Shown here one piece after another: positions 1 to 64,000 of a DNA stretch of 64,000 bases (the first letter of the stretch is position 1; the number at the start of each line of letters is the position of its first letter). The stretch lies in IMG/VR virus record IMGVR_UViG_3300045988_087221; one strand, given 5' to 3'. The translations under genes were made by a program, and so were the position numbers. Origin of the DNA: a virus. The notes beneath the pieces are model-generated. The model was given only the letters and a program-made list of their open reading frames with translations, was not told the origin of the DNA and did not search any database.

Positions 1-7
1 TTCAGAA

Positions 8-229
8 TTAGTCATTAAATAACTTTTCAATAGATTTCTTATAATCTGAATTCTTATGTACGAAATACAGAGCACATATAGTATTTATTAGAGGGCATAA
101 TACTATAAATAAAGTTAGCAAATTTATTTCTACTTTCTTAAGGTCCATGCGATAACTAATGTAGAAGCAACTTGCAAGATATATTACTATGCAAATAAGT
201 CCTATAATAAGTAACTCTCCAAAACTCAT
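8..229 (-). CDS. small membrane protein (hypothetical)
   Basis: 73-aa ORF with two hydrophobic segments. ATGA overlap with upstream gene. Confidence 0.5.
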   Translation of the reverse strand: MSFGELLIIGLICIVIYLASCFYISYRMDLKKVEINLLTLFIVLCPLINTICALYFVHKNSDYKKSIEKLFND

Positions 230-1377
230 AATTCTTTAATATCAGAATCTTCAGACTTTCCTAGATATATATCATTTATAATACAATTACTTGTACGTAA
301 TTGTTCTATAAAACGTATTATACCGATAATTCTTGGAGATTTATCTTGATAATCACATATAGTAGGAATGTACTTAGTCTTAAGGCAATCCCAATGAGTT
401 ATGACAATGTTAAACTTACAATGATATGTCTCACTATAATTATCTAAACAATGTCTTTCTACAGCTCTTTTAAACAAAGGATAGTCAAAAGGACCTGTTT
501 TAAACTCTCCTTGTGGTCCATCGTTAGTATTTGATGGTTCTTCTAGAGTAAAATACATTCCTAAGTCCATAGAATAAGGATTGTATCCATTTCCATGTCT
601 AGTTAAATATGGACGCATAACTAAGTATACTTCTGCATTTTCTAGACACTTCTCTGGGATTCCATTTAATCCTACTTTACTAGGAGTACAGTGAGGCATA
701 AATCCTCTTTCCATATCTAGAAGAAGACCTTGTGAACCCTCCCAAATAACAGTATCAACCTCATCAGGATAATAAGTTCCGATTATAAAAGTCTCAGGAT
801 GTTCTTTAATAAAGGTACAAGCCTCTTTAAAAAGATCATCTAGTTTAGTGTCCCGTTCTAGATTATGATAATCCCTTACAGTCTGTAAAGCTACATCTGC
901 ATATTCATCTGTATAAGGACACATACGAGCACTATAAGTTACATTATCTTTGTTTCTTTTAAAACAAGCATGTATACCTTTACCACAAGTTCCATTATAC
1001 TTCACTCGTCCATCCATAGAGTCAGCTAATACATCATAAGGTGTAATAACTCTACAGTTAGGATTTATATATAACTTAGGAACTTCAATACCCTCACTAA
1101 CTAAGACTTTATATTCATTATAAATACATATTGGGTCAATGAATACTTCCTTATATAAGCAAGTTGGTACTCCTAGCAAAACACCGCTTCCCCAAGAAGA
1201 ACATACGTGTGATTTACCTTTATAAACCACACGATGACCGGCTTGTGGACCTCCACTAAATCTGATGACAACAGGTTTGTAACTATTCATACATAGCCAT
1301 TGTACTACATTACCCTTACCCTCATCACCAAATAGAGATCCAAGTACTATTTGATTACGAATTTGTTTGCTGTCCAT
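226..1377 (-). CDS. adenylosuccinate synthetase (PurA)-like enzyme
   Basis: Motifs in PurA order: GDEGKGN P-loop, GGPQAGH, CGKGI, EGSQGLLLD..PS, TRHGNG. Start placed at MDSKQ; the track ORF extends to 1410. Confidence 0.75.
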   Translation of the reverse strand: MDSKQIRNQIVLGSLFGDEGKGNVVQWLCMNSYKPVVIRFSGGPQAGHRVVYKGKSHVCSSWGSGVLLGVPTCLYKEVFIDPICIYNEYKVLVSEGIEVPKLYINPNCRVITPYDVLADSMDGRVKYNGTCGKGIHACFKRNKDNVTYSARMCPYTDEYADVALQTVRDYHNLERDTKLDDLFKEACTFIKEHPETFIIGTYYPDEVDTVIWEGSQGLLLDMERGFMPHCTPSKVGLNGIPEKCLENAEVYLVMRPYLTRHGNGYNPYSMDLGMYFTLEEPSNTNDGPQGEFKTGPFDYPLFKRAVERHCLDNYSETYHCKFNIVITHWDCLKTKYIPTICDYQDKSPRIIGIIRFIEQLRTSNCIINDIYLGKSEDSDIKEL

Positions 1378-2167
1378 AACTGTTAGAAACAATACGAGCA
1401 ATAGATTCACCTACATGCTCTTTATCTGAAATAATAAGATTGTCTCCTACATAAGGCTTCCAACTATCTGAAACCCTTTCTACACTATAATAACCATCAT
1501 GTTCTACATGAATGTGATAAATATCCCACTTCTCAGCGCACTCTCTGTAAATGAAAGAGGTAGCTAAATCTTCACTACACTCATCACCTATATAATGAGT
1601 TACTGCTTCTTTAGGAAGAGTTTTATGAATTGGCTCATCACTAATTGTGATTAAACAGCCTTTAATACCTCTTTTCTCCAGAGCATCGGTCTTAATATGA
1701 TTAGCAGCGAAGTACCAACACATATGAGGATCTTCTCCTCCATTGCCACCTCCTTTACCTTCAAGGTCAACTTTACGGAGCCATTTCTCCATAAGTTCAT
1801 CACTTGATTCAAACTGTCCTACTTGTAAAGGAGCCTCTTCATAACAGCCCTCTACATCGCCAAATGCCATAAAACAGATTTGAGGATTATCAATACCTGC
1901 CTTCATAATACTAGCTACACAATCTGGTAAAGTATTATCAATAAGATATTTAGGCACTTTACCCATAGAACCAGTCTCATCCAAAGCAATAATGATAGGG
2001 AATGATTCTGGGTGTTCTTCAGAATCACAAGACTCTCTGAAATTAATGTTAAGAGGATTCATTTCAGGGTCTAACTTTTTCTTGCTGAATGTCTTTTCAA
2101 TAGACTGAGATCTGTAACTATGACTTCTAGCTACAGCATCATTATACGAATAACTACCACATCCCAT
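1355..2167 (-). CDS. von Willebrand factor A (vWA) domain protein, TerY-like
   Basis: IIIALDETGSMG MIDAS-like DxTxS motif followed by an alpha/beta pattern. 270 aa. Confidence 0.6.
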   Translation of the reverse strand: MGCGSYSYNDAVARSHSYRSQSIEKTFSKKKLDPEMNPLNINFRESCDSEEHPESFPIIIALDETGSMGKVPKYLIDNTLPDCVASIMKAGIDNPQICFMAFGDVEGCYEEAPLQVGQFESSDELMEKWLRKVDLEGKGGGNGGEDPHMCWYFAANHIKTDALEKRGIKGCLITISDEPIHKTLPKEAVTHYIGDECSEDLATSFIYRECAEKWDIYHIHVEHDGYYSVERVSDSWKPYVGDNLIISDKEHVGESIARIVSNSYGQQTNS

Positions 2168-3228
2168 TACGCTTCCTCCTTTGCTTGTGATTTAATATTA
2201 CTAGCTAATGCACTAACTAAAGCATTTACATTATCTGTAAGTGCATCTACCTTAGCATTAATTTTATCTAATTCCGATGGTTCTGAAGTTTCAGTAGCAG
2301 GTTTGCTTGCTGCACCAAACATATTACCAAACATATTACCACCTCCCATAAGCTGACTCATCATCATCATAGTCATAAAATCAGAACTATTATTATCAGC
2401 GAGAGCCATAAGCATCATAGGATTGAATCCCTTACCTGCATTATTAAATAGTCCACCACCATTCATAGCAGACATCATAAGCAGATTCTTAACATCAAAT
2501 TTATTTCCACTCATATAAGCAAGAGCAAGTGGATTAAATCCATTAGAAGAATCAAAGTTAAATGGATTGACAATAACTCTAAATGTTGCAGAACCCATCA
2601 ACTCATCTTCAATAGCAATCTTATTGTTAATATTGCCATTAAAGTTCATAATCTTGATAGAACCATCTTCTGCTTTAGTCTTAACTACACCATAAGACCT
2701 GCCTGATTTTACAATATCTCCGATTACAATTTGATCAGAGTTCTTGCTAATATTGTAAATACAAGGCATAGGGAAAGTCATCTTATACTTCTTGAGTTTA
2801 CCTGCCGGAGAAACGCCTACGTATGCACCGTCACTATTCTTAAAACAAAGAACACCATCAGTGATACTGATTCTAGCACTCTCCTCAGCCTGTGGCATAA
2901 ACTCATTATACATATCTTTAGTTAAATCTCCAAAGACATTATCAACATTCATTTTTCCAAATTGTTCCATACTTGAAATATTTTTACTTATAGTATTAAT
3001 TTGTTTACCATTAATCTCAGAAATTGTTACCGTCTCATAACTTTCTTGTTCTCTAGAACTTGCATAAGTCCAGACAACTTGAAACTTACTGTCATAACCT
3101 ACAAGTTGTACTAAATCACCTCTTTTAAGCCCAGGACACTCATTAGCTACTATATAAGGTACAGTAGTTTCTGAATTCATTCTAGTAGGACTTAATTTAG
3201 TATTTGTAAATATACCTCTAATTACCAT
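2167..3228 (-). CDS. hypothetical protein with Gly/Met/Asn-rich C-terminal region and coiled-coil tail
   Basis: 353-aa ORF with start/stop overlaps with its neighbours. Low-complexity GGGNMFGNMFG segment. Confidence 0.55.
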   Translation of the reverse strand: MVIRGIFTNTKLSPTRMNSETTVPYIVANECPGLKRGDLVQLVGYDSKFQVVWTYASSREQESYETVTISEINGKQINTISKNISSMEQFGKMNVDNVFGDLTKDMYNEFMPQAEESARISITDGVLCFKNSDGAYVGVSPAGKLKKYKMTFPMPCIYNISKNSDQIVIGDIVKSGRSYGVVKTKAEDGSIKIMNFNGNINNKIAIEDELMGSATFRVIVNPFNFDSSNGFNPLALAYMSGNKFDVKNLLMMSAMNGGGLFNNAGKGFNPMMLMALADNNSSDFMTMMMMSQLMGGGNMFGNMFGAASKPATETSEPSELDKINAKVDALTDNVNALVSALASNIKSQAKEEA

Positions 3229-3230
3229 AA

Positions 3231-3458
3231 TTATAAACTATTAAGTATGCTTTTATATCTATCTAAATATTTAGAACCTAATGCAGACATTATTTTATAA
3301 AATCCTGACCTAAATCCATCATCAGAACTAACTAATTGTTTTATGCTCTTTATATAATAATCAGGTATATCAGATCTACATTCATGTTGCATTAAGTTCC
3401 TAGCTAGTGCCATTTTATTTAATATTTCACCAGCTGCCTTAGCTTTATCTTCAGTCAA
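3231..3458 (-). CDS. hypothetical protein
   Basis: 75-aa ORF in a packed same-strand array. Confidence 0.45.
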   Translation of the reverse strand: MTEDKAKAAGEILNKMALARNLMQHECRSDIPDYYIKSIKQLVSSDDGFRSGFYKIMSALGSKYLDRYKSILNSL

Positions 3459-3668
3459 GTTTAAATATAACTAAATATACTAATAAAAAGACCAAAGCTA
3501 CTCCTAGAATATCTATAAACATTCAAATAGCTCTAATAGATTTAAATGGATAACGTTTCTGATCATAGCTACTAATGAAGTTTTCTTTTACTTTAGCTTC
3601 ATTAATACCTGTAAGTCTAATGGTTTGTTCTTTGTTTTTTAAAGAATCAAAATAAGTTACTTCAAATT

Positions 3669-4076
3669 TCATATAAAAGATTCTCTATTATTAAATTTAT
3701 TTTGAGCATCAAGTACTCCTTCTTTATCTGTAATATCTACAATAAGTCCTATTTGTCGTAACCAAACATCAAATGGACCACTGTACCCTAGGTCACCAAC
3801 CCAACCTCCTTTACAAAATACTATTTTCTTCCAAACAAAAATAGCACATAATATCCCATCAACTTCACATAAATGTTTGCCTTCTGGAATATCTAGGAAT
3901 GTTGGAGCTAAACCTACTCCCTCTCGATAATATTTAGATATTCGAGTATGAAATACATCATCCTGCATAACTACTGCATCTGTCTCATAATTAGTAGACA
4001 ATTTACCATGCAAATAAAAATCAGGCTGATAAATCCAATTCTCGTTTCGACTACTTAATGGCTTAAATTTAATCAT
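3669..4076 (-). CDS. hypothetical protein
   Basis: 135-aa ORF with ATGA-type coupling to flanking small ORFs. Confidence 0.55.
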   Translation of the reverse strand: MIKFKPLSSRNENWIYQPDFYLHGKLSTNYETDAVVMQDDVFHTRISKYYREGVGLAPTFLDIPEGKHLCEVDGILCAIFVWKKIVFCKGGWVGDLGYSGPFDVWLRQIGLIVDITDKEGVLDAQNKFNNRESFI

Positions 4077-4228
4077 TTATGTTTCTTTTTCCATCGAAAC
4101 CATAAACCTAATACAATACCAATTATAAACCAAACTAGTATTGTAATAATAAAGGTTCCAATATTAAGTACAATCATAATCTAATATTTATAGAGAGGGC
4201 TAGCTATTAACCAGTCCTCTCTCGTTAA

Positions 4229-6688
4229 TTACTTGAATAACTTTTTAGCCCAATACAGGAGTTCTCTACAAACTGGTACAATTGCAGTAAGACCTACAAT
4301 CTCCAACCATGTTTCAATACTTAATGGCTCTGTTCTGAACACATCGCCACCAAATTGAACTATCAAAATTTGACCAATAAATATAACCAAACATATTCCA
4401 ATAAATGCAGGATTACTTAACAAACCATTAAAGATACTTCTGTCTTGTCCAAATACTCTTGCATTAAACAAGTTCCAGAATTGTAACATAACAAAAATAG
4501 TGAAGAACTCTGTAAGGCTATATGTATTACTAATCAGCAAATATAATAATATGCCGAAATACAAAATACCTACACCAAAGATTTCATACCACATTCTCTT
4601 TGTGATAATAAATGCCTTAGGATCACGTGGCTGTTCAGACATTACTGCTTCATTAGCTGGTTCTGTAGCCAATGCTAAAGCAGCAAAAGTATCCATAATT
4701 AAGTTAACCCATAGCATTTGGATAACAGTGAATGGTAAGTCTACCCCAATAAATGGACCTACACAAGCAATACCAATAGCTACAACATTTACAGTAAGCT
4801 GGAAAAGAATAAAGTGCTGAATATTCTTATACAAGCTTCTTCCCCACTTAACTCCTAAGATAACAGAAGGGAATGAATTATCAAGAAGAATAACATCAGC
4901 TGCATTCTTAGCAATATCAGTACCATTATTCATAGCTACACCTACTTCAGCTTGGTTAAGAGCAGCTGAATCATTAGTTCCATCACCAGTTACAGCTACT
5001 ACTTCTCCCATTCTCTGGAATCTCTTAACAAGTGTCTGCTTGTCTTCAGGTTTAGTTCTGGCAAATACATCTACTTTACGTAAATTAGTATCTGTCTGAG
5101 CTTCGACTTCCTTACCAAGCATTGTGTTAGGAGTCTGAGAGATATTAGCTTGAGCAGCGATAGAAGCAGCTGTTTCAGGATTATCACCTGTCACAATCTT
5201 AACTTTAATTCCTGCGTTTCTAGCAGCCTGAATTGCATCAGGTACATTACTTCTTACTGGGTCTTCGATAGCTACGTAGCCATCCCATATGAAGTCTGAG
5301 AGGGTATTTATATCAGAACCAATCTTGTGTGCAAAAGCAATACATCTTCTGCCTTTAGATTGTTGTTCTGCAAAATTAGGTATGTTCTCATTAGAGCAGA
5401 AATTCATTACTATTTCTGGAGCTCCCTTAATATAAGTAACTGCTCCATCACTAGTAATCATATATTTATTCTTAGAATTAAATTCTACTCTACCTGTTAT
5501 ATGAGTTTTATTTCTTTTATCGGTGATGTCAACTGACTTTTGTACATATTGCAGACAAGCACCCTCTGTAGGATTTCCTACTACTTCTCCTGCAGGACTA
5601 AGATTAGCAGTAGAATTAAGTACAATATTATTTATGACAGCATTTCTATCTGTAAAGTCCTGGAATACTACTTTCATTTTATTCTCTGTAAGAGTTCCTG
5701 TCTTATCAGTAAGAATAAGAGTTGTAGCACCGAGAGTTTCACAAGCATGCATCTTTCTAATAAGGTTATTAGCTTTAGCCATTCTCTTCATAGAATAAGC
5801 AAGAGCAAGAGTTACCGCCATAGGTAAACCTTCTGGTACTGCTACTACAATAAGAGCTACTGCAATCATTAAGAATTGTAAGCAATCATTTACAATATCA
5901 ATAGTATCTTTGCCTACATATCCTTGCTCTATAAATATATAACGTATAGCAAGAGACACAATAAGGATACCTGCAGCTGTGAATGCTATCTTATTAATTA
6001 AGCTAGCTAATCCATTAAGCTGTTTATTAAGAGGTGTTTCTACATCAGTAATAGAAGATGCTTCTCTAGCAGTCTTACCTACTTCTGTTTCATCTCCTAC
6101 TGCAAATACTTCACCTACACAAGTACCCTCAGCTACAATAGTGCTTTTATAAATTCTATTTGTAGGATAGGTAGCAGTCTCTGATTCAAAATTAGTTTTA
6201 GTTACAGGATTTGTTTCTCCAGTTAAAGAAGCTTCACTTACCTTCAAATTGCTATATTCTCTAACAATAATATCGGCAGGAACTTCTTCACCAGCTTCAA
6301 GTATTACAATATCCCCTACAACTAAGTCTTTACGAGCTACTTGAATTACTCCATTATCTCGTCTTACCTTAACTAGAGTATCATCACTACTAGTTAAAAG
6401 AAGGTCAAACTTTTTAGCTGCTGACCAGGTATTCCAAAAACCAATACCTACAGCTAAAGCAATGGCTACAATAATACCAATAGGCTCTGTAAATTCACCC
6501 TTTACAAATCCTAAGGCAATAGATACTGCAGCTGCAATAAGTAATATTACAATAAGTGGGTCTTTAAATCCATCAAGTAACATTACATACCAAGCATCTC
6601 TCTTCGGAGGTGTCAATACATTAATGCCATGTCTAGCACGTGAATCTTCTACTTCTGTTAAGCTAAGACCGTAATTTATATCTGTCAT
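4229..6688 (-). CDS. P-type (P2) Ca2+-transporting ATPase
   Basis: DKTGTLT phosphorylation site, TGE, VPEGLP (TM4), TGDGTNDSAAL hinge, NLIMDTFAALALATEP (TM6), cation-ATPase N-terminal motif. 819 aa. Confidence 0.9.
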   Translation of the reverse strand: MTDINYGLSLTEVEDSRARHGINVLTPPKRDAWYVMLLDGFKDPLIVILLIAAAVSIALGFVKGEFTEPIGIIVAIALAVGIGFWNTWSAAKKFDLLLTSSDDTLVKVRRDNGVIQVARKDLVVGDIVILEAGEEVPADIIVREYSNLKVSEASLTGETNPVTKTNFESETATYPTNRIYKSTIVAEGTCVGEVFAVGDETEVGKTAREASSITDVETPLNKQLNGLASLINKIAFTAAGILIVSLAIRYIFIEQGYVGKDTIDIVNDCLQFLMIAVALIVVAVPEGLPMAVTLALAYSMKRMAKANNLIRKMHACETLGATTLILTDKTGTLTENKMKVVFQDFTDRNAVINNIVLNSTANLSPAGEVVGNPTEGACLQYVQKSVDITDKRNKTHITGRVEFNSKNKYMITSDGAVTYIKGAPEIVMNFCSNENIPNFAEQQSKGRRCIAFAHKIGSDINTLSDFIWDGYVAIEDPVRSNVPDAIQAARNAGIKVKIVTGDNPETAASIAAQANISQTPNTMLGKEVEAQTDTNLRKVDVFARTKPEDKQTLVKRFQRMGEVVAVTGDGTNDSAALNQAEVGVAMNNGTDIAKNAADVILLDNSFPSVILGVKWGRSLYKNIQHFILFQLTVNVVAIGIACVGPFIGVDLPFTVIQMLWVNLIMDTFAALALATEPANEAVMSEQPRDPKAFIITKRMWYEIFGVGILYFGILLYLLISNTYSLTEFFTIFVMLQFWNLFNARVFGQDRSIFNGLLSNPAFIGICLVIFIGQILIVQFGGDVFRTEPLSIETWLEIVGLTAIVPVCRELLYWAKKLFK

Positions 6689-6709
6689 TTTTTCTGTTAT
6701 TATAATTAA

Positions 6710-7336
6710 TTAAAGAAATGAAATTGTTGGACGCTTCATAGCATCAATTGAAGTCCAACCTCCGAACTCACCAACTGCCTTAAAGCGCCATTCACCATCC
6801 TTTTTATAGGCAACACCAAGGATAACTGCCTGCTTATCAGAAATCTTAGTACCTTCCTTACCGTCTTCAAGATTAAACTTAGCTAAGACATTTACAGGAG
6901 TATTAGTGTTTCTCTGTACTCTATCACCTGTATAAATACGAAGACCCATATAAGGAATCTCACCAAATGTCTGGTGTGTAAAGTTATTGAGAGTAAATGC
7001 AATATACTCAACACGTGGGTCAAGCTCATTTAAGCGTACCTCAATAGTCTCATTATCAAGACCATCATTACCATTTGTATCACCCGAACGATCATCACCA
7101 CTATGACGAATACCTGGAGCACTTAAATTGTAATAAGCTACTTCGCCAATACAATTCTTATTAGCATCATACAGAAGAACAGTAGAATCCAAATCTACCT
7201 TCTCGATAGAACCGCCAATGCCAAATAAACCCTTACGTCTGATAGCTCCCCAGTTTGAACCAAAGAATAATTTACTCAAACCATTGTTAGACTCTTTAGA
7301 CAGATTGATTCTGCCACCTTTACTTAAATTAATCAT
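6710..7336 (-). CDS. TerD-domain protein
   Basis: N-terminal INLSKGGRINLSK and Ca-binding GDDRSGDTNGNDGLDNETI motif typical of TerD/TerZ. Confidence 0.85.
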   Translation of the reverse strand: MINLSKGGRINLSKESNNGLSKLFFGSNWGAIRRKGLFGIGGSIEKVDLDSTVLLYDANKNCIGEVAYYNLSAPGIRHSGDDRSGDTNGNDGLDNETIEVRLNELDPRVEYIAFTLNNFTHQTFGEIPYMGLRIYTGDRVQRNTNTPVNVLAKFNLEDGKEGTKISDKQAVILGVAYKKDGEWRFKAVGEFGGWTSIDAMKRPTISFL

Positions 7337-7371
7337 AAAGCTTTATTAAATAATTGTGAATTACTAATTAA

Positions 7372-7405
7372 CTAAAAATGGGAGTACCTAATTAAAGATA
7401 CTCCC
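7372..7405 (-). terminator. hairpin plus U-tract terminator after the upstream TerD gene
   Basis: GGGAGTA/TACTCCC stem (7380-7405) followed on the minus strand by ATTTTT. Confidence 0.5.
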
Positions 7406-7447
7406 TTATAGAATCAAGAATTAAAACCGAATTAATTTATCAATTAA

Positions 7448-8050
7448 TTAAATAGCTGGGGCATCTGGCAAGATGAGTCCATAGTTACGAAGAATATCAC
7501 GATAGATAACATTCTGATAACTACCCTTGTCTTCTCCAAGAGCCTTGAACTTCCAATCACCATTGTGGCGATAAAGTTGGCAGAATACAACACAGCGAGA
7601 CATACTTGCATCCTCAGTAAGATCAAACTTAGCCAAAGGAGTAGTGTTACCTTTAGCATACAAGTTGCAATAAGCATTGTTAACCATACCAAAGTTCTGC
7701 TGACGATTCTTAGCATCGTGAATATTAACTAAGATGATAATTTTCTGGACATCTGCAGGAACCTTAGTAGTGTCTACTACAATTGTCTCATCATCTCCAG
7801 CACCAGCACCTGTACGGTTATCACCTGAATGCTTAATAGCATCTTTCCAATTTGGGTTATTGTAGAAAATGAAACCATTGTCAGGATCTACTGCTTTATC
7901 CTGAGCATTCAAAGGAATAGTAGCTACATCCAAGTCAAATTCTACACCTGCCTGGGATGCTACATCCCAACCCAAACCAATTGAAAACTCTGTTACACCA
8001 TTTGCTTCTTTAGCGAGGTTGATGTTACCTCCTTTACTTAATTGAATCAT
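7448..8050 (-). CDS. TerD-domain protein (paralog)
   Basis: IQLSKGGNINLAK and GDNRTGAGAGDDETIVVD TerD signature. Confidence 0.85.
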   Translation of the reverse strand: MIQLSKGGNINLAKEANGVTEFSIGLGWDVASQAGVEFDLDVATIPLNAQDKAVDPDNGFIFYNNPNWKDAIKHSGDNRTGAGAGDDETIVVDTTKVPADVQKIIILVNIHDAKNRQQNFGMVNNAYCNLYAKGNTTPLAKFDLTEDASMSRCVVFCQLYRHNGDWKFKALGEDKGSYQNVIYRDILRNYGLILPDAPAI

Positions 8051-8064
8051 AATTGTGAATTGAA

Positions 8065-8256
8065 TTAATATTTACCGCAAAATTTACGGCTAATTATAGT
8101 CATAACTTTATCATAAGTTAACTTTTTAGCTTCCTTCTCAGAATAACCTTCTATAATATAAGAATCTACTATTTTCTCAATTGCAGCATTCATTTCAGAG
8201 AATAAGTATTTTTGTTCTTTAGTTAACTTATCATCATATAAATAAGATTTATTCAT
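8065..8256 (-). CDS. hypothetical protein
   Basis: 63-aa ORF that overlaps the upstream gene end. Confidence 0.45.
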   Translation of the reverse strand: MNKSYLYDDKLTKEQKYLFSEMNAAIEKIVDSYIIEGYSEKEAKKLTYDKVMTIISRKFCGKY

Positions 8257-8515
8257 CTACTTGTAAATCAGCCTGAGTACTTTCTATATAATCTTTTACA
8301 TCTAAGTCTGTAATAAGATTAACTAAGTCTCCAACAGTCTTTAGATTCTGAACTTTATCATCTGTGATAGGATAACCAAACTCCTGTTCACACTCAGTAA
8401 TAATCTCTACTAAATCAAGACTGTCTGCATACAAATCATCGAAAGTATCTTCACTCTTGGCATCTACACCTAGTTCTTCATTAATTATATTAATGACCCT
8501 TGTTTCTATACTCAT
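8249..8515 (-). CDS. acyl carrier protein-like
   Basis: 88 aa, acidic. LYADSLDLVEIITECEQEFG matches the ACP DSLD phosphopantetheine-serine helix II motif. Confidence 0.7.
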   Translation of the reverse strand: MSIETRVINIINEELGVDAKSEDTFDDLYADSLDLVEIITECEQEFGYPITDDKVQNLKTVGDLVNLITDLDVKDYIESTQADLQVDE

Positions 8516-8907
8516 GCTTCAGGTCTTACTGGATAAATAGCGTCCTCGAAACCATCAATATCATCAGCATCAAGACCACTAATAGGCTTATCACTGAATA
8601 GCTGATTATGAATTGCTACGTCAATACTAATGGAGCGAGCAAGAATAACTAATTCTTCAGCTGCAGCATTAACATCTGTAGTGAATTTAACTGGATCAAT
8701 ACTTCTAATCTTAGAAGCAATATCCATAGTAGTGTCATCTCCGAGATCTAACAGAGAATCAAACTTCATTCTCTTGTTACGGAAATTCACCACTTTGCTC
8801 TGAATGTTCTGTTCAGAGACACTTGCCATGTTCTTTAAGGCACTACTAACTCTAGAATCTTTTAAATCCTTAGTTGAAGCACCTACTACTTCTTTAATAC
8901 TTTTCAT
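8512..8907 (-). CDS. hypothetical protein
   Basis: 131-aa ORF, overlap-coupled. Confidence 0.5.
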   Translation of the reverse strand: MKSIKEVVGASTKDLKDSRVSSALKNMASVSEQNIQSKVVNFRNKRMKFDSLLDLGDDTTMDIASKIRSIDPVKFTTDVNAAAEELVILARSISIDVAIHNQLFSDKPISGLDADDIDGFEDAIYPVRPEA

Positions 8908-8913
8908 TCTTAA

Positions 8914-9489
8914 TTAAATTAATAAACGTTTATTTAAAATTACTGGTGTACCCTTTGATTCCTTAGTTGGACCTGGTGCAGGGAGTGCTTGAGACTCTTC
9001 ACCCTTAGGCTTATAATGTTCTTGTATATATGTACTGAAGGGCTTTGAATCAAGTAACGTTGGAATATGCCAATCAAAAAGCTCATAATGGATAGCTACT
9101 TCATTATCTACCTTATAAGTATCTGTACGAGCTAGAACCTTTTTAAGATCCATTTTATTTTCCTTAGGCTCATCAAATATGTAAGCTATTGAATTTTCAT
9201 CTGGCACTAATCCTATGACAAATAGAAAATTATATCCTTTGTTACATAGAGATGGAACGCCAAATAAACCTACACAATAAGCATTTAGATATGACATGTT
9301 CTTTTCACACGCTTTATAAAAAGGCCCCTTGTTATAATCAGGTTTCTCCTTCATTATATATACTGTCTTACTATCTTCAGGACGTATTAAATAGTATTTA
9401 GCATCAGGAATAGAGTCTTTGGAATTATTTCCAAAAAAACCCACTTCTGTCGAGGGAATACAACCCTTTACTACCTCATCTTCATTCAT
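8914..9489 (-). CDS. hypothetical protein
   Basis: 191-aa ORF. Confidence 0.5.
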   Translation of the reverse strand: MNEDEVVKGCIPSTEVGFFGNNSKDSIPDAKYYLIRPEDSKTVYIMKEKPDYNKGPFYKACEKNMSYLNAYCVGLFGVPSLCNKGYNFLFVIGLVPDENSIAYIFDEPKENKMDLKKVLARTDTYKVDNEVAIHYELFDWHIPTLLDSKPFSTYIQEHYKPKGEESQALPAPGPTKESKGTPVILNKRLLI

Positions 9490-10292
9490 TATATATCTTC
9501 CTTTTTAGTGTTAAACACATGTTCAGTATGGGTAGAAGTAAATCCTGGATTATATTGTAATTTCTGAATACCAAGTATCTTATTATACATTACATTAGGA
9601 AAAGAATCCAACATCGAGTTCTGTTGCCTTACTGTTTCCATGCATGCTTCTTCTAACTTGTAATACTCTTCTCGTTGTCCATTTACAAATCCAGATAAGT
9701 CACCATAAAATTTAGTAAATTCAGAATAAGGAATATTTTGATTCTCTTGGAGCCATTTCCAAGTAACTTGCGCTCCATCATGTCTCCCCTCCATAATCAT
9801 ATTAGTGACTTCCAAGAAAGTATTCTTATTTAATTCACAAATTTCATACTTCTGAAGATACACTTTCCATAATTTATCGAAGAACATTTTACGGGCATAC
9901 TGTTGCTTGTCTAACTGATTAGTATATTCAATATTCTTATTATACAATTTTATTATAGCGCCAATAGGACTTATAAACCAACACAATATAATAATTCCGG
10001 GAATTATAATCCACTTTTTCTTAATATTTATATTTGAATAGTCTTCTGTTTTATCATTAAATGCACATATAGCAGTAATGGCAGTGACAAAAGTCGCAAT
10101 AAATAAAACCCATTGAATGACACAATGACAAAAACCCATCCTTATAGCATTAGGGGAACCCTCTAAAGTTAGAAATCCCTTGTCACTAATCATATCATCA
10201 AATATCTGAGTATTCCATAAAAGTAAGAACAGAATGGCACATATAATAGATGCACCTAAAAATAATAAACCATGCTTAATATTATTTTTCAT
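9489..10292 (-). CDS. multi-pass membrane protein (hypothetical)
   Basis: 267 aa with about 4 hydrophobic helices in the N-terminal half. Confidence 0.55.
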   Translation of the reverse strand: MKNNIKHGLLFLGASIICAILFLLLWNTQIFDDMISDKGFLTLEGSPNAIRMGFCHCVIQWVLFIATFVTAITAICAFNDKTEDYSNINIKKKWIIIPGIIILCWFISPIGAIIKLYNKNIEYTNQLDKQQYARKMFFDKLWKVYLQKYEICELNKNTFLEVTNMIMEGRHDGAQVTWKWLQENQNIPYSEFTKFYGDLSGFVNGQREEYYKLEEACMETVRQQNSMLDSFPNVMYNKILGIQKLQYNPGFTSTHTEHVFNTKKEDI

Positions 10293-10623
10293 ATTATTTA
10301 ATTAAAAATTTATTAAATTTATCATGAAGAGGCTGAAATTCTTTTCTAAGTTCTACTAGTTCTCCCATTTCTTCTATAGAACTAACATCACTTAGTTTAA
10401 TGTTATTAATTATATTCAAAGCATCTCTAAGACGACATTGAATACCTTTTATTGGAGTGTCATTTACCATAATTAAGATTCTATAAAGACTATTATAATT
10501 AAAAAGATAAGTGCAATAAGTGCTGTCGTTTTACAAAACTCAATGAGTTCCATATTCTGTACAGCAAGCACACTTTCTATTATACCAAATAGCAATAAAC
10601 TACCGCTAATTATTATAAGTTTT

Positions 10624-10935
10624 TTAATCATCACCTAATAAACCTAATTCCTCCAATGTAGAAGTGTCATCAATATCTACATGTAATGGATAATCCTTAT
10701 CCTTAATATCTCTATTAAACTCCATACGAGTTGCCCCATAATAAGCATCTAAATAAGCTTTTCGTAAAAGTCCTAAAAATAGACTAGTGGATAAAGTAAT
10801 AGTACCATTAACTTCTTCTAATCCCTCTAAATATTTACGACACCATTCATATGATGCGACTTTAGATAAGGGCTGTGAAGTACACATAGCAAAACCATCA
10901 AAATCAGGACATTTTGGACAATATAATTTAGCCAT
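10624..10935 (-). CDS. hypothetical protein
   Basis: 103-aa ORF. Confidence 0.5.
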   Translation of the reverse strand: MAKLYCPKCPDFDGFAMCTSQPLSKVASYEWCRKYLEGLEEVNGTITLSTSLFLGLLRKAYLDAYYGATRMEFNRDIKDKDYPLHVDIDDTSTLEELGLLGDD

Positions 10936-10942
10936 AATTAAT

Positions 10943-11326
10943 CTACTTAAGAATTTTAATTTTTACATGTCTTATACTAATTCTCTTAGAGTTTTTGGGG
11001 TGTATTAATATATCAATACGATGTTTATGTCTTTTGTTCATAACATCCCTAACTTCATATATTCCAAATCCTTCTATAAACACTTTTTTAGGTTTATTCT
11101 TTGGAAATAAATAAAGTAAATCACGAGATATAGCACACCATTTAATACTGCCCCTTTTTAAATGACGCAAGTTAATTTTAGAACCATCAGCTGTAACTAA
11201 TGGTTTACTGTCACACTGACTCTTTACTGGTTGATAACAAGTAAGAGTTACATGAGTAGTTGTTTGGCAGAAAGCCTTACTCATGAAGCTTAATAATAAT
11301 AAAAATATTAATATCTGTTTCCTCAT
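10943..11326 (-). CDS. secreted 3D-domain (MltA/RlpA-like) cell-wall protein
   Basis: Signal peptide MRKQILIFLLLLSF. TADGSKI..AISRDLL..IEGFGIYEVRDVMNKRHKHRIDIL resembles the 3D domain. Ends in TAG. Confidence 0.55.
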   Translation of the reverse strand: MRKQILIFLLLLSFMSKAFCQTTTHVTLTCYQPVKSQCDSKPLVTADGSKINLRHLKRGSIKWCAISRDLLYLFPKNKPKKVFIEGFGIYEVRDVMNKRHKHRIDILIHPKNSKRISIRHVKIKILK

Positions 11327-12475
11327 TTAATATATCTGATTAAGCTTACCTGAAGCACTTGAAGTGTATCCAGATTTAATTATATAAATATTAAAATTAC
11401 ATAAACTGGTTACAACGTAACGCTTTTGAGGGTCTATGTAGAATATAGTACGATCGTCAAACTCTTCTCCTATTTTGAGATACTTTATCTCCTTATTAGA
11501 TATAATAGTATCTGTGCGCATATAAGTGCCCTCCAGGACTTTCTTAGCTTCCAATTCTCTCTCAGAATATTCTTTAATAGGCTTTCCTGCAGCTTGGCAC
11601 ACTATTTCTCGACTTTCGACTATCTTATCAAAGAGTTGTCCATCAATATGAGGACTATTCCTTAATAATCCATCTCTTAATTCTAGAGATTCTACAAAAT
11701 AGGTAAAATTAGAGAACTCAAGATTAAAGTCTCTACGGATTGCCTCAATTTTGTCTTTACCATGAATATTAACTTCCTGAGCAAGAGCTTTTACTAGATC
11801 AACAGTAATTATCTGCATCTGTCTAATTAAGTCTAGTACTGGCTCTATTGCATCTTTGTCAATTAAAATATCATTAAGTAATTCAAGTGTAGTTTCTTCA
11901 GGTAGATTACCAAAAGAACGTACATATCTAATACGTGATGGGCGACCTAACAAATTATTATTAATTTCCAACTCATTAGTGGTAAGTAGAAATATTTTAC
12001 GATATTGTGAATTGTGAACACCGTCCATAAAAGAGAGAACTGATGAAGATTCCCTAAATTCTTTTTCGTATTCATCAAAGAAGAAGATACAGTCAAAGTT
12101 AATTTGAGTAGCTAAGAATTTAAGCATATCATTTACTTCTTTACAGGATTTAACAATAATAACTGGAAGTCCGATACGATTACAAAGCTCTTCTGCAGTA
12201 ACTGTTTTACCTGTTCCCTTGATACCATTAAATAATACTCCTAAATTACCTGTAGTATTATTGTAAGTTTTTACAAAATGATCAATAAACTCACTATTAA
12301 TACCATACAATTTGTAATTAAATACAAAAGAATCTCCAAGTCTATTTAAATAATAACCTGTCATTGATTCTTTAACTTCATAAATTCCTTTAGGCAATCC
12401 TTCAGGATGTGCTTTTGTTGTGGCACTACCCTTCACAAAAGTATTACCATCTTGAATCCAAATGTTTTGTTCCAT
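11327..12475 (-). CDS. AAA+ ATPase
   Basis: Walker A GIKGTGKT, Walker B IFFFDEYE, sensor-1-like LLTTNE. Confidence 0.75.
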   Translation of the reverse strand: MEQNIWIQDGNTFVKGSATTKAHPEGLPKGIYEVKESMTGYYLNRLGDSFVFNYKLYGINSEFIDHFVKTYNNTTGNLGVLFNGIKGTGKTVTAEELCNRIGLPVIIVKSCKEVNDMLKFLATQINFDCIFFFDEYEKEFRESSSVLSFMDGVHNSQYRKIFLLTTNELEINNNLLGRPSRIRYVRSFGNLPEETTLELLNDILIDKDAIEPVLDLIRQMQIITVDLVKALAQEVNIHGKDKIEAIRRDFNLEFSNFTYFVESLELRDGLLRNSPHIDGQLFDKIVESREIVCQAAGKPIKEYSERELEAKKVLEGTYMRTDTIISNKEIKYLKIGEEFDDRTIFYIDPQKRYVVTSLCNFNIYIIKSGYTSSASGKLNQIY

Positions 12476-12493
12476 AATTAAATTATTTTATCT

Positions 12494-12886
12494 TTATAAT
12501 CTCATATCAGAGTTTAACTCTAAACCAAATAGAAAATGTTGAAGTTGATGGACATATCTAATCTTTTTGAAGCGATGCTTAGTCTTACCACGACAAAGTT
12601 CCCATACAGAAGGATAATCTTTATTTGGTTTAATGAAGTAATATACACCATCAAATCTTGCTCTCCACCATGTATATCTCTTAGACTTTAACCTTTTCCA
12701 TTTGTTTTTGTCTAATATTTCTGGGGTAAGGGGGATTGGAACTATATCAGTACACTCAATATCTACATCATTATAATTTGCATCTAGAGCTTCATAGTAA
12801 TATTTACCACTGCTCATAATTGTATAATTATTGCAAAACTTTGGTATATAAACTAAATCTCCAGGAATATATTGAATTCGTTCCAT
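12494..12886 (-). CDS. hypothetical protein, paralog of 21902-22273
   Basis: Shares ..PGD.V....PLTPEILDKN.W......VHQLQHFLFGLELN with the other copy. Confidence 0.55.
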   Translation of the reverse strand: MERIQYIPGDLVYIPKFCNNYTIMSSGKYYYEALDANYNDVDIECTDIVPIPLTPEILDKNKWKRLKSKRYTWWRARFDGVYYFIKPNKDYPSVWELCRGKTKHRFKKIRYVHQLQHFLFGLELNSDMRL

Positions 12887-12888
12887 AA

Positions 12889-13476
12889 TTAAACTAGATT
12901 ATTCAACTTCTTATATTCTTCAAATACTTTATCTTCCGCTTCATCTCCCCACATAGTATATATTAGTACTCCATAAGGACAGTATTGAAATATTATAGGG
13001 TCTATTGGTTTAGAAGATATAATAGTTTTTATTTGAAGTTCAGACTCAGGACAAGCTATAAAGAAACAATTTTTATCTACACAAGTTCTCTTAAATATAA
13101 CACAATCTGCCCATTTTTGATCTTTGAAAAAATCTTTTATTTCCCATCCCATTTTTACATGAAAGATACTAAAGGTAGCATCCAAAGACTTCTGAATTAA
13201 TTTATTACTATAATCACTATAATTTTGTACACCAGTAACCCTCCAAATATCCTCATTTATGCGAAGTTCATAGTACTTATTACTTAATTTATACTTAATA
13301 CGTGCTAATTCTTCTAGATTAGCTGCAGGCACAACTCCAGTATAATTTTGTAGACGACCTATAGATAAATTATATTTATGACATAATTCATAGAAAGCTG
13401 AGGTACTAACTAATATTACTGAATCTCCTAAAAGTTCATTTATCACTTTTATATATTCCAGTAATTTTTTTTGCAT
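12889..13476 (-). CDS. hypothetical protein
   Basis: 195-aa ORF. Confidence 0.55.
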   Translation of the reverse strand: MQKKLLEYIKVINELLGDSVILVSTSAFYELCHKYNLSIGRLQNYTGVVPAANLEELARIKYKLSNKYYELRINEDIWRVTGVQNYSDYSNKLIQKSLDATFSIFHVKMGWEIKDFFKDQKWADCVIFKRTCVDKNCFFIACPESELQIKTIISSKPIDPIIFQYCPYGVLIYTMWGDEAEDKVFEEYKKLNNLV

Positions 13477-13768
13477 TTACAATAGCTTTATTATGATAAT
13501 TAATATTATCTAATTGTCTTTTAATAATTTTAGCATTAGCACTATTTTTCAATCCCAAATCAACCAGCTTATTATACTCACTGCTTAAATTATCTTCATC
13601 TAATGGAACTAATGAAGTATTCTTAGCAGCTCCAATTACTTCTATAGCTAAATTAGCTAAAGATTCTTTAATAGTTGGTTCTACTACAGGTTTTGTAGGA
13701 ACTTTTACAACTACGGGATTTTCCTCCTCTTTTGAATTTAGCTCAAATAAATTACTTAATATACCCAT
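13436..13768 (-). CDS. hypothetical protein
   Basis: 110-aa ORF. Confidence 0.5.
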   Translation of the reverse strand: MGILSNLFELNSKEEENPVVVKVPTKPVVEPTIKESLANLAIEVIGAAKNTSLVPLDEDNLSSEYNKLVDLGLKNSANAKIIKRQLDNINYHNKAIVNAKKITGIYKSDK

Positions 13769-13777
13769 TATTTAAAA

Positions 13778-14011
13778 TTATTTAATTGTTTCACCTACTC
13801 TGTAATCATCCCCATCGCACACACGAATAGTTTTAATCTCATATCGATTAGTTTTCTTATTATACATTCGTATTTTGAAAGCATAATACTCTAAGCATAT
13901 TGTTTTTGATATTATTACCCCTCCCTTATAATTCAATATAGAATCCTTACATTGAATTGAAGGACCACACGATACCAATAAAGATAAAATTACTAATACT
14001 ATTACTTTCAT
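13778..14011 (-). CDS. small lipoprotein (hypothetical)
   Basis: Signal peptide with lipobox LLVSC. Confidence 0.55.
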   Translation of the reverse strand: MKVIVLVILSLLVSCGPSIQCKDSILNYKGGVIISKTICLEYYAFKIRMYNKKTNRYEIKTIRVCDGDDYRVGETIK

Positions 14012-14097
14012 AATAATTTAAATACAAAAATCCCTGAACTATATAGGTAGCCCAGGGATTAAAATAACGTTAAATAATAAAAACAGTTCTATGAACC

Positions 14098-14433
14098 GGT
14101 GGAGCATTGGAGAGTCGAACTCCAGTCACTCCGATTTGCATCAAAACATTCTTACAGCATAGGTTTTAAAGACTATCCTTGTCTGCTAGGGTTGACAAGA
14201 TTAACATATTGTCAACTTCCACCACTCTGTTCCTAAAGTATACAGAGAACTTACAAAAGAAATGGAAAATAGTGCACCTTTCTGTTCCTAAGCAAGTGCT
14301 GCTCGGCTTCTCAGGCTGCGATAGCGTAAGAAGCGGAAGTGTTATTTACTTCGCCAATTAATTTTTTACTTGTCTATCCAAGTTGTCTTGCTGTGTTCCT
14401 TATCTCCTCGAAGTTCAAAACCACGAATGCCCC
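14098..14433 (-). ncRNA. ssrA: tmRNA (complete, phage-encoded)
   Basis: The 5' GGGGCAT pairs with the 3' ATGCTCC-A-CC, giving G3:U70. T-arm GGAGTTCGACTCTCC. Internal tag frame 14311-14355 reads GGC GAA GTA AAT AAC ACT TCC GCT TCT TAC GCT ATC GCA GCC TGA = GEVNNTSASYAIAA*. Confidence 0.85.
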
Positions 14434-14752
14434 ATTTAAAAGAGTCCTAATAGAACTCTTTAATATCTTCTGATTCTTCTACTATATGGAGAACCCATAT
14501 CATACCAATCATCTGGATCTATTCTATCTTCGTCACCCATAATCTAAAAATTAATTAATGTTAAAAACTATATGTTAATCTGTTTCTTTTCGGAATCATC
14601 TTCTAAATAATATAATTCTGTTTATTATACGGAAAGCCCTTTTAACTGCAGGTATTTTGGAATCATCTGGATGTAAATGATAATTCCTAATAACTACATT
14701 AGCCTCATGTAGTTTCTTGATTTCTCTTAAACTATACATAAATATGACTTTA

Positions 14753-15358
14753 TTATTCTTTATTAATCATACATTGTCTTAATATAGTTTCATTAATTAT
14801 ATTATCATTTTCTCTTGCGAGTTTATCTAACAACTCTAGATTAAATTCTTCCTTTTGAAACTTAAATTGAATCCAATTAGGTTCAAATTCTCTGTAATCT
14901 AGATGAGACAAAGGTTTATCTGTATTTAATACATATTTAACTAATCTAGTTAAACGTTCTCCAGCTAGTTTAGATACTACAAAACCAGATAAATCATAAC
15001 CTATACCTCTACTTCTCCAATATTCACCTATTTCAGGCTTAGAGTCTGGAGCAACATAGAACATTTTATAATAGTCTGAAGAACCTAAAGTTACATAAGT
15101 ACCTAACTGACCACTACATATAGATAATCCTACATAGGAATATAAAGTATCATTATGATCTAGTGTAAGAAATACTGGGACTTTATCAGGATCCAAATTA
15201 TTAATCTCACAATGATGCAGTGCAGTATGCACATACTCAAGTAATTTAGATACTGATATAGTACTTAGTTTGGTATCTTCTTCACCTTTGTTCTCTTTAA
15301 TGGCAGCATCAGAACATCTAGTGTGCCAATTTTTCCATTTATCTCCTTCTAAATACAT
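14753..15358 (-). CDS. hypothetical protein
   Basis: 201-aa ORF. Confidence 0.55.
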   Translation of the reverse strand: MYLEGDKWKNWHTRCSDAAIKENKGEEDTKLSTISVSKLLEYVHTALHHCEINNLDPDKVPVFLTLDHNDTLYSYVGLSICSGQLGTYVTLGSSDYYKMFYVAPDSKPEIGEYWRSRGIGYDLSGFVVSKLAGERLTRLVKYVLNTDKPLSHLDYREFEPNWIQFKFQKEEFNLELLDKLARENDNIINETILRQCMINKE

Positions 15359-15467
15359 AGTAATTAACTTATATAATACAATAAAAAAGTCATAGAAACA
15401 ATTAATATTCCTATTATAATAAAGAATAGAATTACAAATTGAATATCTGCATCCATATTATAGATAC

Positions 15468-15680
15468 TTAATCATCATAAGACAAACTATCCAAATACTG
15501 AGGAATAGTTACTTCCGTATTATTCTTCTCTTTTTCAAGTTGCTGAATAGCATTCGCCTGTCTAGTGACAGTTGCTTGTAACTCTTCAATTTCTATCTTT
15601 TGAGATGTGTTACTAACAGTTAAGCCTAGTACAGATATTACTAGACAAAACATTATTATTTTCCAAATTATATTATTCAT
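15468..15680 (-). CDS. small membrane-anchored protein (hypothetical)
   Basis: 70 aa with an N-terminal TM helix and a coiled-coil tail. Confidence 0.5.
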   Translation of the reverse strand: MNNIIWKIIMFCLVISVLGLTVSNTSQKIEIEELQATVTRQANAIQQLEKEKNNTEVTIPQYLDSLSYDD

Positions 15681-15684
15681 ATCT

Positions 15685-15924
15685 TTACCATATTATATAA
15701 AGTCCAGGGTCTCCATTAGCTAAATAAGATGTTTTAAATCCTAAACTATAAAAATAATCAAAATAAGCTTTTTCAGGCTTCATTTCTTTATGTATAAGGG
15801 TAATATTTGCACAGCGGTTACCCTTACTAGCTTCTGCAATTATAGCAGAGTTTACTCGGTCTAATATATGCTGGTCTAATACGACAGACCTAGATATAGC
15901 TTTTGCATCTTTTGCTTTAATCAT
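15685..15924 (-). CDS. hypothetical protein
   Basis: 79-aa ORF. Confidence 0.5.
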   Translation of the reverse strand: MIKAKDAKAISRSVVLDQHILDRVNSAIIAEASKGNRCANITLIHKEMKPEKAYFDYFYSLGFKTSYLANGDPGLYIIW

Positions 15925-16092
15925 TTATTATTTCTTTAAATTTATATAAATGTTTTAAATACTCTAAATCTGCGATTAATGAATTTCTTAATCCAGGAGA
16001 AGCCCACTCACAATATTTATCAACTATGTCAGCTGTAGATAAATGACCTTCTACTAAGTCATATATCATAAGTTTCGTACATTCTTCTACTG

Positions 16093-16497
16093 TCATAACT
16101 CTTTAACTTTTAAACTGGCGTCTTTAAACCATATATTAAGTCTATCTATGGCACTTTCCCACTCAGATTGAGAACAGATTTTATAATATTTTAAAAAGTC
16201 GATAGTATCTGCATTGAACTGGTATATACCCATACATTTACCACCAGGAGTGATTTTAGTCACAGTATATCCAGTACCATCATTGATAACTACTTTTAAA
16301 TAAGATGCGTTGTCTTTATAGTAAGGATGTTCTCTAAGAGCATGATTATTAACTTGTATCTTTTTAGCTCTTATATTACTTACTATTTCTCCTATAGTAT
16401 TCTCTATATTATCTCTCTGACTTAGAAACTTTATTTTTAGTTTCTCCAAGTCCTCAATGGACATTTCTGAATAATTGCTTATATTTTCTGTTTCCAT
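16093..16497 (-). CDS. hypothetical protein
   Basis: 134-aa ORF. Start lies in a TAGTTATG junction. Confidence 0.55.
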   Translation of the reverse strand: METENISNYSEMSIEDLEKLKIKFLSQRDNIENTIGEIVSNIRAKKIQVNNHALREHPYYKDNASYLKVVINDGTGYTVTKITPGGKCMGIYQFNADTIDFLKYYKICSQSEWESAIDRLNIWFKDASLKVKEL

Positions 16498-16499
16498 AA

Positions 16500-16796
16500 C
16501 TATAATTTTTTTAATATCTTTACATTTTTAATTAATGGCTCACCATCAGTACCAGTTTCATCTAACAAATCCCCTATTACTAGATATTTATTACCAGTAA
16601 AATGTCTTATATAATATATAAAATCATTAAATGCCATCTCATTTGTCGGAAATGGGAGAACGGGAGAGTATGTTCCATTTATGTTTTTATGAGCTTCATA
16701 AACCGAAACCCCAGGTTCTTCTCCAATTTTTTCGTCACCTCTCCAAATACATGATTTTTCATTTTTAGGAATTTCATTAAATCTATAAAATATCAT
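16500..16796 (-). CDS. hypothetical protein
   Basis: 98-aa ORF. Ends in TAG. Confidence 0.5.
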   Translation of the reverse strand: MIFYRFNEIPKNEKSCIWRGDEKIGEEPGVSVYEAHKNINGTYSPVLPFPTNEMAFNDFIYYIRHFTGNKYLVIGDLLDETGTDGEPLIKNVKILKKL

Positions 16797-17105
16797 TTTT
16801 TATAATATACATAATTATAGAAAAGATACTTACTGTAGCAGCTACTACACTAATAACTGCTATCAGAATCATTATAATTAATAAAGGAATACCCATAGCT
16901 ATTTTGTTTAATCTTATTTAAGTTCTACTGGCTCATCATTCCAAGATAATTCTCTTCCGATGAGTTTTTTGATACTGCCATTTGGAATACGAACTATTCC
17001 AAGATAACTCCACCAACAACCTATCTCAGTTCTGAAAGGTTCTTCTTCATAGATGTATTCGATACTATCTTTATCTACTGCTACCCATGCCATAACTATT
17101 TTTTA

Positions 17106-17564
17106 TTACAATTTACCAGTATCTATCCACTCTTTACTAAATATGATATTATCAGGAATTGGACCAGCTTCTAGAAACATATCTATCATCTCTAGTCCAG
17201 TATATCCATTAAGAGAAGTAGAATAAGTATTTCTATAAGCTATTTTAAACTGTTTATCAGAATATTGTTTAGCAGTTTCATAAAGCTTTTTAATAGACTT
17301 TATAATGTCTTCTTTTGAGATACTTCTTAGACCCCAATTTTCTTTCACTCGAAGATCTTTAGTAGGTAAAGCATAAGCATTACCTTGTAGACCTTCACCC
17401 TGACCATAAATAGCACCAAATTGATTTCTTGCTACTTTAGCTGCTCCTGCACCATGTCTTCCTTCAGGGTTACTACCAAATACAAATATAGTATTTGTCT
17501 CAGGAGTAATATTACCAATATAAAATTTTCTCATAACTATTTCTTCATTTTTGAATAAGGACAA
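17106..17564 (-). CDS. conserved phage protein, function unknown
   Basis: FVFGSNPEGRHGAGAAKVA...GNAYALPTKD motif. The true start is probably the internal MRKFY at 17534, which is preceded by AATAGTTATG. Confidence 0.55.
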   Translation of the reverse strand: MSLFKNEEIVMRKFYIGNITPETNTIFVFGSNPEGRHGAGAAKVARNQFGAIYGQGEGLQGNAYALPTKDLRVKENWGLRSISKEDIIKSIKKLYETAKQYSDKQFKIAYRNTYSTSLNGYTGLEMIDMFLEAGPIPDNIIFSKEWIDTGKL

Positions 17565-17634
17565 ACTACTACTTTTCGATAGTGTTCACACTTATCCTTG
17601 TAATTACAAATATCACAAAAACAATATGCCATAA

Positions 17635-17877
17635 CTATTCCTCCAACTTTGGACTCCAATATTTTGTCCCACAGTAATCTTCCCCACATAGCTCTCTATT
17701 GTTCTGATACTGACAATTAGAACAACTTCTCTCGCTTGGATTCCACAGCATGAAATAAATCGCATTACGAAAACCTTGGTCATATATCTCTTGTTCATAT
17801 GCGCTAAAATCTTCTATATAAGCTCCTTCTTCTTTTGCTTGTTGAATTATTTCATCTATTTTTTCATTAATTTCCAT
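17635..17877 (-). CDS. hypothetical Cys-rich protein
   Basis: 80 aa with CSNCQYQNNRELCGEDYCG. Ends in TAG. Confidence 0.5.
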   Translation of the reverse strand: MEINEKIDEIIQQAKEEGAYIEDFSAYEQEIYDQGFRNAIYFMLWNPSERSCSNCQYQNNRELCGEDYCGTKYWSPKLEE

Positions 17878-17879
17878 AA

Positions 17880-18290
17880 CTATTTCTCCACTTTTACACC
17901 GAATGGACTGTCATCAATAAAGGTGAAATCTTCGAATATATCCTTTAGAAAGAGTATTTCTGAGTTACACATACAGACAGAATTGTCTGAATTTATACTT
18001 CCAATAAAAGTTTTATTGCCGTCTCTATCTTTTACCCACCCAAATGGTTGATGCTTTTGCATTTCATTCCAGCATTCTTTTAGGTTTTCAAATGGATAAT
18101 ACTTTGGTTCTGGCTTGATGCGATATCTTTGTGGGGTAGCTATGAGAGTATCAAGAAACAAACCTTCTTCATTGCCATCTATATCTACCCAGCTATCACC
18201 ATTTACTCCAAATTGAATAGTTTTACCTTCTGCAAATGCTTTAAGAATAGGCATCAATTTATTAATATCTTTTTTATAAATTTTTTCCAT
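17880..18290 (-). CDS. hypothetical protein
   Basis: 136-aa ORF. Ends in TAG. Confidence 0.55.
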   Translation of the reverse strand: MEKIYKKDINKLMPILKAFAEGKTIQFGVNGDSWVDIDGNEEGLFLDTLIATPQRYRIKPEPKYYPFENLKECWNEMQKHQPFGWVKDRDGNKTFIGSINSDNSVCMCNSEILFLKDIFEDFTFIDDSPFGVKVEK

Positions 18291-18477
18291 ATTCTAACCT
18301 ATATAATTTTTTATTCTTCCGCACTTTCGGCATTCTTCAAAGTTGATTCTGCCGTATTCTTTATAGACATACTTATGACGACAAGTAACATTTTGCTGCC
18401 ACCATGTCTTTAAGAATAAAATTATATCTCCTATCATAATTAATTCTTCATCTCTTTTATTAATAAATTACTTTTTC

Positions 18478-18813
18478 CTAACTATTTAAATTGGTTTTAT
18501 AAAAGTCTGGAACTCTATTGACTTCCCACCAAAAACTTCCTTCGTCTCCCCAAGATACTATCCATACTGGTTCTTTAGTATCTTTATCTCGACAATATAC
18601 TATACCTTGAACCTCTTCTTGCATATCGAAAGGGCTGACTTCAAAGTCTAAATCCTCTAAAGTGGTATAGACTTTACAAGAAAACACATCTCTTTCTTCA
18701 CCATAGAATCTAGCAGCGGATTCTTCATCATTGCACAAGTCTATTTTAAGTATTTCTAGATTATTCTCTTCAACAACCTCTAGAATTGATTCTTTAACAT
18801 TCATTTTACCCAT
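18478..18813 (-). CDS. hypothetical protein
   Basis: 111-aa ORF. Ends in TAG. Confidence 0.5.
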   Translation of the reverse strand: MGKMNVKESILEVVEENNLEILKIDLCNDEESAARFYGEERDVFSCKVYTTLEDLDFEVSPFDMQEEVQGIVYCRDKDTKEPVWIVSWGDEGSFWWEVNRVPDFYKTNLNS

Positions 18814-19025
18814 TATTTATCCTTCTTGTTACAGTCCAAATATATCCTCATTATCAATGTCACATTCAATAAATGCATTATGTTTACTATCTACATTAAT
18901 TGCAATTAAATGCAAACAACCCAAACAATCATGGCAATCTTTTCTTGGTCTATCATTGTCTGGCACAAGTTCAAAAACATCTATATTCATATCTTTTTGA
19001 GTTTATTTAATAATTAATTTGTTAA

Positions 19026-19313
19026 TTAAGTATTCATAAAATCTTCTATTGGGTCTGATAAATATATCCATTCATCAGTTCCCTTTCTTCTGGCTTGAAA
19101 CTCCATAGGTGGAACATTTTCCCAATCATCAAAATTATACTTTTGGTGAGCATCAATCAGACATTCATATAAATCTTCACTGAAAGGTTTATCAAATATT
19201 GAACTTGGCTTATATTCTTTCGATGTAAATAATACATCTACCACATTATCTTTCTCATCCAATATAACTAATCTAAATTGGATTAAATCAATGCACTTAT
19301 TATACCATGTCAT
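19026..19313 (-). CDS. hypothetical protein
   Basis: 95-aa ORF. Confidence 0.5.
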   Translation of the reverse strand: MTWYNKCIDLIQFRLVILDEKDNVVDVLFTSKEYKPSSIFDKPFSEDLYECLIDAHQKYNFDDWENVPPMEFQARRKGTDEWIYLSDPIEDFMNT

Positions 19314-19358
19314 ATTTCCTCTTTCTACCCTCTCCCTTTCTCAGGAGAGGGTAATTTG

Positions 19359-19691
19359 CTAATCTGTTACAACTTCCCAATCTTCTGCAAACACATCGCT
19401 AGAAGAAGGAACCCATGAATCTGCTCTACCATCGAGATTGATAATTAACATTTGATTGGTATAGTCAATGTGAGGATTGTCACGAGACATCAAGATGTCC
19501 TTAGCAGATTGAGGAAGCGATTGCATCTTAGGAATGATATCACCTTCAATGTGTGAAGGAACCTGCTTAACGATAAACAATCCTTTACCATTCCAACCGC
19601 TACGACGGCAAGCTTTACCCTCTTTCAAAAACTGAATGGCATTTCCAAAATCAAAATGCCTATTTGCTAAATACTCATTATTTTCTGTCAT
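19359..19691 (-). CDS. DUF2829-like protein (Tad2-type candidate anti-Thoeris sponge)
   Basis: FDFGNAIQFLKEGKACRRSGWNGKGLFIV matches the DUF2829 N-terminal signature (..A...LK.GK...R.GWNGKG.F.). 110 aa. Ends in TAG. Confidence 0.6.
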   Translation of the reverse strand: MTENNEYLANRHFDFGNAIQFLKEGKACRRSGWNGKGLFIVKQVPSHIEGDIIPKMQSLPQSAKDILMSRDNPHIDYTNQMLIINLDGRADSWVPSSSDVFAEDWEVVTD

Positions 19692-19725
19692 ATTACAAAT
19701 TATTTTATATTCTCATAGGAGATGG

Positions 19726-20211
19726 TTAGTCTTTCTTAGGCTTAATGCCCCAAGCAATACATCCAAATCTAGTGTCTGTGTCAATATTTGAACCGTCAAA
19801 TACAATTTCTTCTCCACCGATAGATGTTAAAGTAATACCTGTAGGTAAAGAAGGATAAAGATATAGTGGAATTAAACGAAGTCCAAGAGTATTTTTCTGG
19901 TTAGCAACCTTCTTCTCAAATTCTTCCTTTGTAAGATGCCCCTTCCCAAATTCAGACCGAATGAGAGAAATCTCTTCTTCAACATCTTCATCAGATTGCC
20001 AACTTCCAAAATGCAAAGCCTTACATTGACTTTCTGTAAGAGTGCTCCAATCAATGTCTTTCTTGAACTGCTTTTGGACTTTTTGCCAAGCATCATTGAA
20101 ACTTTTCTTTTTATAATCTTCACCCCAATGATATACTTGAATACATGCAATTTGATTTGCAAGCCATTTCAAGGTATTATTAACCTTTTCTTCTAATGAA
20201 ATTTGTTTCAT
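19726..20211 (-). CDS. hypothetical protein
   Basis: 161-aa ORF. Confidence 0.55.
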   Translation of the reverse strand: MKQISLEEKVNNTLKWLANQIACIQVYHWGEDYKKKSFNDAWQKVQKQFKKDIDWSTLTESQCKALHFGSWQSDEDVEEEISLIRSEFGKGHLTKEEFEKKVANQKNTLGLRLIPLYLYPSLPTGITLTSIGGEEIVFDGSNIDTDTRFGCIAWGIKPKKD

Positions 20212-20377
20212 ATTACTTACATTTATGTCCTATAAGGACTGATTATTCTTCCACTTCAATGTACTTAACGGGATTGTTTGGGTCTGCACAACATGCGTGC
20301 TGAATACATTCAAACTTACCGTCATATACACATCCCTCACACATCAAAGTAGGGTCAGGAACTTCTTTAATCATAAT

Positions 20378-20836
20378 CTATTTATTATTTAATGTATCTT
20401 TAATATAACCTTCTTCAACACACCAATTATAGGCATTCTTGGCAGCTTCAAAGGGAGTTACTCCTTTTATTACTTCTATAGAATCACTCTCCTCTGCGTC
20501 TATCCAATCAATAGCCCACATTCCTTCAAACTTGTATAAAGTAGGAATATAAGCCCAATCATTATCTGTTGTTTCAAGTTTACCATTCTTAAAAGTAAAG
20601 TAAGGAAGTGCTATAATATAATCCTCCAATGTTGGTGTTGAATATTTAAGTTCACAGAAACTTACCATTGTTGCAGTTTTTCCATGTTCCTTAGTCTTAG
20701 CTTCTTCAAAAGCTTCAACATCTTCTTGAGTCATCATGGATTTCACTTCATAGATAGCTGTATACTCAAGATAAGGAATTGTTGATGTTTCTGATATGTC
20801 TACTCGATAGTTTACTAAATATTTTCTCATTGTCAA
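20378..20836 (-). CDS. hypothetical protein
   Basis: 152-aa ORF. Ends in TAG. Confidence 0.55.
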   Translation of the reverse strand: MTMRKYLVNYRVDISETSTIPYLEYTAIYEVKSMMTQEDVEAFEEAKTKEHGKTATMVSFCELKYSTPTLEDYIIALPYFTFKNGKLETTDNDWAYIPTLYKFEGMWAIDWIDAEESDSIEVIKGVTPFEAAKNAYNWCVEEGYIKDTLNNK

Positions 20837-21008
20837 ATATTTTATTCTTCTAATTCTTTTTGAATATCATCCAACATCTCTGAAACTTCATCTATAGATA
20901 AATTAGAATCAAGATCAGGATGACGAGCTCTATAATAGAGGTCTCTTCGAAATTCGATGATTTTATTTATAGCTGTAATCTTACTCATCTATTAATTTAA
21001 GTTTATTA

Positions 21009-21440
21009 TTAAAATATTGAGTGTCTTTTAGTTATAGTGAATTTAGATAAATCTTGAACATCCTTTATATCGGGTCTTCCCTTTGGACTAAGCCAGTAAT
21101 CATATCTAATATACAATTCATCATAGTCACCAAGTAACCAACATTTACGTCCATTTGAAATATCTACCAATTCATCATCTATGCAGACAACGTTTCCCTG
21201 ACTATCTTTAAGATTTGTAGTTCTCCTTATTTTAAACCAATAAGTTAGAACATCCTTAGTTTTCTTATTAATGTATACAGAAAAATCTACCGTACTTCCA
21301 TAAAGTAAATTATAACCTGGATATTTAGTAAATATCTCCTTCTCTGTATCTTCAAGCTCTTCCCAAGAATGAACTATTTTATACAGTTCCTTATTTAAAT
21401 ATACAAAGAACTCTGTTTTTACTATTTTACCAACGTTCAT
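21009..21440 (-). CDS. hypothetical protein
   Basis: 143-aa ORF. Confidence 0.55.
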   Translation of the reverse strand: MNVGKIVKTEFFVYLNKELYKIVHSWEELEDTEKEIFTKYPGYNLLYGSTVDFSVYINKKTKDVLTYWFKIRRTTNLKDSQGNVVCIDDELVDISNGRKCWLLGDYDELYIRYDYWLSPKGRPDIKDVQDLSKFTITKRHSIF

Positions 21441-21710
21441 TAATTAATATATTTATAAAAGTGCACAACCTATAATAGTAGCTGTAGTTATAAGTATTAA
21501 TATAACCCATCCTAATGCTTCATCTACTTCTGTCATTTATTTATATTTAATCCTTTATAGGATAATTAATCAATTTTTATTATTGCCATAGAGGAAACAT
21601 CCCTGATATTTCCATAACAAGTGTATACTGCCTCTATGAAATCGTTCTTAGTGAGAAACTTTTCATCAGGAGGCAATGTTATATCTATTGTGAACTTAAT
21701 ATGTTTCATA

Positions 21711-21905
21711 CTAATATCTATTTATGTTCAAAGTGTTAAACATCAGACATATTAAACTTAAAGAGGATACTGACATAATGACTACTCCGAATATGAAAAG
21801 AGGAACACCTACAACAGCAAACCATATACTCTTAGTCATTTCCATCCCGGAATAAGACATAATATAACCAAAAAGTATTGCTATTATTAACAATACTATA
21901 TTCAT
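21711..21905 (-). CDS. small two-TM membrane protein (hypothetical)
   Basis: 64 aa with two hydrophobic helices. Ends in TAG. Confidence 0.5.
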   Translation of the reverse strand: MNIVLLIIAILFGYIMSYSGMEMTKSIWFAVVGVPLFIFGVVIMSVSSLSLICLMFNTLNINRY

Positions 21906-22273
21906 ACTTCTATCTCATGATTAAGATTTAGACCAAAGAGAAGATGCTGTAGTTCATGAATATATTGTATGATGTTTAAACACTCACTATTATATACAAT
22001 TCTTAGAGTGTCTTTTCTAATTATAATAACTATAAATTTACTTATACTTTTCTTTCTATAATAAAGCTGTGTTTTAAAAGAAGCTTCTTCATCTTTTTCC
22101 CATCCATTCTTCTCTAGAATCTCTGGAGTAACAGGAACACCTGATAATTCTAATTGGTGTACTGGATGTTCTACATAAGATAGCTCATAATTATTTACCC
22201 CAAGCGTATCCATAATTGTATGTATTTTATTATCATACATAACAATATCACCTTTGATATATTCTTGCTCCAT
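21902..22273 (-). CDS. hypothetical protein, paralog of 12494-12886
   Basis: Shared VPVTPEILEKNGW and IHELQHLLFGLNLN motifs. Confidence 0.55.
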   Translation of the reverse strand: MEQEYIKGDIVMYDNKIHTIMDTLGVNNYELSYVEHPVHQLELSGVPVTPEILEKNGWEKDEEASFKTQLYYRKKSISKFIVIIIRKDTLRIVYNSECLNIIQYIHELQHLLFGLNLNHEIEV

Positions 22274-22631
22274 ATACTTTACTTATTATCCATCGCAAGA
22301 GCTATATCGTGCACTTTGCGACACATTTGACAAACATCTTCAAGACTTCTTGTATCCCAATCACAATACATTCTTCCGTGGTCTTCGGTTATTACTATAA
22401 TCTGTTTATCACAGAGGATTCGCCATATCATTCTTAATTTTTGTTTCATATGCTTTACTCCTTAACTTCTTTAAAAATTACCGATTTTCCATCTGAGCGT
22501 ACACCTTCACAACATGCAAATTTTATACATACTGGATTATCCTCAAAGAAGCAACCTCTACAACCATTTTGCTCAACTGCTTCAAGAGTGATTCTTTCTC
22601 CGACTTTAAGCTCTTTCATACGTCTAGTCTT

Positions 22632-22820
22632 TTATATATATTCATTTACCTCACCTAAAACCTTTGTTAACAGGTTTTTTAGAATCTGTAATTCATCATA
22701 TGAATATGCAGGTATCGGATCACCATTAATGGTAATATTGCCACTACTACGGTTTATCTTTAAGAAGCATTTGTTAAAGATACTATCTTTAGCTTCTACT
22801 GTTTTATTATTGTCCATCAT
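22632..22820 (-). CDS. hypothetical protein
   Basis: 62-aa ORF. Confidence 0.4.
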   Translation of the reverse strand: MMDNNKTVEAKDSIFNKCFLKINRSSGNITINGDPIPAYSYDELQILKNLLTKVLGEVNEYI

Positions 22821-22822
22821 AT

Positions 22823-23788
22823 CTAGCCCTCCACGTTATTTGTTGTACCTAACAATGATTCGTTGCCGATGTAAGGAATGCACTGCTTAAAAGCAAAATC
22901 TGTCATACTACGTCGGTTCATTATATGATATGGCTTATTCCAAGTACTATCAAACTTCTCAAAGAACCCTGGGAACCATTCTTCTGTATCGGTATTTCTA
23001 ACAAGCACCTTATCGAAAGGCTTGAACTCAACCTTTAGCTTCAAATCAACAATCTGTTTCTTCTCTGCATCCCAAGCTTTTCCTACCTTTGAAAGGGCAT
23101 CAAAAAGTTCTTTCTTTTCATCTTCTCTAGCAGGATAAAGTCTTGAAAGAAGAAAATTATCTATAGGTATATTAATTTTAACAAGTTTCTTATGTCTAAC
23201 CAAAGAAACTATTGATTCTGTTATATTTTCATCCTTATGAAGTATTAAGGTTGTATGTCTTGTATATGAATCTTCATCACAACTAAGTATATCTCCATCT
23301 TTAAACTTAGGCTGAGCTTTTTCAATTTTCGAAATCTCAAGATTGAGTTTACCGTTATTTATTTCTTCTACGCTTTTGATAAATTCAAGAGCTTCTTTCT
23401 TTGATGCTAAGATATAATAAGCTGTATCATAATAATAATAATGTGAATCCCCTAAGACTTTAATCTTGCCAAGGAACTTCGTGTAATCTTCATTCACCCA
23501 TTTATCAAAGAATACCTTGAAACCTGAACTATTTGTCAATACATCACCCTTTTTCCAAGCAAATTTACTCCAGTCTCGCATTTTCTTTGATGGGAAAATG
23601 ATGCATTCTCCACTATCATACATTTTCCCATTTGACTTGACTGAATGCACATTAGTGTCTTCTGAAAAGAAGTATACTTTATCTTTGTGAACACCATTAA
23701 ATTTTATATAGCCAAAAGTGGAACTATACAATTTAAGCTCGACGGGCTTATCCTTTAGGATTTCTGCTATGTTAAGTTTCTGTTCCAT
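22823..23788 (-). CDS. hypothetical protein
   Basis: 321-aa ORF. Ends in TAG with TGA two codons later. Confidence 0.6.
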   Translation of the reverse strand: MEQKLNIAEILKDKPVELKLYSSTFGYIKFNGVHKDKVYFFSEDTNVHSVKSNGKMYDSGECIIFPSKKMRDWSKFAWKKGDVLTNSSGFKVFFDKWVNEDYTKFLGKIKVLGDSHYYYYDTAYYILASKKEALEFIKSVEEINNGKLNLEISKIEKAQPKFKDGDILSCDEDSYTRHTTLILHKDENITESIVSLVRHKKLVKINIPIDNFLLSRLYPAREDEKKELFDALSKVGKAWDAEKKQIVDLKLKVEFKPFDKVLVRNTDTEEWFPGFFEKFDSTWNKPYHIMNRRSMTDFAFKQCIPYIGNESLLGTTNNVEG

Positions 23789-23941
23789 AATCTACTTAAT
23801 TTTAACGAAATATATTGTATATTATATCTTCATATTTAAGTTTGTCTATTACTTTATTCAAGTAATCGATAGCTACTGTACAATCAGGTCTAAATTTTTT
23901 TATTTCAGTAACTAATTGCTCTAAATCTGATAATCTAGTAT

Positions 23942-24133
23942 TCATTTATAAGTTTTATAATCGTTATTGCGTAGTTCATCGACTGAAATTTTAATATTTT
24001 CTATAGATTCTCTTGCAAGAGTCCGTAGCTGAGTTCTGCGAACAGTATTAGAGTATAGTTTAGTCCACTGTGATTTATCCTTGAGAATCTTCACAGTATT
24101 AATCTTTATCTTCATTACTTTCTTTATTAACAC
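23942..24133 (-). CDS. hypothetical protein
   Basis: 63-aa ORF. Shares an ILKDK..KLYS motif with the N-terminus of 22823-23788. Start uncertain. Confidence 0.35.
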   Translation of the reverse strand: MLIKKVMKIKINTVKILKDKSQWTKLYSNTVRRTQLRTLARESIENIKISVDELRNNDYKTYK

Positions 24134-24518
24134 TAGTTACAATAGAGTTATAAACTATATCCCAATTAGATTCTTCTTTATCTTTGAAATCAGGGTCTTG
24201 AAGATCCTTTATTACAGCAAGATAAGCATTTTTAAATTGTTCTGATGTAATTTTCTCCCAGTTTCTAATATCATATATATTAGATACATATCTACTAATA
24301 GAATCACGTTTTAAGCATATAAAATATATCCAATTATTTTTTATTGAAACAATTTTTAATAAATAGTTCCATACTTTATCTATGTAACAATCACCAACAG
24401 TAAACTTTGAACGAGCCTCTTTCTTCTCTAATGCCCTAATTTTACTGTAAATATTATTACTTTCTTCCTGTAATTTCTTATATTTATTCCTTAGTTCTTC
24501 TAATGTTTCCATAATCAA
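24099..24518 (-). CDS. hypothetical protein
   Basis: 139-aa ORF with an N-terminal coiled coil. Confidence 0.55.
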   Translation of the reverse strand: MIMETLEELRNKYKKLQEESNNIYSKIRALEKKEARSKFTVGDCYIDKVWNYLLKIVSIKNNWIYFICLKRDSISRYVSNIYDIRNWEKITSEQFKNAYLAVIKDLQDPDFKDKEESNWDIVYNSIVTSVNKESNEDKD

Positions 24519-25141
24519 TTTTTATAAATGGCATCAAGAATATCTTTAAAATTAGGATTATCTATTACATATTGTGCATCAGCTTCATTTTTAAATACTG
24601 GATTACCATAATATACATCAGAAGTTGGATTAATAATATTAACTTTATAATAAGGTTTTTTTATACTCCTATCATAAGCTATCATATAGCCGCGTTCACC
24701 GCTATTAACTTTATATTTCCAATCACCATTAAAATATTTAGCAATATCCATAAGATTACTTATTGCAATTATTTTCTTACGAGTTGACGTACTTACAGTA
24801 ATAGATGAATTAAGATATTCACACGCAACAATTTCTGCTATTGTTATCCATTTACTCCTAAATTTGATAATACCCTTAGCTAAATCACTATTTTCCAAGT
24901 CTATCTCCATTCCTTCAGGAATATCAATAGTTAATTGATTATTCTTTATTTCCATATCTTTTATTTCTTTAAATATTACACTAGTGTTATCCGATCTGCT
25001 ATTAGGTATACAATTACCCACAGATGGTCCAATAAGACCACATAGTTTACCATTAAATGCACAATGTGTACATAAAATAGATTTTACTACTTGATAGGTT
25101 TTACCATCATAAGTAAATACTTCACCTATTTTTCTTTCCAT
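24515..25141 (-). CDS. hypothetical protein
   Basis: 208-aa ORF with a Cys-rich N-terminus. Confidence 0.55.
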   Translation of the reverse strand: MERKIGEVFTYDGKTYQVVKSILCTHCAFNGKLCGLIGPSVGNCIPNSRSDNTSVIFKEIKDMEIKNNQLTIDIPEGMEIDLENSDLAKGIIKFRSKWITIAEIVACEYLNSSITVSTSTRKKIIAISNLMDIAKYFNGDWKYKVNSGERGYMIAYDRSIKKPYYKVNIINPTSDVYYGNPVFKNEADAQYVIDNPNFKDILDAIYKN

Positions 25142-25569
25142 AATTTTCTTGTATCATATTTTTTATCTGGCTGTACTTTTATATAGTTACCAGTATATAT
25201 AAGCCTATTTGATACTACTTCACCATTACTATTTAAACAATACAGAGTACCTGCAGGAATAAGAAATTCTCCTAAAAATATTGAATACTCTAATAGAGAT
25301 AAAGTATACCGAAGATTTTTTTGAGTATATAAATCTACAGCAGCTGGATATAGTGGATATAATATACAGTTAAGATAACTATGTAATCCATATTCTATTG
25401 AATCTGCAAATATAATTGGTTCAACTACTAATTGATTTGCAGGATAGTCAAAATTACTATAGAAAAATGGTTTAAAAGTACCCTTATCAGCATAAGTACC
25501 TATCTTATATACTTTAATACCTCTTTTAGCTACTAGTACCTTACTTTCTTTAGTCATATAAAAACACAT
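25126..25569 (-). CDS. MC(W/F)-N-terminus paralog family protein, copy 1
   Basis: Starts MCF. Shared motifs: (K/R)..VYKIG, G(L/Y)HSY, F(L/I)IP.G..Y, GE.VS..IIYTG. Confidence 0.65.
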   Translation of the reverse strand: MCFYMTKESKVLVAKRGIKVYKIGTYADKGTFKPFFYSNFDYPANQLVVEPIIFADSIEYGLHSYLNCILYPLYPAAVDLYTQKNLRYTLSLLEYSIFLGEFLIPAGTLYCLNSNGEVVSNRLIYTGNYIKVQPDKKYDTRKLWKEK

Positions 25570-25579
25570 AAGCTCGATA

Positions 25580-26041
25580 TTAAATTGAATTAAAAGATTC
25601 TTTCAAATTAGTATCAAAAACTCTCCATACACTAGAATATTGTCCTGTATAGATTATCTGATTAGATACAATTTCATTATCTTCATTAACGCAATAAATT
25701 GCTCCTTTAGGTACTATAAATTTACCTAAATATAGAGTCTCGTTAATTGTTGGATAGATACTAATTGTAGGTCTATCTTTAGTATTTTTTTGTATAACAA
25801 CAGATACTGGAGTAATAATAGTAATGGTTAAAGCTATATTTATATATCCATGAAATCCCTCATTTATATGAGATATATTGAAATTTGGATCAGTTGTATT
25901 TTTAATACCTGCTATATAAGAGAATTTAGTTATAAAGTAGGGTGTGAAGATAGCTTTATTAGCCTCCACACCTATTTTATAAACCACTATATCTCTTTTT
26001 GCTCTTAACACTTTACTTTGTTTCGATTTCCAAAAACACAT
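25580..26041 (-). CDS. MC(W/F)-N-terminus paralog family protein, copy 2
   Basis: Starts MCFW and carries the same motif set (EGFHGY, FIVPKGAIY, EIVSNQIIYTG). Confidence 0.65.
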   Translation of the reverse strand: MCFWKSKQSKVLRAKRDIVVYKIGVEANKAIFTPYFITKFSYIAGIKNTTDPNFNISHINEGFHGYINIALTITIITPVSVVIQKNTKDRPTISIYPTINETLYLGKFIVPKGAIYCVNEDNEIVSNQIIYTGQYSSVWRVFDTNLKESFNSI

Positions 26042-26219
26042 AAGCTTTTTATTTTACTTTTGAATAAATTACCAATTAGAACCGTTTCCATAAGGGTATC
26101 TATCTTCTGCTTCCGCATATTCATCACACCCTCCACAATTCTTTGATAGTTTATCGCACCAATAATTGTAATTAGCACAATTAATTTTTCCTTTATTAGG
26201 CCATCTACTGCTCATAAGC

Positions 26220-26567
26220 TTATTCTTTAAAATGTTTAACTATATAATCTAAAGCTCTATCATACTCTTCTTTAGTGCACTCTCTACAATATGCATTATT
26301 AAAAGCTCTATGATAAGGATAAACTATCGGGTTAATATATAGTTCAGACGTATCAGCTTCATACACGAATATAACATCTTCTTTAATATCATAGACTTTA
26401 CAGTATAAACCATTATTATCAGTATAATAGCCCTTCTTGATATTCTTTAATGCTATTTTATCTCTTAGCTCATTAATCTTATTTACTAAAGCTGTATCTT
26501 GCGCACTTAATAGAGTTCGTTGCTTTTGCAATTCTCTAATTTGATTAAAAATTTCTTGATTGTCCAT
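26220..26567 (-). CDS. hypothetical protein
   Basis: 115-aa ORF with an N-terminal coiled coil. Confidence 0.55.
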   Translation of the reverse strand: MDNQEIFNQIRELQKQRTLLSAQDTALVNKINELRDKIALKNIKKGYYTDNNGLYCKVYDIKEDVIFVYEADTSELYINPIVYPYHRAFNNAYCRECTKEEYDRALDYIVKHFKE

Positions 26568-26591
26568 AATTTATTTGTTAATGTATTAAAT

Positions 26592-26630
26592 ATAAAAAGG
26601 AGTATACTAACTAATTAGCTAATATACTCC
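26592..26630 (-). terminator. hairpin plus U-tract terminator closing the RNA island
   Basis: GGAGTATA/TATACTCC 8-bp stem followed on the minus strand by TTTTTATATTT. Confidence 0.55.
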
Positions 26631-26666
26631 TATGAAACCTGGCATTTCAGTCTATCAAAGACTTTG

Positions 26667-26844
26667 GAGAAGTAATACGAATCGAACGTACTTCGGCTAC
26701 TTGATGTATTAAGTCTATCTATTATTATTTATTTGCTAAAACATTACATAGCTAATAATAGAAGACTGTTCACCTGATCATTATCACGTTACCTTTTCGC
26801 CTTATCACCTGTCCTACACACTCCGGATTATGTAGGTAACTCCT
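26667..26844 (-). ncRNA. expanded tRNA-like RNA (family member P2)
   Basis: Canonical T-arm GTACG-TTCGATT-CGTAT. Acceptor AGGAGTT/TACTTCT (6 of 7 pairs). D-like arm CCTACA..TGTAGG. About 100 nt of extra structured sequence sits where the anticodon and variable arms should be. Confidence 0.4.
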
Positions 26845-26850
26845 CTTTTC

Positions 26851-26880
26851 TCTAATTAGGTACACAAATCCCTAATTAGA
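26851..26880 (-). repeat. 10-bp-stem hairpin between the two tRNA-like RNAs
   Basis: tctaattagg/cctaattaga perfect stem. The loop contains TTTGTG (minus sense), as in the conserved-loop hairpin family. Confidence 0.6.
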
Positions 26881-26902
26881 TACAATGACTGAAACTTCGC
26901 AG

Positions 26903-27038
26903 TGGGGGACTTACGAATTAAACGTACTTCGAAACTTTCGTTCACAATTCCTAGGGAGTTACTAGAATTACCCTATTCCATTGTTTCCGTTTCCTTATCA
27001 ATCTGTCCTATGCATTTGCAACTACATAGGTATCCCCC
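26903..27038 (-). ncRNA. expanded tRNA-like RNA (family member P1)
   Basis: Acceptor GGGGGAT/GTCCCCC, T-arm TACG-TTTAATT-CGTA, D-like arm CTATG..CATAG, then ACAGATTGATAAGG and about 60 extra nt. Paralogous to 26667-26844. Confidence 0.45.
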
Positions 27039-27053
27039 AAATTGGTTGTATTG

Positions 27054-27437
27054 TTATTCTTCCAATAAACCTAAATATTTAATATCAGTACTAACTACTT
27101 CTCTGCGTTTATAGTTGACATAGATAGTAGCACCCGCTGGAATTTCAAATATTCCTATTTCATCATATTCGTCCCTACTGCACTTAGCCATCTCTTCAGT
27201 TAAGTATGAATGATAACCTTCATGTATATAAAAATTATCGTAACTCCAAAGTTCATCTCGAGGTCCAAATACAAATTCAGGATCTATCTTTACTGTAGGT
27301 ACAGTCTGAGATTCACGGTACCTAAAATCTCGGTATAAACTTATAAAGCCACCGAAAATCGATGATGTACCTACTTTATAAACTATTAAAGGTTTCTTCA
27401 ATACCAATGGAATTGCAATAGTATTTGTCCAACACAT
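27054..27437 (-). CDS. MC(W/F)-N-terminus paralog family protein, copy 3
   Basis: Starts MCW, with HEGYHSY, FEIPAGATIY and EVVSTDIKYLG. Confidence 0.65.
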   Translation of the reverse strand: MCWTNTIAIPLVLKKPLIVYKVGTSSIFGGFISLYRDFRYRESQTVPTVKIDPEFVFGPRDELWSYDNFYIHEGYHSYLTEEMAKCSRDEYDEIGIFEIPAGATIYVNYKRREVVSTDIKYLGLLEE

Positions 27438-27511
27438 AACCTAATTTAAAATTATTAAAAAAGAGTCCAGCTAATTAAATAGTCAGACTCTAAATAATTA
27501 ATTATATTTTG

Positions 27512-27697
27512 TTACTCAGGATAGAATTTAGATTTATCTACCACATGAGCATCAGTATCGTCAATAGATTCAACTTCAATTAAATCACCTGGAGTAACTC
27601 CCCAGCGATTTTTAATTGCAACTACTGCAGCTACCTGCTTAGTAGGACATCCTGTAATGTAATAAGGAATACCCTTACATTTAAATATTTTTGCCAT
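27512..27697 (-). CDS. hypothetical protein
   Basis: 61-aa ORF. Confidence 0.45.
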   Translation of the reverse strand: MAKIFKCKGIPYYITGCPTKQVAAVVAIKNRWGVTPGDLIEVESIDDTDAHVVDKSKFYPE

Positions 27698-27699
27698 TT

Positions 27700-28032
27700 T
27701 TAATAAATAGTATTAAAACCATATTTAAGAAATAAACCAAATGGAGTAAGATAATCATCTTCTCTAAAAGTTCTGTTCCTAGCTAAACAGATAACTCTCT
27801 GAAATGTTAAATTATCTCTTTTTAAATGCCATAACTTATTAAACTTATCCTTAGTTAATTTATAGTGACCTTCATTTTCTATCCATTTACGAGGCTCATC
27901 ACAAGCATCAACTTGTACAGGATAAGTCAATACCATATCTCCATTAAGTACATCAAATTCAATATATTCACAATCGTCTGGGATTTTAACTAATTTACCC
28001 TTACCATTGTAATCATATATACGTATAATCAT
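27700..28032 (-). CDS. hypothetical protein
   Basis: 110-aa ORF. Confidence 0.5.
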   Translation of the reverse strand: MIIRIYDYNGKGKLVKIPDDCEYIEFDVLNGDMVLTYPVQVDACDEPRKWIENEGHYKLTKDKFNKLWHLKRDNLTFQRVICLARNRTFREDDYLTPFGLFLKYGFNTIY

Positions 28033-28247
28033 TATTTAAATAATTCTATAATTGGATAATAAATAATTGTATTATACTCAGCTATATTTAGTGTCCAAGC
28101 TGTAGCCCAAATCATGGCAAAGACTCCTAGTCCTACAGCGAAATACCCTGCTTTATATATAGTTCGAGTTTCATTTAATAATTGCGCTCTAAGTATTATA
28201 TATAATACAATTGTAACTATTCCTAACAATACCTCAAGTATAATCAT
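28032..28247 (-). CDS. small two-TM membrane protein (hypothetical)
   Basis: 71 aa, hydrophobic. Confidence 0.5.
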   Translation of the reverse strand: MIILEVLLGIVTIVLYIILRAQLLNETRTIYKAGYFAVGLGVFAMIWATAWTLNIAEYNTIIYYPIIELFK

Positions 28248-28474
28248 TTGTATGTATTTGCATCTAAATCAATAGCAGACATACCTGTTCTATATTCGCT
28301 ATAGATAACTATCTTATGAGGTCTTTTCTTAGAATCATACATTATTTCTAATGTTTTATACTCATAAGCTGGTGCTTTAGAGCCACTTCTAGTAGGATAA
28401 TTGTAACTATTAACTAAAGTAACGGTCAATAGTAATCCTATAATTAATAATACTTTTTTCATAATTTTAAACAT
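28244..28474 (-). CDS. small secreted protein (hypothetical)
   Basis: 76 aa with an N-terminal signal peptide. Confidence 0.5.
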   Translation of the reverse strand: MFKIMKKVLLIIGLLLTVTLVNSYNYPTRSGSKAPAYEYKTLEIMYDSKKRPHKIVIYSEYRTGMSAIDLDANTYK

Positions 28475-28896
28475 TTACCAGTATAAATGATTTTATCAGA
28501 TACAACTTCACCTTGGGCATTTATAATATATGTAGCACCTTTAGGGATTATAAAAGTTGCTATATAACCCTCATTTTCAAAAGGAACAGATATCCGTCGC
28601 TTTCCAACTAACATACCCTTAGACCTAATTGCCCTGTTATAAAAAGAAGAGTTACATATAAAATGTATCCCAGTATAACTATGATATGCTTTTTTTATGT
28701 TAACTACCTTATACTTAAAGCCAAGTACCTCATACTCTATAGTAGGTATATAATATGGAGTATTTACTGTATAATCAAAGCCCATAATAATAGACTTACA
28801 AGATTGCTTATTAGCATCGGATACTACCTTATAAACCTTAAAATCTCTATCAGCAATTTGAACATTTATCTTATCTTTAATTTCCGTCCAACACAT
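28459..28896 (-). CDS. MC(W/F)-N-terminus paralog family protein, copy 4
   Basis: Starts MCW, with KAYHSY, FIIPKGATY and EVVSDKIIYTG. Confidence 0.65.
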   Translation of the reverse strand: MCWTEIKDKINVQIADRDFKVYKVVSDANKQSCKSIIMGFDYTVNTPYYIPTIEYEVLGFKYKVVNIKKAYHSYTGIHFICNSSFYNRAIRSKGMLVGKRRISVPFENEGYIATFIIPKGATYIINAQGEVVSDKIIYTGKCLKL

Positions 28897-28900
28897 AGTC

Positions 28901-29314
28901 TTATAGTTTTAAATGGTTACCTGTGTAAATAATATTAGAAGAAACTATTTCTCCTCCATCATTCTCATAATACTCAGAACCTTTAGGTACAATGAATGTT
29001 GCAATAGAATAAATATTATATAATTTAATATCTTTCGCAATCTTACCTAAATAAATCGTTCTATAAAATGAGCGTAAATCAGAGTAAGGCATAGCTATAT
29101 CTTTATAAGAATGATACCCTTCATAAATTACATAAGAGGACTCATCTTTAAAGAATTTAATAGGGTTTAGTTCAACTTTTTTATTTATTTCTTTTGGTTC
29201 ATAAATAAAGTTTTGATATAAACTTTTAAAACCTTTATCAGATACACGACCTAATTTATAAACGTAAAAATCTCGTTTAGCTATTTTTACATCACATCTA
29301 CCTATCCAGCACAT
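28901..29314 (-). CDS. MC(W/F)-N-terminus paralog family protein, copy 5
   Basis: Starts MCW, with YEGYHSY, FIVPKGSEY and EIVSSNIIYTG. Confidence 0.65.
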   Translation of the reverse strand: MCWIGRCDVKIAKRDFYVYKLGRVSDKGFKSLYQNFIYEPKEINKKVELNPIKFFKDESSYVIYEGYHSYKDIAMPYSDLRSFYRTIYLGKIAKDIKLYNIYSIATFIVPKGSEYYENDGGEIVSSNIIYTGNHLKL

Positions 29315-29316
29315 AA

Positions 29317-29754
29317 TTATTTGCTAAAATTACTTATTCTTAAATATTTGCCTGTATAAATAATCTCAGAAGATACTATATGTCCATACTTATTTTCAAA
29401 GTATTCAGCACCCTTTGGAACTATAAACGTAGCTATACAACAGAACTTATATCCTTCTAAAGATTCTTCCAAATCCTTGATATAATTACCTAGACATAAA
29501 CATCTAGTTGGATAAGAGTTGTCATCTATAGCTACCCATTTATAAGAATGGTAACCTTTATCTATCGTATAAACACCTATACAAGGACTATAAGTTACTA
29601 AAGGGACTATTCTATTAAGACATTTAGGAGCATAGTTATACCCCCTAATATCACTAATAAAAATATTATTCCATACAATCTTCCCTATTTTATAGACATA
29701 GAAATCTCTTTCAGCTATCTTTTTAATAGCTGTATCATCGCCTGTCCAACACAT
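29317..29754 (-). CDS. MC(W/F)-N-terminus paralog family protein, copy 6
   Basis: Starts MCW, with DKGYHSY, FIVPKGAEY and HIVSSEIIYTG. Confidence 0.65.
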   Translation of the reverse strand: MCWTGDDTAIKKIAERDFYVYKIGKIVWNNIFISDIRGYNYAPKCLNRIVPLVTYSPCIGVYTIDKGYHSYKWVAIDDNSYPTRCLCLGNYIKDLEESLEGYKFCCIATFIVPKGAEYFENKYGHIVSSEIIYTGKYLRISNFSK

Positions 29755-29756
29755 AA

Positions 29757-29975
29757 TTATTTAACTAATTTATAGTCGCCAATTTCAAATCCTGCTTCTG
29801 TAGTATCTAAAGACCAAACTTCAGGAAATACATTAAGACCATCAAATGAATGACACTCTACTTCTATGCTGTTACTAGTTCTATCTATATTAAGAACCTT
29901 AAACCACATAGGTTTCTGACACCCTTTCCACGCTTGGGAAAAGATGTCATTTACCTGTAATATTACTTTGTCCAT
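29757..29975 (-). CDS. hypothetical protein
   Basis: 72-aa ORF. Confidence 0.5.
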   Translation of the reverse strand: MDKVILQVNDIFSQAWKGCQKPMWFKVLNIDRTSNSIEVECHSFDGLNVFPEVWSLDTTEAGFEIGDYKLVK

Positions 29976-30256
29976 TCTGAATCAATATTAAGAAGTCTAA
30001 ATACGCCTCTAACAGTATACATAAGATGCTCATCAGGTTTCATATTTTTCCATATCTGATAAGCTAGTTCAGCATATTCTTTCTTTTCAAATCTGAAAGT
30101 GCCGAACATTCTCTTATCAGAGCTAACATAGTAACCATGTTCATCTTTACTAATAGTGTACTCAGGCTTCTTATCAAGCTTTACACGTAATGCATTATAC
30201 ATTACATTTTGCTCTCCCGGACTTAGTGAATCAATAATTTTATTTATATCTTTCAT
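29963..30256 (-). CDS. hypothetical protein
   Basis: 97-aa ORF. Confidence 0.5.
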   Translation of the reverse strand: MKDINKIIDSLSPGEQNVMYNALRVKLDKKPEYTISKDEHGYYVSSDKRMFGTFRFEKKEYAELAYQIWKNMKPDEHLMYTVRGVFRLLNIDSEWTK

Positions 30257-30267
30257 ATGTTAATGTG

Positions 30268-30543
30268 TTATTTAATTTTCAATTTTGATTTATACCTTTT
30301 ATTATCAAATAATTTGTAAAGACTGCAAACTATTAGCGCCCTGTCGGGACTCTTAAATGGAGTGCTTCGAAGACTTCTTGGCAAATCATTCTTATATCCT
30401 TTTGAAACGCGTAGAAAATATTTGCCATATCTACACTTTACAGAATATTTATTTTTATGTTTTGTTGGCATACCAGTTAGATATAGTAGGTTAAGTAAAC
30501 CCATTCTGCCAACTTTTCTATTTAAATTATGTATTCTACCCAT
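30268..30543 (-). CDS. hypothetical basic protein
   Basis: 91-aa ORF, Lys/Arg-rich. Confidence 0.5.
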   Translation of the reverse strand: MGRIHNLNRKVGRMGLLNLLYLTGMPTKHKNKYSVKCRYGKYFLRVSKGYKNDLPRSLRSTPFKSPDRALIVCSLYKLFDNKRYKSKLKIK

Positions 30544-30566
30544 GTGTTAATGTGTTATTTAATTAA

Positions 30567-30605
30567 ACAATAAAAGAGCCTAACTAGATTAACTAATTAG
30601 ACTCT
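30567..30605 (-). terminator. hairpin plus U-tract terminator after the tRNA island
   Basis: 13-bp stem (30575-30605). Its two imperfect positions are G:U only in the minus-sense RNA. Followed by CTTTTATTG. Confidence 0.55.
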
Positions 30606-30637
30606 CTAAAATGTAATAATATGATAAAAGAAATAAG

Positions 30638-30711
30638 TCCGTGTTGAGGGACTTGAACCCCCGACCACTTAGGTATAAGCTGAGCACTCTAACCAACTGA
30701 GTTAAACACGG
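30638..30711 (-). tRNA. tRNA-Ile (anticodon TAT)
   Basis: Cloverleaf: acceptor CCGTGTT/AACACGG, D ACTC..GAGT, anticodon loop CTTATAC, T GGGGG-TTCAAGT-CCCTC. One C-A mismatch in the anticodon stem. Confidence 0.8.
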
Positions 30712-30954
30712 ATTAAAAAGTGCCTAAGGGTCGCTACTTCCTCTCCTCCCTAATTGCTAGCAGGGTATGCACTTGCCACTAAGACACTTAGCGCTTTAGG
30801 CTTTTTAAGGAGCCTTAACTTATTAAAGTTCTCACATATATTCATAACCAAAAACAGATAAATAATTCCATTTTCACAAACAGAACTTTTACCGAAAACT
30901 TAGAAAATTTTCAAACTTATGAGTATAAAACATCGAATATGAATAATAATAGAG

Positions 30955-31027
30955 TAAATACGGACAGACTCGAACTGCCAACCTCCGGATTAGTGTCCGT
31001 TGCTCTATCCAATTGAGCTACGCATTC
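30955..31027 (-). tRNA. tRNA-like gene with a 6-nt anticodon loop CACTAA (contains CTA); identity undetermined or pseudo
   Basis: Good acceptor (GAATGCG/CGTATTT), D arm (GCTC..GAGC) and T arm (GGCAG-TTCGAGT-CTGTC). The anticodon stem CGGA/TCCG encloses only 6 nt. Confidence 0.5.
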
Positions 31028-31186
31028 CACTACGAATCTCACGTAGATGCTATTCTAGTATACACAATAGCTAATTCTAGTTAGTTGATTATGTGCCACC
31101 ACATACTGCCATACTATTCAGTCAGACAGCCTATTCCAGGGATTAAGCATCTGGACATGCTTTTATACTAGTATTGCTATATAGCC

Positions 31187-31750
31187 TTATTTATATGCAT
31201 AAAGACATATGTTTTTATTATTACTTAGTATTTTACTTAATTGCTTAAACTTTATAGGACTTATAACAAAACAACCTTCACTTACATTCATTGGTGCATA
31301 AATAGGATAAGTTGGAATATCACTAACAGTATAGTAAGGATGAATTAATAACATTCTTTGTTTTGCATTACTATTGGTATTAGATAATCCTTCTAGTATG
31401 TAACTAGGTAAGTTTAATCTTGTTATATTATAACCTCCTACTTTATAAAATCCTAAAGAAGAACAATGACTCCCTAACTTATTACTAAATACGGGATGAT
31501 CTTTTGTACTTCCTAAACCCATTCCATGAGCACATAAACTTTCTAGTACCACAGTTTTCTTATGTAAATCATATACATAAAATCTATTTTTACCAGAATG
31601 TTTATTAAAATCAACAAATATAATATAGTTAGTATTCATATTGTATTTATTTACATATTGAATACCTTTATTAATTACTTGTTGAGACAGCTCATCATGT
31701 GAACAACTTACACATAATAAGCTAATTAAAAATATTAATATTTGCTTCAT
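31187..31750 (-). CDS. lipoprotein, L,D-transpeptidase (YkuD_2)-like
   Basis: Lipobox LLCVSC. C-terminal H..(n)..SEGCFV resembles the LDT His/Cys active site. Standard code. Confidence 0.5.
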   Translation of the reverse strand: MKQILIFLISLLCVSCSHDELSQQVINKGIQYVNKYNMNTNYIIFVDFNKHSGKNRFYVYDLHKKTVVLESLCAHGMGLGSTKDHPVFSNKLGSHCSSLGFYKVGGYNITRLNLPSYILEGLSNTNSNAKQRMLLIHPYYTVSDIPTYPIYAPMNVSEGCFVISPIKFKQLSKILSNNKNICLYAYK

Positions 31751-31775
31751 ATCTAATTAAAATTTCCAATTTTGT

Positions 31776-32921
31776 TTATTTGGATATATAATTGCCATTT
31801 CTATCCTTGTAAGGATGTTCCTTTGTACCTGGTCGGTGAACTCCTGTAATACCCCAATCTAAAGTAGGACCTTGTTCAGAAACCATAAACTTACTAATCG
31901 GGTCTAACGATATAGTACCATTAACATTATGTAAAATGTAAGTTCCTCTTTTATTATTATGGTTTGGCTGAATAACTACTCCAGTATGTGAATTACTTCT
32001 ATTCAAAGTACCATTATTCCATGCCTCATCATTATGCGCTGAATTAGCAGAATATAAATCAACCATATCACCTTGCTAAAAATCGATATTGTTAAAATTA
32101 GCTTGAACAGCTGCAGATGCAGCAAGATTCTATAGTGTATGGGTAACTTTGTTGTAACCTCCAACTTTAGGAAGATATTTATAACCATTAAATATGGTAG
32201 AATCTCCATAAACACCTCGACCATCCCAAGCATTCATATCAGTTTTATGAGGACCAAGAACTCTTTCAATCTAGTTACGTGTCATAGCACACTATGTAAC
32301 TTTACCTGTTTTAGGGTTATACAAACTATATGTACCATCCCCATTAGGTACTAAACCTAAGTCTCCCATTCGAGACCCTCCAACTTTATGTCCAGTTCTA
32401 TCCTTATCAAATGCTGTATATGCATCATCTTTATATCTCCATGGTTTACTATTTGCATAACTATTTTGAGAGACTCTTTGTTCATCAGGGGTTCCATTAA
32501 CTAAATCCACAATAGGTTTAACTATATTTTTACCAAACCAATTTAATTTTGGAGCTGATGAAGTTTGATTAAATCGAGCATTATCTGCATCTTGTAGTTT
32601 CTACTATTTCTATTTTTGATAACTCTACCAAGCAGCTTCACTTTGTTTACCCCAATCTCCATCAATAGCTAGTTTATAACCTTTGTTGACTAGTTCTTTC
32701 TGTTTAGCTAAAGCCCCGGCTATATCATAACCAGCACCATGCTTAGCCATCAATCTAGCATTATAACTCCTAGATTTAGCCCTTCGCTAATTAATTGTAT
32801 TAGTAGCTCTCTAATTCATCTATTTTACTTTTCTTAATCTTGAATTAGTAAAATCCTGCATTTTCTATCTCTGTACTCCAATAATGTTTCCAAGATAACT
32901 ATTTTCAAAATTTCCTGTCAT
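31776..32921 (-). CDS. endolysin-like cell-wall hydrolase (PG-binding domain plus CHAP/NlpC-like Cys-His domain), TAG-recoded
   Basis: A single 381-codon frame links track ORFs 31776-32066 and 32292-32510 only if 12 in-frame TAG are sense codons. LVNKGYKLAIDGDWGKQSEAAW is a PG_binding_1 motif. A QCAMT Cys and SHTGVVI His follow. Ends in TAA. Confidence 0.7.
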
Positions 32922-33006
32922 AAATATTAATATTTAAGTTATTATTTTTAATTGATTAATCACTTATTTAGTATATATCTAGAACATAGAAATTACTAAT
33001 TAATTA

Positions 33007-33040
33007 AAACTCATACTACTTTCACAAGCAATATGAGTTT
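33007..33040 (-). repeat. conserved-loop hairpin R6
   Basis: 9-bp stem aaactcata/tatgagttt. Loop (minus sense) TTGCTTGTGAAAGTAG matches the family consensus. Confidence 0.6.
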
Positions 33041-33210
33041 AAAATGAAAGATAAAAATCTTCTACAAATCCAAAAATTCTACATTACTTATAAATTTTCA
33101 CAAATTCATAGTAATTATAAATAATTTCCATTTTCTCAAAACATAAATAATCAATTATGTGATTCGGACGGGACTTGAACCCGTACAGTCATTCCTGACC
33201 AAGGGATTTT

Positions 33211-33782
33211 CCTACCACACTTGCTTTTACACAAGCTAACTTAAATAAAGGGATTCGAACCCTTAATCCTCAAGAGATATTTAACGACGACTTTAGAGGC
33301 GCTTCCGTCAATCTGCTGCCGTATACCAATTCCGCCATATTTAAGTTATTGTGGTCTGGACTATTTTACTACCATATTAGAAATCTTGCAAGTAAGTATA
33401 TAAGGTTTAATCTAACCTCTAATAGCAGTCTGCTCCCCTTATTTCTGCGAATCTTGCCAGTTTAATTTTAAATATACAATTTCTAACTTAGGTATCTCCT
33501 CTATAGTCTCTACGCCATTTATGCTGTAACACTTCAATTTACATTTAAGATAGATTAGCGTTCTATCACAATTTAGTTCGCCATCGCCAAAATCTTATGT
33601 CACCATAGATGAGGTTTCTGTTGCAAGTCAATTAGATTTCTGAATACTGCTTCTATAATCATTACTCTGTTTCTTACACAGACGCTAACCTTTTTACAAT
33701 TAGTAATTAACTTGTTTAATTAGGGAGATTCTACTTCTGACCTTTCGTATCAGAGCACTCAAAACTGAATAAAGTATTTTTT
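33211..33782 (-). ncRNA. group I intron (IC3-like) in the anticodon loop between U34 and A35
   Basis: P1 ACUU^AAAA pairs with UUUUGAGU, with U-G at the splice site. The terminal nucleotide is G. The core GUAGAGACUAUAGAGGAGAUACCUAAG resembles the cyanobacterial tRNA-Leu intron P7/P3/P8 (GCAGAGACUCGACGGGAGCUACCCUAACG). P7' is AUAGUCCA. Confidence 0.75.
33239..33345 (-). ncRNA. tRNA-like element nested in the intron P9 loop
   Basis: Perfect 7-bp acceptor, Leu-like D arm GGCGGAATTGGTATAC, and canonical T arm AAGGG-TTCGAAT-CCCTT. The central arm GACGG/TCGTC carries a 14-nt loop containing CTCTAAA. 106-107 nt. Confidence 0.45.
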
Positions 33783-33871
33783 AAGTCCCTCGTGTCTACC
33801 AATTCCACCACCGAACCATTTGGCAGTTTTAGTATTTAACGTCTAAGTGGAATAATACTGCCAACCTTTAG

Positions 33872-33905
33872 ACAAAAAAGGAGCAACTAATTATCTGCTA
33901 GTTGC
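33872..33905 (-). terminator. hairpin plus U-tract terminator
   Basis: GCAACTA/TAGTTGC stem followed on the minus strand by TCCTTTTTTG. Confidence 0.55.
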
Positions 33906-34091
33906 CAACAATATTTGGGAAAAAACCAACATGTAATTTATGGGGTTGGTATTCTTATTTTTCAAACAAATTAAATCCGTTCAACATCATAGTCATATCC
34001 AATACCAATGTTCTCTAATAACCACGATGGATCATCCAATACATAATCATCTGGAACTTCTACTGTTACTTTTAATACTATCTTTTTCATA

Positions 34092-34451
34092 TTATAATTG
34101 TTCTAAAATTCCTTTTGCAATATATGAAGACACTTCTCTAGTAGTGTGATAAGAATCATTAAGTACTAAAATATACTTATCTTTATCATCAGGTTTCTTA
34201 GTTAATTCAGATATATATTTCTTATTAATTAAGAATCCTTTAGTTACTACTATATAATCAAGACACAATTTCTTAGTAATACTAGTTAAAGAACAACCAA
34301 TAGTAAACTTTCTATTATCCTTAGTTATTATTAAGACATATTTATCTAATGTCTCTAAACTAACAATATTCTCTACATTTATTTGTCTGTATTCAATGCC
34401 TTTAAATACAAGAAATGTATCAGAATCAATCTGTATTGTTTTTATTTCCAT
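34092..34451 (-). CDS. LytTR-type DNA-binding domain protein (candidate regulator)
   Basis: 119 aa. The pattern I..IVSLE......IITKD.....SL..I...L.....V.KGFLINKKYI is LytTR-like. Confidence 0.45.
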   Translation of the reverse strand: MEIKTIQIDSDTFLVFKGIEYRQINVENIVSLETLDKYVLIITKDNRKFTIGCSLTSITKKLCLDYIVVTKGFLINKKYISELTKKPDDKDKYILVLNDSYHTTREVSSYIAKGILEQL

Positions 34452-34464
34452 ATTATTTATTTAA

Positions 34465-34854
34465 TTAACCCATAATAAAGTGAGCACTTACGATATTCTC
34501 AGGATGATGAATAGTCTTAGCTAATTCATCTTTTGCCCATTTTTCAATAGCAGAATGTTTAACACCTGGAGCAATTTCGTGATAATACATTAAATCATAT
34601 ACTTTACCATTCTTAAAGGTTACACGTATTTGAAAAGTAGGGTCTACTCCATCTTCTATGAGTTTATCTGCTTCTTCTCTAGTTACCATATAACTAAATA
34701 ATGGATTAGAAAGATGTTCCTCCCAAAATTGCTTCTCTAGTTTAGCTAACTCTGCTCGTGCATATTTAAGCACATTCTTACAACCTAACTTCTCGGCACT
34801 ATCTATTTGCGCCAATAGTTTGGTCTTTTTAATAAAACGTTCTTCTCTTGTCAT
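34465..34854 (-). CDS. hypothetical protein
   Basis: 129-aa ORF. Confidence 0.55.
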   Translation of the reverse strand: MTREERFIKKTKLLAQIDSAEKLGCKNVLKYARAELAKLEKQFWEEHLSNPLFSYMVTREEADKLIEDGVDPTFQIRVTFKNGKVYDLMYYHEIAPGVKHSAIEKWAKDELAKTIHHPENIVSAHFIMG

Positions 34855-35040
34855 AATTTTATCTGTTAATGTGTTAATAATCTATTTAAATAATAGGCGA
34901 TTTTCACTGGTTATATTTAAACTATTCCATTGTCCTCAGCTATCTAACGTTCCTTCTCTTTTTAACCCAAATGATTAATTTTAAGGTGATTACGCTATTT
35001 AATAGAGTCACTGAGAGTTGTTTAGTACCTATTAAAATTG

Positions 35041-35111
35041 TTGGACTACCCAGATTCGAACTGGGGCTGACAGAACCAAAATCTGTAGTGCTACCATTAC
35101 ACCATAGTCCA
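35041..35111 (-). tRNA. tRNA-Gln (anticodon TTG)
   Basis: Acceptor TGGACTA/TAGTCCA (U1:A72), D GTGT-AATGGTA-GCAC, anticodon loop TTTTGGT, T CCCAG-TTCGAAT-CTGGG. Confidence 0.9.
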
Positions 35112-35113
35112 AT

Positions 35114-35141
35114 AAAATACTATTCTCACGAACCATATTTT
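35114..35141 (-). repeat. conserved-loop hairpin R0
   Basis: AT stem aaaata/tatttt. Loop (minus sense) TGGTTCGTGAGAATAG. Lies 3 nt upstream of tRNA-Gln. Confidence 0.45.
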
Positions 35142-35175
35142 CCAACTACAAGTTCACAATTTGTCATAAATGTTG

Positions 35176-35263
35176 CGGAGAAAGAAAGATTCGAACCTTC
35201 GAGCCACATAACATGACTAACACCTTAGCAGGGTGCCGCTTTAGACCACTCAGCCATTTCTCC
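35176..35263 (-). tRNA. tRNA-Ser (anticodon GCT)
   Basis: Type II: acceptor GGAGAAA/TTTCTCC, G73, anticodon loop CTGCTAA, long variable arm, T GAAGG-TTCGAAT-CTTTC. Confidence 0.85.
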
Positions 35264-35268
35264 AATAG

Positions 35269-35341
35269 GGTCACGCTAGGGATTCGAACCCTGTACTGTA
35301 GTCTCACAAACTACCGTGTTACCAGTTACACTAGACGGACC
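35269..35341 (-). tRNA. tRNA-His (anticodon GTG), imperfect acceptor
   Basis: G-1 present. D GTGT..ACAC and anticodon arm GTAGT-TTGTGAG-ACTAC are clean. The acceptor needs two bulges and the T stem has a C-A mismatch. Confidence 0.6.
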
Positions 35342-35346
35342 ATAAT

Positions 35347-35374
35347 GGCTTCCTATCTTCACAGACCAGAAGCC
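35347..35374 (-). repeat. conserved-loop hairpin R1
   Basis: Stem ggcttc/gaagcc. Loop (minus sense) TGGTCTGTGAAGATAG. Lies 5 nt upstream of tRNA-His. Confidence 0.6.
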
Positions 35375-35458
35375 TAACAACTCTTTAACGTTATAAAATC
35401 CACTGATTTTATATTTTAAACATTAATCGTATTAGTTTTATAAAATAATATGAAAGAG

Positions 35459-35531
35459 CAGCACTAACGAGACTCGGACTCGTTTTTCCACCTTGAAAGA
35501 GTGGCGTCCTAACCAGGTAGACGATAGTGCC
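35459..35531 (-). tRNA. tRNA-Glu (anticodon TTC)
   Basis: Acceptor GGCACTA/TAGTGCT, anticodon arm CCACT-CTTTCAA-GGTGG, T ACGAG-TCCGAGT-CTCGT. Confidence 0.85.
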
Positions 35532-35535
35532 AAGT

Positions 35536-35566
35536 AGATTCTCTATCTATCGCAGACCAAGAATCT
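35536..35566 (-). repeat. conserved-loop hairpin R2
   Basis: Stem agattct/agaatct. Loop (minus sense) TGGTCTGCGATAGATAG. Lies 4 nt upstream of tRNA-Glu. Confidence 0.6.
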
Positions 35567-35609
35567 CAGATAAATTTACATGTTTTTACGATTAAGTTAA
35601 ATCTCTATG

Positions 35610-35683
35610 CGCACCCTGCAGGATTCGAACCTGCGACATCAAAATTAACAGTTTTGCGTTCTAACCAACTGAACTAAGGGTAC
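35610..35683 (-). tRNA. tRNA-Asn (anticodon GTT)
   Basis: Acceptor GTACCCT/AGGGTGC, D GTTC..GAAC, anticodon arm CAAAA-CTGTTAA-TTTTG, T GCAGG-TTCGAAT-CCTGC. Confidence 0.9.
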
Positions 35684-35687
35684 AAAT

Positions 35688-35716
35688 CTTCACCTATTTA
35701 TCACAAACCAGTGAAG
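35688..35716 (-). repeat. conserved-loop hairpin R3
   Basis: Stem cttcac/gtgaag. Loop (minus sense) TGGTTTGTGATAAATAG. Lies 4 nt upstream of tRNA-Asn. Confidence 0.6.
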
Positions 35717-35753
35717 CACCAATTTAAAACGAATATTCTTTTAAGAGAATCGG

Positions 35754-35839
35754 TGTTCCCTATGGGATTCGAACCCATGACCCTCGGATTAAAAGTCCGA
35801 TGCTCTCAAGCCTTACGGAACCAACTGAGCTAAGGGAAC
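35754..35839 (-). tRNA. tRNA-Lys (anticodon TTT) with a 12-nt insertion in the D-loop
   Basis: Acceptor GTTCCCT/AGGGAAC, anticodon arm TCGGA-CTTTTAA-TCCGA, T ATGGG-TTCGAAT-CCCAT. The D region is GCTC-AGTTGGTT[CCGTAAGGCTTG]A-GAGC. Confidence 0.7.
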
Positions 35840-35847
35840 TAATTTTG

Positions 35848-35937
35848 CATACGGAGTAGGATTCGAACCCACGTTGTTTAACTCTCGTCTCTATAGGTTT
35901 TGGAGACCTACCCTTTCGACCACTCAGGCATCCGTAC
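35848..35937 (-). tRNA. type II (Ser-like) tRNA with anticodon CCA
   Basis: Acceptor GTACGGA/TCCGTAT, G73, Ser-like D arm GCCTGAGTGGTCGAAAGGG, perfect anticodon stem TAGGT/ACCTA with loop CTCCAAA, 21-nt variable region, T GTGGG-TTCGAAT-CCTAC. Confidence 0.65.
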
Positions 35938-35941
35938 ATAG

Positions 35942-36014
35942 TGGAGATACGTGGAATCGAACCACAATCTCGGGATTTTCAGTCCCGCGCTCTGACCTTC
36001 TAAGCTATATCTCC
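35942..36014 (-). tRNA. tRNA-Phe (anticodon GAA)
   Basis: Acceptor GGAGATA/TATCTCC, anticodon arm CGGGA-CTGAAAA-TCCCG, T GTGGT-TCGATTC-CACG region. Confidence 0.9.
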
Positions 36015-36247
36015 ATAGCCCACATTTCTATAAGTAGAATAGTGGTAAGAACTTTGCCCAAATAGGCATAACACACTAACAAAATATGATTAATTACAAT
36101 AAATTCAAATTAAAGTGATAGCGTCTTCTCATATCATGGCTGGTGATTGTAGAAACTCTACATACATGAGGCACTAAGAGAATCATTTCTCTCCCGTTAC
36201 TTCCCAAATTTAGACCAAATCTCCATAATTAGATAGCTAACTAATTA

Positions 36248-36440
36248 CAAAAATTAAAGGATTCGAACCCCTGTTTCTATCACTATATTTAAAATAGTTA
36301 TACTGATTGCAGGCTGTTAATTAATTAGCTATCTTAACTAACAGTTATTTCATATTAATCTTACCTAAGTAAGCTTGCGCAATATTTTGAAACTAAACAC
36401 TTATTGCCTATCCATCACTCACAGCTGCTAGATAATTTAA
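36248..36440 (-). ncRNA. possible third expanded tRNA-like RNA (P3)
   Basis: T arm AGGGG-TTCGAAT-CCTTT, AT-only partial acceptor, D-like arm CTAGC..GATAG, several internal hairpins. The weakest member of the family. Confidence 0.3.
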
Positions 36441-36499
36441 TTGTGTCCTATACTTCCTCTGGGAGGAGAGTATCAATATAACTTAAAATAAATATCAAT

Positions 36500-36582
36500 T
36501 TAAAAAGAAAGTTTAGTGGACTTTGAGTGCTAGATATATTAAATAGTACATCCTAAATAATACTCTAGTTATCCACCAAACT
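36500..36582 (-). terminator. long imperfect hairpin plus U-tract (terminator or small RNA)
   Basis: 11-bp outer stem AGTTTGGTGGA/TCCACTAAACT, inner stem CTAGA/TCTAG, followed by TTCTTTTTA on the minus strand. Confidence 0.4.
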
Positions 36583-36597
36583 TATCTCTGAAGAAAC

Positions 36598-36626
36598 CTA
36601 CAACTATTTATCACAAACCATTGTAG
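36598..36626 (-). repeat. conserved-loop hairpin R4
   Basis: Stem ctacaa/ttgtag. The loop is identical to R3 (TGGTTTGTGATAAATAG). Confidence 0.6.
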
Positions 36627-36709
36627 AACAATATTTTGTCGACCTATTTTAATTCACAATTATTACAACTTGAAAATATTTTAAATATCTTTGTTGTAAC
36701 TTGTAGTTG

Positions 36710-36783
36710 TGCTCCCATCCAGATTCAAACTGGAAACCCACAGCTTAGAAGGCTGTTGCTCTATTCAGTTGAGCTATGGGAGC
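36710..36783 (-). tRNA. tRNA-Arg (anticodon TCT)
   Basis: Acceptor GCTCCCA/TGGGAGC, D GCTC..GAGC, anticodon arm ACAGC-CTTCTAA-GCTGT, T TCCAG-TTTGAAT-CTGGA. Confidence 0.9.
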
Positions 36784-36922
36784 TGCTAATAATTAGCCTT
36801 TTTTCATCAACCTTGCCAAGTGAACTAACTATATAGTCAGTTATTTAGAATTGGTAGTTAATAAATGTTAATTTATAATCAACACTTAAAAACTTACCAA
36901 TTCTTTTATAGGCATAGAATGA

Positions 36923-37375
36923 TTATAGGGAATTAATTTTCTTCTTTAATTCTTTCATCTCAGCTTTAATACCACTGAGCACTTGTTGATAATATTGATT
37001 AGTTATTTTAGAGACTGCATCTTCATCACAACAAGTAAGCCAATAACTAAGAGAATGTGTCCATAATCCATAAATATCACCTAAGAATACTTCACTAGGA
37101 TCCATAGTTGATATGTTTTTAGTTCTGAACATTCCATATCTATCTGGACATATTGCAGGATTCCATGCTAAATGCATTGCCCCTAATTGTCTATGAATTT
37201 TAAAAGTGTCTTCAAGAGTGTGATGAGACATCAATTCACCCTTAAATTTAGTCAGCTGAAGGATTTGATGTTCTATCACATGTTTTTTATCCTTCTTCTC
37301 CTGATTTTTTCGAGCCATAACTCCAACTATAATAAATATAATTAAAGCTAGTAAGGCTATTACTGTTATTACCAT
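36923..37375 (-). CDS. membrane-anchored protein (hypothetical)
   Basis: 150 aa with an N-terminal TM helix. Confidence 0.55.
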   Translation of the reverse strand: MVITVIALLALIIFIIVGVMARKNQEKKDKKHVIEHQILQLTKFKGELMSHHTLEDTFKIHRQLGAMHLAWNPAICPDRYGMFRTKNISTMDPSEVFLGDIYGLWTHSLSYWLTCCDEDAVSKITNQYYQQVLSGIKAEMKELKKKINSL

Positions 37376-37389
37376 AATCTAATTAATTA

Positions 37390-37719
37390 CTACAATAGAG
37401 GTGCTTCTCTATTTTGTTTATACTCATTTCCTATTAACCAATAATAAAGATACTTATAGTTATTAACTAATTCAATAATTGGATAGTTTCTAATATAAAT
37501 ATATTTATAATGGTCTATTACTAACTCGCACAAAGCCTTAGCTGGGTTAGTTTTGTATCTCTTCTTCCATTCCTTAGTACAGCATAAATAGTTAGTAGAC
37601 CAAGTATTGGTTTTTCTAACACTTATTCTATTCTTAGGAATTACTGGAAGGACACTATCATTAACCCAGAAATCTAAGGCTTCAATTAGTAATTTGAAAT
37701 TATCTTTATCGATAATCAT
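37390..37719 (-). CDS. hypothetical protein
   Basis: 109-aa ORF. Ends in a TAG TAA tandem stop. Confidence 0.5.
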   Translation of the reverse strand: MIIDKDNFKLLIEALDFWVNDSVLPVIPKNRISVRKTNTWSTNYLCCTKEWKKRYKTNPAKALCELVIDHYKYIYIRNYPIIELVNNYKYLYYWLIGNEYKQNREAPLL

Positions 37720-37875
37720 TCTTACTTAGTCATTTCGGAACCTACAATAGCTACAAATATTAATCCAAATACTATAGCCCAAACAATTCTAAGAAACTCC
37801 ATTATTCTTTACTTTTTAATACTAAAATAATAATAATAGGAATTGCTCCACAAATTATATTTAATAGTGTCATAA

Positions 37876-38274
37876 CTATTTGTCGTTAGTTAACTTGTAG
37901 ATATAATCCCAGATGTCTTGAGGAATATTGTTGCCTGTCTCATGCACATAATCCTTCATATGACACATATTGCCATCTTCAGCAGTCTTAATTACTGCTT
38001 CAGTGAAGAGCTTAATGTCCTTGAGATTTGGAGTAACAAGAGTAATCTTTGTTGAATCTGTAGCACCAATGCCAGTAATCAGACCCTCAAAAGCAGTAAG
38101 GTCGCCACTCTTAACCTTACCTTCAATAGCCTTACTAGTAATGTGAGCAGCCATCATAAGGACCTCCTTATCTTCATCAGTCTTGGTTACACTGACGCTC
38201 TCCATGATGTCGTTGTTAACTACCAATACGTTACTGAACAAACCAAAATCGTTTACTTTCTTTGTAAAATCCAT
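37876..38274 (-). CDS. hypothetical protein
   Basis: 132-aa ORF. Ends in TAG within TAGTTATG. Confidence 0.55.
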   Translation of the reverse strand: MDFTKKVNDFGLFSNVLVVNNDIMESVSVTKTDEDKEVLMMAAHITSKAIEGKVKSGDLTAFEGLITGIGATDSTKITLVTPNLKDIKLFTEAVIKTAEDGNMCHMKDYVHETGNNIPQDIWDYIYKLTNDK

Positions 38275-38425
38275 AATCTTATCTATTTAATTAATTATCT
38301 AAAAAATACATAAGTCTTGTCTTATGATTAACCAATTTACTTTCCAAGATGTCAACTATTTATTATACTCTATAGTACTAGAGTCCTATTTTATCTTTAT
38401 TCGTATTTCTATATAAATGTGTATA

Positions 38426-38656
38426 CTATTCAGGGCATTTTAAAGAACGTCCGTCTACTACACATGTCCCTTGTAAATCAGAGATTATATATTTAGATGG
38501 TTTATTATCTTCGTACTGAATAGCAGCTACGATACTAGAATCTATTGTCATAGTATCAGGCTTAATATCCACACCCATTAACATAGTCTCTAATTGTGCT
38601 GCAATCTTTTCTGCTTCTGCTGTTGTCATAGTTGTTCCATAATTAACAAGTCCCAC
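38426..38656 (-). CDS. hypothetical protein
   Basis: 76-aa ORF. Ends in TAG. Confidence 0.5.
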   Translation of the reverse strand: MGLVNYGTTMTTAEAEKIAAQLETMLMGVDIKPDTMTIDSSIVAAIQYEDNKPSKYIISDLQGTCVVDGRSLKCPE

Positions 38657-38752
38657 AACCTTACTAAATAGTAAAGACCTAACTAAACAATAATTAGTTA
38701 ACTAACTAAAGTCTAATTAGGTCTTTTTGATTATGGAACTTAACAGAAAAAA

Positions 38753-39262
38753 TTATTTCTTCTCATTATAGAGAAGATGCATAGCGTACTGTGCCTTCTC
38801 CATTACAAAGCCAAACAATGTACCAAATGTGTATGGCTTACGATGCCACTTCTTAGGAACATAAGCAAGTGCTTTCTCCAACTGGCACCACATATGAGCT
38901 GTAAACTCATCAAACTTTTCTTCTTCTGCTAACTTAATAGCTTCCTTCATTGCTTGATGTGATTTAAGCTCAAAGGTATCATCACAATCTCCCTTGGTAC
39001 GATATTCCCAAGAGTCTGCCTTACGCTCGCCACGCTCCTTAGCGTTAACAAGCTCATGCTCACATTTATCTATACGCTCTTTAAGCGCATAAATAATGTC
39101 ATCCTTAAACAAGTGCAACAACTCAACGTCATCAAACTCATGTGGCTTGTAATCACCATTTGAGTTCAAGATGATCTCAGTTCTTTGCACTCCGTTAGCT
39201 ACCTCTGTTTCGGTAGTCACTTTGACACCCTCAGATGTCCAAGAAAAAATTCCATTTTTCAT
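38753..39262 (-). CDS. hypothetical protein
   Basis: 169-aa ORF, less AT-rich than average. Confidence 0.6.
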   Translation of the reverse strand: MKNGIFSWTSEGVKVTTETEVANGVQRTEIILNSNGDYKPHEFDDVELLHLFKDDIIYALKERIDKCEHELVNAKERGERKADSWEYRTKGDCDDTFELKSHQAMKEAIKLAEEEKFDEFTAHMWCQLEKALAYVPKKWHRKPYTFGTLFGFVMEKAQYAMHLLYNEKK

Positions 39263-39476
39263 TGTTGTAAATCTAAAATTGTGAATCTATAAACAGACAT
39301 AGTGTCTGTCTTATTATAATTGTGAATTGATACCTAAATACAACCTAACTACACTTAATTAGACTAAAAACCATATTAAATTTTATGGCAAAATCCTTAC
39401 ATTAGTTTCAAAACTAGTAGGCTCACGACTTTTCTTAAACTGTTTCATTTTTTATTACTATTTATATTGTTAATAA

Positions 39477-39686
39477 CTAGGAATTAGCCCATTTAATAAG
39501 CCAATCCCAACCTGTATATTCCTTAAACAGTTCTTCGTTCATAAAGGTAGAACAAAGAACACAAAGGGCAAATGCCCCAAAGCCCATAAATGCTGCCACA
39601 AAGAGTGACATATGAGCAATGTAATCTATACCACATATGTAAATAATGATATAGAATGCTGTGAAGTAAAAATAAAATCTTTTCAT
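39477..39686 (-). CDS. small membrane protein (hypothetical)
   Basis: 69 aa with two hydrophobic helices. Ends in TAG. Confidence 0.5.
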   Translation of the reverse strand: MKRFYFYFTAFYIIIYICGIDYIAHMSLFVAAFMGFGAFALCVLCSTFMNEELFKEYTGWDWLIKWANS

Positions 39687-39720
39687 TTGTTAATGTGTTT
39701 AATTATTTTATTACTAGCTG

Positions 39721-40020
39721 TTAAATCGATACATTATTAGCTAATTTAAATAGAGCAATATCTACTTTAACAATAGACATCTTTCTAATTGAGAATTTCT
39801 CATTAATTACGAGAGACATCAACTTAAACATCTCTGGAGTATATTCTAATCCGGATTCTTTAATAAGCTGATTTACTGCGTAATTATGAGCCTTTCTATT
39901 AGCTATTGCTATATTACGATATTTAGCAGCATTAAATTTCCAGTTTCTATGTTCCTTCTCTTTTATCTTATTCTGATAAAACTGGAATACCTGAATAAGT
40001 GTTGAACTGCCTGTAATCAT
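39721..40020 (-). CDS. hypothetical protein
   Basis: 99-aa ORF. Confidence 0.5.
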   Translation of the reverse strand: MITGSSTLIQVFQFYQNKIKEKEHRNWKFNAAKYRNIAIANRKAHNYAVNQLIKESGLEYTPEMFKLMSLVINEKFSIRKMSIVKVDIALFKLANNVSI

Positions 40021-40104
40021 TTTCTGTTAAGTGTGTAATTAATTAAAGTGAGCAGTTTAAACTCATGCTCAGGAGCCTGTCTTAAAACTATGTGCGAATA
40101 TGAG

Positions 40105-40305
40105 TTACTTAACTAAACCTACATACATAGTAGTGTAATTATTAGCTACTGAATCCATTTCACTAATCTGATTAGCCTGCATAAGTACAGTCTTTCTCAG
40201 CTGCTTGTTAGCTGTGTGACAATTAACTAAATTAATTGACAATACAACTACTGCACTTACTAATACTAACATAATAAGTGCTGTTACTTTATTTACCTTA
40301 TTCAT
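40105..40305 (-). CDS. small membrane-anchored protein (hypothetical)
   Basis: 66 aa with an N-terminal TM helix. Confidence 0.5.
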   Translation of the reverse strand: MNKVNKVTALIMLVLVSAVVVLSINLVNCHTANKQLRKTVLMQANQISEMDSVANNYTTMYVGLVK

Positions 40306-40502
40306 ATTGTTAATGTGTATTAATTGTTTATAATACTAAATTTTCTGTAACTTATTTCTTTACAGTCATTGCATTCCAAAGAATTTTGTCACAGTTATAA
40401 TTAGTGTTCACCCATTGCTGAATCTCTCTGAGAACATTTTCAGAGTTAGATTCAATACTTAATTTGTATACCATAATTTTATTATTGTTAAATAGTTATT
40501 AA

Positions 40503-40895
40503 TTAATAATGAAACTCAAAGTAATATTTTTTACGAATACCCTCTGATAAAAAGAACTTAATGAGTGTTTTCACCTGTTCAAGTTCATAGTTAAGTGTCT
40601 CAAAATCATCAGTAGGTAATACTAATTTACCCTCATAAATAATAAGACACTTTACTACTTGATCACAAGTCATCATACGATTACTGTGATTATGTACTAC
40701 TTGTTCATACATTATGGAATCTTTAGCCTTTTCAGCAATATCCGCATAAGTGTTAAATACACCTTCTAACCAGTGAAACCATAACCCAAACTCTTTGGAA
40801 AGTTCTGGAGTACCAGTAAATGTACAATACTTACTGTCAAACTCCGCCAAATTAATTGGCTGTTTTGTTGTTGTGTTAATAATTTGAAACGTCAT
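40503..40895 (-). CDS. hypothetical protein
   Basis: 130-aa ORF. Confidence 0.55.
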   Translation of the reverse strand: MTFQIINTTTKQPINLAEFDSKYCTFTGTPELSKEFGLWFHWLEGVFNTYADIAEKAKDSIMYEQVVHNHSNRMMTCDQVVKCLIIYEGKLVLPTDDFETLNYELEQVKTLIKFFLSEGIRKKYYFEFHY

Positions 40896-40990
40896 AATTT
40901 ATTTAGTTAAAGAGTTAATAATTAGAACTCCAGTCAGGTTACAATCCTGATACAATGCTTTTATTTACTGGAGTTGTTTAAAGATGAGCT

Positions 40991-41572
40991 TTATCTTACG
41001 AATCCAGGTACAGAAACGATGAATCCGTTTTCTCTCTTGCAGTCTGGATGACCAGTAGCTGGTGCTACTAAATCCTTTCTGCGAAGATTAATGTGCTTTT
41101 CCTTTTCAACACTAAGCACCATTGCTGAAACAATGTACATTGTACCCCTCTTAGGTTCAGGAAGGTTTTCAACCTCCCCATAGAATACCTTTGCAATACC
41201 ACAGCAAAAGTTGGTAAAGCTATTGGCTACTCTAGCTATTTTACCTGATGCAGGATAGGTAGTTCCATCATTTAATTTGATATCATGTGGGGTGAGATTG
41301 ATGAACTCTGTGGGAAGTACATCGAAGTGTATCCCTTCTTCATTCATATCAAGGTCGTCACAACCTTCCTCATGATTATCCAAATGAATATCATAGTATA
41401 CTTTACCATTATATTCATAGGAACTTGTAATAGTTCCTAACTCGTTAGTACACTCTTCATCAGGAGCATAGCTAATTATGCGTGTGCCATTTTCTAAAAT
41501 TTTTTTCATTTTATTTATTGTTAATGTGTTATTCCAAATTTTATCTAGTTTTGGATTTACTAGTATAAACAT
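40991..41572 (-). CDS. hypothetical protein
   Basis: 193-aa ORF. About 700 nt of non-coding sequence lies upstream. Confidence 0.6.
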   Translation of the reverse strand: MFILVNPKLDKIWNNTLTINKMKKILENGTRIISYAPDEECTNELGTITSSYEYNGKVYYDIHLDNHEEGCDDLDMNEEGIHFDVLPTEFINLTPHDIKLNDGTTYPASGKIARVANSFTNFCCGIAKVFYGEVENLPEPKRGTMYIVSAMVLSVEKEKHINLRRKDLVAPATGHPDCKRENGFIVSVPGFVR

Positions 41573-42288
41573 TTAATTGTTCATAGATAGCTAATAACGT
41601 ACAACTGTTACTAACTATTTCGTCCAAGTCTCATCAGTATGAATTTTATAGTCTCCTTGGCTGACTAAACAATTTCTCTTACTCCTTGTTCAAGGGAAGC
41701 CTCTCTTTAAGCACTGAGGTTATTGCTTTAAAAATGTGTAGTTCTTCAACACTTACTATCTCCTACACTGATTTTCATTCAGCTTTCTTTTTGTATATTT
41801 GTAAAATATACTCAAATACTCTCAATGTGTTACGACTGCTTATCTACTTCTCATACAACTTAGCTTTATAATAATGTTAATTAATTATATATTAAGAAGC
41901 AACTCCACTCTAGATAAGTAAGTGAGCTGTGTTTTTTTACTTTAAACTTATTTTTAGTTTAACCGTCTAACTAAATAAAGGACTTAATGTTGTTTTAATT
42001 TTGTCATTTTTGTTTTTTCAAATAATACAAAGTAACAGCTCCCCATACACCAAATTGGCAAAATGGCAAATAAAGTGAAAGTACACTAAATGTGCCCTCC
42101 CACACATCTGCCGTTGCGCGCTTACCTCTCTAGTGTATCAGAGAGCTATGTTACTGTGTTTTATTTTTAATTTTGTTGTTAAATTTAGCTGTCTTTCCAG
42201 CTTGCCAGAATAAAAAATAGAAACATTGTTAACTAACTCTGTTGTTTTGTTGTTTATTGTTTTGTTGTGATTTTGTTGTTTACGACAG

Positions 42289-42477
42289 TTACAGTACCAC
42301 TCGTCGACTAATTCGATACCAACCGTCGTCTAAATCATGTAATTCAAAGTAGCCATATTGAGGATGAGGTGTAAATTGTCCACATAATGTAAACTCTCTA
42401 CCATCATCACTTACAAATGTACTACCTGAATAGGTTCCTTTAAGACAAATAACCTTTTTTGTTCTTATTTTTTTCAT
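42289..42477 (-). CDS. hypothetical protein
   Basis: 62-aa ORF preceded by a duplicated 20-bp motif. Confidence 0.5.
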   Translation of the reverse strand: MKKIRTKKVICLKGTYSGSTFVSDDGREFTLCGQFTPHPQYGYFELHDLDDGWYRISRRVVL

Positions 42478-42496
42478 ACACTAAAATAATTACATT

Positions 42497-42573
42497 ATCG
42501 GCACTTGCTTACAAATTTTAAAATATACACTAGTACAAAATGAACATTGTTTCATCGGCACTAGCTTACAAAT
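42497..42573 (-). promoter_or_regulatory. two 20-bp direct repeats (atcggcacNtgcttacaaat), candidate promoter or operator pair
   Basis: Copies at 42497-42516 and 42554-42573, 19/20 identical and 57 bp apart. Minus sense reads ATTTGTAAGC.AGTGCCGAT with a TTTG element. Confidence 0.4.
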
Positions 42574-42587
42574 GTAATAATTAATAA

Positions 42588-42605
42588 GTAGGGATTTCTC
42601 CCTAC
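42588..42605 (-). terminator. GTAGGGA-GAAA-TCCCTAC hairpin after 42614-43228
   Basis: Perfect 7-bp stem with a GAAA tetraloop, followed on the minus strand by a T-rich TTATTAATTATT. Confidence 0.5.
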
Positions 42606-42613
42606 CTATTAAT

Positions 42614-43228
42614 TTAGAGTGACCATACGTTCACTCTCATTACTCTGTGCGCTCCCTTTGCGTAGTCGAGATTTCCCTGAGATACCGCACGTGTTGCCAC
42701 GATTGGACGACAACCCTGAGCCACCAAAGTAAGCTCATTTGGGAGCTGCTTCTTTCCGGCTTTTACAGCCATAAACAGCTCTAAAACGTTACGGGTCTCT
42801 GCGTCAAAGAACTCAACATTTGCAGGGTCAAAGCCCTCAATATGTTGAGCTGTATGCTCTGTCTCTGTGCGAGATTTGCCCTCTTTTCCGTTGTCCTCTT
42901 TGAACGTGCCTTCCCACTTGTAACCGGCTAAGCTTGGCTTAATTAAGTTACGTAAGGAAATATTACGACCATCAGATAACTTAGCACCAAAGAAGGTGTT
43001 TTGTGGAACCTGTGCGCCATTTACATTTGCGTAAACGACCACAATCTCAACCTCACCTGTAAGGTGAATGGTCTCTCCAATAGTGAAACCATTACCGCCC
43101 TCTTGTCGAGATTGCATCTGTTTCCAGGCGTCATCAGTTAACTCGTTCAAACCTGCACTTTTGCGGATTTTATTCAATTCCTCAAACTGCTTTTTCAAAT
43201 CGGCTGCACTTGCTTTAAAATCTTTCAT
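42614..43228 (-). CDS. hypothetical protein, first gene of the minus-strand block, GC-rich outlier
   Basis: 204-aa ORF. Sampled 60-nt lines are 43-55% GC against about 15-37% elsewhere. Confidence 0.65.
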   Translation of the reverse strand: MKDFKASAADLKKQFEELNKIRKSAGLNELTDDAWKQMQSRQEGGNGFTIGETIHLTGEVEIVVVYANVNGAQVPQNTFFGAKLSDGRNISLRNLIKPSLAGYKWEGTFKEDNGKEGKSRTETEHTAQHIEGFDPANVEFFDAETRNVLELFMAVKAGKKQLPNELTLVAQGCRPIVATRAVSQGNLDYAKGAHRVMRVNVWSL

Positions 43229-43278
43229 AATTTCTAATTTTTTAAATTAATAATATGTTTCTTTTTTTATTCAAGTTT

Positions 43279-43288
43279 GAGGGGGGGA
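43279..43288 (+). repeat. G-tract element 1 (TGAGGGGGGGACTAAAGTGG)
   Basis: G7 run at 43281-43287 in an AT-rich spacer. Confidence 0.7.
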
Positions 43289-43349
43289 CTAAAGTGGGTG
43301 TCTACCGTAGCTTAAATAACTCTCTAAATTTTTAGCATTGGATTAAATT

Positions 43350-43360
43350 GGGGGGGGGGA
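43350..43360 (+). repeat. G-tract element 2 (TTGGGGGGGGGGAATTAAAATGG)
   Basis: G10 run at 43350-43359. The flanks resemble element 1. Confidence 0.7.
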
Positions 43361-43512
43361 ATTAAAATGGTGATTTTTGGCAATAATTTAGGTATAAAGT
43401 TCTAATTGTCACATTTTAAATTATTTTAACTTTTATATTTTCAACAATTAATCTATTGTAGAATGTGATTAAAAAAGAACTAAATTAAAACAATTTTAAA
43501 ATATTAATTAGT

Positions 43513-43911
43513 ATGGTTGAAAACTTGTTAGAAGGAATAATGACAAATGAAGAATTTCAAGAGCTTATGAAAGCTTCTGAAAATAACAAAGATTATAAAT
43601 TTAATAAAAATGGTTTAGATATTTCAATGAATAGTTCAGATAATGGTTTTGAACTTAGTGTTAAATACACTAATCCAGTACAATCTGAAGTAGAGAAGTT
43701 TACAGATTTCTTGAATGGTTTGGATGATGAGTTGTTTGTAGACATTTGTGAACAGATTGGTAATGATGGATTACAAAAGATTCAAAATTGTTTGGACTCA
43801 GAAAATATTGAATCTGTTCGTTCTGCTGTCTCTTATTTTAAAGCACATGCACGAAAATTCATTGCAGATAAAACTAACTATTTAAATGAGCAATTAGTTA
43901 AATTTAACTAA
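43513..43911 (+). CDS. hypothetical acidic protein
   Basis: 132-aa ORF in the standard code. First plus-strand gene. Confidence 0.6.
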   Translation: MVENLLEGIMTNEEFQELMKASENNKDYKFNKNGLDISMNSSDNGFELSVKYTNPVQSEVEKFTDFLNGLDDELFVDICEQIGNDGLQKIQNCLDSENIESVRSAVSYFKAHARKFIADKTNYLNEQLVKFN

Positions 43912-43927
43912 TAACTTAAACACACAT

Positions 43928-43955
43928 TTAGCTAGTTCCCTTGATAACTAGCTAA
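43928..43955 (+). other. 10-bp-stem hairpin immediately upstream of the suppressor tRNA
   Basis: ttagctagtt/aactagctaa with an 8-nt loop. Ends 3 nt before the tRNA 5' end. Confidence 0.55.
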
Positions 43956-43958
43956 TAT

Positions 43959-44030
43959 TCTCTTATGGTGTAATGGTCAGCACAGAAGACTCTAAATCTT
44001 TTAGTCAGGGTTCGAATCCTTGTGAGAGAA
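43959..44030 (+). tRNA. amber suppressor tRNA (anticodon CTA), Gln-like
   Basis: Canonical cloverleaf: acceptor TCTCTTA/TGAGAGA (U1:A72), D GTGT-AATGGTCA-GCAC, anticodon arm GAAGA-CTCTAAA-TCTTT, T CAGGG-TTCGAAT-CCTTG. The D arm is nearly identical to that of tRNA-Gln(TTG) at 35041-35111. Confidence 0.9.
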
Positions 44031-44055
44031 CAATTTAATTATAAAAATATGTATT

Positions 44056-44376
44056 ATGATTATTGCAATTTATAAACTAAATGACAAGCTGTTAAAAACA
44101 ACTAATTTAGAAAAGAAACTTAAAAAGTTGAAAAAGTCTAAATTAGATAGTAAAATACAAATTCTTTTCCAAGAGGATTATGAGGGGGATTTAAAAGAGG
44201 CTGAGAATTATTTAGATTACATAATTAAAAAGAACTATGTAATAGATGACAATGTAGATGATACTAGTAATGTGGTTTTCCATCATTATATTAATAGACA
44301 AACTGGTTATACACACACTAGTATATATGATAATGATATAAGAATAATAAATGAAGGTTATGAGCAAATTGACTAA
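44056..44376 (+). CDS. hypothetical protein
   Basis: 106-aa ORF in the standard code. Confidence 0.55.
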   Translation: MIIAIYKLNDKLLKTTNLEKKLKKLKKSKLDSKIQILFQEDYEGDLKEAENYLDYIIKKNYVIDDNVDDTSNVVFHHYINRQTGYTHTSIYDNDIRIINEGYEQID

Positions 44377-44536
44377 AAATTATAATATTTACGAAGACTA
44401 TTTAAATAGAAATGCTACGCTGTCTTTAAATAAAGCGGAGGAAACAGTAGATAAAGTATTAACAGAACCGTTTAAAAATAAGCAATGGTTTCTTAATTAT
44501 CTAGATGAATTAAATAAACAATCAGTAAGGTACTAA
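44351..44536 (+). CDS. hypothetical protein
   Basis: 61-aa ORF. Confidence 0.45.
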   Translation: MKVMSKLTKNYNIYEDYLNRNATLSLNKAEETVDKVLTEPFKNKQWFLNYLDELNKQSVRY

Positions 44537-44550
44537 TGTAATTCTAAATA

Positions 44551-44862
44551 ATGATTGATTATAAAGCAACTATTAAAAATATACACTCAGCATTGTCTGA
44601 TTTAAATATAGATGAATTATTAATTATACTTGATTGTATTAAAGAGATTCCTAGTTATAATAATTCTGTACACATTAATAGTGGAGGTTATACATATCCT
44701 AGTATGGATAATGTTCTGTTAAATTCAAAATTGAAATCTCCATCTGTTTCAGATACATTATATTCTTTGCAATTAGAAACAGACCATACTACATGTAATT
44801 CAGTAAATTGTACTAATGTAGCTAAGAAACGTGAAGATAATAAGATTAATGTTTCAATTTAA
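44551..44862 (+). CDS. hypothetical protein
   Basis: 103-aa ORF. Confidence 0.5.
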   Translation: MIDYKATIKNIHSALSDLNIDELLIILDCIKEIPSYNNSVHINSGGYTYPSMDNVLLNSKLKSPSVSDTLYSLQLETDHTTCNSVNCTNVAKKREDNKINVSI

Positions 44863-44884
44863 GTTTATAAATTATAAAATATTT

Positions 44885-44920
44885 AAGGCGACCTAGCAAT
44901 TAAGCTAAGCCGCCTTTTAT
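44885..44920. terminator. bidirectional hairpin terminator between convergent units
   Basis: AAGGCG/CGCCTT outer stem with inner TAGC/GCTA stem, followed by TTTTATT. Confidence 0.55.
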
Positions 44921-45151
44921 TGTATCTATTAATTACTATAATTAATTATTTTCTCCATATACTAGTTATACTATCTATACCTAGTAGTCCCATACAACAA
45001 TATAAAACTGTATCTATCATATTAGGAGCTTGTATCTAACTAATAGAACAGTATATTAGAATAATTAAACTAACTACCCATCCTAATATTCCACATACTC
45101 TTTTACTACTTACTCCGGTATGCGCTGTTATTAATTTAATTAAAAACTATT

Positions 45152-47086
45152 TCATTTCTAAGAACTATTTAAGAATGGTAAACTCATACCTATAGGTGCT
45201 GCTACTCTAAATATATTAGGATCTGACCAATTTCTAGGAATACGTAAATCATAAGGTAGTAAAGATTTAACATTGGATTTATTCCAATTAGGTACGGCAA
45301 AATAAGTATAATCATCATGTTCATCTCTTAATGGGCTATTTGGATTAGATTTAAGTAATCCCTACTATTTTTTCTAAGCATCCTTTAAAATATAGTCATA
45401 ATGTTCTGCCATAGCATTTCTCTCATTAGTAGGATTTAATGGACCATGATAATTTACTTTACTGCCTCCCTTTATTAACCAATCATCATTAAGTACACTT
45501 ATTTCTTTAGAAGCGTCTCTAACAGCTGGAGTTCTAACTACAAAAGCATTAATATTATTAGTTTTTGATTCAGAATATTTTGCTGGAAGTTTATATACTG
45601 CATTATCTCCAAATCGTGTGGGGTAAGTTACTAAAGGTTTAGCATCTTTAGGAATTACCTAACTGATTTCAGTGTGATATTTACCATCACCACCTAAAAC
45701 TTTTGCTCCTGTACCACTACCAATTAATTTTGAGTGACCATTAAATTCCTAACCCCTTACTAAATATCTTTCTAATCCCATGCTGTTCTGTCCCGTTCCT
45801 GGTAATTCCCCTAGAAATAGTGTTCCTAAAGAATTATCCATAGTTCCAGATTTAGTAGCTAAGTCAGTAGGAGAAGGATGGTCTTTTAGCTAAGTATAAG
45901 CTTTTGTATCTCCTCTAAATAAAAGCTATGGTTCTCCTTGACTATTTACAGCAGCGCTGCCTTTACCAAGTTCGTTAGTATGTTTATATAAAGCCTAAGC
46001 TATTTCTTCATCAGAGATATTAGGGTTATCCATTAAGCCATAACGTTCTCTAGCTTCCATTACATATTTACGTAACTAGTCTCCATTAAGACTTCCTTCA
46101 GGAATCGGAGTTCCTCCATATTCTTTAAACATTTTTACAGCATCTTCACCCTATAGGTAATGATTTAAAGGTTTCTAAAATATCCCTACTTCAACAGGTT
46201 CTTTAGTTCCCTTCATAGTAAGTTGTCTAGTTCCATTCTAGATAAATCCAAAGTCTTTACCAAATCTATTTATACCATGAATGCCTCCTTTAGATACAGA
46301 ACCCCAAGTAGAGAGATTAGCACCTTCAGGTACTTCATCTGCAACTTTAGCAAATAACTACATTTTATTACCATAGTTTAAACCATTTCTATCTGTTTTA
46401 AAATGGACTGAATAATTATTAGGTTCAACGTCCTTTACTAATTCAAATCTTTGATTAGGCTATTGTTTAAAGAAATAAGAAGTAGCTTCATTTCCTTCAG
46501 CTTTTCCAGTATTCCAAGCTTTTCTAGTAGGTTTATAATAAGATAACTGCATAATAGGATTATCACCTGTTGTATATTCTTTAGCAGCTAAGTTATTAGT
46601 AATTCCTTGAGATACATTTTTAGTTAAATTTCCAGCAGTCTCATTAAGTAAACTATTTCTAGCCCAATGTGAAACTGCATTCTAACCCATCTTAGAAAGA
46701 GCCATTTTACCTAAACCTAATCCTAAATTTCCTGCAGCAGTTCCTACTATAAATTCTCCTACTGGATCGGCTCCTGACATAGCCCCTGCTTGAGGATTAG
46801 TACTAGTTTTAGTATTTCCCTACTAATCCTTTACTGTAACCACCTCACTATGAGGCATACTCCTCTTAGCTAAAGCTGTCCTTTCTTTAACTGATAAATT
46901 ATTATATTTAGCTTTTAAATTTTTAGCAGCAGGCTATAATCTATTTTTTAAATTAGTAGGATTAAGAGTACCCGCAGATTGAGCGTTTCTAGTTATTTCC
47001 TAATCCTACTTAGATTGTTGCCAAGGTAATCCAGTGGTTTTAAAATTTAATTTACCTGCTTTCTAATATTTAGGTATCCATTTCAT
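45152..47086 (-). CDS. large hypothetical protein (644 aa), TAG-recoded
   Basis: The ATG-to-TGA span is 1935 nt (645 codons) with no TAA or TGA but many in-frame TAG. No ORF of 60 aa or more exists here in the standard code. Confidence 0.65.
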
Positions 47087-47199
47087 ATCTTTTCACACAG
47101 TTTTAATAAGGAATCTCGAGTAATCTCAGAATATGATATTTCTACGGGGTGTTCTATTCTCCATAGTAATCCTTTTCCAGTTTTAATTACTTGTTTCAT
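47083..47199 (-). CDS. small hypothetical protein (38 aa)
   Basis: ATGA overlap with the downstream 644-aa gene. No TAG. Confidence 0.35.
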   Translation of the reverse strand: MKQVIKTGKGLLWRIEHPVEISYSEITRDSLLKLCEKI

Positions 47200-47296
47200 A
47201 TCTTCTTAAATATTTATTCCATAACTACTTATCTCTCTCATCTACAAAATCTAAAAATTCTTGTAGTTCGTCTAGTTGTATATTTATATCTCTCAT
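47183..47296 (-). CDS. small hypothetical protein (37 aa if TAG is read through, 23 aa otherwise)
   Basis: ATGA overlap with the upstream 379-aa gene. One in-frame TAG. Confidence 0.3.
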
Positions 47297-48432
47297 ACCT
47301 AGTTAATATTCTAATTATATATTTGAGCGATTGGATTTAAACCCTATTGTTTATTCCACTAATTAATAATCTATTTATCTCTATTTCTTCCTCTATTCAT
47401 TTCTACATTATAGAAGGCAGGTCTTGTATTATAGTTCTTCTATTTCAATCCCTATTTAAACTGTCCAAAGTTCTATACATTCTATAAATTTCTATATCTA
47501 CCATTAGTTAAACTATCAGTCGCATTCTTAGTCCATCCACCCAAGTTGGAAGCCCTTCTTCCGAATGAATAATATTTTCCAGGTCTGCCATCTTCTATCA
47601 TAGATAAGTGTGAAGTGTCGAAAGCAGCTTGTTGTGGAATACCCTAATTAACTAAGGAGATATATCTTTGTAGCACTTGAGGCTATGAATTATTAATCTG
47701 AAAATTTCCACCCTACTAATGTTTTTTAATTGTATTAGGATAAATTTTTATCTAATCGTAAGTATTATCTATATAGTTTCCCTATTTAGGAGTTACAGTA
47801 ATTTCAGGCAGTACAACTCCACCTTTATAAATCATAGTGGTCTAACCATCCTAGTTACCGTCTGCAGTTCCAAATAATGTAAGATTTGGATTTTGCATTC
47901 CGAAATCAGTTAAATAGAATTTAGTTCCTGATTTATTAAATCTACCTCTAGAAGGATGCGTTGGATGATTACTTAATTTTACAATATCATCATAATGTCC
48001 TGCATCATTGGGTTTTAACTAAGATAATAATTTATTATTAACATTATTATAATTTCCATTTCCATATTTTACTTGATTAGGAAAATACCGAGTTGTATTA
48101 GCTAATGCTCCTGTAGTAAAATTACCGCCCTACTAATATGTAAGAGGATGATTCTTCTTTAAGTCTTTTGTCTTAAACCATCCATTATCTAATATTGATC
48201 TATGACCATTTGGCTTATGTACTTCACCACCATCTTCATGTTTCCATTTCTTTGCATTCTAAGCAAATATGGCTCTTTTTCTAGTTAGAGGGTTTTTACT
48301 ATGTGTTAATTCTTCAGTAGTTTTACCTGTTCTCTTTTTAGTCTCAGTAAATTTCCCTCTATTTTCTTTTTTAATGTGTATTCCCGAACCTTTAGCTAGA
48401 TAAGGGATACCAAATATTTCTAAATCTTCCAT
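47293..48432 (-). CDS. hypothetical protein (379 aa), TAG-recoded
   Basis: 1140-nt frame from ATG to TGA, open only with TAG as sense. Repeated (Y/H)QQGGNF motif in which both Q are TAG. Confidence 0.65.
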
Positions 48433-48555
48433 TTTAATTAAATTTAAGAGTTTATATTACTAATTAATTTGTTATACACCTAATTATATATTATTATTGA
48501 AAAGTTAAAAATTAGTTTAGATAAATATAAAATAAATGTAAAATGTTAATGTTAT

Positions 48556-49470
48556 ATGGAAAATTTAAGTATTGATAAACAAAACGGAACAGTAGTTTTT
48601 AATGAGAAAGCTCATCGTTATTGGGATGTTAATGACCCTTCTATCAAGTTTACTTCTGTAACTACTATGATTGAGCAATTTGGTCAGCCATTTGATAAAG
48701 AATTTTGGTCAGCATATAAAGCTTTAGAGAAATTGTTACCTGCTGATGAATTTAAGATTGAGAAGAAATCTCTTTTAAATACTAAGAAATTTGATCCAGT
48801 TCTATTAGAGGCACATAATATTACCGAGCTAGATTTTAATAAAGCACAGCAAGAAATATTAGACTCTTGGGACGAGGAGAATAGAAGATCTTGTGAAAGA
48901 GGTACTAAAATACATGCAGGATTAGAAAATTCCTTCTATACTAAGAAAAAGAACATTACTCTAGATAAATATCAAATAGGAGGTAAATTTGAGTGTCAAA
49001 AAGATAGAACTTCTCTAGATTTGGAAAATGCAGTATATCCTGAGTATTTAATTCATTGGGATTCTCCATCTGGTAAATTACATATTGCAGGTCAGATTGA
49101 TTTATTAGTTAAAAAGGGCAATTCTATCATAATCGGAGACTGGAAAACTAATAAGAAGATTGATACTAAAAGCTATTTTGATTCCAAAGTAAGAAGTTCT
49201 GTTAAGATGAAGTTTCCTCTAAATAATTTAGATGATTGTAATTATTATCATTATTGTCTTCAGCTTAGTACTTATGCTTATATAATTGAATCATATAATC
49301 CTGACTTTAGTATAGAAGACTTAGTATTAGTACATTTTGACCACAATGACAATATGACTGTTTATCATCTGCCTTATCTTAGAAAAGAAGTAGAACGTAT
49401 GTTATCTTATTATGAAAAGGAACATCTTCTACAAGAACGTAGATTAAAGAATAAACGAATTGAATATTAA
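48556..49470 (+). CDS. PD-(D/E)XK family nuclease
   Basis: GQIDLLVKKGNSIIIGDWKTNKK (D...D-x-K core) preceded by ERGTKIHAGLE. Standard code. Confidence 0.6.
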   Translation: MENLSIDKQNGTVVFNEKAHRYWDVNDPSIKFTSVTTMIEQFGQPFDKEFWSAYKALEKLLPADEFKIEKKSLLNTKKFDPVLLEAHNITELDFNKAQQEILDSWDEENRRSCERGTKIHAGLENSFYTKKKNITLDKYQIGGKFECQKDRTSLDLENAVYPEYLIHWDSPSGKLHIAGQIDLLVKKGNSIIIGDWKTNKKIDTKSYFDSKVRSSVKMKFPLNNLDDCNYYHYCLQLSTYAYIIESYNPDFSIEDLVLVHFDHNDNMTVYHLPYLRKEVERMLSYYEKEHLLQERRLKNKRIEY

Positions 49471-49561
49471 TATGATACTATGTATAGCATTATTACTAAT
49501 AGCTTATTTAATTTATAGCACTATAATTGAATTAACTAAGAATTAATATACAAATTAATAT

Positions 49562-49783
49562 ATGGAAGAATATATAACTAAACGTACTAAAATATGTAGA
49601 GCTTGTCCTATTTGTGACCAAGAAAATGAGATTTGTAATGCACATTTGTATTTAAATCCTGAAAATAATGATGTAAGTACAACACCTAAGAAGGGATATT
49701 TAAAGGGATGCGGATGCCACCTAAAATGGAAGATTAATAATAAAAACTCACATTGTCCTTGTAATAAATGGGAAGCAGAATGA
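49562..49783 (+). CDS. small Cys-rich (zinc-binding?) protein
   Basis: 73 aa with CRACPICD...CNAH...CGCH...CPC. Confidence 0.5.
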   Translation: MEEYITKRTKICRACPICDQENEICNAHLYLNPENNDVSTTPKKGYLKGCGCHLKWKINNKNSHCPCNKWEAE

Positions 49784-50025
49784 AATTAAACATATTAATT
49801 AAATGGTTACATGGTATTTTAACTAAGCCATTAACTATATTAAAAAGCATATATTATAATATTAAGAATAAACATCAAGATATAGCAATCAAGAGATTAG
49901 ATATATGTCATAGATGTGATCATAAATTAGATACTAACTTCGGTGGTTTATGTGATTTATGTGGATGTGTGTTAGATAATAAAACTAGAATTAAAGATGA
50001 ATTTTGTGAACAAGGTAAATGGTAA
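49768..50025 (+). CDS. small Cys-rich (zinc-binding?) protein, related to the previous ORF
   Basis: 85 aa with CHRCDH...CDLCGC...C. Confidence 0.5.
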   Translation: MGSRMKLNILIKWLHGILTKPLTILKSIYYNIKNKHQDIAIKRLDICHRCDHKLDTNFGGLCDLCGCVLDNKTRIKDEFCEQGKW

Positions 50026-50048
50026 TTATTGCCATAAATTAAATGTAA

Positions 50049-50654
50049 ATGACTATGGATTTTAGAAGTGAATTAAATGGAAAAGAGAAAGTAGCTCAAT
50101 CACTTATCGGTATGGAAAGTACAGGAACTCCTATTGTAGTTAATGGACAAAGAGCAGATGTTATTTTAGCTAATGAAAAGAAGTCTAAATTTAATACTAG
50201 AGTAGATGAATATGTAGATAAATTTGAAAAACACAATAAAGCACTTGAGGACTATGCTAAGGAAATCTCAAAGGACATCAATGGTTTAGAGATATTACCA
50301 ATGGGTTCTTATGCATTGATTAAACCCTTTGAGGAGAATCCTTTCCAAAAGGTAACAGTAGAGAGTGGAATTATTACAGACTTGGGTGGATTTACTCCTC
50401 AATATAAGAGTGAAGAGGATGGTCAAATTCATGAATTAGAACAGTTTATTCGTGTTGGTACTGTAATTGAAACCGGATTCAAATGCGAGTTCTTAAAAGA
50501 GGGTGATGTAGTATTCTTTACTAAAGCTAGTGAAGCTACTGTTCCATTTTTCAAGCAAGGATTTGTAGTAGTTAATGAATCGCGAATTATGGCAATAGTT
50601 AATGAGAAATTAACAGAAAGAAAGAATCAAATTAAAGATAATGGAAACAAGTAA
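50049..50654 (+). CDS. GroES/gp31-like co-chaperonin domain protein
   Basis: The C-terminal half follows the Cpn10 pattern: LIKPFEE...ESGIITD...VGTVIETG...LKEGDVVFF...VVVNESRIMAIVNE. Last gene in the standard code. Confidence 0.4.
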   Translation: MTMDFRSELNGKEKVAQSLIGMESTGTPIVVNGQRADVILANEKKSKFNTRVDEYVDKFEKHNKALEDYAKEISKDINGLEILPMGSYALIKPFEENPFQKVTVESGIITDLGGFTPQYKSEEDGQIHELEQFIRVGTVIETGFKCEFLKEGDVVFFTKASEATVPFFKQGFVVVNESRIMAIVNEKLTERKNQIKDNGNK

Positions 50655-50664
50655 TAAAGTTTAC

Positions 50665-50850
50665 ATGCAGCCGGGAGATGTAGTTTAGTTACGTTAGCGT
50701 GACAAAATGCATTGTCCGGCTATGCTTGTTATTAGAAAAGAGCAAGCATTATTTAAAGATGAAATGAAAGGATTGAGATGTAGATGGTTTACTGACTCAG
50801 GTTTAATGCAGGAAGCAGTATTCAACACTAAGGATCTAATACTTGTATAA
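50665..50850 (+). CDS. DUF2158 (YodC)-like small protein, TAG-recoded
   Basis: 61 aa with 2 in-frame TAG. GDVV(Q)L...PAMLV...CRWF...EAVF pattern. Confidence 0.55.
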
Positions 50851-50852
50851 TT

Positions 50853-52412
50853 ATGGCATGGAAAACAGTTAATGCAGCATAGTCAACAGATGCTCAAAGT
50901 CAAAATGCTTTTAGAAGATTTTCTAATATACTTATGTCACATCGAAATGCTAATGGTAATATTTAGTATAATCCCCAAGATAAATCTTACCGATTAGTAA
51001 ATGATAATGGAATATTTTATTCTAATGGCAGATTCTTTTCTAGATCTGGAGCAAAGGGTAATTATGACATAAATACAGGAAATTTTTTAAAGAAAAAAGT
51101 AAATAAACCAGCTACTTCTGTAAAATAGTAGTCCTCTACTGGATCCAAAGATATAGTATCCTAGGTGACTAATCCTAACTACTTATATGGTTATAAAGAG
51201 TAGGTAAATAAATAGAACAAAATTCCTATGAATTCTCCTGCTATTAACAAATCAAGAACTACATTAGCTCCAAAAACTTCTACATCTAATTCATGGATTA
51301 ATAAGAGTAGAGGAATATGGAATTATAATGGAGTATCCCAAGCAGATGTAGCAAATGCTTATAAGACGGGAGATTTCAGTAAAGTAGGAAGTTACTTGTC
51401 TCAACATAGAGATTTAGCTAGTTATTTAAATAATATTTATAGTAAGAGGGGAGGCAACTAGTTTAATTCATCTACACCAACTTAGCAAGCAACTCCTATT
51501 AAAGGAACTCCCGGATATGGCATTCATGTTGGAAATGGTAGTGTAACTTTATCTACTCCAAATGGCTCAACTACAGATATAACTAATTCTCATAATGTAT
51601 CTACCTTAATTAATAATGGTAATTATAAAGCACCTAATTTAGGAGGTATGACTACTAATTATTTAGAAAGTAGACCATTAAATAGTTATTCAGAACTTAC
51701 TAAGCATAATTTTGATAGAGGTGATATTAGATAGGGTATGAAAGCAAATGGGATAAATCCCTATGATTATTCAGGTTCAGATAGAAAATAGTTAAGAACA
51801 TATTTAAATAATCCTACAACTGATAACTATACTCAATCTGTAAGTAAAATTATAGGAGATGGTAAAATCTAGTAGAATATGTTAAATAATGCTGTTCAGA
51901 ACTAGACTAATTAGTATCAATTAACTAAACCTAATTTAGGATATAATCCAAATTAGAATAATTAGTTAGTTAATTTAAAATTTAAACAAGGAGGATAGAT
52001 GTATAAATACGCAGCAGGAGCACAAATGGTACAACCACAATAGGCAAGTGGACAATAGGGAATGGAATAGTAGGCAATAGCTTTAGTTTAGGCAGCTATG
52101 TAGGGTGACTAGCAAGCTAACTAGACTATTTAGAAAATTATGTAGGCAGCACAACAAGGTGATTAGCAAGCAGTTCAGGTAGCTAAGTTACTACAAGCTA
52201 TTGCTCAGCAAATGAAGGGATCTCGTAAAGCAAGACTCGGTGCTAAGTTAGATTATATTAAATAGTCTATTGGAGAATGCCCTGAAGGTCAAGAAGTAGT
52301 ATATTTTAAAAAGGGAGGAGAAATCTGTAAAATATGTGCAGGTAAAAAGATGCAAGATGGGGGAAAATCTGACCCTATTAAAAACTTTAAGAAAAAGAAA
52401 AAGATGAAATAA
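50853..52412 (+). CDS. hypothetical protein (519 aa) with Gln-rich helical region and C-terminal CxxG..CxxC motif, TAG-recoded
   Basis: Track ORF 51228-51461 lies in the same frame (offset 375). Continuous only with TAG as sense. Ends in TAA. Confidence 0.6.
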
Positions 52413-52439
52413 AATACTGATGTTTAATGTTAATGATTT

Positions 52440-53000
52440 ATGAATGTATTTAATTATGATAGCGACCATCTTATTCTAGAATTAAATGAGCCTGAGATTC
52501 TTTTAATTAGAGAATTTAAGGCTCTTCTAGATAGAGATAAAACGAAAACTAAGACTAGAGTAAATAAAGAACTTACTTATATTTATTTGGCTTTGGATTG
52601 GAAGTCCCCTTATTCTAATTATTTAGAATAGGAAAGACATGAAGAAGCCCTAGCTGATAGTGGTTTGACAGAAGCTTAGTTTAATGACCCTATATTTAGA
52701 GAAGCTTGTCGAAAATATAGGAAATTACAAGAATCAAATAAATCTGTGAAATTATTGGAGGCAGCTCGAAGAGCAGCAGATTAGTTTATAGATTATTTTG
52801 AGACTATTGTAGATTTAAATGAACGAGATATTAATGGTAAACCTATTTTCTCTGCAGAAAAAGTAATGAAAGAGATGGCTTAGTTGAGTAATGTCCATGA
52901 GCAATTAATTACTTTAGAGAAAGAAGTTAAAGAGTCTGTATCACAAGAATCTGCAACTAGGGGTGGAGTTAACACTGGATATGACCCAGGTGATTTTTAA
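52440..53000 (+). CDS. hypothetical protein (186 aa), possible small terminase subunit by position, TAG-recoded
   Basis: Extends track ORF 52440-52631 through 4 in-frame TAG to TAA. Lies directly upstream of TerL. Confidence 0.5.
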
Positions 53001-53005
53001 TTAAT

Positions 53006-55366
53006 ATGCCCAGAAAGAAGAAAGTATTACCTGATGAAATCTAGTTAATTGTAGATGAAGTAAAAAAGAAATAGTAGGAAGAAGATACTAAAGAAGCTAA
53101 GAAATTAGTTGATGAATATAGAATTGAACGTTCTAATGATAAGACATATTGGGATATTACTAAGGATATGAAAATAGAATGCTTCGATCCTACTCTATCT
53201 TACGAATTAACTGGTTATAGACCTATAGATGAAACTCATGGTTTAGATTTTGACCCTTCATGGTTTACTGAAGTTAGAGAAACATTTCTAAGAACTGGAA
53301 GATATTGTTCTTATTTACCTAGAAGTAAAAGATGGGATGCATTTTGGAAAGAACAATATACTAGATGTAAATATGGTATGACCTCACATGGATATACTAT
53401 TACTGGAGATAACTATTTCTTCTTAAATTTTTATTAGTTACCAGTAGTAGATATGGATAAGGCATCAGGTGAAGGTACTAATGAAAGTTTTCCAGTATTC
53501 TTTGCTTCACAATATATGTTCTTTCATTATTTATAGATGTGTAGAGTATTACATAAAAATGCTGCCTTAATGAAGGCACGTTCAATTGGTTTTAGTGAGA
53601 TAAATGCCTCTCTTGCAGCTAGACTATACACTACTATAAAAAGAAGTAGAACTATGATTACTTGTTTTAAAGATACTTATTTAAATGGTACCTTTAGTAA
53701 ATTAGACCATGCTCTCACATTCATTAATACAAATGCTGATGGATTTTTTAAACCTAGATTAACCGATAAAGCATTAGAAAAGAAATCAGGATACCAAGTT
53801 AAAATAGATGGTCAGTTTACAGACTTTGGATGGCGTTCTGTTGTAATAGGAATTAATGGAAGCAAGCCTTCTAATATTCGTGGTGATCGTGTTGATCTTC
53901 TTATTTATGATGAGGCTGGTTCGTGGCCGGATTTAACTACTGCTGTAGTACAAGGACAAGAGTTATGTGAAGTACAGGGTGTTCCTAGAGGTATTATGTT
54001 GTTTGGTGGTACTGGAGGTGACTTTGGTCCCCCTCTTGAAGGATTAAAAAAGATTTATTATAATCCTAAGGCTTTTAAGATTCTACCATTTAGACATAAA
54101 TGGACACAAGATGGAACTACTATAGAGAGTGGATTCTTTCTTCCTTATTTTCTACAATCTTTGAATCCTGAATACATGGATTCTAGAGGAGTTTGTAATT
54201 AGACCGAATATAAGAAATTATTACAAGAAGAAAGAAATAATCTATTAGCTGTTCCTGAAGACTACCTTAAAAAGTGTGCTGAGCGTTGTTGGAATGCAGA
54301 AGAAGCATTTACTCTCGAAGGTTAGAATAAGTTTAATAAAATGAAGATAGCAGATTAGTTAGCTAAAATACGTCTTCATAAAATTGGACCTAGACCACAA
54401 GTAGGAACTATTGATTATACTTACAAATCTAATAAGCATTCTTTAGAAAATATAGATGGATTTAGATGGCTTCTTAATTCTGGCAAAGTTTAGATATTGG
54501 AACATCCAGTATGGTCTGATTTATATAAAGAATAGATTGAGAAATAGAAGAAAGAAGCTGAGGAATAGGGAATCGATTTTGAAGCCCCTGTATATACAGA
54601 AATGAATGATTTATATGTAGCAGGTATTGATGGTATTGATATTGGTGCTGCTTAGACTTCTAAAGAAACTAGAGACCCTTCTGATTTTTGTATTGTAATT
54701 AAACGTAGAGCCTTTGGTCTTAATGAACCACAATATGTAGCTATGTATAAAGATAGACCTCAAAATATTAGAGAAGCTTATAAGATAGCTATGTGTATGT
54801 GTAGATATTATAATTGTAGAATTAATATAGAGGCTACCCGTGTAGGTATGATTACCTGGGCTAGAGAAAATAAATGTCTACAATACTTTATGAAAAGACC
54901 TAGAGCTACTTTGACTGATATTAAATATGGTACTACTAAATAGTATGGTACTCCTGCAACTAAAACTATTATAGAACAGCAAACAGACCTTATAGCAGAT
55001 TATGTAGAAGACTATGGACATAATATCTGGTTTGAAGATATGTTGGTGTAGTTAAATGGTTATAATGATGAGAATAAAACAAAGTTTGATATTATAGCTG
55101 CTCTTGGAATGGTTGAACTTGCAGATTAGGAGTTATCGGGAAGACAACCTACAAAAGTTGACAAAGAAGTTGAAGAATTTTAGGACTATGGATATTATAT
55201 AAATGACAAAGGTTATAGAGAATTTGGGGTTATTCCAAAGAAACAATCAAATCAAATAGTAATTAAATAGGAGGAAAACAATGACCCATACCGAATTGAA
55301 ACAAGTGATCCTAGATTATATGAGAACACAGTTTTAGATAGACTTTATAGGAGATATTCGTATTGA
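53006..55366 (+). CDS. terL: terminase large subunit, TAG-recoded
   Basis: Track ORFs 53168-53437, 53537-54202 and 54743-54943 are all in one frame (offsets 162, 531, 1737). 18 in-frame TAG by my count. Walker B VDLLIYDEAGSW, then LFGGTGGD, then a nuclease-type AGIDGIDIG motif. The 3' end could instead be the TAG at 55268. Confidence 0.8.
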
Positions 55367-55583
55367 AGATTTAGACCCTATAGGATATAAAGTTTCTCTT
55401 AATCTAGACCACGCTGAGAACCCTTTTGTACTAATGGCAGATTTACCTGATGATAAATTTGTAGATTTTATAAAAGAGGAATTAAGAAGAAGTAAATTAC
55501 ATAGAGTAAAGTATTTTAAAGCAATTAAAATACAACCTCCAGAACCTAAACTATGTTATGACAGACAAAGAGCTTATAGATAA
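55281..55583 (+). CDS. hypothetical protein (100 aa), TAG-recoded
   Basis: ATG preceded by TAGGAGGAAAACA. 1 in-frame TAG. Overlaps the TerL tail and the portal start. Confidence 0.45.
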
Positions 55584-57729
55584 GACTAACGAAACCATTT
55601 CTGAACTTGTATATGATAAAACTAAGCTATAGAAAGCTTATAATTATTATAATGGAAAAAGAGACAAGGAATAGTTTCGTTATCTAGAAGAAAACTTTGG
55701 TATAGGAAGTCCTACTTCTGTTGAATTTACACCTTTACTAAGAAAGCATGTAGATGCTTTAGTTGGTGAATTTCTAGGAACTCCTATATTACCAAAAATA
55801 TCCTGTAAAGATGCAGGGACTATCAGTAATATGGATAGAGAAAAATAGCTATTAATATAGACACAAATAATAGGATTTTTAAAAACACACTTAAATAATT
55901 CTTTACTTAAATTTGCTAATAACTAGGATATTACTGATAAATCTATTAAATAGTAGTTAGATAAAATAATTGAAGAGTAGGATTAGCAATTTGTTTCTCA
56001 ATATGAGATTGCTGCTTAGAATATTCTTCAATACATTATGTAGTCTGAAGAAATTGATTTTGTAACTAAACTTAGACAATTATTTATAGATTTATTAGTT
56101 ACAGGTTATTGTTTTTACAGAGTAAAACCATCATTTAGTAAAACTAACATTGAGATAGAGGTATTAAATCCTTTAAATACCTTTGTAGACAGAAATCCTG
56201 AATCTCCTTATGTTAAGAAGTCTTATAGGTCAGTTGTGAGACAATGGCTTTCTAAAAGTTAGATATTAGCTAAATATGGAAATGAATTAAGTAAAGAAGA
56301 CTTACGTAATTTTAAATAGAATTGGACAGATGATGATACAGCTAGATATAGAAGAGCATATGGTCCAGTTGTAGATATAGATGAAGCTAGTGACGATGAC
56401 GAAGAACAGGATTTACTTCCTGGTTATCCTGAAGATGATTCTCATAGATATAATCTGATTCCAGTATATGAAGTAGAATGGATAGAAACTGATGATAAAT
56501 TTATTATGTAGAGATATAATACAATTAGAATCGGTGATGAATATTATATTCTTAGAGGAATTGATAAATAGGTAATCAGAAGTCATGATAATCCTAATTA
56601 TTGTGGATTATCAGTAAATGGTGTTTATTTTTTAAATAGAGCTCGTTAGCCTTATAGTTTAATCTTAAAATGTGCTCATTTGTAGGATCGTTATGATCTT
56701 TTACATTACTATAGAGATGCTATTGTAGCAAATAGTGGAGTTAAGGGTAGCATTATTGATATTTCTATGATTCCTAAAGTGTTAGGACCCGATTTTGGAG
56801 CTAGAGTAAAGAAATGGAGAGCTTATAAGAAACAAGGAGAGATGTTAATTGATTCTTCTCAAGAGGGAAGAATGGAAGATGGATAGGCTCCTTTAAATAC
56901 TATATTTAATGGCTATGATGAATCTTTACCAGCATAGGTAATACAAGCAATTGATTTAGCTATACAATCTATTGAATCTACTGTATCATCTATTACAGGT
57001 GTATTTAGAGAAAGACTTAATGGTATTGAACAGAGAGACGCCGTAACTAATGTTAAATAGGGAGTAACTAATTCTTATACTGTGACTAAACCTATTTATT
57101 AGCAAATGGATTTAGTTGTAAGAGAAGTCTTACTTGATAGTCTTAATTAGGCTAAAATAGTTTATAAGAAAGGACTGACTGGTACTATTACTCTAGGAGA
57201 TAAATATTAGAAAATATTTACGGCACTTCCTGAATACTTTACAGTTACAGACTATGATATACATGTAATATCTAGTACTGAAATTATGTAGGATATGTAG
57301 ACAATTAAATCTACATTACCTGATTTAATTAAGTCTGGATTAGTTAGTGCTGACATTATATTTGAAGCTCTTACTGCTAAGAGTTTAACTGAACTTAAAT
57401 ACACTGTTAAGAAAGCCATAGAAAAATAGAAAGCTGAAAATAATTAGTTATAGCAACTGTAGCAGAAGTTAGAGGAAACTAGTTAGTAGTTACAATAGGC
57501 ATAGCAAGAGTTACAGAAGGCTCAATAGAAAGCAGAATCTCTTAATGAACAAAGAATGTAGCTTGATTAGCAGAAGATTCAATTAGAATATCAAGTTAAT
57601 TGGTATAAAGCTCAAACAGATAGAACTTATAAAGATAGACAATTAGATATAGAGGATTAGAGAACTAAAGTTGAATTAGCTTAGTTAAATGATGGTAATC
57701 CTTATAATGACAAAATTAGACAATCGTAA
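55558..57729 (+). CDS. portal protein (probable), TAG-recoded
   Basis: 723-codon frame open only with TAG as sense. Position just after TerL. N-terminal Y.YYNGKRDKEQF.YLEENFG and a very Gln-rich coiled-coil C-terminus. Confidence 0.6.
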
Positions 57730-58619
57730 TGGCAATCAGTTGTGAAAAAGTATACTCTGGAACTGGTGATTAGATTTATCCAGAGACAGCAGATAAAGCA
57801 GTTACAGTTCTAGCTAAAAATACTACACTCGACCTATATTTAGCAGACCTTGCTAGATAGATTTCAGAAAAATAGGGAGCTGATGAAGTAGCTAAATCTT
57901 TAAAATTTAAAGTAGATTATTTAGCTACAAATACAGCAGATGTTGCTAAAGTGAAGGAGTTAGAAGATTAGCCTGAAACTAATTAGTGGGGTGAAAACTT
58001 TGTATTACCTTCTGTGAAGACTCCTTACACCTGGAAAAGAACCATTGTATATTTTGAAGGATAGAATCTTAAAGACGGTTAGAAATTTTATGAAATTGTA
58101 ACTGCTGATATTGCTGAGATTAGTTAGACTCTATATATGGTAAAAGATAATTCTTAGTAGCCTAAGGTAATATATCCATAGAAAGCGGTAGAAATAGATG
58201 GAGAACTATAGAATGTAGACGATACAGATGCTTCTATAGATGAAATAATTAAAGCCAGTGAAGCGGGTAAAAATAATTGGAGTAAATATCCATCAGAAAT
58301 AACTGCATCTAATCCATATGGATTTATGGCGGTACGATAGAGAGTGAGTGGTGCTTGGAGTTTATTTAAAGTTGCATTATATTCTAAGTGGGCTTATGAT
58401 AGTAGACTTGTTACTAAATTTACAGTAACTAGTACTTTTGAAAGACCTCAATTAATTAAAACTGCAATAAATCCAGGCAACTAGTGGACAGATACTAATG
58501 AATAGGAATTTACTGGCTATCTATGGATGATTTCTGCATCTTAGAACAATAATAATTATGTTTTAGACGACAATAAGAATATATGGAGTGAACCTCAATT
58601 AATTTCAATAGTTAAGTAA
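57729..58619 (+). CDS. hypothetical virion-module protein (296 aa), TAG-recoded
   Basis: TAATG overlap with the portal gene. Frame open only with TAG as sense. Confidence 0.55.
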
Positions 58620-59398
58620 TGGAATTTAAAATAGATATTTGTAATTCAGTACAAGGTGATTTAACTGTATTAGATTTATCTAAAGAGTACGGTCAATATT
58701 TATCTGAAGCAGAAGAAGTAGCCAGTACTTATGAAGATACATTATTATTTAAATACAGTAAGTCAGTAACTGTAAATGTATTAATGAAAATAGGAACTAC
58801 AGAAATAACATTCTTAGATGCATTAATACACGAACATAATTAGTTAGAAAATGGAGTATATAAAGATGATGCATGTACTTTCAACCTTAAGGAAGATGGT
58901 TTTTACACTATTGACCATTATGTATTTCCGAATATAGATTGGTATAATTGGTATAAAACTGAAGCTTCACAAGAATATAAAGATAAAATAAATAGAGTAT
59001 ATATAATAGATGAGGGAGTTATTAAGAAGGAAGTAGACGGGGTATTAAAAGAAACTACTCTTAGAGAAGTACTAGAAATGAATTTAGAAGGAACTCCTAT
59101 TTAGTAGGAACATATAAATACTTTCTTTACAGGAAATATGCAACAGTGTTATGTTAATTATTGTAAGAGATTATTTAATGCACTATTAAATAAATGTCGA
59201 ACTTCTGCGTATAATGAAGATTTATATGCGAGAGACTTCATTTGGATGACTCTTAATATAATAGATTATTTAATCTAGTTTGAACAATTTATGGAAGCTG
59301 AAAAAATAGTAGAAGAATTTAATACTTGTGGAGGCTTCTGTTAGAATAATGAATATGGATAGCATACAGCTCATGGATGTGGATGTTCTAAAGCGTAA
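58619..59398 (+). CDS. hypothetical protein (259 aa) with Cys-rich C-terminus, TAG-recoded
   Basis: Extends track ORF 58619-58843 through 6 in-frame TAG to TAA. Confidence 0.55.
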
Positions 59399-59603
59399 AG
59401 CAATAGAACTTTATAGAGATTTATTAAATAGAGCAAAGAAAGGTTATCAAGATGATTATTCATTATTGTTAAATATTATTTGTTTTATTAGTTTACCTAT
59501 AGATATAGATAACAAAGAATTTATTAAAGAGAACTTACTAAATTAGAATGATACACTCTATTTACAATTAGGTAGGGAAGGTAGGTTTAACACCATGTTC
59601 TAA
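59349..59603 (+). CDS. hypothetical protein (84 aa; 65 aa if the TAG at 59544 terminates)
   Basis: Same frame as track ORF 59328-59546. ATG at 59349. Confidence 0.4.
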
Positions 59604-60870
59604 AGAAAGACCTAAACAACTTATACCTCTTTTAAAGAGTAATTTTTTAGGAGAATTTCAAACAGAACTAGAAAAGAAATTGGCTAGAGAAAGTATAGGT
59701 GTAACAGTTACAGGTAAATATACATATAAACCTGACAGTGACCATATAACAAATACAGAATAGATTACATCTATATATGAAGCACTTGACTATGCTTTAA
59801 CTCTAGCTAAGTCTTATCAAGATAAAAAGATAGAAGAATAGATAGAAACTATTAAAGCTAATATAAATTAGTTAACTAGCACTGTTACTAATTAGGGATA
59901 GGAGTTATCTACTTTATAGGAATTAGTTAATACTATTAATACATAGGTAGGAATCTTAAATGGTCAATTAGCTAATTTAAATGTAGATGATAAAATAGAA
60001 GCATGGATTAGAGCCCATTCAGGTTCAGTAGCTCTAAATGAAGAATCTAAGTTAGATTTTGCTATATCTAAAGCTGAAGGTAATGCTATTAAATCTAATG
60101 AAGATGGTCTTTATGTTGAAAGCTCTTCTGCTGCAGTATATAAGTCAGAATTGTCTGATAATATTAAAATGAATACTTCTGTGGGAGGACTTAAATAGGG
60201 AACTAAGGTATCTGATTTAAAAGGCAAAGCATTCTCTACTATATTAGATAAACTATTATTTCCAGTATTAGTTAGAGAATTGGTTCAACCTTATGTAGTA
60301 TCTAATGTATCTAGTTAGTTAGTAGAAGTAGGTAGTCCAGTTATTCCAGCAAATACAACTTTTATCAAAGGAGATGCTGGAGATGTAACTTCTAAAACAG
60401 ATTCTATAACTCATAATGATTAGACTTACACAGAGTCTACATATACAGAGTTAGGAGACTACATTTATAAAGTAGTAATTAATTATTCTGCTGGAGAATA
60501 TTTGATTGATGATAGAGGATAGACTACTGATAAAAGAATTGAAGCAGGTTCCATAAATAAAACTGTGGCTACTGTTTCAGCAACATATCCTTGGTATTAT
60601 AATACTCATAAAGGTACCTTAGTTAAATATGGCACTCAATCTGATATAATGGAAATTAATTTATCTGGCAAAGCTGTTATTAAAATACCAGGTACTAACT
60701 CAACTTTAGATAGTCTAAAAGTAAATGGTGGTTTAGGATTCTTAGATGTTGATATGTCTGGATGGACTAAAACTACTGAACAGATAAATGATTATACATA
60801 TTAGGTATGGACTAAGAATGATTCTTATACTTCTGAACTACCTCATCAAATTCAATTTACATTAGCATGA
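59548..60870 (+). CDS. tail fibre-like protein (440 aa), TAG-recoded
   Basis: Track ORF 60565-60804 is in frame (offset 1017). N-terminal coiled coil and Ser/Thr/Asn-rich beta region. Ends in TGA. Confidence 0.55.
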
Positions 60871-61982
60871 AATATACAGGTGATTCGTTGTTAGGAGTTT
60901 CATTTTCAGTAAAAACTCCTAAACCATTAGATTGTAGAACTGTAGTAGATACTACTTAGGAATTATATACTATTCCTGCTGAAATAGCATACGAAGGTAT
61001 GTCAGTTTCTAATCTTGAAGATGGTTATATTTATATGTTAGTAGACAAAACTAATATAACTAATTCTGATGGATGGGTAGCTTCTTATAAGGCTCTTTAG
61101 TTAGTTAGTTGCACAGAAGCTGAGTATACAGAATGGAAGAAAAATACTACAGAACAAGGAACTGCAATAGATTCTGAAAAGCCTTATTTACATAATGATA
61201 CTTATTATTATATCTATGAGGATAGTATCGAAAATAAAGATACATATTATGTAAATCAAGAATAGTACCAACGTGTTTGGAACTTAGCATCCTCTAAAGC
61301 TGATAACACTAGTTTCTTAGCTTTACAAAAGAAAGTGGAAAGTAATAATACTAATATCACTACTAACTACTTAACTAAAAAAGATGCTACAAATACTTAT
61401 ATAAATAAATCATTTTTAGAGGGTACTACAGAAACTACTTTAAAAGAAGTAACAGATAAGTATCAAACTGCGGAAACATCTGATTCTAAATATTTAAAGC
61501 CCTCAAATTTTGGGGTAGATGATGTAAATACTTAGTTTTCGTTTTTAAATACTACAGCTTTCGAGGAATACAAGGCTACAGTTACAGAATAGTTAGACAC
61601 TAAAATAACTAAAAACTCCAGAGCTACCTTAGAAAGTTTAATGGTAAATACTATTTAGAATACTTCAGGTAATACTATGAGTATTAAAACTGATGGTATA
61701 TTCTATGGTGCAGAGAAATTAGCTAAAGTTTCAGAAGTGCCTAAGTGGATGTGTTTATCTCAAGAAGAATATAAATAGTTAGAGACAGATGGTACTTTAC
61801 AGGATGATACTTATTATTTAACATATGGCAAAAATACAGATGATTCTGGATTTGTAACTGCAGACTTATTAGAGAGATAGATAAAGTCTATTATGCAAGG
61901 TGTGACTAAACTACAAGATTCAGCAACTTTAGCAGATTGTATTTCTAAAGTAAATGAAATAATAGATAAATTCAAAGTTTAA
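60867..61982 (+). CDS. tail fibre/structural-like protein (371 aa), TAG-recoded
   Basis: ATGA overlap. Track ORF 61335-61535 is in frame (offset 468). Confidence 0.55.
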
Positions 61983-62039
61983 TAATATTCTTATATTGTT
62001 GTCTTTTCCTATTATTTATTAAACTAAAACTTATTTATT

Positions 62040-62648
62040 ATGTCAACAATTTGGAAAAATGGAAAATATTAGCCTTTAATTAGGTATGTCACTAATAAAG
62101 ATTTTAAACTATTATCTAACCTTGTAAATATTATAAATGGGGATTCCAATACTAAAGGTTCCTTTAGAAAAATTATAAAAGACTTAATTGGAGGAGCCCC
62201 TGAAGCTTATGATACATTGAAGGAGATTGCAGATAAACTCAAGAATAATGATGATTTATATACAGCTATTAGTAATACTATTGCTACTAAAGCTACTACA
62301 GTTGCCCTTAATGAAGAGATTACAAGAGCTAAAACAGCAGAAGCGTCTATTACATCAGATGTTACAGAAAAGCTTGCACAGAAAGCAGACACTACTGTAC
62401 TTAATGACTATGTTCTTACAACAGCACTTAATTAGCAGGTTGATATGTTAAAGGCTTCTATTGATGCAAAGCAGCCTAAGGGTAATTATCTTACAGAGCA
62501 TCAATCTCTTGAAGAATATGCTAAGAAAAGTGAGATTGCTAAATAGATTGCTGCTAAGGCTGACATTACAGCTCTTACAGCACTTGAAGCACGTATTGCA
62601 GCACTTGAAGCCAAGCATACTGAAACTAATACTTAGATAGAAGCTTAA
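62040..62648 (+). CDS. tail fibre-like coiled-coil protein (202 aa), TAG-recoded
   Basis: GAPEAYDTLKEIADKL motif common in phage fibre proteins, plus heptad repeats. 4 in-frame TAG. Confidence 0.55.
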
Positions 62649-62668
62649 TAAATTATATTAGATTTTAA

Positions 62669-62890
62669 ATGATATATAGAAATGGTAAGTTAGTTTCTGA
62701 AATTAATAAAAATCTTTCAGAATTAATTGATACAATTGAATAGGTAGCACAGAGAAGTATAGGAGCTGTATACAAGGGTTCCTAGTTAGTATTTTTAACT
62801 GTGCTAAATGCTATAAAGAGCTGTTATGGTAGTGGTTCTTGGCTTTCAGATAAAAATTGGTTAGATAATGATTATTGGAAAAATAAATAA
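62669..62890 (+). CDS. hypothetical protein (73 aa), TAG-recoded
   Basis: 2 in-frame TAG. Ends in TAA. Confidence 0.4.
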
Positions 62891-62895
62891 ATAAA

Positions 62896-64000
62896 ATGGC
62901 AATCTTTAAAGATTTAGAAAATAAAATTGAACTTGAGACACCTTGGAATGAAAAGACCGGTCAATAGGTAGAAGATTTAATCTCTCGCCATCTTGTTAAT
63001 TCTATGGATTTTGCTGATAGCACACTTACATTAAGAGATTATAATGGAGATGCAATTACTTCTACTAGAGTCACTGTAGAAACCCCATCTTATGATTAGG
63101 ATGTGTTAGTTGTTGCTGTTAGAATTAATGGTACTATTTATAAAACTGGGGAAGTAGTTATGTAGTGCAATTCTAAGAGCAAGGTAGAATTAGCAGTAGC
63201 TACAAGTCATACTTCTACTACCTAGTCTTTTGGTGTTTAGGATGCAGCAGGTGCCGTAAAAGTTAAGATACAATATGGAGTAAATAGTATGGAAACTACT
63301 GTCGCTCCTTATGCTTTAAAAGATTTTACATTAGATTCCTCTGGTACTAAAATTGAACATCTTAATAAAGCGGATAGTGAATTAAAATGGATTAATATCA
63401 CAGAATTATTTACAGATTCATAGGAGAGTACTATTACAGCAACACTTGTAGATTACCCTCAAAAGTCTAGTGTTCTTAATGTATCTATTAAAAGTCAAAA
63501 GATAAGTTTATCTTATACAGGTAATGTTATTTCTAATAATGCAGAATTTACTCTTAAAGGAGGTTCTCCTGCAGATTATCATCTTGAGGGTTATTTAAAT
63601 GCAAATCGTATTTATACTACTGATGGTAATTTATCTTATAATAAATTACAATCTGGTTTAAATATATTAACAGTTAGGGCAGTACATAAATCCTAGAATA
63701 TTGCAACAGATTATGTAAATGCATGTGTAATTAAATCAGAAGGATTTACAGGAGTTGCAGTAGCAGTAAATGGTATTACTGGTTCTATTAATAATCATGA
63801 TACAGTAAAATTATATACTATTACAGTTTATAGTCCTACTAAGGATTCTGTTACTATTAATACATATTTAAATTCTGATTCATCTTAGGATAGACAAAAC
63901 TTACTTGACACTATTATAGTTAATGCATAGAACTATGGTTCAGATAATAAATATGAAACTACTTATAAGAAATATATAGAAGTAAATAGTGATAATGCTA
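62896..64000 (+). CDS. structural (fibre/receptor-binding-like) protein, 5' partial in window, TAG-recoded
   Basis: Frame opens from the ATG at 62896 and runs to the window edge with TAG as the only stops. Confidence 0.5.

What the first reader, a model, noticed from the sequence alone, without database searches (positions are those of the whole stretch)
43959..44030. Gln-like amber suppressor tRNA at the head of the plus-strand block
This is a fully canonical 72-nt cloverleaf with anticodon loop CUCUAAA (anticodon CUA). Its D arm (GTGT-AATGGTCA-GCAC) differs by a single inserted base from the phage tRNA-Gln(UUG) at 35041-35111. Both tRNAs have the unusual U1:A72 first pair. In E. coli a weak 1:72 pair together with U35 are GlnRS identity elements, and supE is a tRNA-Gln with anticodon CUA. 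This supports TAG being read as Gln. The gene sits about 450 nt downstream of the divergent control region, among standard-code genes and upstream of the recoded genes. That placement would suit a timer that licenses late-gene translation.
Basis: partly seen in the sequence, partly recalled or inferred. Interest (0 to 1): 0.85.

Follow-up and report, generated by a model that had tools for sequence, protein, structure and literature searches.

The report
Phage amber suppressor tRNA (Gln type)
This is a real phage tRNA gene that reads the stop codon TAG as glutamine, so the phage can translate its TAG-filled late (virion) genes; the trick is genuine but already well documented for crAss-like gut phages.

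Summary
ARAGORN and Rfam both call a 72-nt tRNA with anticodon CUA at 43959-44030(+). Orthologues in related phages show compensatory changes at 11 of 22 stem pairs.

The window comes from a very common ~190 kb crAss-like gut phage that resembles the Zeta group. Its late genes are full of in-frame TAG: 198 TAG, 58% of presumptive Gln codons. In the early minus-strand block, 14 of 71 ORFs still end in TAG.

Three lines of evidence say TAG means Gln:
- Conserved Gln columns in diverse TerL homologues.
- CAA at those columns in standard-code relatives.
- 59 of 83 TAG-polymorphic sites among close strains are TAG<->CAG/CAA.

The tRNA body is Gln-type. Its D-arm motif occurs in tRNA-Gln in 118 of 125 cellular matches, mostly Bacteroidales.

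The "timer" idea is the published model (Borges et al.). It fits the layout but cannot be tested here. The tRNA sits in a small TAG-free cassette, not directly at the head of the late block. No release factor or aaRS gene was found in the ORFs scanned.

Verdict: correct but already known, and of low novelty.

The parts
43959..44030 (+). Amber suppressor tRNA, anticodon CUA, Gln-type body. 72 nt including discriminator A73; CCA is not encoded.
   Evidence: ARAGORN. Rfam RF00005 at 63.3 bits. Covariation in orthologues. D-arm isotype test.
43928..43955 (+). 10-bp hairpin (TTAGCTAGTT-N8-AACTAGCTAA) that ends 3 nt before the tRNA 5' end. Its role is unknown; it could be a terminator for the upstream ORF, a processing signal or a regulatory signal.
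   Evidence: Terminator-like scan. Unique in the window, with 0 matches expected by chance. The core GCTAGTT..AACTAGC is conserved upstream of the orthologous tRNA in L012 and L046 and, in a variant form (GCTAGT..ACTAGC), in L015; it is absent in the L016, L025, L026 and L034 lineages.
43229..43512 (.). AT-rich divergent intergenic region between the leftward early block and the rightward cassette that carries the tRNA.
   Evidence: ORF maps. Sigma-70-like sites are not enriched over shuffles, 20 against 14.8+/-3.7.
43513..44862 (+). Small rightward cassette of four TAG-free ORFs (132, 106, 61 and 103 aa) with the tRNA between the first and second ORF. The ORF functions are unknown.
   Evidence: 0 TAG in these ORFs. 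No PHROG hits.
44885..44916 (-). Strong 13-bp GC-rich hairpin between the cassette and the convergent minus-strand genes. It is a likely terminator, possibly bidirectional.
44946..48432 (-). Three minus-strand recoded genes (69, 644 and 379 aa) with 2, 22 and 21 in-frame TAG, convergent on the tRNA cassette. Function unknown.
   Evidence: No PHROG or Pfam hits for the 644- and 379-aa products.
50641..64000 (+). Recoded late (virion) block. It includes TerL at 53006-55366 (18 TAG) and portal at 55558-57729 (38 TAG).
   Evidence: (PHROG terminase 1e-66, portal 5e-46).
31776..32921 (-). Isolated recoded gene (12 in-frame TAG) inside the otherwise standard-code early block, next to a YkuD L,D-transpeptidase-domain gene.
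   Evidence: No Pfam hit for the gene itself.
35041..35111 (-). Phage tRNA-Gln(UUG), a paralogue-like relative of the suppressor with the same D arm minus one base.
1..43228 (-). Early block in standard code. 14 of 71 ORFs of at least 60 aa end in TAG, so here TAG is still used as a stop.
   Evidence: Backup stops after TAG are not closer than after TAA/TGA (median 6 against 9 codons, p=0.24).

Best explanation
The gene encodes a functional amber suppressor tRNA derived from a Bacteroidales-type tRNA-Gln, carried by a ~190 kb crAss-like phage.

**Proposed mechanism.**
1. The tRNA is transcribed, then matured by host enzymes. The CCA end must be added, because it is not encoded.
2. It is charged with glutamine, most likely by the host GlnRS. 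U35 and the weak U1:A72 pair are retained.
3. At UAG it competes with release factor 1, so the roughly 200 in-frame TAG codons in the late genes are read as Gln. These genes include terminase, portal and other virion genes, plus three minus-strand genes next to the tRNA.
4. Early genes contain no internal TAG and can be translated by the unmodified host.

**What is shown and what is inferred.**
- Shown here: the tRNA is real and under selection; TAG sits at Gln positions; the tRNA body is Gln-type; the genome uses TAG in two ways.
- Inferred: charging by GlnRS, competition with RF1, and any timing role.
For: **The tRNA is real and under selection.**
-.
- A CUA tRNA was found on the TerL strand, 5.4-9.3 kb upstream of TerL, in 40 of the 51 IMG/VR relatives fetched: every one with TerL at least 72% identical to the query. 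The exceptions were short contigs (TerL 68-70%) and more distant relatives (46-56%).
- 11 of 22 stem pairs show compensatory double changes. U1 and the CUA anticodon are invariant.

**TAG means Gln.**
- TerL TAG site 451 aligns with Q in 67 of 80 diverse homologues, and site 682 with Q in 50 of 80.
- The Gln substitution profile fits the TAG columns best, with Glu a close second.
- Standard-code relatives have CAA at site 451 (L001 and crAssphage cr1_1).
- 41 of 74 TAG columns across 17 TerL genes also contain CAA or CAG, more than for any other residue.
- Among 15 close strains, 59 of 83 distinct TAG-polymorphic sites are TAG<->CAG (41) or TAG<->CAA (18). The alternatives are AAG 5, GAG 2, TCG 2, TGG 2.

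**The tRNA body is Gln-type.**
- The D-arm motif ATGGTGTAATGGT(N)AGCAC lies in tRNA-Gln in 118 of 125 cellular matches, mostly Bacteroidales.
- The tRNA is up to 79% identical to Bacteroidota tRNA-Gln. The best tRNA-His (which shares the D-arm motif) reaches 75%, and all other isotypes in the same loci reach at most 65%.
- U1:A72, U3:A70 and A73 match the commonest state of those tRNA-Gln.

**Dual code in one genome.**
- 198 TAG make up 58% of Gln codons in the recoded genes.
- There are 0 TAG in the ORFs around the tRNA.
- 14 of 71 early ORFs stop at TAG.

**Literature.**
- The same arrangement is described for crAss-like phages (PMC7886860).
- TAG->Gln was proven by LC-MS/MS in two crAss-like phages (PMC9523058).
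Against: - No expression, charging or proteomic data exist for this phage.
- The window clade has C2:G71. The Bacteroidales-type tRNA-Gln sampled have G2:C71 in 94 of 119 cases, and the E. coli GlnRS identity set includes G2:C71 and G3:C70 (established knowledge). Efficient charging by GlnRS is therefore not guaranteed.
- A36 instead of G36 also weakens GlnRS recognition in E. coli (established knowledge for supE).
- At several TerL TAG columns, Glu or Asp dominates in distant homologues. The distant-homologue test alone separates Gln from Glu only weakly (log-likelihood -2.77 against -2.81).
- Many database homologues were themselves translated with TAG=Q. Part of the protein-level signal could therefore be circular. 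The codon-level tests are free of this problem.
Confidence: 0.88

Rival explanations
1. Timer or licensing switch. The suppressor is expressed from an early or middle TAG-free cassette, and its accumulation sets the moment when TAG-containing virion and lysis genes can be translated. This is an added function on top of plain decoding.
For: - The tRNA lies in a TAG-free cassette beside the divergent intergenic region.
- In-frame TAG is confined to virion-type genes and a few others.
- The tRNA keeps its position upstream of TerL across relatives.
- This is the published model for recoded phages (bioRxiv 10.1101/2021.08.26.457843).
Against: - Nothing here measures time.
- No promoter can be assigned. 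Sigma-70-like sites are not enriched, and the scan does not cover other promoter types.
- The tRNA is separated from the late block by a terminator-like hairpin and by convergent genes, so co-regulation is not implied.
- TAG makes up 58% of Gln codons in nearly all late genes. That pattern fits a general code change as well as a tuned switch.
Confidence: 0.4
2. The suppressor inserts an amino acid other than Gln. Candidates are Lys, since LysRS also reads U35, or Glu through a non-discriminating GluRS without amidation.
For: - Glu and Asp dominate some TerL TAG columns in distant homologues.
- The tRNA has C2:G71 rather than the usual G2:C71.
- Amber suppressors in E. coli are often mischarged with Gln or Lys (established knowledge).
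Against: - Close-strain polymorphisms are TAG<->CAG/CAA at 59 of 83 sites. The corresponding counts are 7 for Lys codons and 4 for Glu codons.
- The conserved Q columns 451 and 682.
- The Gln-type tRNA body.
Confidence: 0.05
3. The tRNA mainly serves to sabotage the host (read-through of host TAG stops), or is a relic, and is not the decoder of the phage genes. This was proposed for Zeta crAss-like phages that carry a CTA suppressor without amber recoding.
For: Such phages exist (PMC12386605). The window also carries a tmRNA gene, which could relate to read-through stress.
Against: - This phage has about 200 in-frame TAG in essential genes and no other canonical CUA tRNA in the window.
- The tRNA is conserved with compensatory changes.
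- The two roles are not mutually exclusive.
Confidence: 0.04
4. It is a pyrrolysine tRNA, which is the label ARAGORN gives it.
For: Only the CUA anticodon.
Against: - The cloverleaf is canonical: an 8-nt D loop with GG, a T loop UUCGAAU and a 5-bp anticodon stem. tRNA-Pyl is known for a compact, atypical structure (established knowledge).
- The D arm is a tRNA-Gln hallmark.
- No Pyl-related domain appeared in the ORFs scanned.
Confidence: 0.01

Closest known systems
Phage-encoded TAG suppressor tRNAs of crAss-like phages (Crassvirales) that use genetic code 15 in late genes (Yutin et al. 2021, PMC7886860; Borges et al., bioRxiv 10.1101/2021.08.26.457843; Peters et al. 2022, PMC9523058)
   Same: - crAss-like TerL and portal.
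- In-frame TAG confined mostly to late genes.
- Early genes in standard code.
- A phage CUA tRNA, with TAG inferred to mean Gln.
   Different: Nothing essential differs. This lineage is only 25% identical in TerL to the named Crassvirales in the phage collection, and it is absent from that collection as a complete record.
E. coli supE (glnV44), a tRNA-Gln with anticodon CUA
   Same: A tRNA-Gln body with a G36->A36-type anticodon change; U1:A72; U35; G10. It reads UAG as Gln in competition with RF1.
   Different: - Only the D arm and general features are shared; this is not the E. coli tRNA sequence.
- C2:G71 and U3:A70 replace G2:C71 and G3:C70.
- The discriminator is A73, not G73.
- The tRNA is phage-borne and serves a genome-wide code change rather than leaky suppression.
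'Code change module' of Jade phages: suppressor tRNA + TrpRS + RF1 upstream of the lysis cassette (bioRxiv 10.1101/2021.08.26.457843)
   Same: The suppressor is encoded in a standard-code segment upstream of recoded late genes.
   Different: - No aaRS or release-factor gene was found in the window ORFs scanned.
- The recoding here is TAG->Gln, not TGA->Trp.
Zeta crAss-like phages that carry a CTA suppressor without amber recoding (for example Lera; PMC12386605)
   Same: A large crAss-like genome with many tRNAs and a CTA suppressor.
   Different: Here amber recoding is massive (198 TAG in the recoded genes), so the tRNA has an evident decoding job.

Membership tests
tRNA (Rfam RF00005) | Full-length match to the covariance model above the gathering score, with a cloverleaf structure. 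| tested here: met
   63.3 bits against 29, model positions 1-71 of 71. ARAGORN agrees.
tRNA (Rfam RF00005) | Stems maintained by compensatory change in orthologues. | tested here: met
   11 of 22 pairs have both sides changed with the pair kept, over 9 distinct orthologues.
Gln-type amber suppressor tRNA (supE-like) | Anticodon CUA in a 7-nt loop, with U33 and a purine at position 37. | tested here: met
   The loop is CUCUAAA. CUA is invariant in the orthologues.
Gln-type amber suppressor tRNA (supE-like) | A tRNA body derived from tRNA-Gln. | tested here: met
   The D-arm motif is found in tRNA-Gln in 118 of 125 cellular matches. Best identity is 79% to tRNA-Gln, 75% to the best tRNA-His (which shares the D-arm motif), and at most 65% to other isotypes.
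Gln-type amber suppressor tRNA (supE-like) | Weak 1:72 pair, U35 and G10 (part of the E. coli GlnRS identity set; established knowledge). | tested here: met
   U1:A72, U35 and G10 are read from the sequence. U1 is invariant in the orthologues.
Gln-type amber suppressor tRNA (supE-like) | G2:C71 and G3:C70 (part of the E. coli GlnRS identity set; established knowledge). | tested here: not met
   This tRNA has C2:G71 and U3:A70. The cellular Gln sample has G2:C71 in 94 of 119 cases, but position 3:70 is variable there and U:A is the commonest state.
Gln-type amber suppressor tRNA (supE-like) | The tRNA is aminoacylated with Gln. | not testable with these tools
   This needs charging assays or proteomics. 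The indirect codon evidence favours Gln.
Code-15 (TAG->Gln) late-gene recoding in Crassvirales | crAss-like hallmark genes (TerL, portal). | tested here: met
   PHROG terminase 1.4e-66 and portal 4.8e-46. tblastn hits to Crassvirales TerL.
Code-15 (TAG->Gln) late-gene recoding in Crassvirales | In-frame TAG in hallmark late genes, with ORFs restored when TAG is read as sense. | tested here: met
   Total residues in ORFs of at least 100 aa rise from 11,499 to 20,006. TerL has 18 TAG and portal 38.
Code-15 (TAG->Gln) late-gene recoding in Crassvirales | TAG sites correspond to Gln in relatives. | tested here: met
Code-15 (TAG->Gln) late-gene recoding in Crassvirales | Early genes remain compatible with the standard code. 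| tested here: met
   Early ORFs have no internal TAG, and 14 of 71 end in TAG.
tRNA-Pyl | The atypical compact tRNA-Pyl architecture, with Pyl biosynthesis and charging genes. | tested here: not met
   The cloverleaf is canonical. No such domains were found in the ORFs scanned. Only part of the genome is in the window.

The most novel reading that the evidence does not exclude
The suppressor could be a deliberately tuned switch rather than a plain decoder. In this reading, two features limit how fast functional Gln-tRNA(CUA) accumulates:
- the conserved hairpin that ends 3 nt before the tRNA 5' end (43928-43955), which could gate transcription read-through or 5' maturation;
- the clade-specific loss of the G2:C71 pair typical of host tRNA-Gln, which could slow charging.

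Together they would set the delay before TAG-rich virion and lysis genes can be translated.
Probability: 0.1. Interest if true: 0.6.

Novelty: already known. Interest (0 to 1): 0.2.

Why it matters
The finding confirms that this window must be annotated with TAG read as Gln in its late genes. Otherwise terminase, portal and other virion genes fall apart into fragments.

It also adds a clean population-genetic argument for the Gln assignment in a very prevalent gut phage lineage: TAG<->CAG/CAA exchange among strains.

It does not open a new question. The code change, the suppressor tRNA and the timing hypothesis are all in the literature. The assignment to Gln has been proven by proteomics in related phages.

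Tried and rejected
- **tRNA-Pyl (the ARAGORN label).** Rejected on structure and on the D-arm isotype.
- **A second suppressor at 30954-31027(-).** ARAGORN gives the anticodon as 'ct', and the loop CACUAA contains CUA. It is a 6-nt loop. Close relatives have CAUUAA, or a 7-nt loop CACCUAA that looks like Arg CCU. It is not an amber suppressor.
- **Weak tRNA-like hits at 35269-35340 and 33240-33344.** These have a His-like GUG anticodon and a 33-nt insertion respectively. Neither is a CUA tRNA.
- **A copy in the window of the second, minus-strand suppressor seen in relatives.** None was found.
- **Function of the ORFs flanking the tRNA.** No PHROG hits for the ORFs next to the tRNA (43513-44862 and 42614-43228); further downstream, 48556-49470 matches an exonuclease and 50049-50654 GroES.
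- **Release factor or aaRS genes in the window.** None were found in 50 ORFs scanned.
- **Sigma-70 promoter scan around the tRNA.** No enrichment, 20 sites against 14.8+/-3.7 in shuffles.
- **'Backup stop' selection after early TAG stops.** Not significant, median 6 against 9 codons, p=0.24.
- **Megablast of the late region against complete phage records.** Only a 210-bp match.
- **Cluster look-up for accession numbers or names of the TerL protein.** None were returned.
- **First protein search.** It returned only near-identical proteins already translated with TAG=Q, so it was useless for the Gln test. It was replaced by the representative search and by codon-level tests.

Full report
**Observation**

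ARAGORN finds 12 RNA genes in the window. One is a tRNA with anticodon CTA at 43959-44031(+). ARAGORN labels it 'tRNA-Pyl' only because of that anticodon.

Rfam's tRNA model matches 43959-44030(+) over its full length at 63.3 bits. The gathering score is 29, and E=2e-11 for the whole window.

The cloverleaf read from the sequence is canonical:
- A 7-bp acceptor stem UCUCUUA/UGAGAGA, with U1:A72, C2:G71, U3:A70 and one U.G wobble.
- A D arm GUGU-AAUGGUCA-GCAC.
- An anticodon arm GAAGA-CUCUAAA-UCUUU.
- A variable loop UAGU.
- A T arm CAGGG-UUCGAAU-CCUUG.
- Discriminator A73, with no encoded CCA.

The D arm differs by one inserted C from the phage tRNA-Gln(UUG) at 35041-35111(-). Both tRNAs start with U1:A72.

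The free energy of the fold is no better than that of shuffled sequence, z = -0.43. The case for a real tRNA rests on the covariance model and on comparative data.

**What the window is**

- GC content is 31%. Reading TAG as sense raises the total residues in ORFs of at least 100 aa from 11,499 to 20,006.
- The ORFs restored in this way include a terminase large subunit (53006-55366, 18 TAG; PHROG 1.4e-66) and a portal protein (55558-57729, 38 TAG; PHROG 4.8e-46).
- TerL is 21-27% identical to TerL of named Crassvirales and of Flavobacterium phages. It is 43-47% identical to two unannotated human faecal phage scaffolds.
- Near-identical TerL proteins occur on contigs of up to ~190 kb in very many metagenomes. 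One sequence is indexed in 1260 blocks of the collection.
- Those database proteins are already translated with TAG=Q.
- Size, tRNA richness and recoding fit the large-genome family of crAss-like phages described by Yutin et al. (PMC7886860). They also fit the Zeta group as treated in PMC12386605. I did not place the phage phylogenetically.

**Two uses of TAG in one genome**

- In the recoded genes, TAG accounts for 198 of 339 presumptive Gln codons (58%). These genes are 50641-64000(+), 44946-48432(-) and 31776-32921(-).
- The plus-strand ORFs around the tRNA contain no TAG.
- In the leftward early block (1-43228), 14 of 71 ORFs of at least 60 aa end in TAG.
- The next TAA/TGA after these TAG stops is not significantly closer than after TAA/TGA stops: median 6 against 9 codons, p=0.24.

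**Is TAG read as Gln?**

Protein level:
- I aligned the X-masked TerL with 80 full-length representatives, drawn from clusters at 50% identity.
- The residues at the 18 TAG columns are best explained by the Gln substitution profile, with Glu a close second.
- Two columns are strongly conserved. Site 451 has Q in 67 of 80 homologues, and site 682 has Q in 50 of 80.

Codon level, which is free of the circularity of databases that already translate TAG as Q:
- Site 451 is CAA in an uninterrupted TerL with no in-frame stop (L001) and in crAssphage cr1_1. It is TAG in another recoded relative.
- Across 17 TerL genes at 46-97% identity, 41 of 74 columns that hold a TAG also hold CAA or CAG. No other residue co-occurs as often.
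- Among 15 strains of the same species-level cluster, 83 distinct sites in 11 late genes differ by a TAG. Of these, 41 are TAG<->CAG and 18 are TAG<->CAA. The alternatives are AAG 5, GAG 2, TCG 2, TGG 2, TAC 1 and TAA 1.
- The frequent two-step TAG<->CAA exchange is hard to explain unless TAG, CAG and CAA are synonymous.

**Is the tRNA of Gln origin?**

- I scanned one genome per bacterial and archaeal species for the D-arm motif ATGGTGTAATGGT(N)AGCAC.
- Of the 125 motif copies, 118 lie in tRNA-Gln (84 UUG, 34 CUG). Five lie in tRNA-His and two in no called tRNA.
- The suppressor is up to 79% identical to these tRNA-Gln, for example in Paludibacteraceae and Carboxylicivirga, including the T arm and variable loop. 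The best tRNA-His, which also carries the motif, reaches 75%. All other isotypes in the same loci reach at most 65%.
- U1:A72, U3:A70 and A73 are the commonest states in that tRNA-Gln sample. G2:C71 (94 of 119) is replaced by C2:G71 in the window clade.
- G2:C71 and G3:C70 belong to the E. coli GlnRS identity set (established knowledge), so this is a real caveat for efficient charging. However, the strain-level Gln evidence comes from exactly this clade.

**Conservation**

- Of 51 IMG/VR loci that encode a TerL relative, 40 carry a CUA tRNA on the TerL strand, 5.4-9.3 kb upstream of TerL. These are all the loci with TerL at least 72% identical to the query.
- The loci without one are short contigs (TerL 68-70%) and more distant relatives (46-56% TerL), which have none within 10 kb upstream.
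- Ten sequence variants exist. Over nine of them, 11 of 22 stem pairs show compensatory double changes. U1 and the CUA anticodon are invariant.

**Placement**

- The tRNA lies 447 nt from the divergent intergenic region (43229-43512). It sits between the first and second ORF of a small TAG-free plus-strand cassette (43513-44862).
- The cassette is followed by a strong hairpin (44885-44916), then by convergent minus-strand recoded genes (44946-48432). Next come TAG-free plus-strand genes: an exonuclease (PHROG 2.9e-25) at 48556-49470 and a GroES-like protein at 50049-50654. The recoded late block starts only at ~50641.
- 'Head of the plus-strand block' is therefore only loosely right.
- A 10-bp hairpin (43928-43955) ends 3 nt before the tRNA. 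It is unique in the window. It is conserved (in variant form in L015) upstream of three diverged orthologue lineages and absent in others. Its role is unknown.
- No release factor or aminoacyl-tRNA synthetase domain was found in the 50 window ORFs scanned.

**Mechanism and rivals**

Best explanation (confidence 0.88): a phage-borne, tRNA-Gln-derived amber suppressor. After host processing, CCA addition and charging, probably by the host GlnRS, it reads the in-frame UAG codons of late genes as Gln in competition with RF1.

- Shown: the tRNA is real and constrained, it is of Gln origin, and TAG occupies Gln positions.
- Inferred: which enzyme charges it, and the competition with RF1.

The timer idea fits the layout and matches the published model (bioRxiv 10.1101/2021.08.26.457843). 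In that model, expression of the tRNA from a standard-code segment licenses late translation. Nothing here measures time, so I give it about 0.4.

Other rivals are unlikely:
- Another amino acid being inserted (0.05).
- A host-sabotage or relic role without decoding (0.04).
- tRNA-Pyl (0.01).

**Comparison with what is known, and novelty**

- Suppressor tRNAs and TAG->Gln or TGA->Trp reassignment, mostly in late genes, are described for crAss-like phages (PMC7886860).
- The regulatory model is in Borges et al. (bioRxiv 10.1101/2021.08.26.457843).
- LC-MS/MS has shown Gln at TAG in two crAss-like phages (PMC9523058).
- Zeta-group phages with CTA suppressors are catalogued (PMC12386605).
- This lineage is already in IMG/VR and in protein databases with code-15 gene calls.

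The finding is correct and useful for annotation, but it is already known. I score interest at 0.2.

Noticed in passing
L016-L052 (relatives with ~72-74% TerL identity), for example L016:1597-1667(-) and L016:1697-1890(-): Relatives of the ~72-74% TerL clade carry a second, unrelated U1:A72 tRNA on the opposite strand, about 2.4 kb upstream of the main suppressor. In L016 and L026, the two loci where a match was found, it lies directly 3' of a RAGATH-14 RNA. Its anticodon varies between strains:
- CUA in most strains.
- UUA (ochre) in L018 and L047.
- CUG (Gln) in L049.
- Aberrant loops in L022, L023 and L037.

This is a natural Gln<->amber<->ochre anticodon series. The TerL gene of L047 contains no in-frame TAA (L018 was not checked). 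The window has no copy of this tRNA.
   Followed up: partly
window 41581-41667 (-): A RAGATH-1 hammerhead ribozyme at 80.8 bits against a gathering score of 56.3. It lies about 2.3 kb upstream of the suppressor. This is roughly the position where relatives have RAGATH-14 plus the second tRNA.
   Followed up: no
window 14098-14433 (-): A phage-encoded tmRNA with tag peptide GEVNNTSASYAIAA, found by ARAGORN and by Rfam (51 bits against a gathering score of 47). It could be relevant to ribosome rescue when host TAG stops are read through.
   Followed up: no
window 30954-31027 (-): A tRNA at 47.9 bits with a 6-nt anticodon loop CACUAA. Close relatives have CAUUAA, or a 7-nt loop CACCUAA that looks like Arg CCU but with A33. 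The loop length is unstable between strains, so this may be a decaying or unconventional tRNA.
   Followed up: partly
window 33240-33344 (-), 35269-35340 (-), 35848-35937 (-), 35754-35839 (-): Unusual tRNA-like genes within the tRNA array:
- One has a 33-nt insertion in the anticodon loop (33 bits).
- One is a weak His-like (GUG) tRNA with a poor acceptor stem (35.7 bits).
- The tRNA-Trp (~90 nt) and tRNA-Lys calls are over-long, which suggests introns or insertions.
   Followed up: partly
window 4229-6688 (-), 6710-8050 (-), 226-1359 (-): Auxiliary genes that are unusual for a phage:
- A full-length P-type cation-transporting ATPase (819 aa).
- Two TerD-domain proteins.
- An adenylosuccinate synthetase.
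   Followed up: no
window 31187-32921 (-): A lone heavily recoded gene (12 TAG, no family hit) sits inside the standard-code early block. It lies beside a YkuD_2 L,D-transpeptidase-domain gene that contains no TAG. It may be a cell-wall or lysis-related pair written in two codes.
   Followed up: partly
L182-L186, and L006-L014 compared with window 44000-53000: The segment between the suppressor and TerL varies by more than 2 kb among near-identical strains. HNH endonuclease ORFs come and go. The minus-strand recoded genes differ greatly in called length: 240+42+69 aa, against 644+379+69 aa in the window.
   Followed up: no
L002 (MT835539.1) 20001-24353: The TerL of this relative matches in three separate pieces, spaced by about 1.1 kb each. 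This suggests introns or inteins in the gene. It also carries TAG at TerL sites 451 and 726.
   Followed up: no

What the first reader, a model, noticed from the sequence alone, without database searches (positions are those of the whole stretch)
50665..64000. The late structural operon reads only if TAG is a sense codon (code-15-like), with a sharp code boundary near 50,655
From 50,665 to the window edge, the standard-code track shows only scattered 60-220-aa fragments. Those fragments fall into single frames: the TerL pieces at 53168, 53537 and 54743 are offset by multiples of 3 from an ATG at 53006. Every interruption is TAG and none is TAA or TGA. Reading TAG as an amino acid gives 14 back-to-back genes with ATGA or TAATG coupling, all ending in TAA or TGA. 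Recognisable terminase, portal-like and fibre motifs run across the TAG positions. The upstream plus-strand genes (48,556-50,654) and about 75 minus-strand genes are intact in the standard code. The reassignment is therefore confined to one gene class rather than the whole genome. TAG recoding in gut phages has been described before, so this is not new in kind. It does dominate how this window must be annotated.
Basis: partly seen in the sequence, partly recalled or inferred. Interest (0 to 1): 0.85.

Follow-up and report, generated by a model that had tools for sequence, protein, structure and literature searches.

The report
Phage late genes read TAG as glutamine
This is part of a ~190-kb crAss-like gut phage whose virion genes use the stop codon TAG for glutamine, read by a phage-encoded suppressor tRNA, while its other genes keep the standard code; the phenomenon is real but already well described.

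Summary
The core observation holds. On the + strand from 50,665 to the window edge, the coding frames of 11 genes hold 148 TAG, 0 TAA and 0 TGA. Coding density is 95% with TAG as sense and 20% under the standard code.

TAG means glutamine. In 51 related contigs it exchanges mainly with CAG and CAA. The sum TAG+CAA+CAG stays constant between orthologues. Gln is the maximum-likelihood residue.

Three are heavily recoded: 47,293-48,432, 45,152-47,086 and 31,776-32,921. The code map is therefore a patchwork by gene class, not one boundary.

The 85 other genes have no internal TAG among 304 Gln codons. Fourteen of them end in TAG, which swaps only with TAA in relatives. TAG therefore has two meanings in one genome.

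This matches what is published for crAss-like phages, especially the Zeta group, which has 145-192 kb genomes and late-gene amber recoding. It is ordinary for that group. It matters mainly for annotation.

The parts
50665..50850 (+). First recoded gene: 61-aa DUF2158-like protein with 2 in-frame TAG. It starts 10 nt after the stop of the TAG-free GroES-like gene.
   Evidence: Sequence read. Pfam DUF2158 E 1.7e-4, 21.7 bits, just under the 22.3-bit cut-off. Found in 50 relatives. The spacer is 7-25 nt in all 50.
50853..52412 (+). 519-aa Q/N-rich protein of unknown function, 30 in-frame TAG
   Evidence: No PHROG or Pfam hit. Gln codons seen in relatives at 18 of 30 TAG sites.
52440..53000 (+). 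186-aa protein directly upstream of TerL, 4 TAG
   Evidence: phrog_16390, unknown function, E 8.9e-10.
53006..55366 (+). Large terminase subunit (TerL), 786 aa, 18 in-frame TAG
   Evidence: phrog_6681 E 1.4e-66. tblastn to crAss-like TerL at 25-28% identity. 786-aa homologues at 97-98% identity. TAG+CAA+CAG constant in close orthologues.
55281..55583 (+). Small overlapping ORF (100 aa, 1 TAG) between TerL and portal
   Evidence: Found in 50 relatives at 28-100% identity.
55558..57729 (+). Portal protein, 723 aa, 38 in-frame TAG
   Evidence: phrog_6547 E 4.8e-46. Gln seen in relatives at 33 of 38 TAG sites. TAG+CAA+CAG = 64 in all close orthologues.
57729..58619 (+). 296-aa protein, 16 TAG against 2 CAA/CAG (TAG share 0.89)
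   Evidence: TAATG junction.
58619..59398 (+). 259-aa protein, 6 TAG
59349..59603 (+). Small overlapping ORF (84 aa, 1 TAG)
   Evidence: Found in 45 relatives.
59548..60870 (+). 440-aa tail-protein-like gene, 13 TAG
   Evidence: tblastn to the annotated tail protein of crAss-like phage cr11_1, 31% identity over 38% of the query. Weak phrog_19577 hit.
60867..61982 (+). 371-aa protein, 8 TAG, ATGA overlap with the previous gene
62040..62648 (+). 202-aa tail-fibre-like protein, 4 TAG
   Evidence: phrog_18185 tail fiber E 1.2e-9, plus 17 other PHROG families, several annotated tail or tail fiber.
62669..62890 (+). 73-aa ORF, 2 TAG. This is the 14th gene of the array.
62896..64000 (+). Gene of at least 368 aa that runs off the window, 9 TAG
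47293..48432 (-). Recoded minus-strand gene, 379 aa, 21 TAG (TAG share 0.68), unknown function. It is transcribed divergently from the + strand array.
   Evidence: Orthologues in 45 relatives are also TAG-rich, 289 TAG against 135 CAA/CAG. No family hit.
45152..47086 (-). Recoded minus-strand gene, 644 aa, 22 TAG (share 0.67), unknown function. A strong terminator-like hairpin follows at 44885-44916.
   Evidence: No PHROG, Pfam, PDB or GenBank-phage match.
31776..32921 (-). Recoded gene inside the non-late block, 381 aa, 12 TAG. It has a PG-binding-like N-terminal part and nearly invariant Cys/His residues, so it is a putative cell-wall hydrolase. It is part of a strain-variable cassette at 31194-33005.
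   Evidence: phrog_2649 endolysin E 6.8e-4 over residues 31-106. Nearly invariant C211, H310 and H329. The cassette is absent in L053 and present in L060. The structure model is weak and gave no significant fold match.
43959..44031 (+).
   Evidence: ARAGORN. Rfam tRNA 63.3 bits. Cloverleaf with loop CUCUAAA, U1-A72, A73 and a D-arm shared with the window's tRNA-Gln(UUG). Present upstream of TerL in relatives down to about 72% TerL identity.
48556..50654 (+). TAG-free genes on the same strand immediately upstream of the recoded array: a PD-(D/E)XK nuclease, two small Cys-rich ORFs and a GroES-like co-chaperonin. They mark the code boundary.
   Evidence: Pfam PDDEXK_1 and Cpn10. PHROG exonuclease and GroES. 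0 TAG here. In 50 relatives the counts are 0 TAG against 505 CAA/CAG and 2 against 372.
10943..39686 (-). Span that holds the 14 standard-code genes ending in TAG, for example 22823-23788, 37390-37719 and 16500-16796. Here TAG acts as a terminator.
   Evidence: In relatives these TAGs align with TAG or TAA (17 TAA cases), twice with TTG or with gapped alignments, and never with CAA/CAG.
35040..35111 (-). Phage tRNA-Gln(UUG) in the tRNA array, used for comparison with the suppressor

Best explanation
The window comes from a large crAss-like gut phage whose relatives have contigs of about 183-194 kb. It most likely belongs to the Zeta group.

The genome uses two readings of TAG. In 17 genes TAG is a glutamine codon and supplies 57% of all Gln codons. 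These genes are the packaging and virion array from 50,665 onward, two divergent genes at 45,152-48,432, and one putative cell-wall hydrolase at 31,776-32,921. The other 85 genes never use TAG internally, and 14 of them use it as their terminator.

Inferred mechanism, following the published model: on entry the host's standard translation makes the TAG-free genes. TAG-laden messages abort within the first 8-75 codons. Once tRNA(CUA) accumulates, TAG is decoded as Gln and virion and lysis proteins can be made. The TAG-ended genes would then be extended by a median of 5 residues.

Shown here: the TAG=Gln equivalence, the gene-class partition and its conservation, and the presence and conservation of the tRNA. 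Inferred: the charging identity of the tRNA, the timing, and the regulatory purpose.
For: 1. Only TAG interrupts. There are 207 in-frame TAG and 0 TAA/TGA in 5,872 codons of 17 genes, and all complete genes end in TAA or TGA. Off-frame TAA/TGA are abundant.
2. TAG equals Gln at codon level. In contigs at 90% identity or more, window TAG aligns with TAG 1557 times, CAG 72, CAA 28, GAG 15, AAG 8 and never TAA. Gln appears in relatives at 92 of 189 TAG sites; the next are Lys at 51 and Glu at 47. This matches the spectrum of true Gln codons. TAG appears in a relative at 52% of window CAA/CAG sites, against 2-13% for E, K, S, Y, L, W and N. The BLOSUM likelihood is best for Gln by 68.7 log-likelihood units (natural log). 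TAG+CAA+CAG is constant in orthologues while the TAG share varies: TerL 17+20, 18+19, 19+18, 20+17; portal 36+28, 39+25, 40+24.
3. A tRNA(CUA) is present and conserved in relatives. A second CUA tRNA in relatives is orthologous to a tRNA-Gln(CUG), with an A/G difference at the third anticodon base.
4. The partition is strong. The 85 other genes have 0 internal TAG among 304 Gln codons (Fisher p about 1e-72). The nuclease and GroES-like genes stay TAG-free in 50 relatives. Terminal TAGs of non-late genes swap with TAA, never with CAA/CAG.
5. Literature. Late-gene TAG-to-Gln recoding with suppressor tRNAs is described in crAss-like phages including Zeta (PMC7886860, PMC12386605). The temporal model is in bioRxiv 10.1101/2021.08.26.457843. 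[quoted passage not shown]
Against: - The tRNA's Gln identity is not proven. Its overall identity to the window's tRNA-Gln(UUG) is only 48/73. Its exact D-arm also occurs in tRNA-His(GUG): 6 of the 11 exact matches in the genome-contig collection, all in uncultured MAGs and mostly Patescibacteria.
- No release factor, GlnRS or other code-change gene was found among the window genes scanned. How RF1 competition is overcome is therefore unknown.
- The code boundary at 50,654/50,665 is a 10-nt spacer with no detectable promoter or terminator. The early/late labels rest on gene content, not on expression data.
- If TAG is Gln, late proteins are 6.1% Gln against 2.6% in the other genes. This is plausible for Q-rich structural proteins but unusual.
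- No proteomic or transcript data are available here.
Confidence: 0.9

Rival explanations
1. Genome-wide code 15. TAG is never a terminator in this phage. The non-late genes merely avoid it, and the 14 apparent TAG stops are read through to the next TAA or TGA.
For: After a terminal TAG the next in-frame TAA/TGA is a median of 5 codons away, so read-through would be harmless. The suppressor tRNA is present throughout the clade.
Against: There are 0 internal TAG among 304 Gln codons in 85 genes, against 57% TAG in late genes. This is not expected under one uniform code. Terminal TAGs exchange with TAA in relatives (17 cases) and never with CAA/CAG. The distance to the next stop does not differ from the control genes (median 5 vs 7, p = 0.31), so there is no sign of selected back-up stops.
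Confidence: 0.06
2. TAG encodes an amino acid other than glutamine. Candidates are His (suggested by the D-arm), Glu, Lys, or pyrrolysine as ARAGORN labels the tRNA.
For: ARAGORN names any CUA tRNA 'tRNA-Pyl'. The D-arm sequence is shared with tRNA-His in uncultured, mostly Patescibacteria, MAGs. Lys and Glu are the second and third commonest residues at TAG columns.
Against: In close relatives the changes are CAG 72 and CAA 28, against CAT 1, GAG 15 and AAG 8. CAA needs two changes yet ranks second. TAG+CAA+CAG is conserved. The likelihood favours Gln by 68.7 log-likelihood units (natural log) or more. The acceptor end is U1-A72/A73, like the phage tRNA-Gln and unlike tRNA-His. No pyl gene appeared among the window genes scanned with PHROGs or Pfam.
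Confidence: 0.02
3. The TAGs are assembly or sequencing errors, or the late genes are decaying pseudogenes.
For: None beyond the fragmented appearance under the standard code.
Against: Of 1,685 aligned window TAG codons, 1,557 are also TAG in independently assembled contigs at 90% identity or more. Only one of the three stop triplets occurs in frame. Orthologues down to 45% TerL identity are also TAG-recoded. TerL and portal profiles match end to end.
Confidence: 0.005
4. The decoding is the same (TAG=Gln through tRNA-CUA) but the purpose differs. The suppressor mainly damages host translation or defence by read-through. Alternatively, TAG accumulated neutrally in genes expressed after the tRNA appears, rather than serving as a timing lock.
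For: Both ideas are raised in the literature (PMC7886860 discussion; PMC12386605 discussion). Some Zeta phages keep a CUA tRNA without any recoding (PMC12386605, Table 1). TAG share varies freely among close orthologues, as expected for near-neutral synonymous drift.
Against: The TAG-free state of neighbouring same-strand genes is kept across 50 relatives, with counts of 0/505 and 2/372. The first TAG lies within codons 8-31 in 12 of 17 genes. Both argue for selection on where TAG may occur.
Confidence: 0.25

Closest known systems
TAG-to-Gln (code 15) recoding of late genes in crAss-like phages (Yutin et al. 2021, PMC7886860; Borges et al., bioRxiv 10.1101/2021.08.26.457843; Peters et al. 2022, PMC9523058)
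   Same: In-frame TAG only, in TerL, portal, tail and lysis-type genes. Other genes are compatible with the standard code. The phage encodes tRNA(CUA), and TAG columns align with Gln.
   Different: This lineage is much larger than the ~105-kb crAss-like phages analysed by Borges et al. The recoded genes lie in at least three patches rather than one unit. No proteomic confirmation exists for this phage.
Zeta crAss-like phages with amber suppression, for example ctkor1 (187,612 bp, 31.36% GC, CTA suppressor) in Table 1 of PMC12386605
   Same: Relatives have contigs of about 183-194 kb. The window is 31.2% GC. There are many tRNAs, a CUA suppressor, amber recoding of structural genes, interrupted genes in relatives, and TerL only distantly related to classical crAss-like TerL.
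   Different: Identity with any named Zeta genome was not tested, because none is in the collections searched. The signature RNAP and IHF genes lie outside the window.
Block-wise dual coding in phage genomes (Mgcod, bioRxiv 10.1101/2022.06.29.495998) and Lak, Agate and Jade phages with several recoded modules (Borges et al.)
   Same: The genome is divided into standard-code and stop-reassigned segments. Recoded modules are scattered, as in Lak and Agate phages.
   Different: Here one block boundary is a 10-nt spacer between co-directional genes. A single recoded gene also sits alone inside the standard block.
Classical amber suppressor tRNA-Gln(CUA), E. coli supE (from general knowledge)
   Same: A Gln-type tRNA with anticodon CUA inserts Gln at UAG in competition with RF1.
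   Different: supE is a weak, host-encoded suppressor of rare nonsense mutations. Here the tRNA is phage-encoded and must decode 207 codons, the majority Gln codon of the late genes.

Membership tests
Phage stop-codon recoding, TAG-to-Gln (genetic code 15) in late genes | Conserved late genes are interrupted by one stop triplet only (TAG) and end in the other two | tested here: met
   207 in-frame TAG, 0 TAA/TGA; terminators TAA 12 and TGA 4.
Phage stop-codon recoding, TAG-to-Gln (genetic code 15) in late genes | TAG columns correspond to Gln in homologues | tested here: met
   CAG and CAA dominate the replacements. The Gln-codon sum is conserved. Gln is the maximum-likelihood residue.
Phage stop-codon recoding, TAG-to-Gln (genetic code 15) in late genes | Phage-encoded suppressor tRNA with anticodon CUA | tested here: met
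   43959-44031 (+), found by ARAGORN and Rfam at 63.3 bits, and conserved in relatives.
Phage stop-codon recoding, TAG-to-Gln (genetic code 15) in late genes | The non-late gene set is translatable with the standard code | tested here: met
   85 genes with 0 internal TAG. 14 end in TAG, which swaps with TAA in relatives.
Phage stop-codon recoding, TAG-to-Gln (genetic code 15) in late genes | Gln incorporation at TAG shown at protein level, and the tRNA charged with Gln | not testable with these tools
   This needs metaproteomics or tRNA charging assays. The sequence features of the tRNA are only compatible with Gln, and the D-arm is not Gln-specific.
Phage stop-codon recoding, TAG-to-Gln (genetic code 15) in late genes | The host uses the standard code | not testable with these tools
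   The host is unknown. The only evidence is indirect: the TAG-free, TAG-terminated non-late genes.
Zeta group of crAss-like phages | TerL related to, but deeply diverged from, Crassvirales TerL | tested here: inconclusive
   The best annotated GenBank hits are crAss-like TerL at 25-28% identity. PHROG 6681 matches. No tree with named Zeta genomes could be built.
Zeta group of crAss-like phages | Genome of 145-192 kb | tested here: met
   Contigs carrying TerL at 97% identity are mostly 161-190 kb in IMG/VR. The longest contigs listed for near-identical TerL proteins are commonly about 175-195 kb. This is indirect, because the window itself is only 64 kb.
Zeta group of crAss-like phages | crAss signature genes (giant RNAP with DxDxD, IHF, conserved structural genes) | not tested
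   These lie outside the 64-kb window and were not fetched.
Zeta group of crAss-like phages | [quoted passage not shown] | tested here: inconclusive
   The TerL match spans 2.7-3.5 kb in L029, L044, L047, L049 and L051. The window's tRNA-Leu(UAA) is split by a 572-nt insert, but there is no Rfam group I hit.
Pyrrolysine decoding of UAG (the ARAGORN label 'tRNA-Pyl') | TAG columns are not Gln-like, and pylS/pylBCD genes accompany pylT | tested here: not met
   TAG columns are Gln. No pyl family appeared in the PHROG and Pfam scans of the window genes examined.

The most novel reading that the evidence does not exclude
The TAG lock may act cistron by cistron rather than promoter by promoter. The boundary between TAG-free genes (nuclease, GroES-like) and the first recoded gene is a 10-nt spacer in a co-directional array, and it is kept at 7-25 nt in all 50 relatives. 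A lone recoded putative cell-wall hydrolase sits inside the standard-code block. TAG also serves as a true terminator for 14 other genes. If this reading is right, a single transcript could yield different protein sets before and after the suppressor tRNA accumulates. That would be a purely translational developmental timer. The conserved phage tmRNA might help by clearing ribosomes from aborted or read-through messages.
Probability: 0.3. Interest if true: 0.45.

Novelty: already known. Interest (0 to 1): 0.25.

Why it matters
In practice, a standard-code gene caller turns about 20 kb of this window into fragments. It would miss TerL, portal, tail genes and three further genes. The window therefore has to be annotated with two codes.

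Biologically, this is a clean and very abundant example of a virus that gives one codon two meanings within one genome. One TerL variant was seen on 695 contigs. The constant TAG+CAA+CAG sum among orthologues is simple, assembly-independent proof that TAG is synonymous with CAA/CAG here.

It adds no new principle beyond the published crAss-like and Zeta work.

Tried and rejected
- Back-up stops after the 14 TAG-terminated genes are not enriched. The median distance to the next TAA/TGA is 5 codons against 7 in controls, p = 0.31.
- Promoter and terminator scans found nothing above shuffles. Sigma-70-type sites numbered 58 against 61.4 expected. The Bacteroides-type motif TTTG...TAnnTTTG gave 4 against 3.94 expected. 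Only two strong hairpins stand out: 43928-43955 just before the tRNA, and 44885-44916.
- The base after sense TAG shows no clear bias: A45, T44, G41, C18 against the codon-first-base background.
- Using the D-arm as a Gln identity marker was rejected. The exact 20-mer also occurs in tRNA-His(GUG) in 6 of 11 hits in the genome collection, all in uncultured MAGs.
- The odd tRNA at 30954-31027, whose loop contains CUA, is not a second suppressor. It is an orthologue of a tRNA-Arg(CCU) in L060 with a 1-nt deletion in the loop.
- The Rfam tRNA hit at 33240-33344, with a CUCUAAA string, could not be folded by hand into a cloverleaf with a CUA anticodon.
- The functions of the three off-operon recoded genes remain unresolved. 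There were no Pfam, PDB-sequence or GenBank-phage hits. The AlphaFold model of the 381-aa protein had pLDDT 61 and no significant Foldseek match.
- No release factor or aminoacyl-tRNA synthetase was found among the 50-odd window proteins scanned.
- Megablast of 50000-64000 against GenBank phages gave no match.

Full report
**Observation**

The window is 31% GC. GC skew is negative up to about 48 kb and positive beyond. This follows the coding strand: minus-strand genes lie up to 43.2 kb and at 45.2-48.4 kb, and plus-strand genes lie at 43.5-44.9 kb and from 48.6 kb onward.

Beyond 50,665 the + strand has only 11 standard-code ORFs of 60 aa or more. The longest is 222 codons and coverage is 20%. 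Treating TAG as sense gives a tight array with 95% coverage. Treating TGA or TAA as sense rescues nothing.

TAATG junctions lie at 57729 and 58619, and an ATGA junction at 60867. The three small or overlapping ORFs at 50665, 55281 and 59349 are found in 45-50 related contigs, so they are probably real.

In the coding frames of 11 of these genes there are 148 TAG, 0 TAA and 0 TGA. The other two frames hold 195 and 554 TAA/TGA. Chance cannot produce this pattern. PHROG profiles for the large terminase (E 1.4e-66), portal (E 4.8e-46) and tail fibre run across the TAG positions.

The minus strand is not uniformly standard. Three genes there are as heavily recoded as the + strand array:
- 47293-48432: 21 TAG.
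- 45152-47086: 22 TAG.
- 31776-32921: 12 TAG.

The first two are transcribed divergently from the + strand array and end at a strong hairpin at 44885-44916.

The third sits alone in the non-late block. It is part of a cassette (31194-33005) that is missing in one closely related contig (L053) and present in another (L060). It has a peptidoglycan-binding-like segment (phrog_2649 endolysin, E 6.8e-4) and nearly invariant Cys211, His310 and His329. Its neighbour is a standard-code YkuD-type L,D-transpeptidase-domain gene. A cell-wall hydrolase role is my inference. The AlphaFold model was weak (pLDDT 61) and Foldseek found nothing significant.

ARAGORN finds it (labelled 'Pyl' only because of the anticodon) and Rfam scores it at 63.3 bits.

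**Which amino acid**

I fetched 51 IMG/VR contigs encoding TerL at 46-97% identity, with 10-kb flanks. I aligned orthologues codon by codon without assuming a meaning for TAG.

- In contigs at 90% identity or more, window TAG aligns with TAG 1557 times, CAG 72, CAA 28, GAG 15, AAG 8 and TCG 2, and never with TAA. CAA needs two substitutions yet ranks second.
- Per site, Gln codons appear in relatives at 92 of 189 TAG sites. Lys follows at 51 and Glu at 47. This is the spectrum shown by genuine Gln codons.
- Conversely, 52% of the window's CAA/CAG sites are TAG in some relative, against 2-13% for Glu, Lys, Ser, Tyr, Leu, Trp and Asn.
- A BLOSUM-based likelihood puts Gln ahead of the next candidate (Glu) by 68.7 log-likelihood units (natural log).
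- Most simply, the sum TAG+CAA+CAG is constant among orthologues while the TAG share drifts. TerL gives 17+20, 18+19, 19+18 and 20+17. Portal gives 36+28, 39+25, 35+29 and 40+24. In the 69% clade the portal gives 28+28, 35+21 and 36+20.

TAG is therefore synonymous with CAA/CAG. It supplies 207 of 360 Gln codons (57%) in the 17 recoded genes. All relatives down to 45% TerL identity are recoded to some degree. The TAGs recur in independent assemblies, so they are not errors.

**The tRNA**

The CUA tRNA has a normal cloverleaf with anticodon loop CUCUAAA, U1-A72 and A73. Its D-arm matches the window's own tRNA-Gln(UUG) apart from a 1-nt insertion. A CUA tRNA was found upstream of TerL in every relative scanned down to about 72% TerL identity, and in none of the more distant loci.

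I tested whether the D-arm is Gln-specific, and it is not. Of 11 exact matches in the genome collection, six are tRNA-His(GUG), all in uncultured MAGs and mostly Patescibacteria. Four are the same phage tRNA on contigs binned into MAGs. The acceptor end differs from those tRNA-His and matches the phage tRNA-Gln.

Some relatives carry a second CUA tRNA that the window clade lacks. It is orthologous to a tRNA-Gln(CUG) in L044, differing in the anticodon only at its third base (A versus G) and at a few other positions. It is also orthologous to a UUA-anticodon tRNA in L136 and L137. So the tRNA evidence is compatible with Gln, but the codon evidence carries the argument.

**The other gene class**

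The 85 remaining genes have no internal TAG among 304 CAA/CAG codons (Fisher p about 1e-72 against the late set). These are mostly small proteins of unknown function. They also include AAA and P-type ATPases, an adenylosuccinate-synthetase-like enzyme, a nuclease and a GroES-like protein.

Fourteen of them end in TAG. In related contigs fetched around an early gene, these terminal TAGs align with TAG or with TAA (17 cases) and never with CAA/CAG. This is the mirror image of the late genes. TAG is thus a terminator in one class and glutamine in the other.

The idea of selected back-up stops did not hold. The next TAA/TGA lies a median of 5 codons after a terminal TAG and 7 codons after other stops (p = 0.31). 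This is simply what a 31% GC genome gives.

**The boundary**

On the + strand the switch happens across 10 nt, between the TAA of the GroES-like gene at 50654 and the ATG at 50665. No promoter-like or terminator-like signal stands out there.

In all 50 relatives that have both genes, the spacer is 7-25 nt. The upstream genes stay TAG-free, with 0 TAG against 505 CAA/CAG for the nuclease and 2 against 372 for the GroES-like gene. The partition is therefore conserved and selected. It may cut through a transcription unit, but I cannot show that.

The small + strand cluster that contains the tRNA (43513-44862) is TAG-free in this window. The ORF just upstream of the tRNA carries 3-4 TAGs in the clade at 73% TerL identity.

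**Mechanism**

Shown here: the decoding equivalence, the class partition and its conservation, and the presence of the tRNA.

Inferred: the temporal model published by Borges et al. (bioRxiv 10.1101/2021.08.26.457843). Standard-code genes are translated first. The suppressor tRNA then accumulates. TAG-laden virion and lysis genes become translatable after that. The first TAG lies at codons 8-75 in every recoded gene, so premature translation would abort early.

No release factor, GlnRS or other code-change protein was found among the window proteins scanned. How RF1 is out-competed remains open.

**Comparison with what is known**

TerL is 25-28% identical to annotated crAss-like terminases. 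It is 42-47% identical to two unannotated human-gut phage records. There is no nucleotide match in GenBank phages.

Near-identical 786-aa TerL proteins are already in the protein collection as full-length sequences. They come from contigs of up to about 195 kb, and one variant was seen on 695 contigs.

Yutin et al. 2021 (PMC7886860) defined the Zeta group of crAss-like phages. [quoted passage not shown] A 2025 survey (PMC12386605, Table 1) lists amber-suppressing Zeta genomes. One is ctkor1 (187.6 kb, 31.36% GC, CTA suppressor), which resembles this lineage. Peters et al. 2022 (PMC9523058) confirmed code 15 by proteomics in two crAss-like phages.

I could not place this phage on a tree with named Zeta genomes or see its RNAP and IHF genes. 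Zeta membership is therefore likely but not proven.

**Verdict**

It is already known in kind and very probably for this lineage. Its value lies in annotation. The window needs two codes, three extra recoded genes and the suppressor tRNA must be added, and the 'single sharp boundary' should be replaced by a gene-class patchwork.

Noticed in passing
window 14097-14433 (-): A phage-encoded tmRNA (Rfam 51 bits against a gathering score of 47; ARAGORN tag peptide GEVNNTSASYAIAA). It is present with a near-identical tag in relatives L052, L053, L058 and L060. The Zeta survey (PMC12386605) does not mention tmRNA, and a full-text search surfaced no paper linking tmRNA to these phages.
   Followed up: partly
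window 41581-41667 (-): A RAGATH-1 hammerhead ribozyme (Rfam RF03152, 80.8 bits, full length) directly upstream of the gene at 40991-41572.
   Followed up: no
window 33159-33817 (-): tRNA-Leu(UAA) is split in its anticodon loop by a 572-nt insert, which is the classical group I intron site. The uninterrupted orthologue is seen in L103. Rfam finds no group I intron there, only a weak tRNA-like hit at 33240-33344.
   Followed up: partly
window 30954-31027 (-); L052, L053, L058, L060, L071, L114: A tRNA with a 6-nt anticodon loop (CACUAA). Its orthologue in L060 is a tRNA-Arg(CCU) with a 7-nt loop and A33. ARAGORN reports irregular anticodon loops in the other relatives (2-base or 4-base anticodons). 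This may be a decaying or unusual tRNA family.
   Followed up: partly
L011, L012, L021, L031 and L037 (CUA); L044 116-186 (CUG); L136 5191-5261 and L137 677-747 (UUA): A second tRNA, absent from the window's clade, occurs as an orthologous series with anticodons CUG (Gln), CUA (amber suppressor) and UUA (ochre-type). It captures suppressor birth by single anticodon changes.
   Followed up: partly
window 4229-6688 (-): An 819-aa P-type cation-transporting ATPase with the full Pfam domain set (E1-E2_ATPase, Cation_ATPase_C/N, Hydrolase). This is an unusual cargo gene for a phage.
   Followed up: no
window 226-1377 (-): An adenylosuccinate-synthetase-family protein (Pfam PF00709, E 7e-35). The matching PHROG 1211 is labelled '2-aminooxy adenylosuccinate synthetase'. 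Whether it is a PurZ-type enzyme for base modification was not examined.
   Followed up: no
window 31194-33005: A strain-variable cassette, absent in L053 and present in L060. It holds the recoded putative hydrolase (31776-32921) and most of a standard-code YkuD_2 L,D-transpeptidase-domain gene (31187-31750, whose last few bases lie outside the indel). Homologues of the recoded gene are mostly found on very short contigs of 1-4 kb, which suggests assemblies break here.
   Followed up: partly
L029, L044, L047, L049, L051 (TerL match spans 2.7-3.5 kb); MT835539.1: TerL of several relatives is interrupted by insertions of 0.3-1.2 kb, which may be introns or inteins. The window's TerL is uninterrupted.
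   Followed up: no
window, all genes: If TAG is Gln, the recoded proteins are 6.1% Gln against 2.6% in the standard-code genes. Without TAG both sets are 2.6%. Part of the excess lies in Q-rich coiled-coil tails, such as the portal C-terminus and the 50853 protein.
   Followed up: partly
window 43513-43911 (+) and orthologues in L011-L047: The ORF that always precedes the suppressor tRNA is TAG-free in this clade. It carries 3-4 in-frame TAGs in the clade at 73% TerL identity, so class membership of a gene can change.
   Followed up: partly
window 22823-23788 (-): This 321-aa protein of unknown function has 238 relatives in IMG/VR. The 80 loci kept are at 40-82% identity and lie on contigs from about 6 to 190 kb. 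Even strains with near-identical TerL carry versions only 44-63% identical. It is a fast-evolving or exchanged accessory gene.
   Followed up: no
L134, L136, L137, L141 (genome contigs): Contigs carrying the same suppressor tRNA, including one of 186 kb, are binned in public MAGs labelled Bacteroides sp., Clostridium sp., Tenericutes and Firmicutes. These are likely phage contigs mis-binned into bacterial MAGs and are not reliable host evidence.
   Followed up: no
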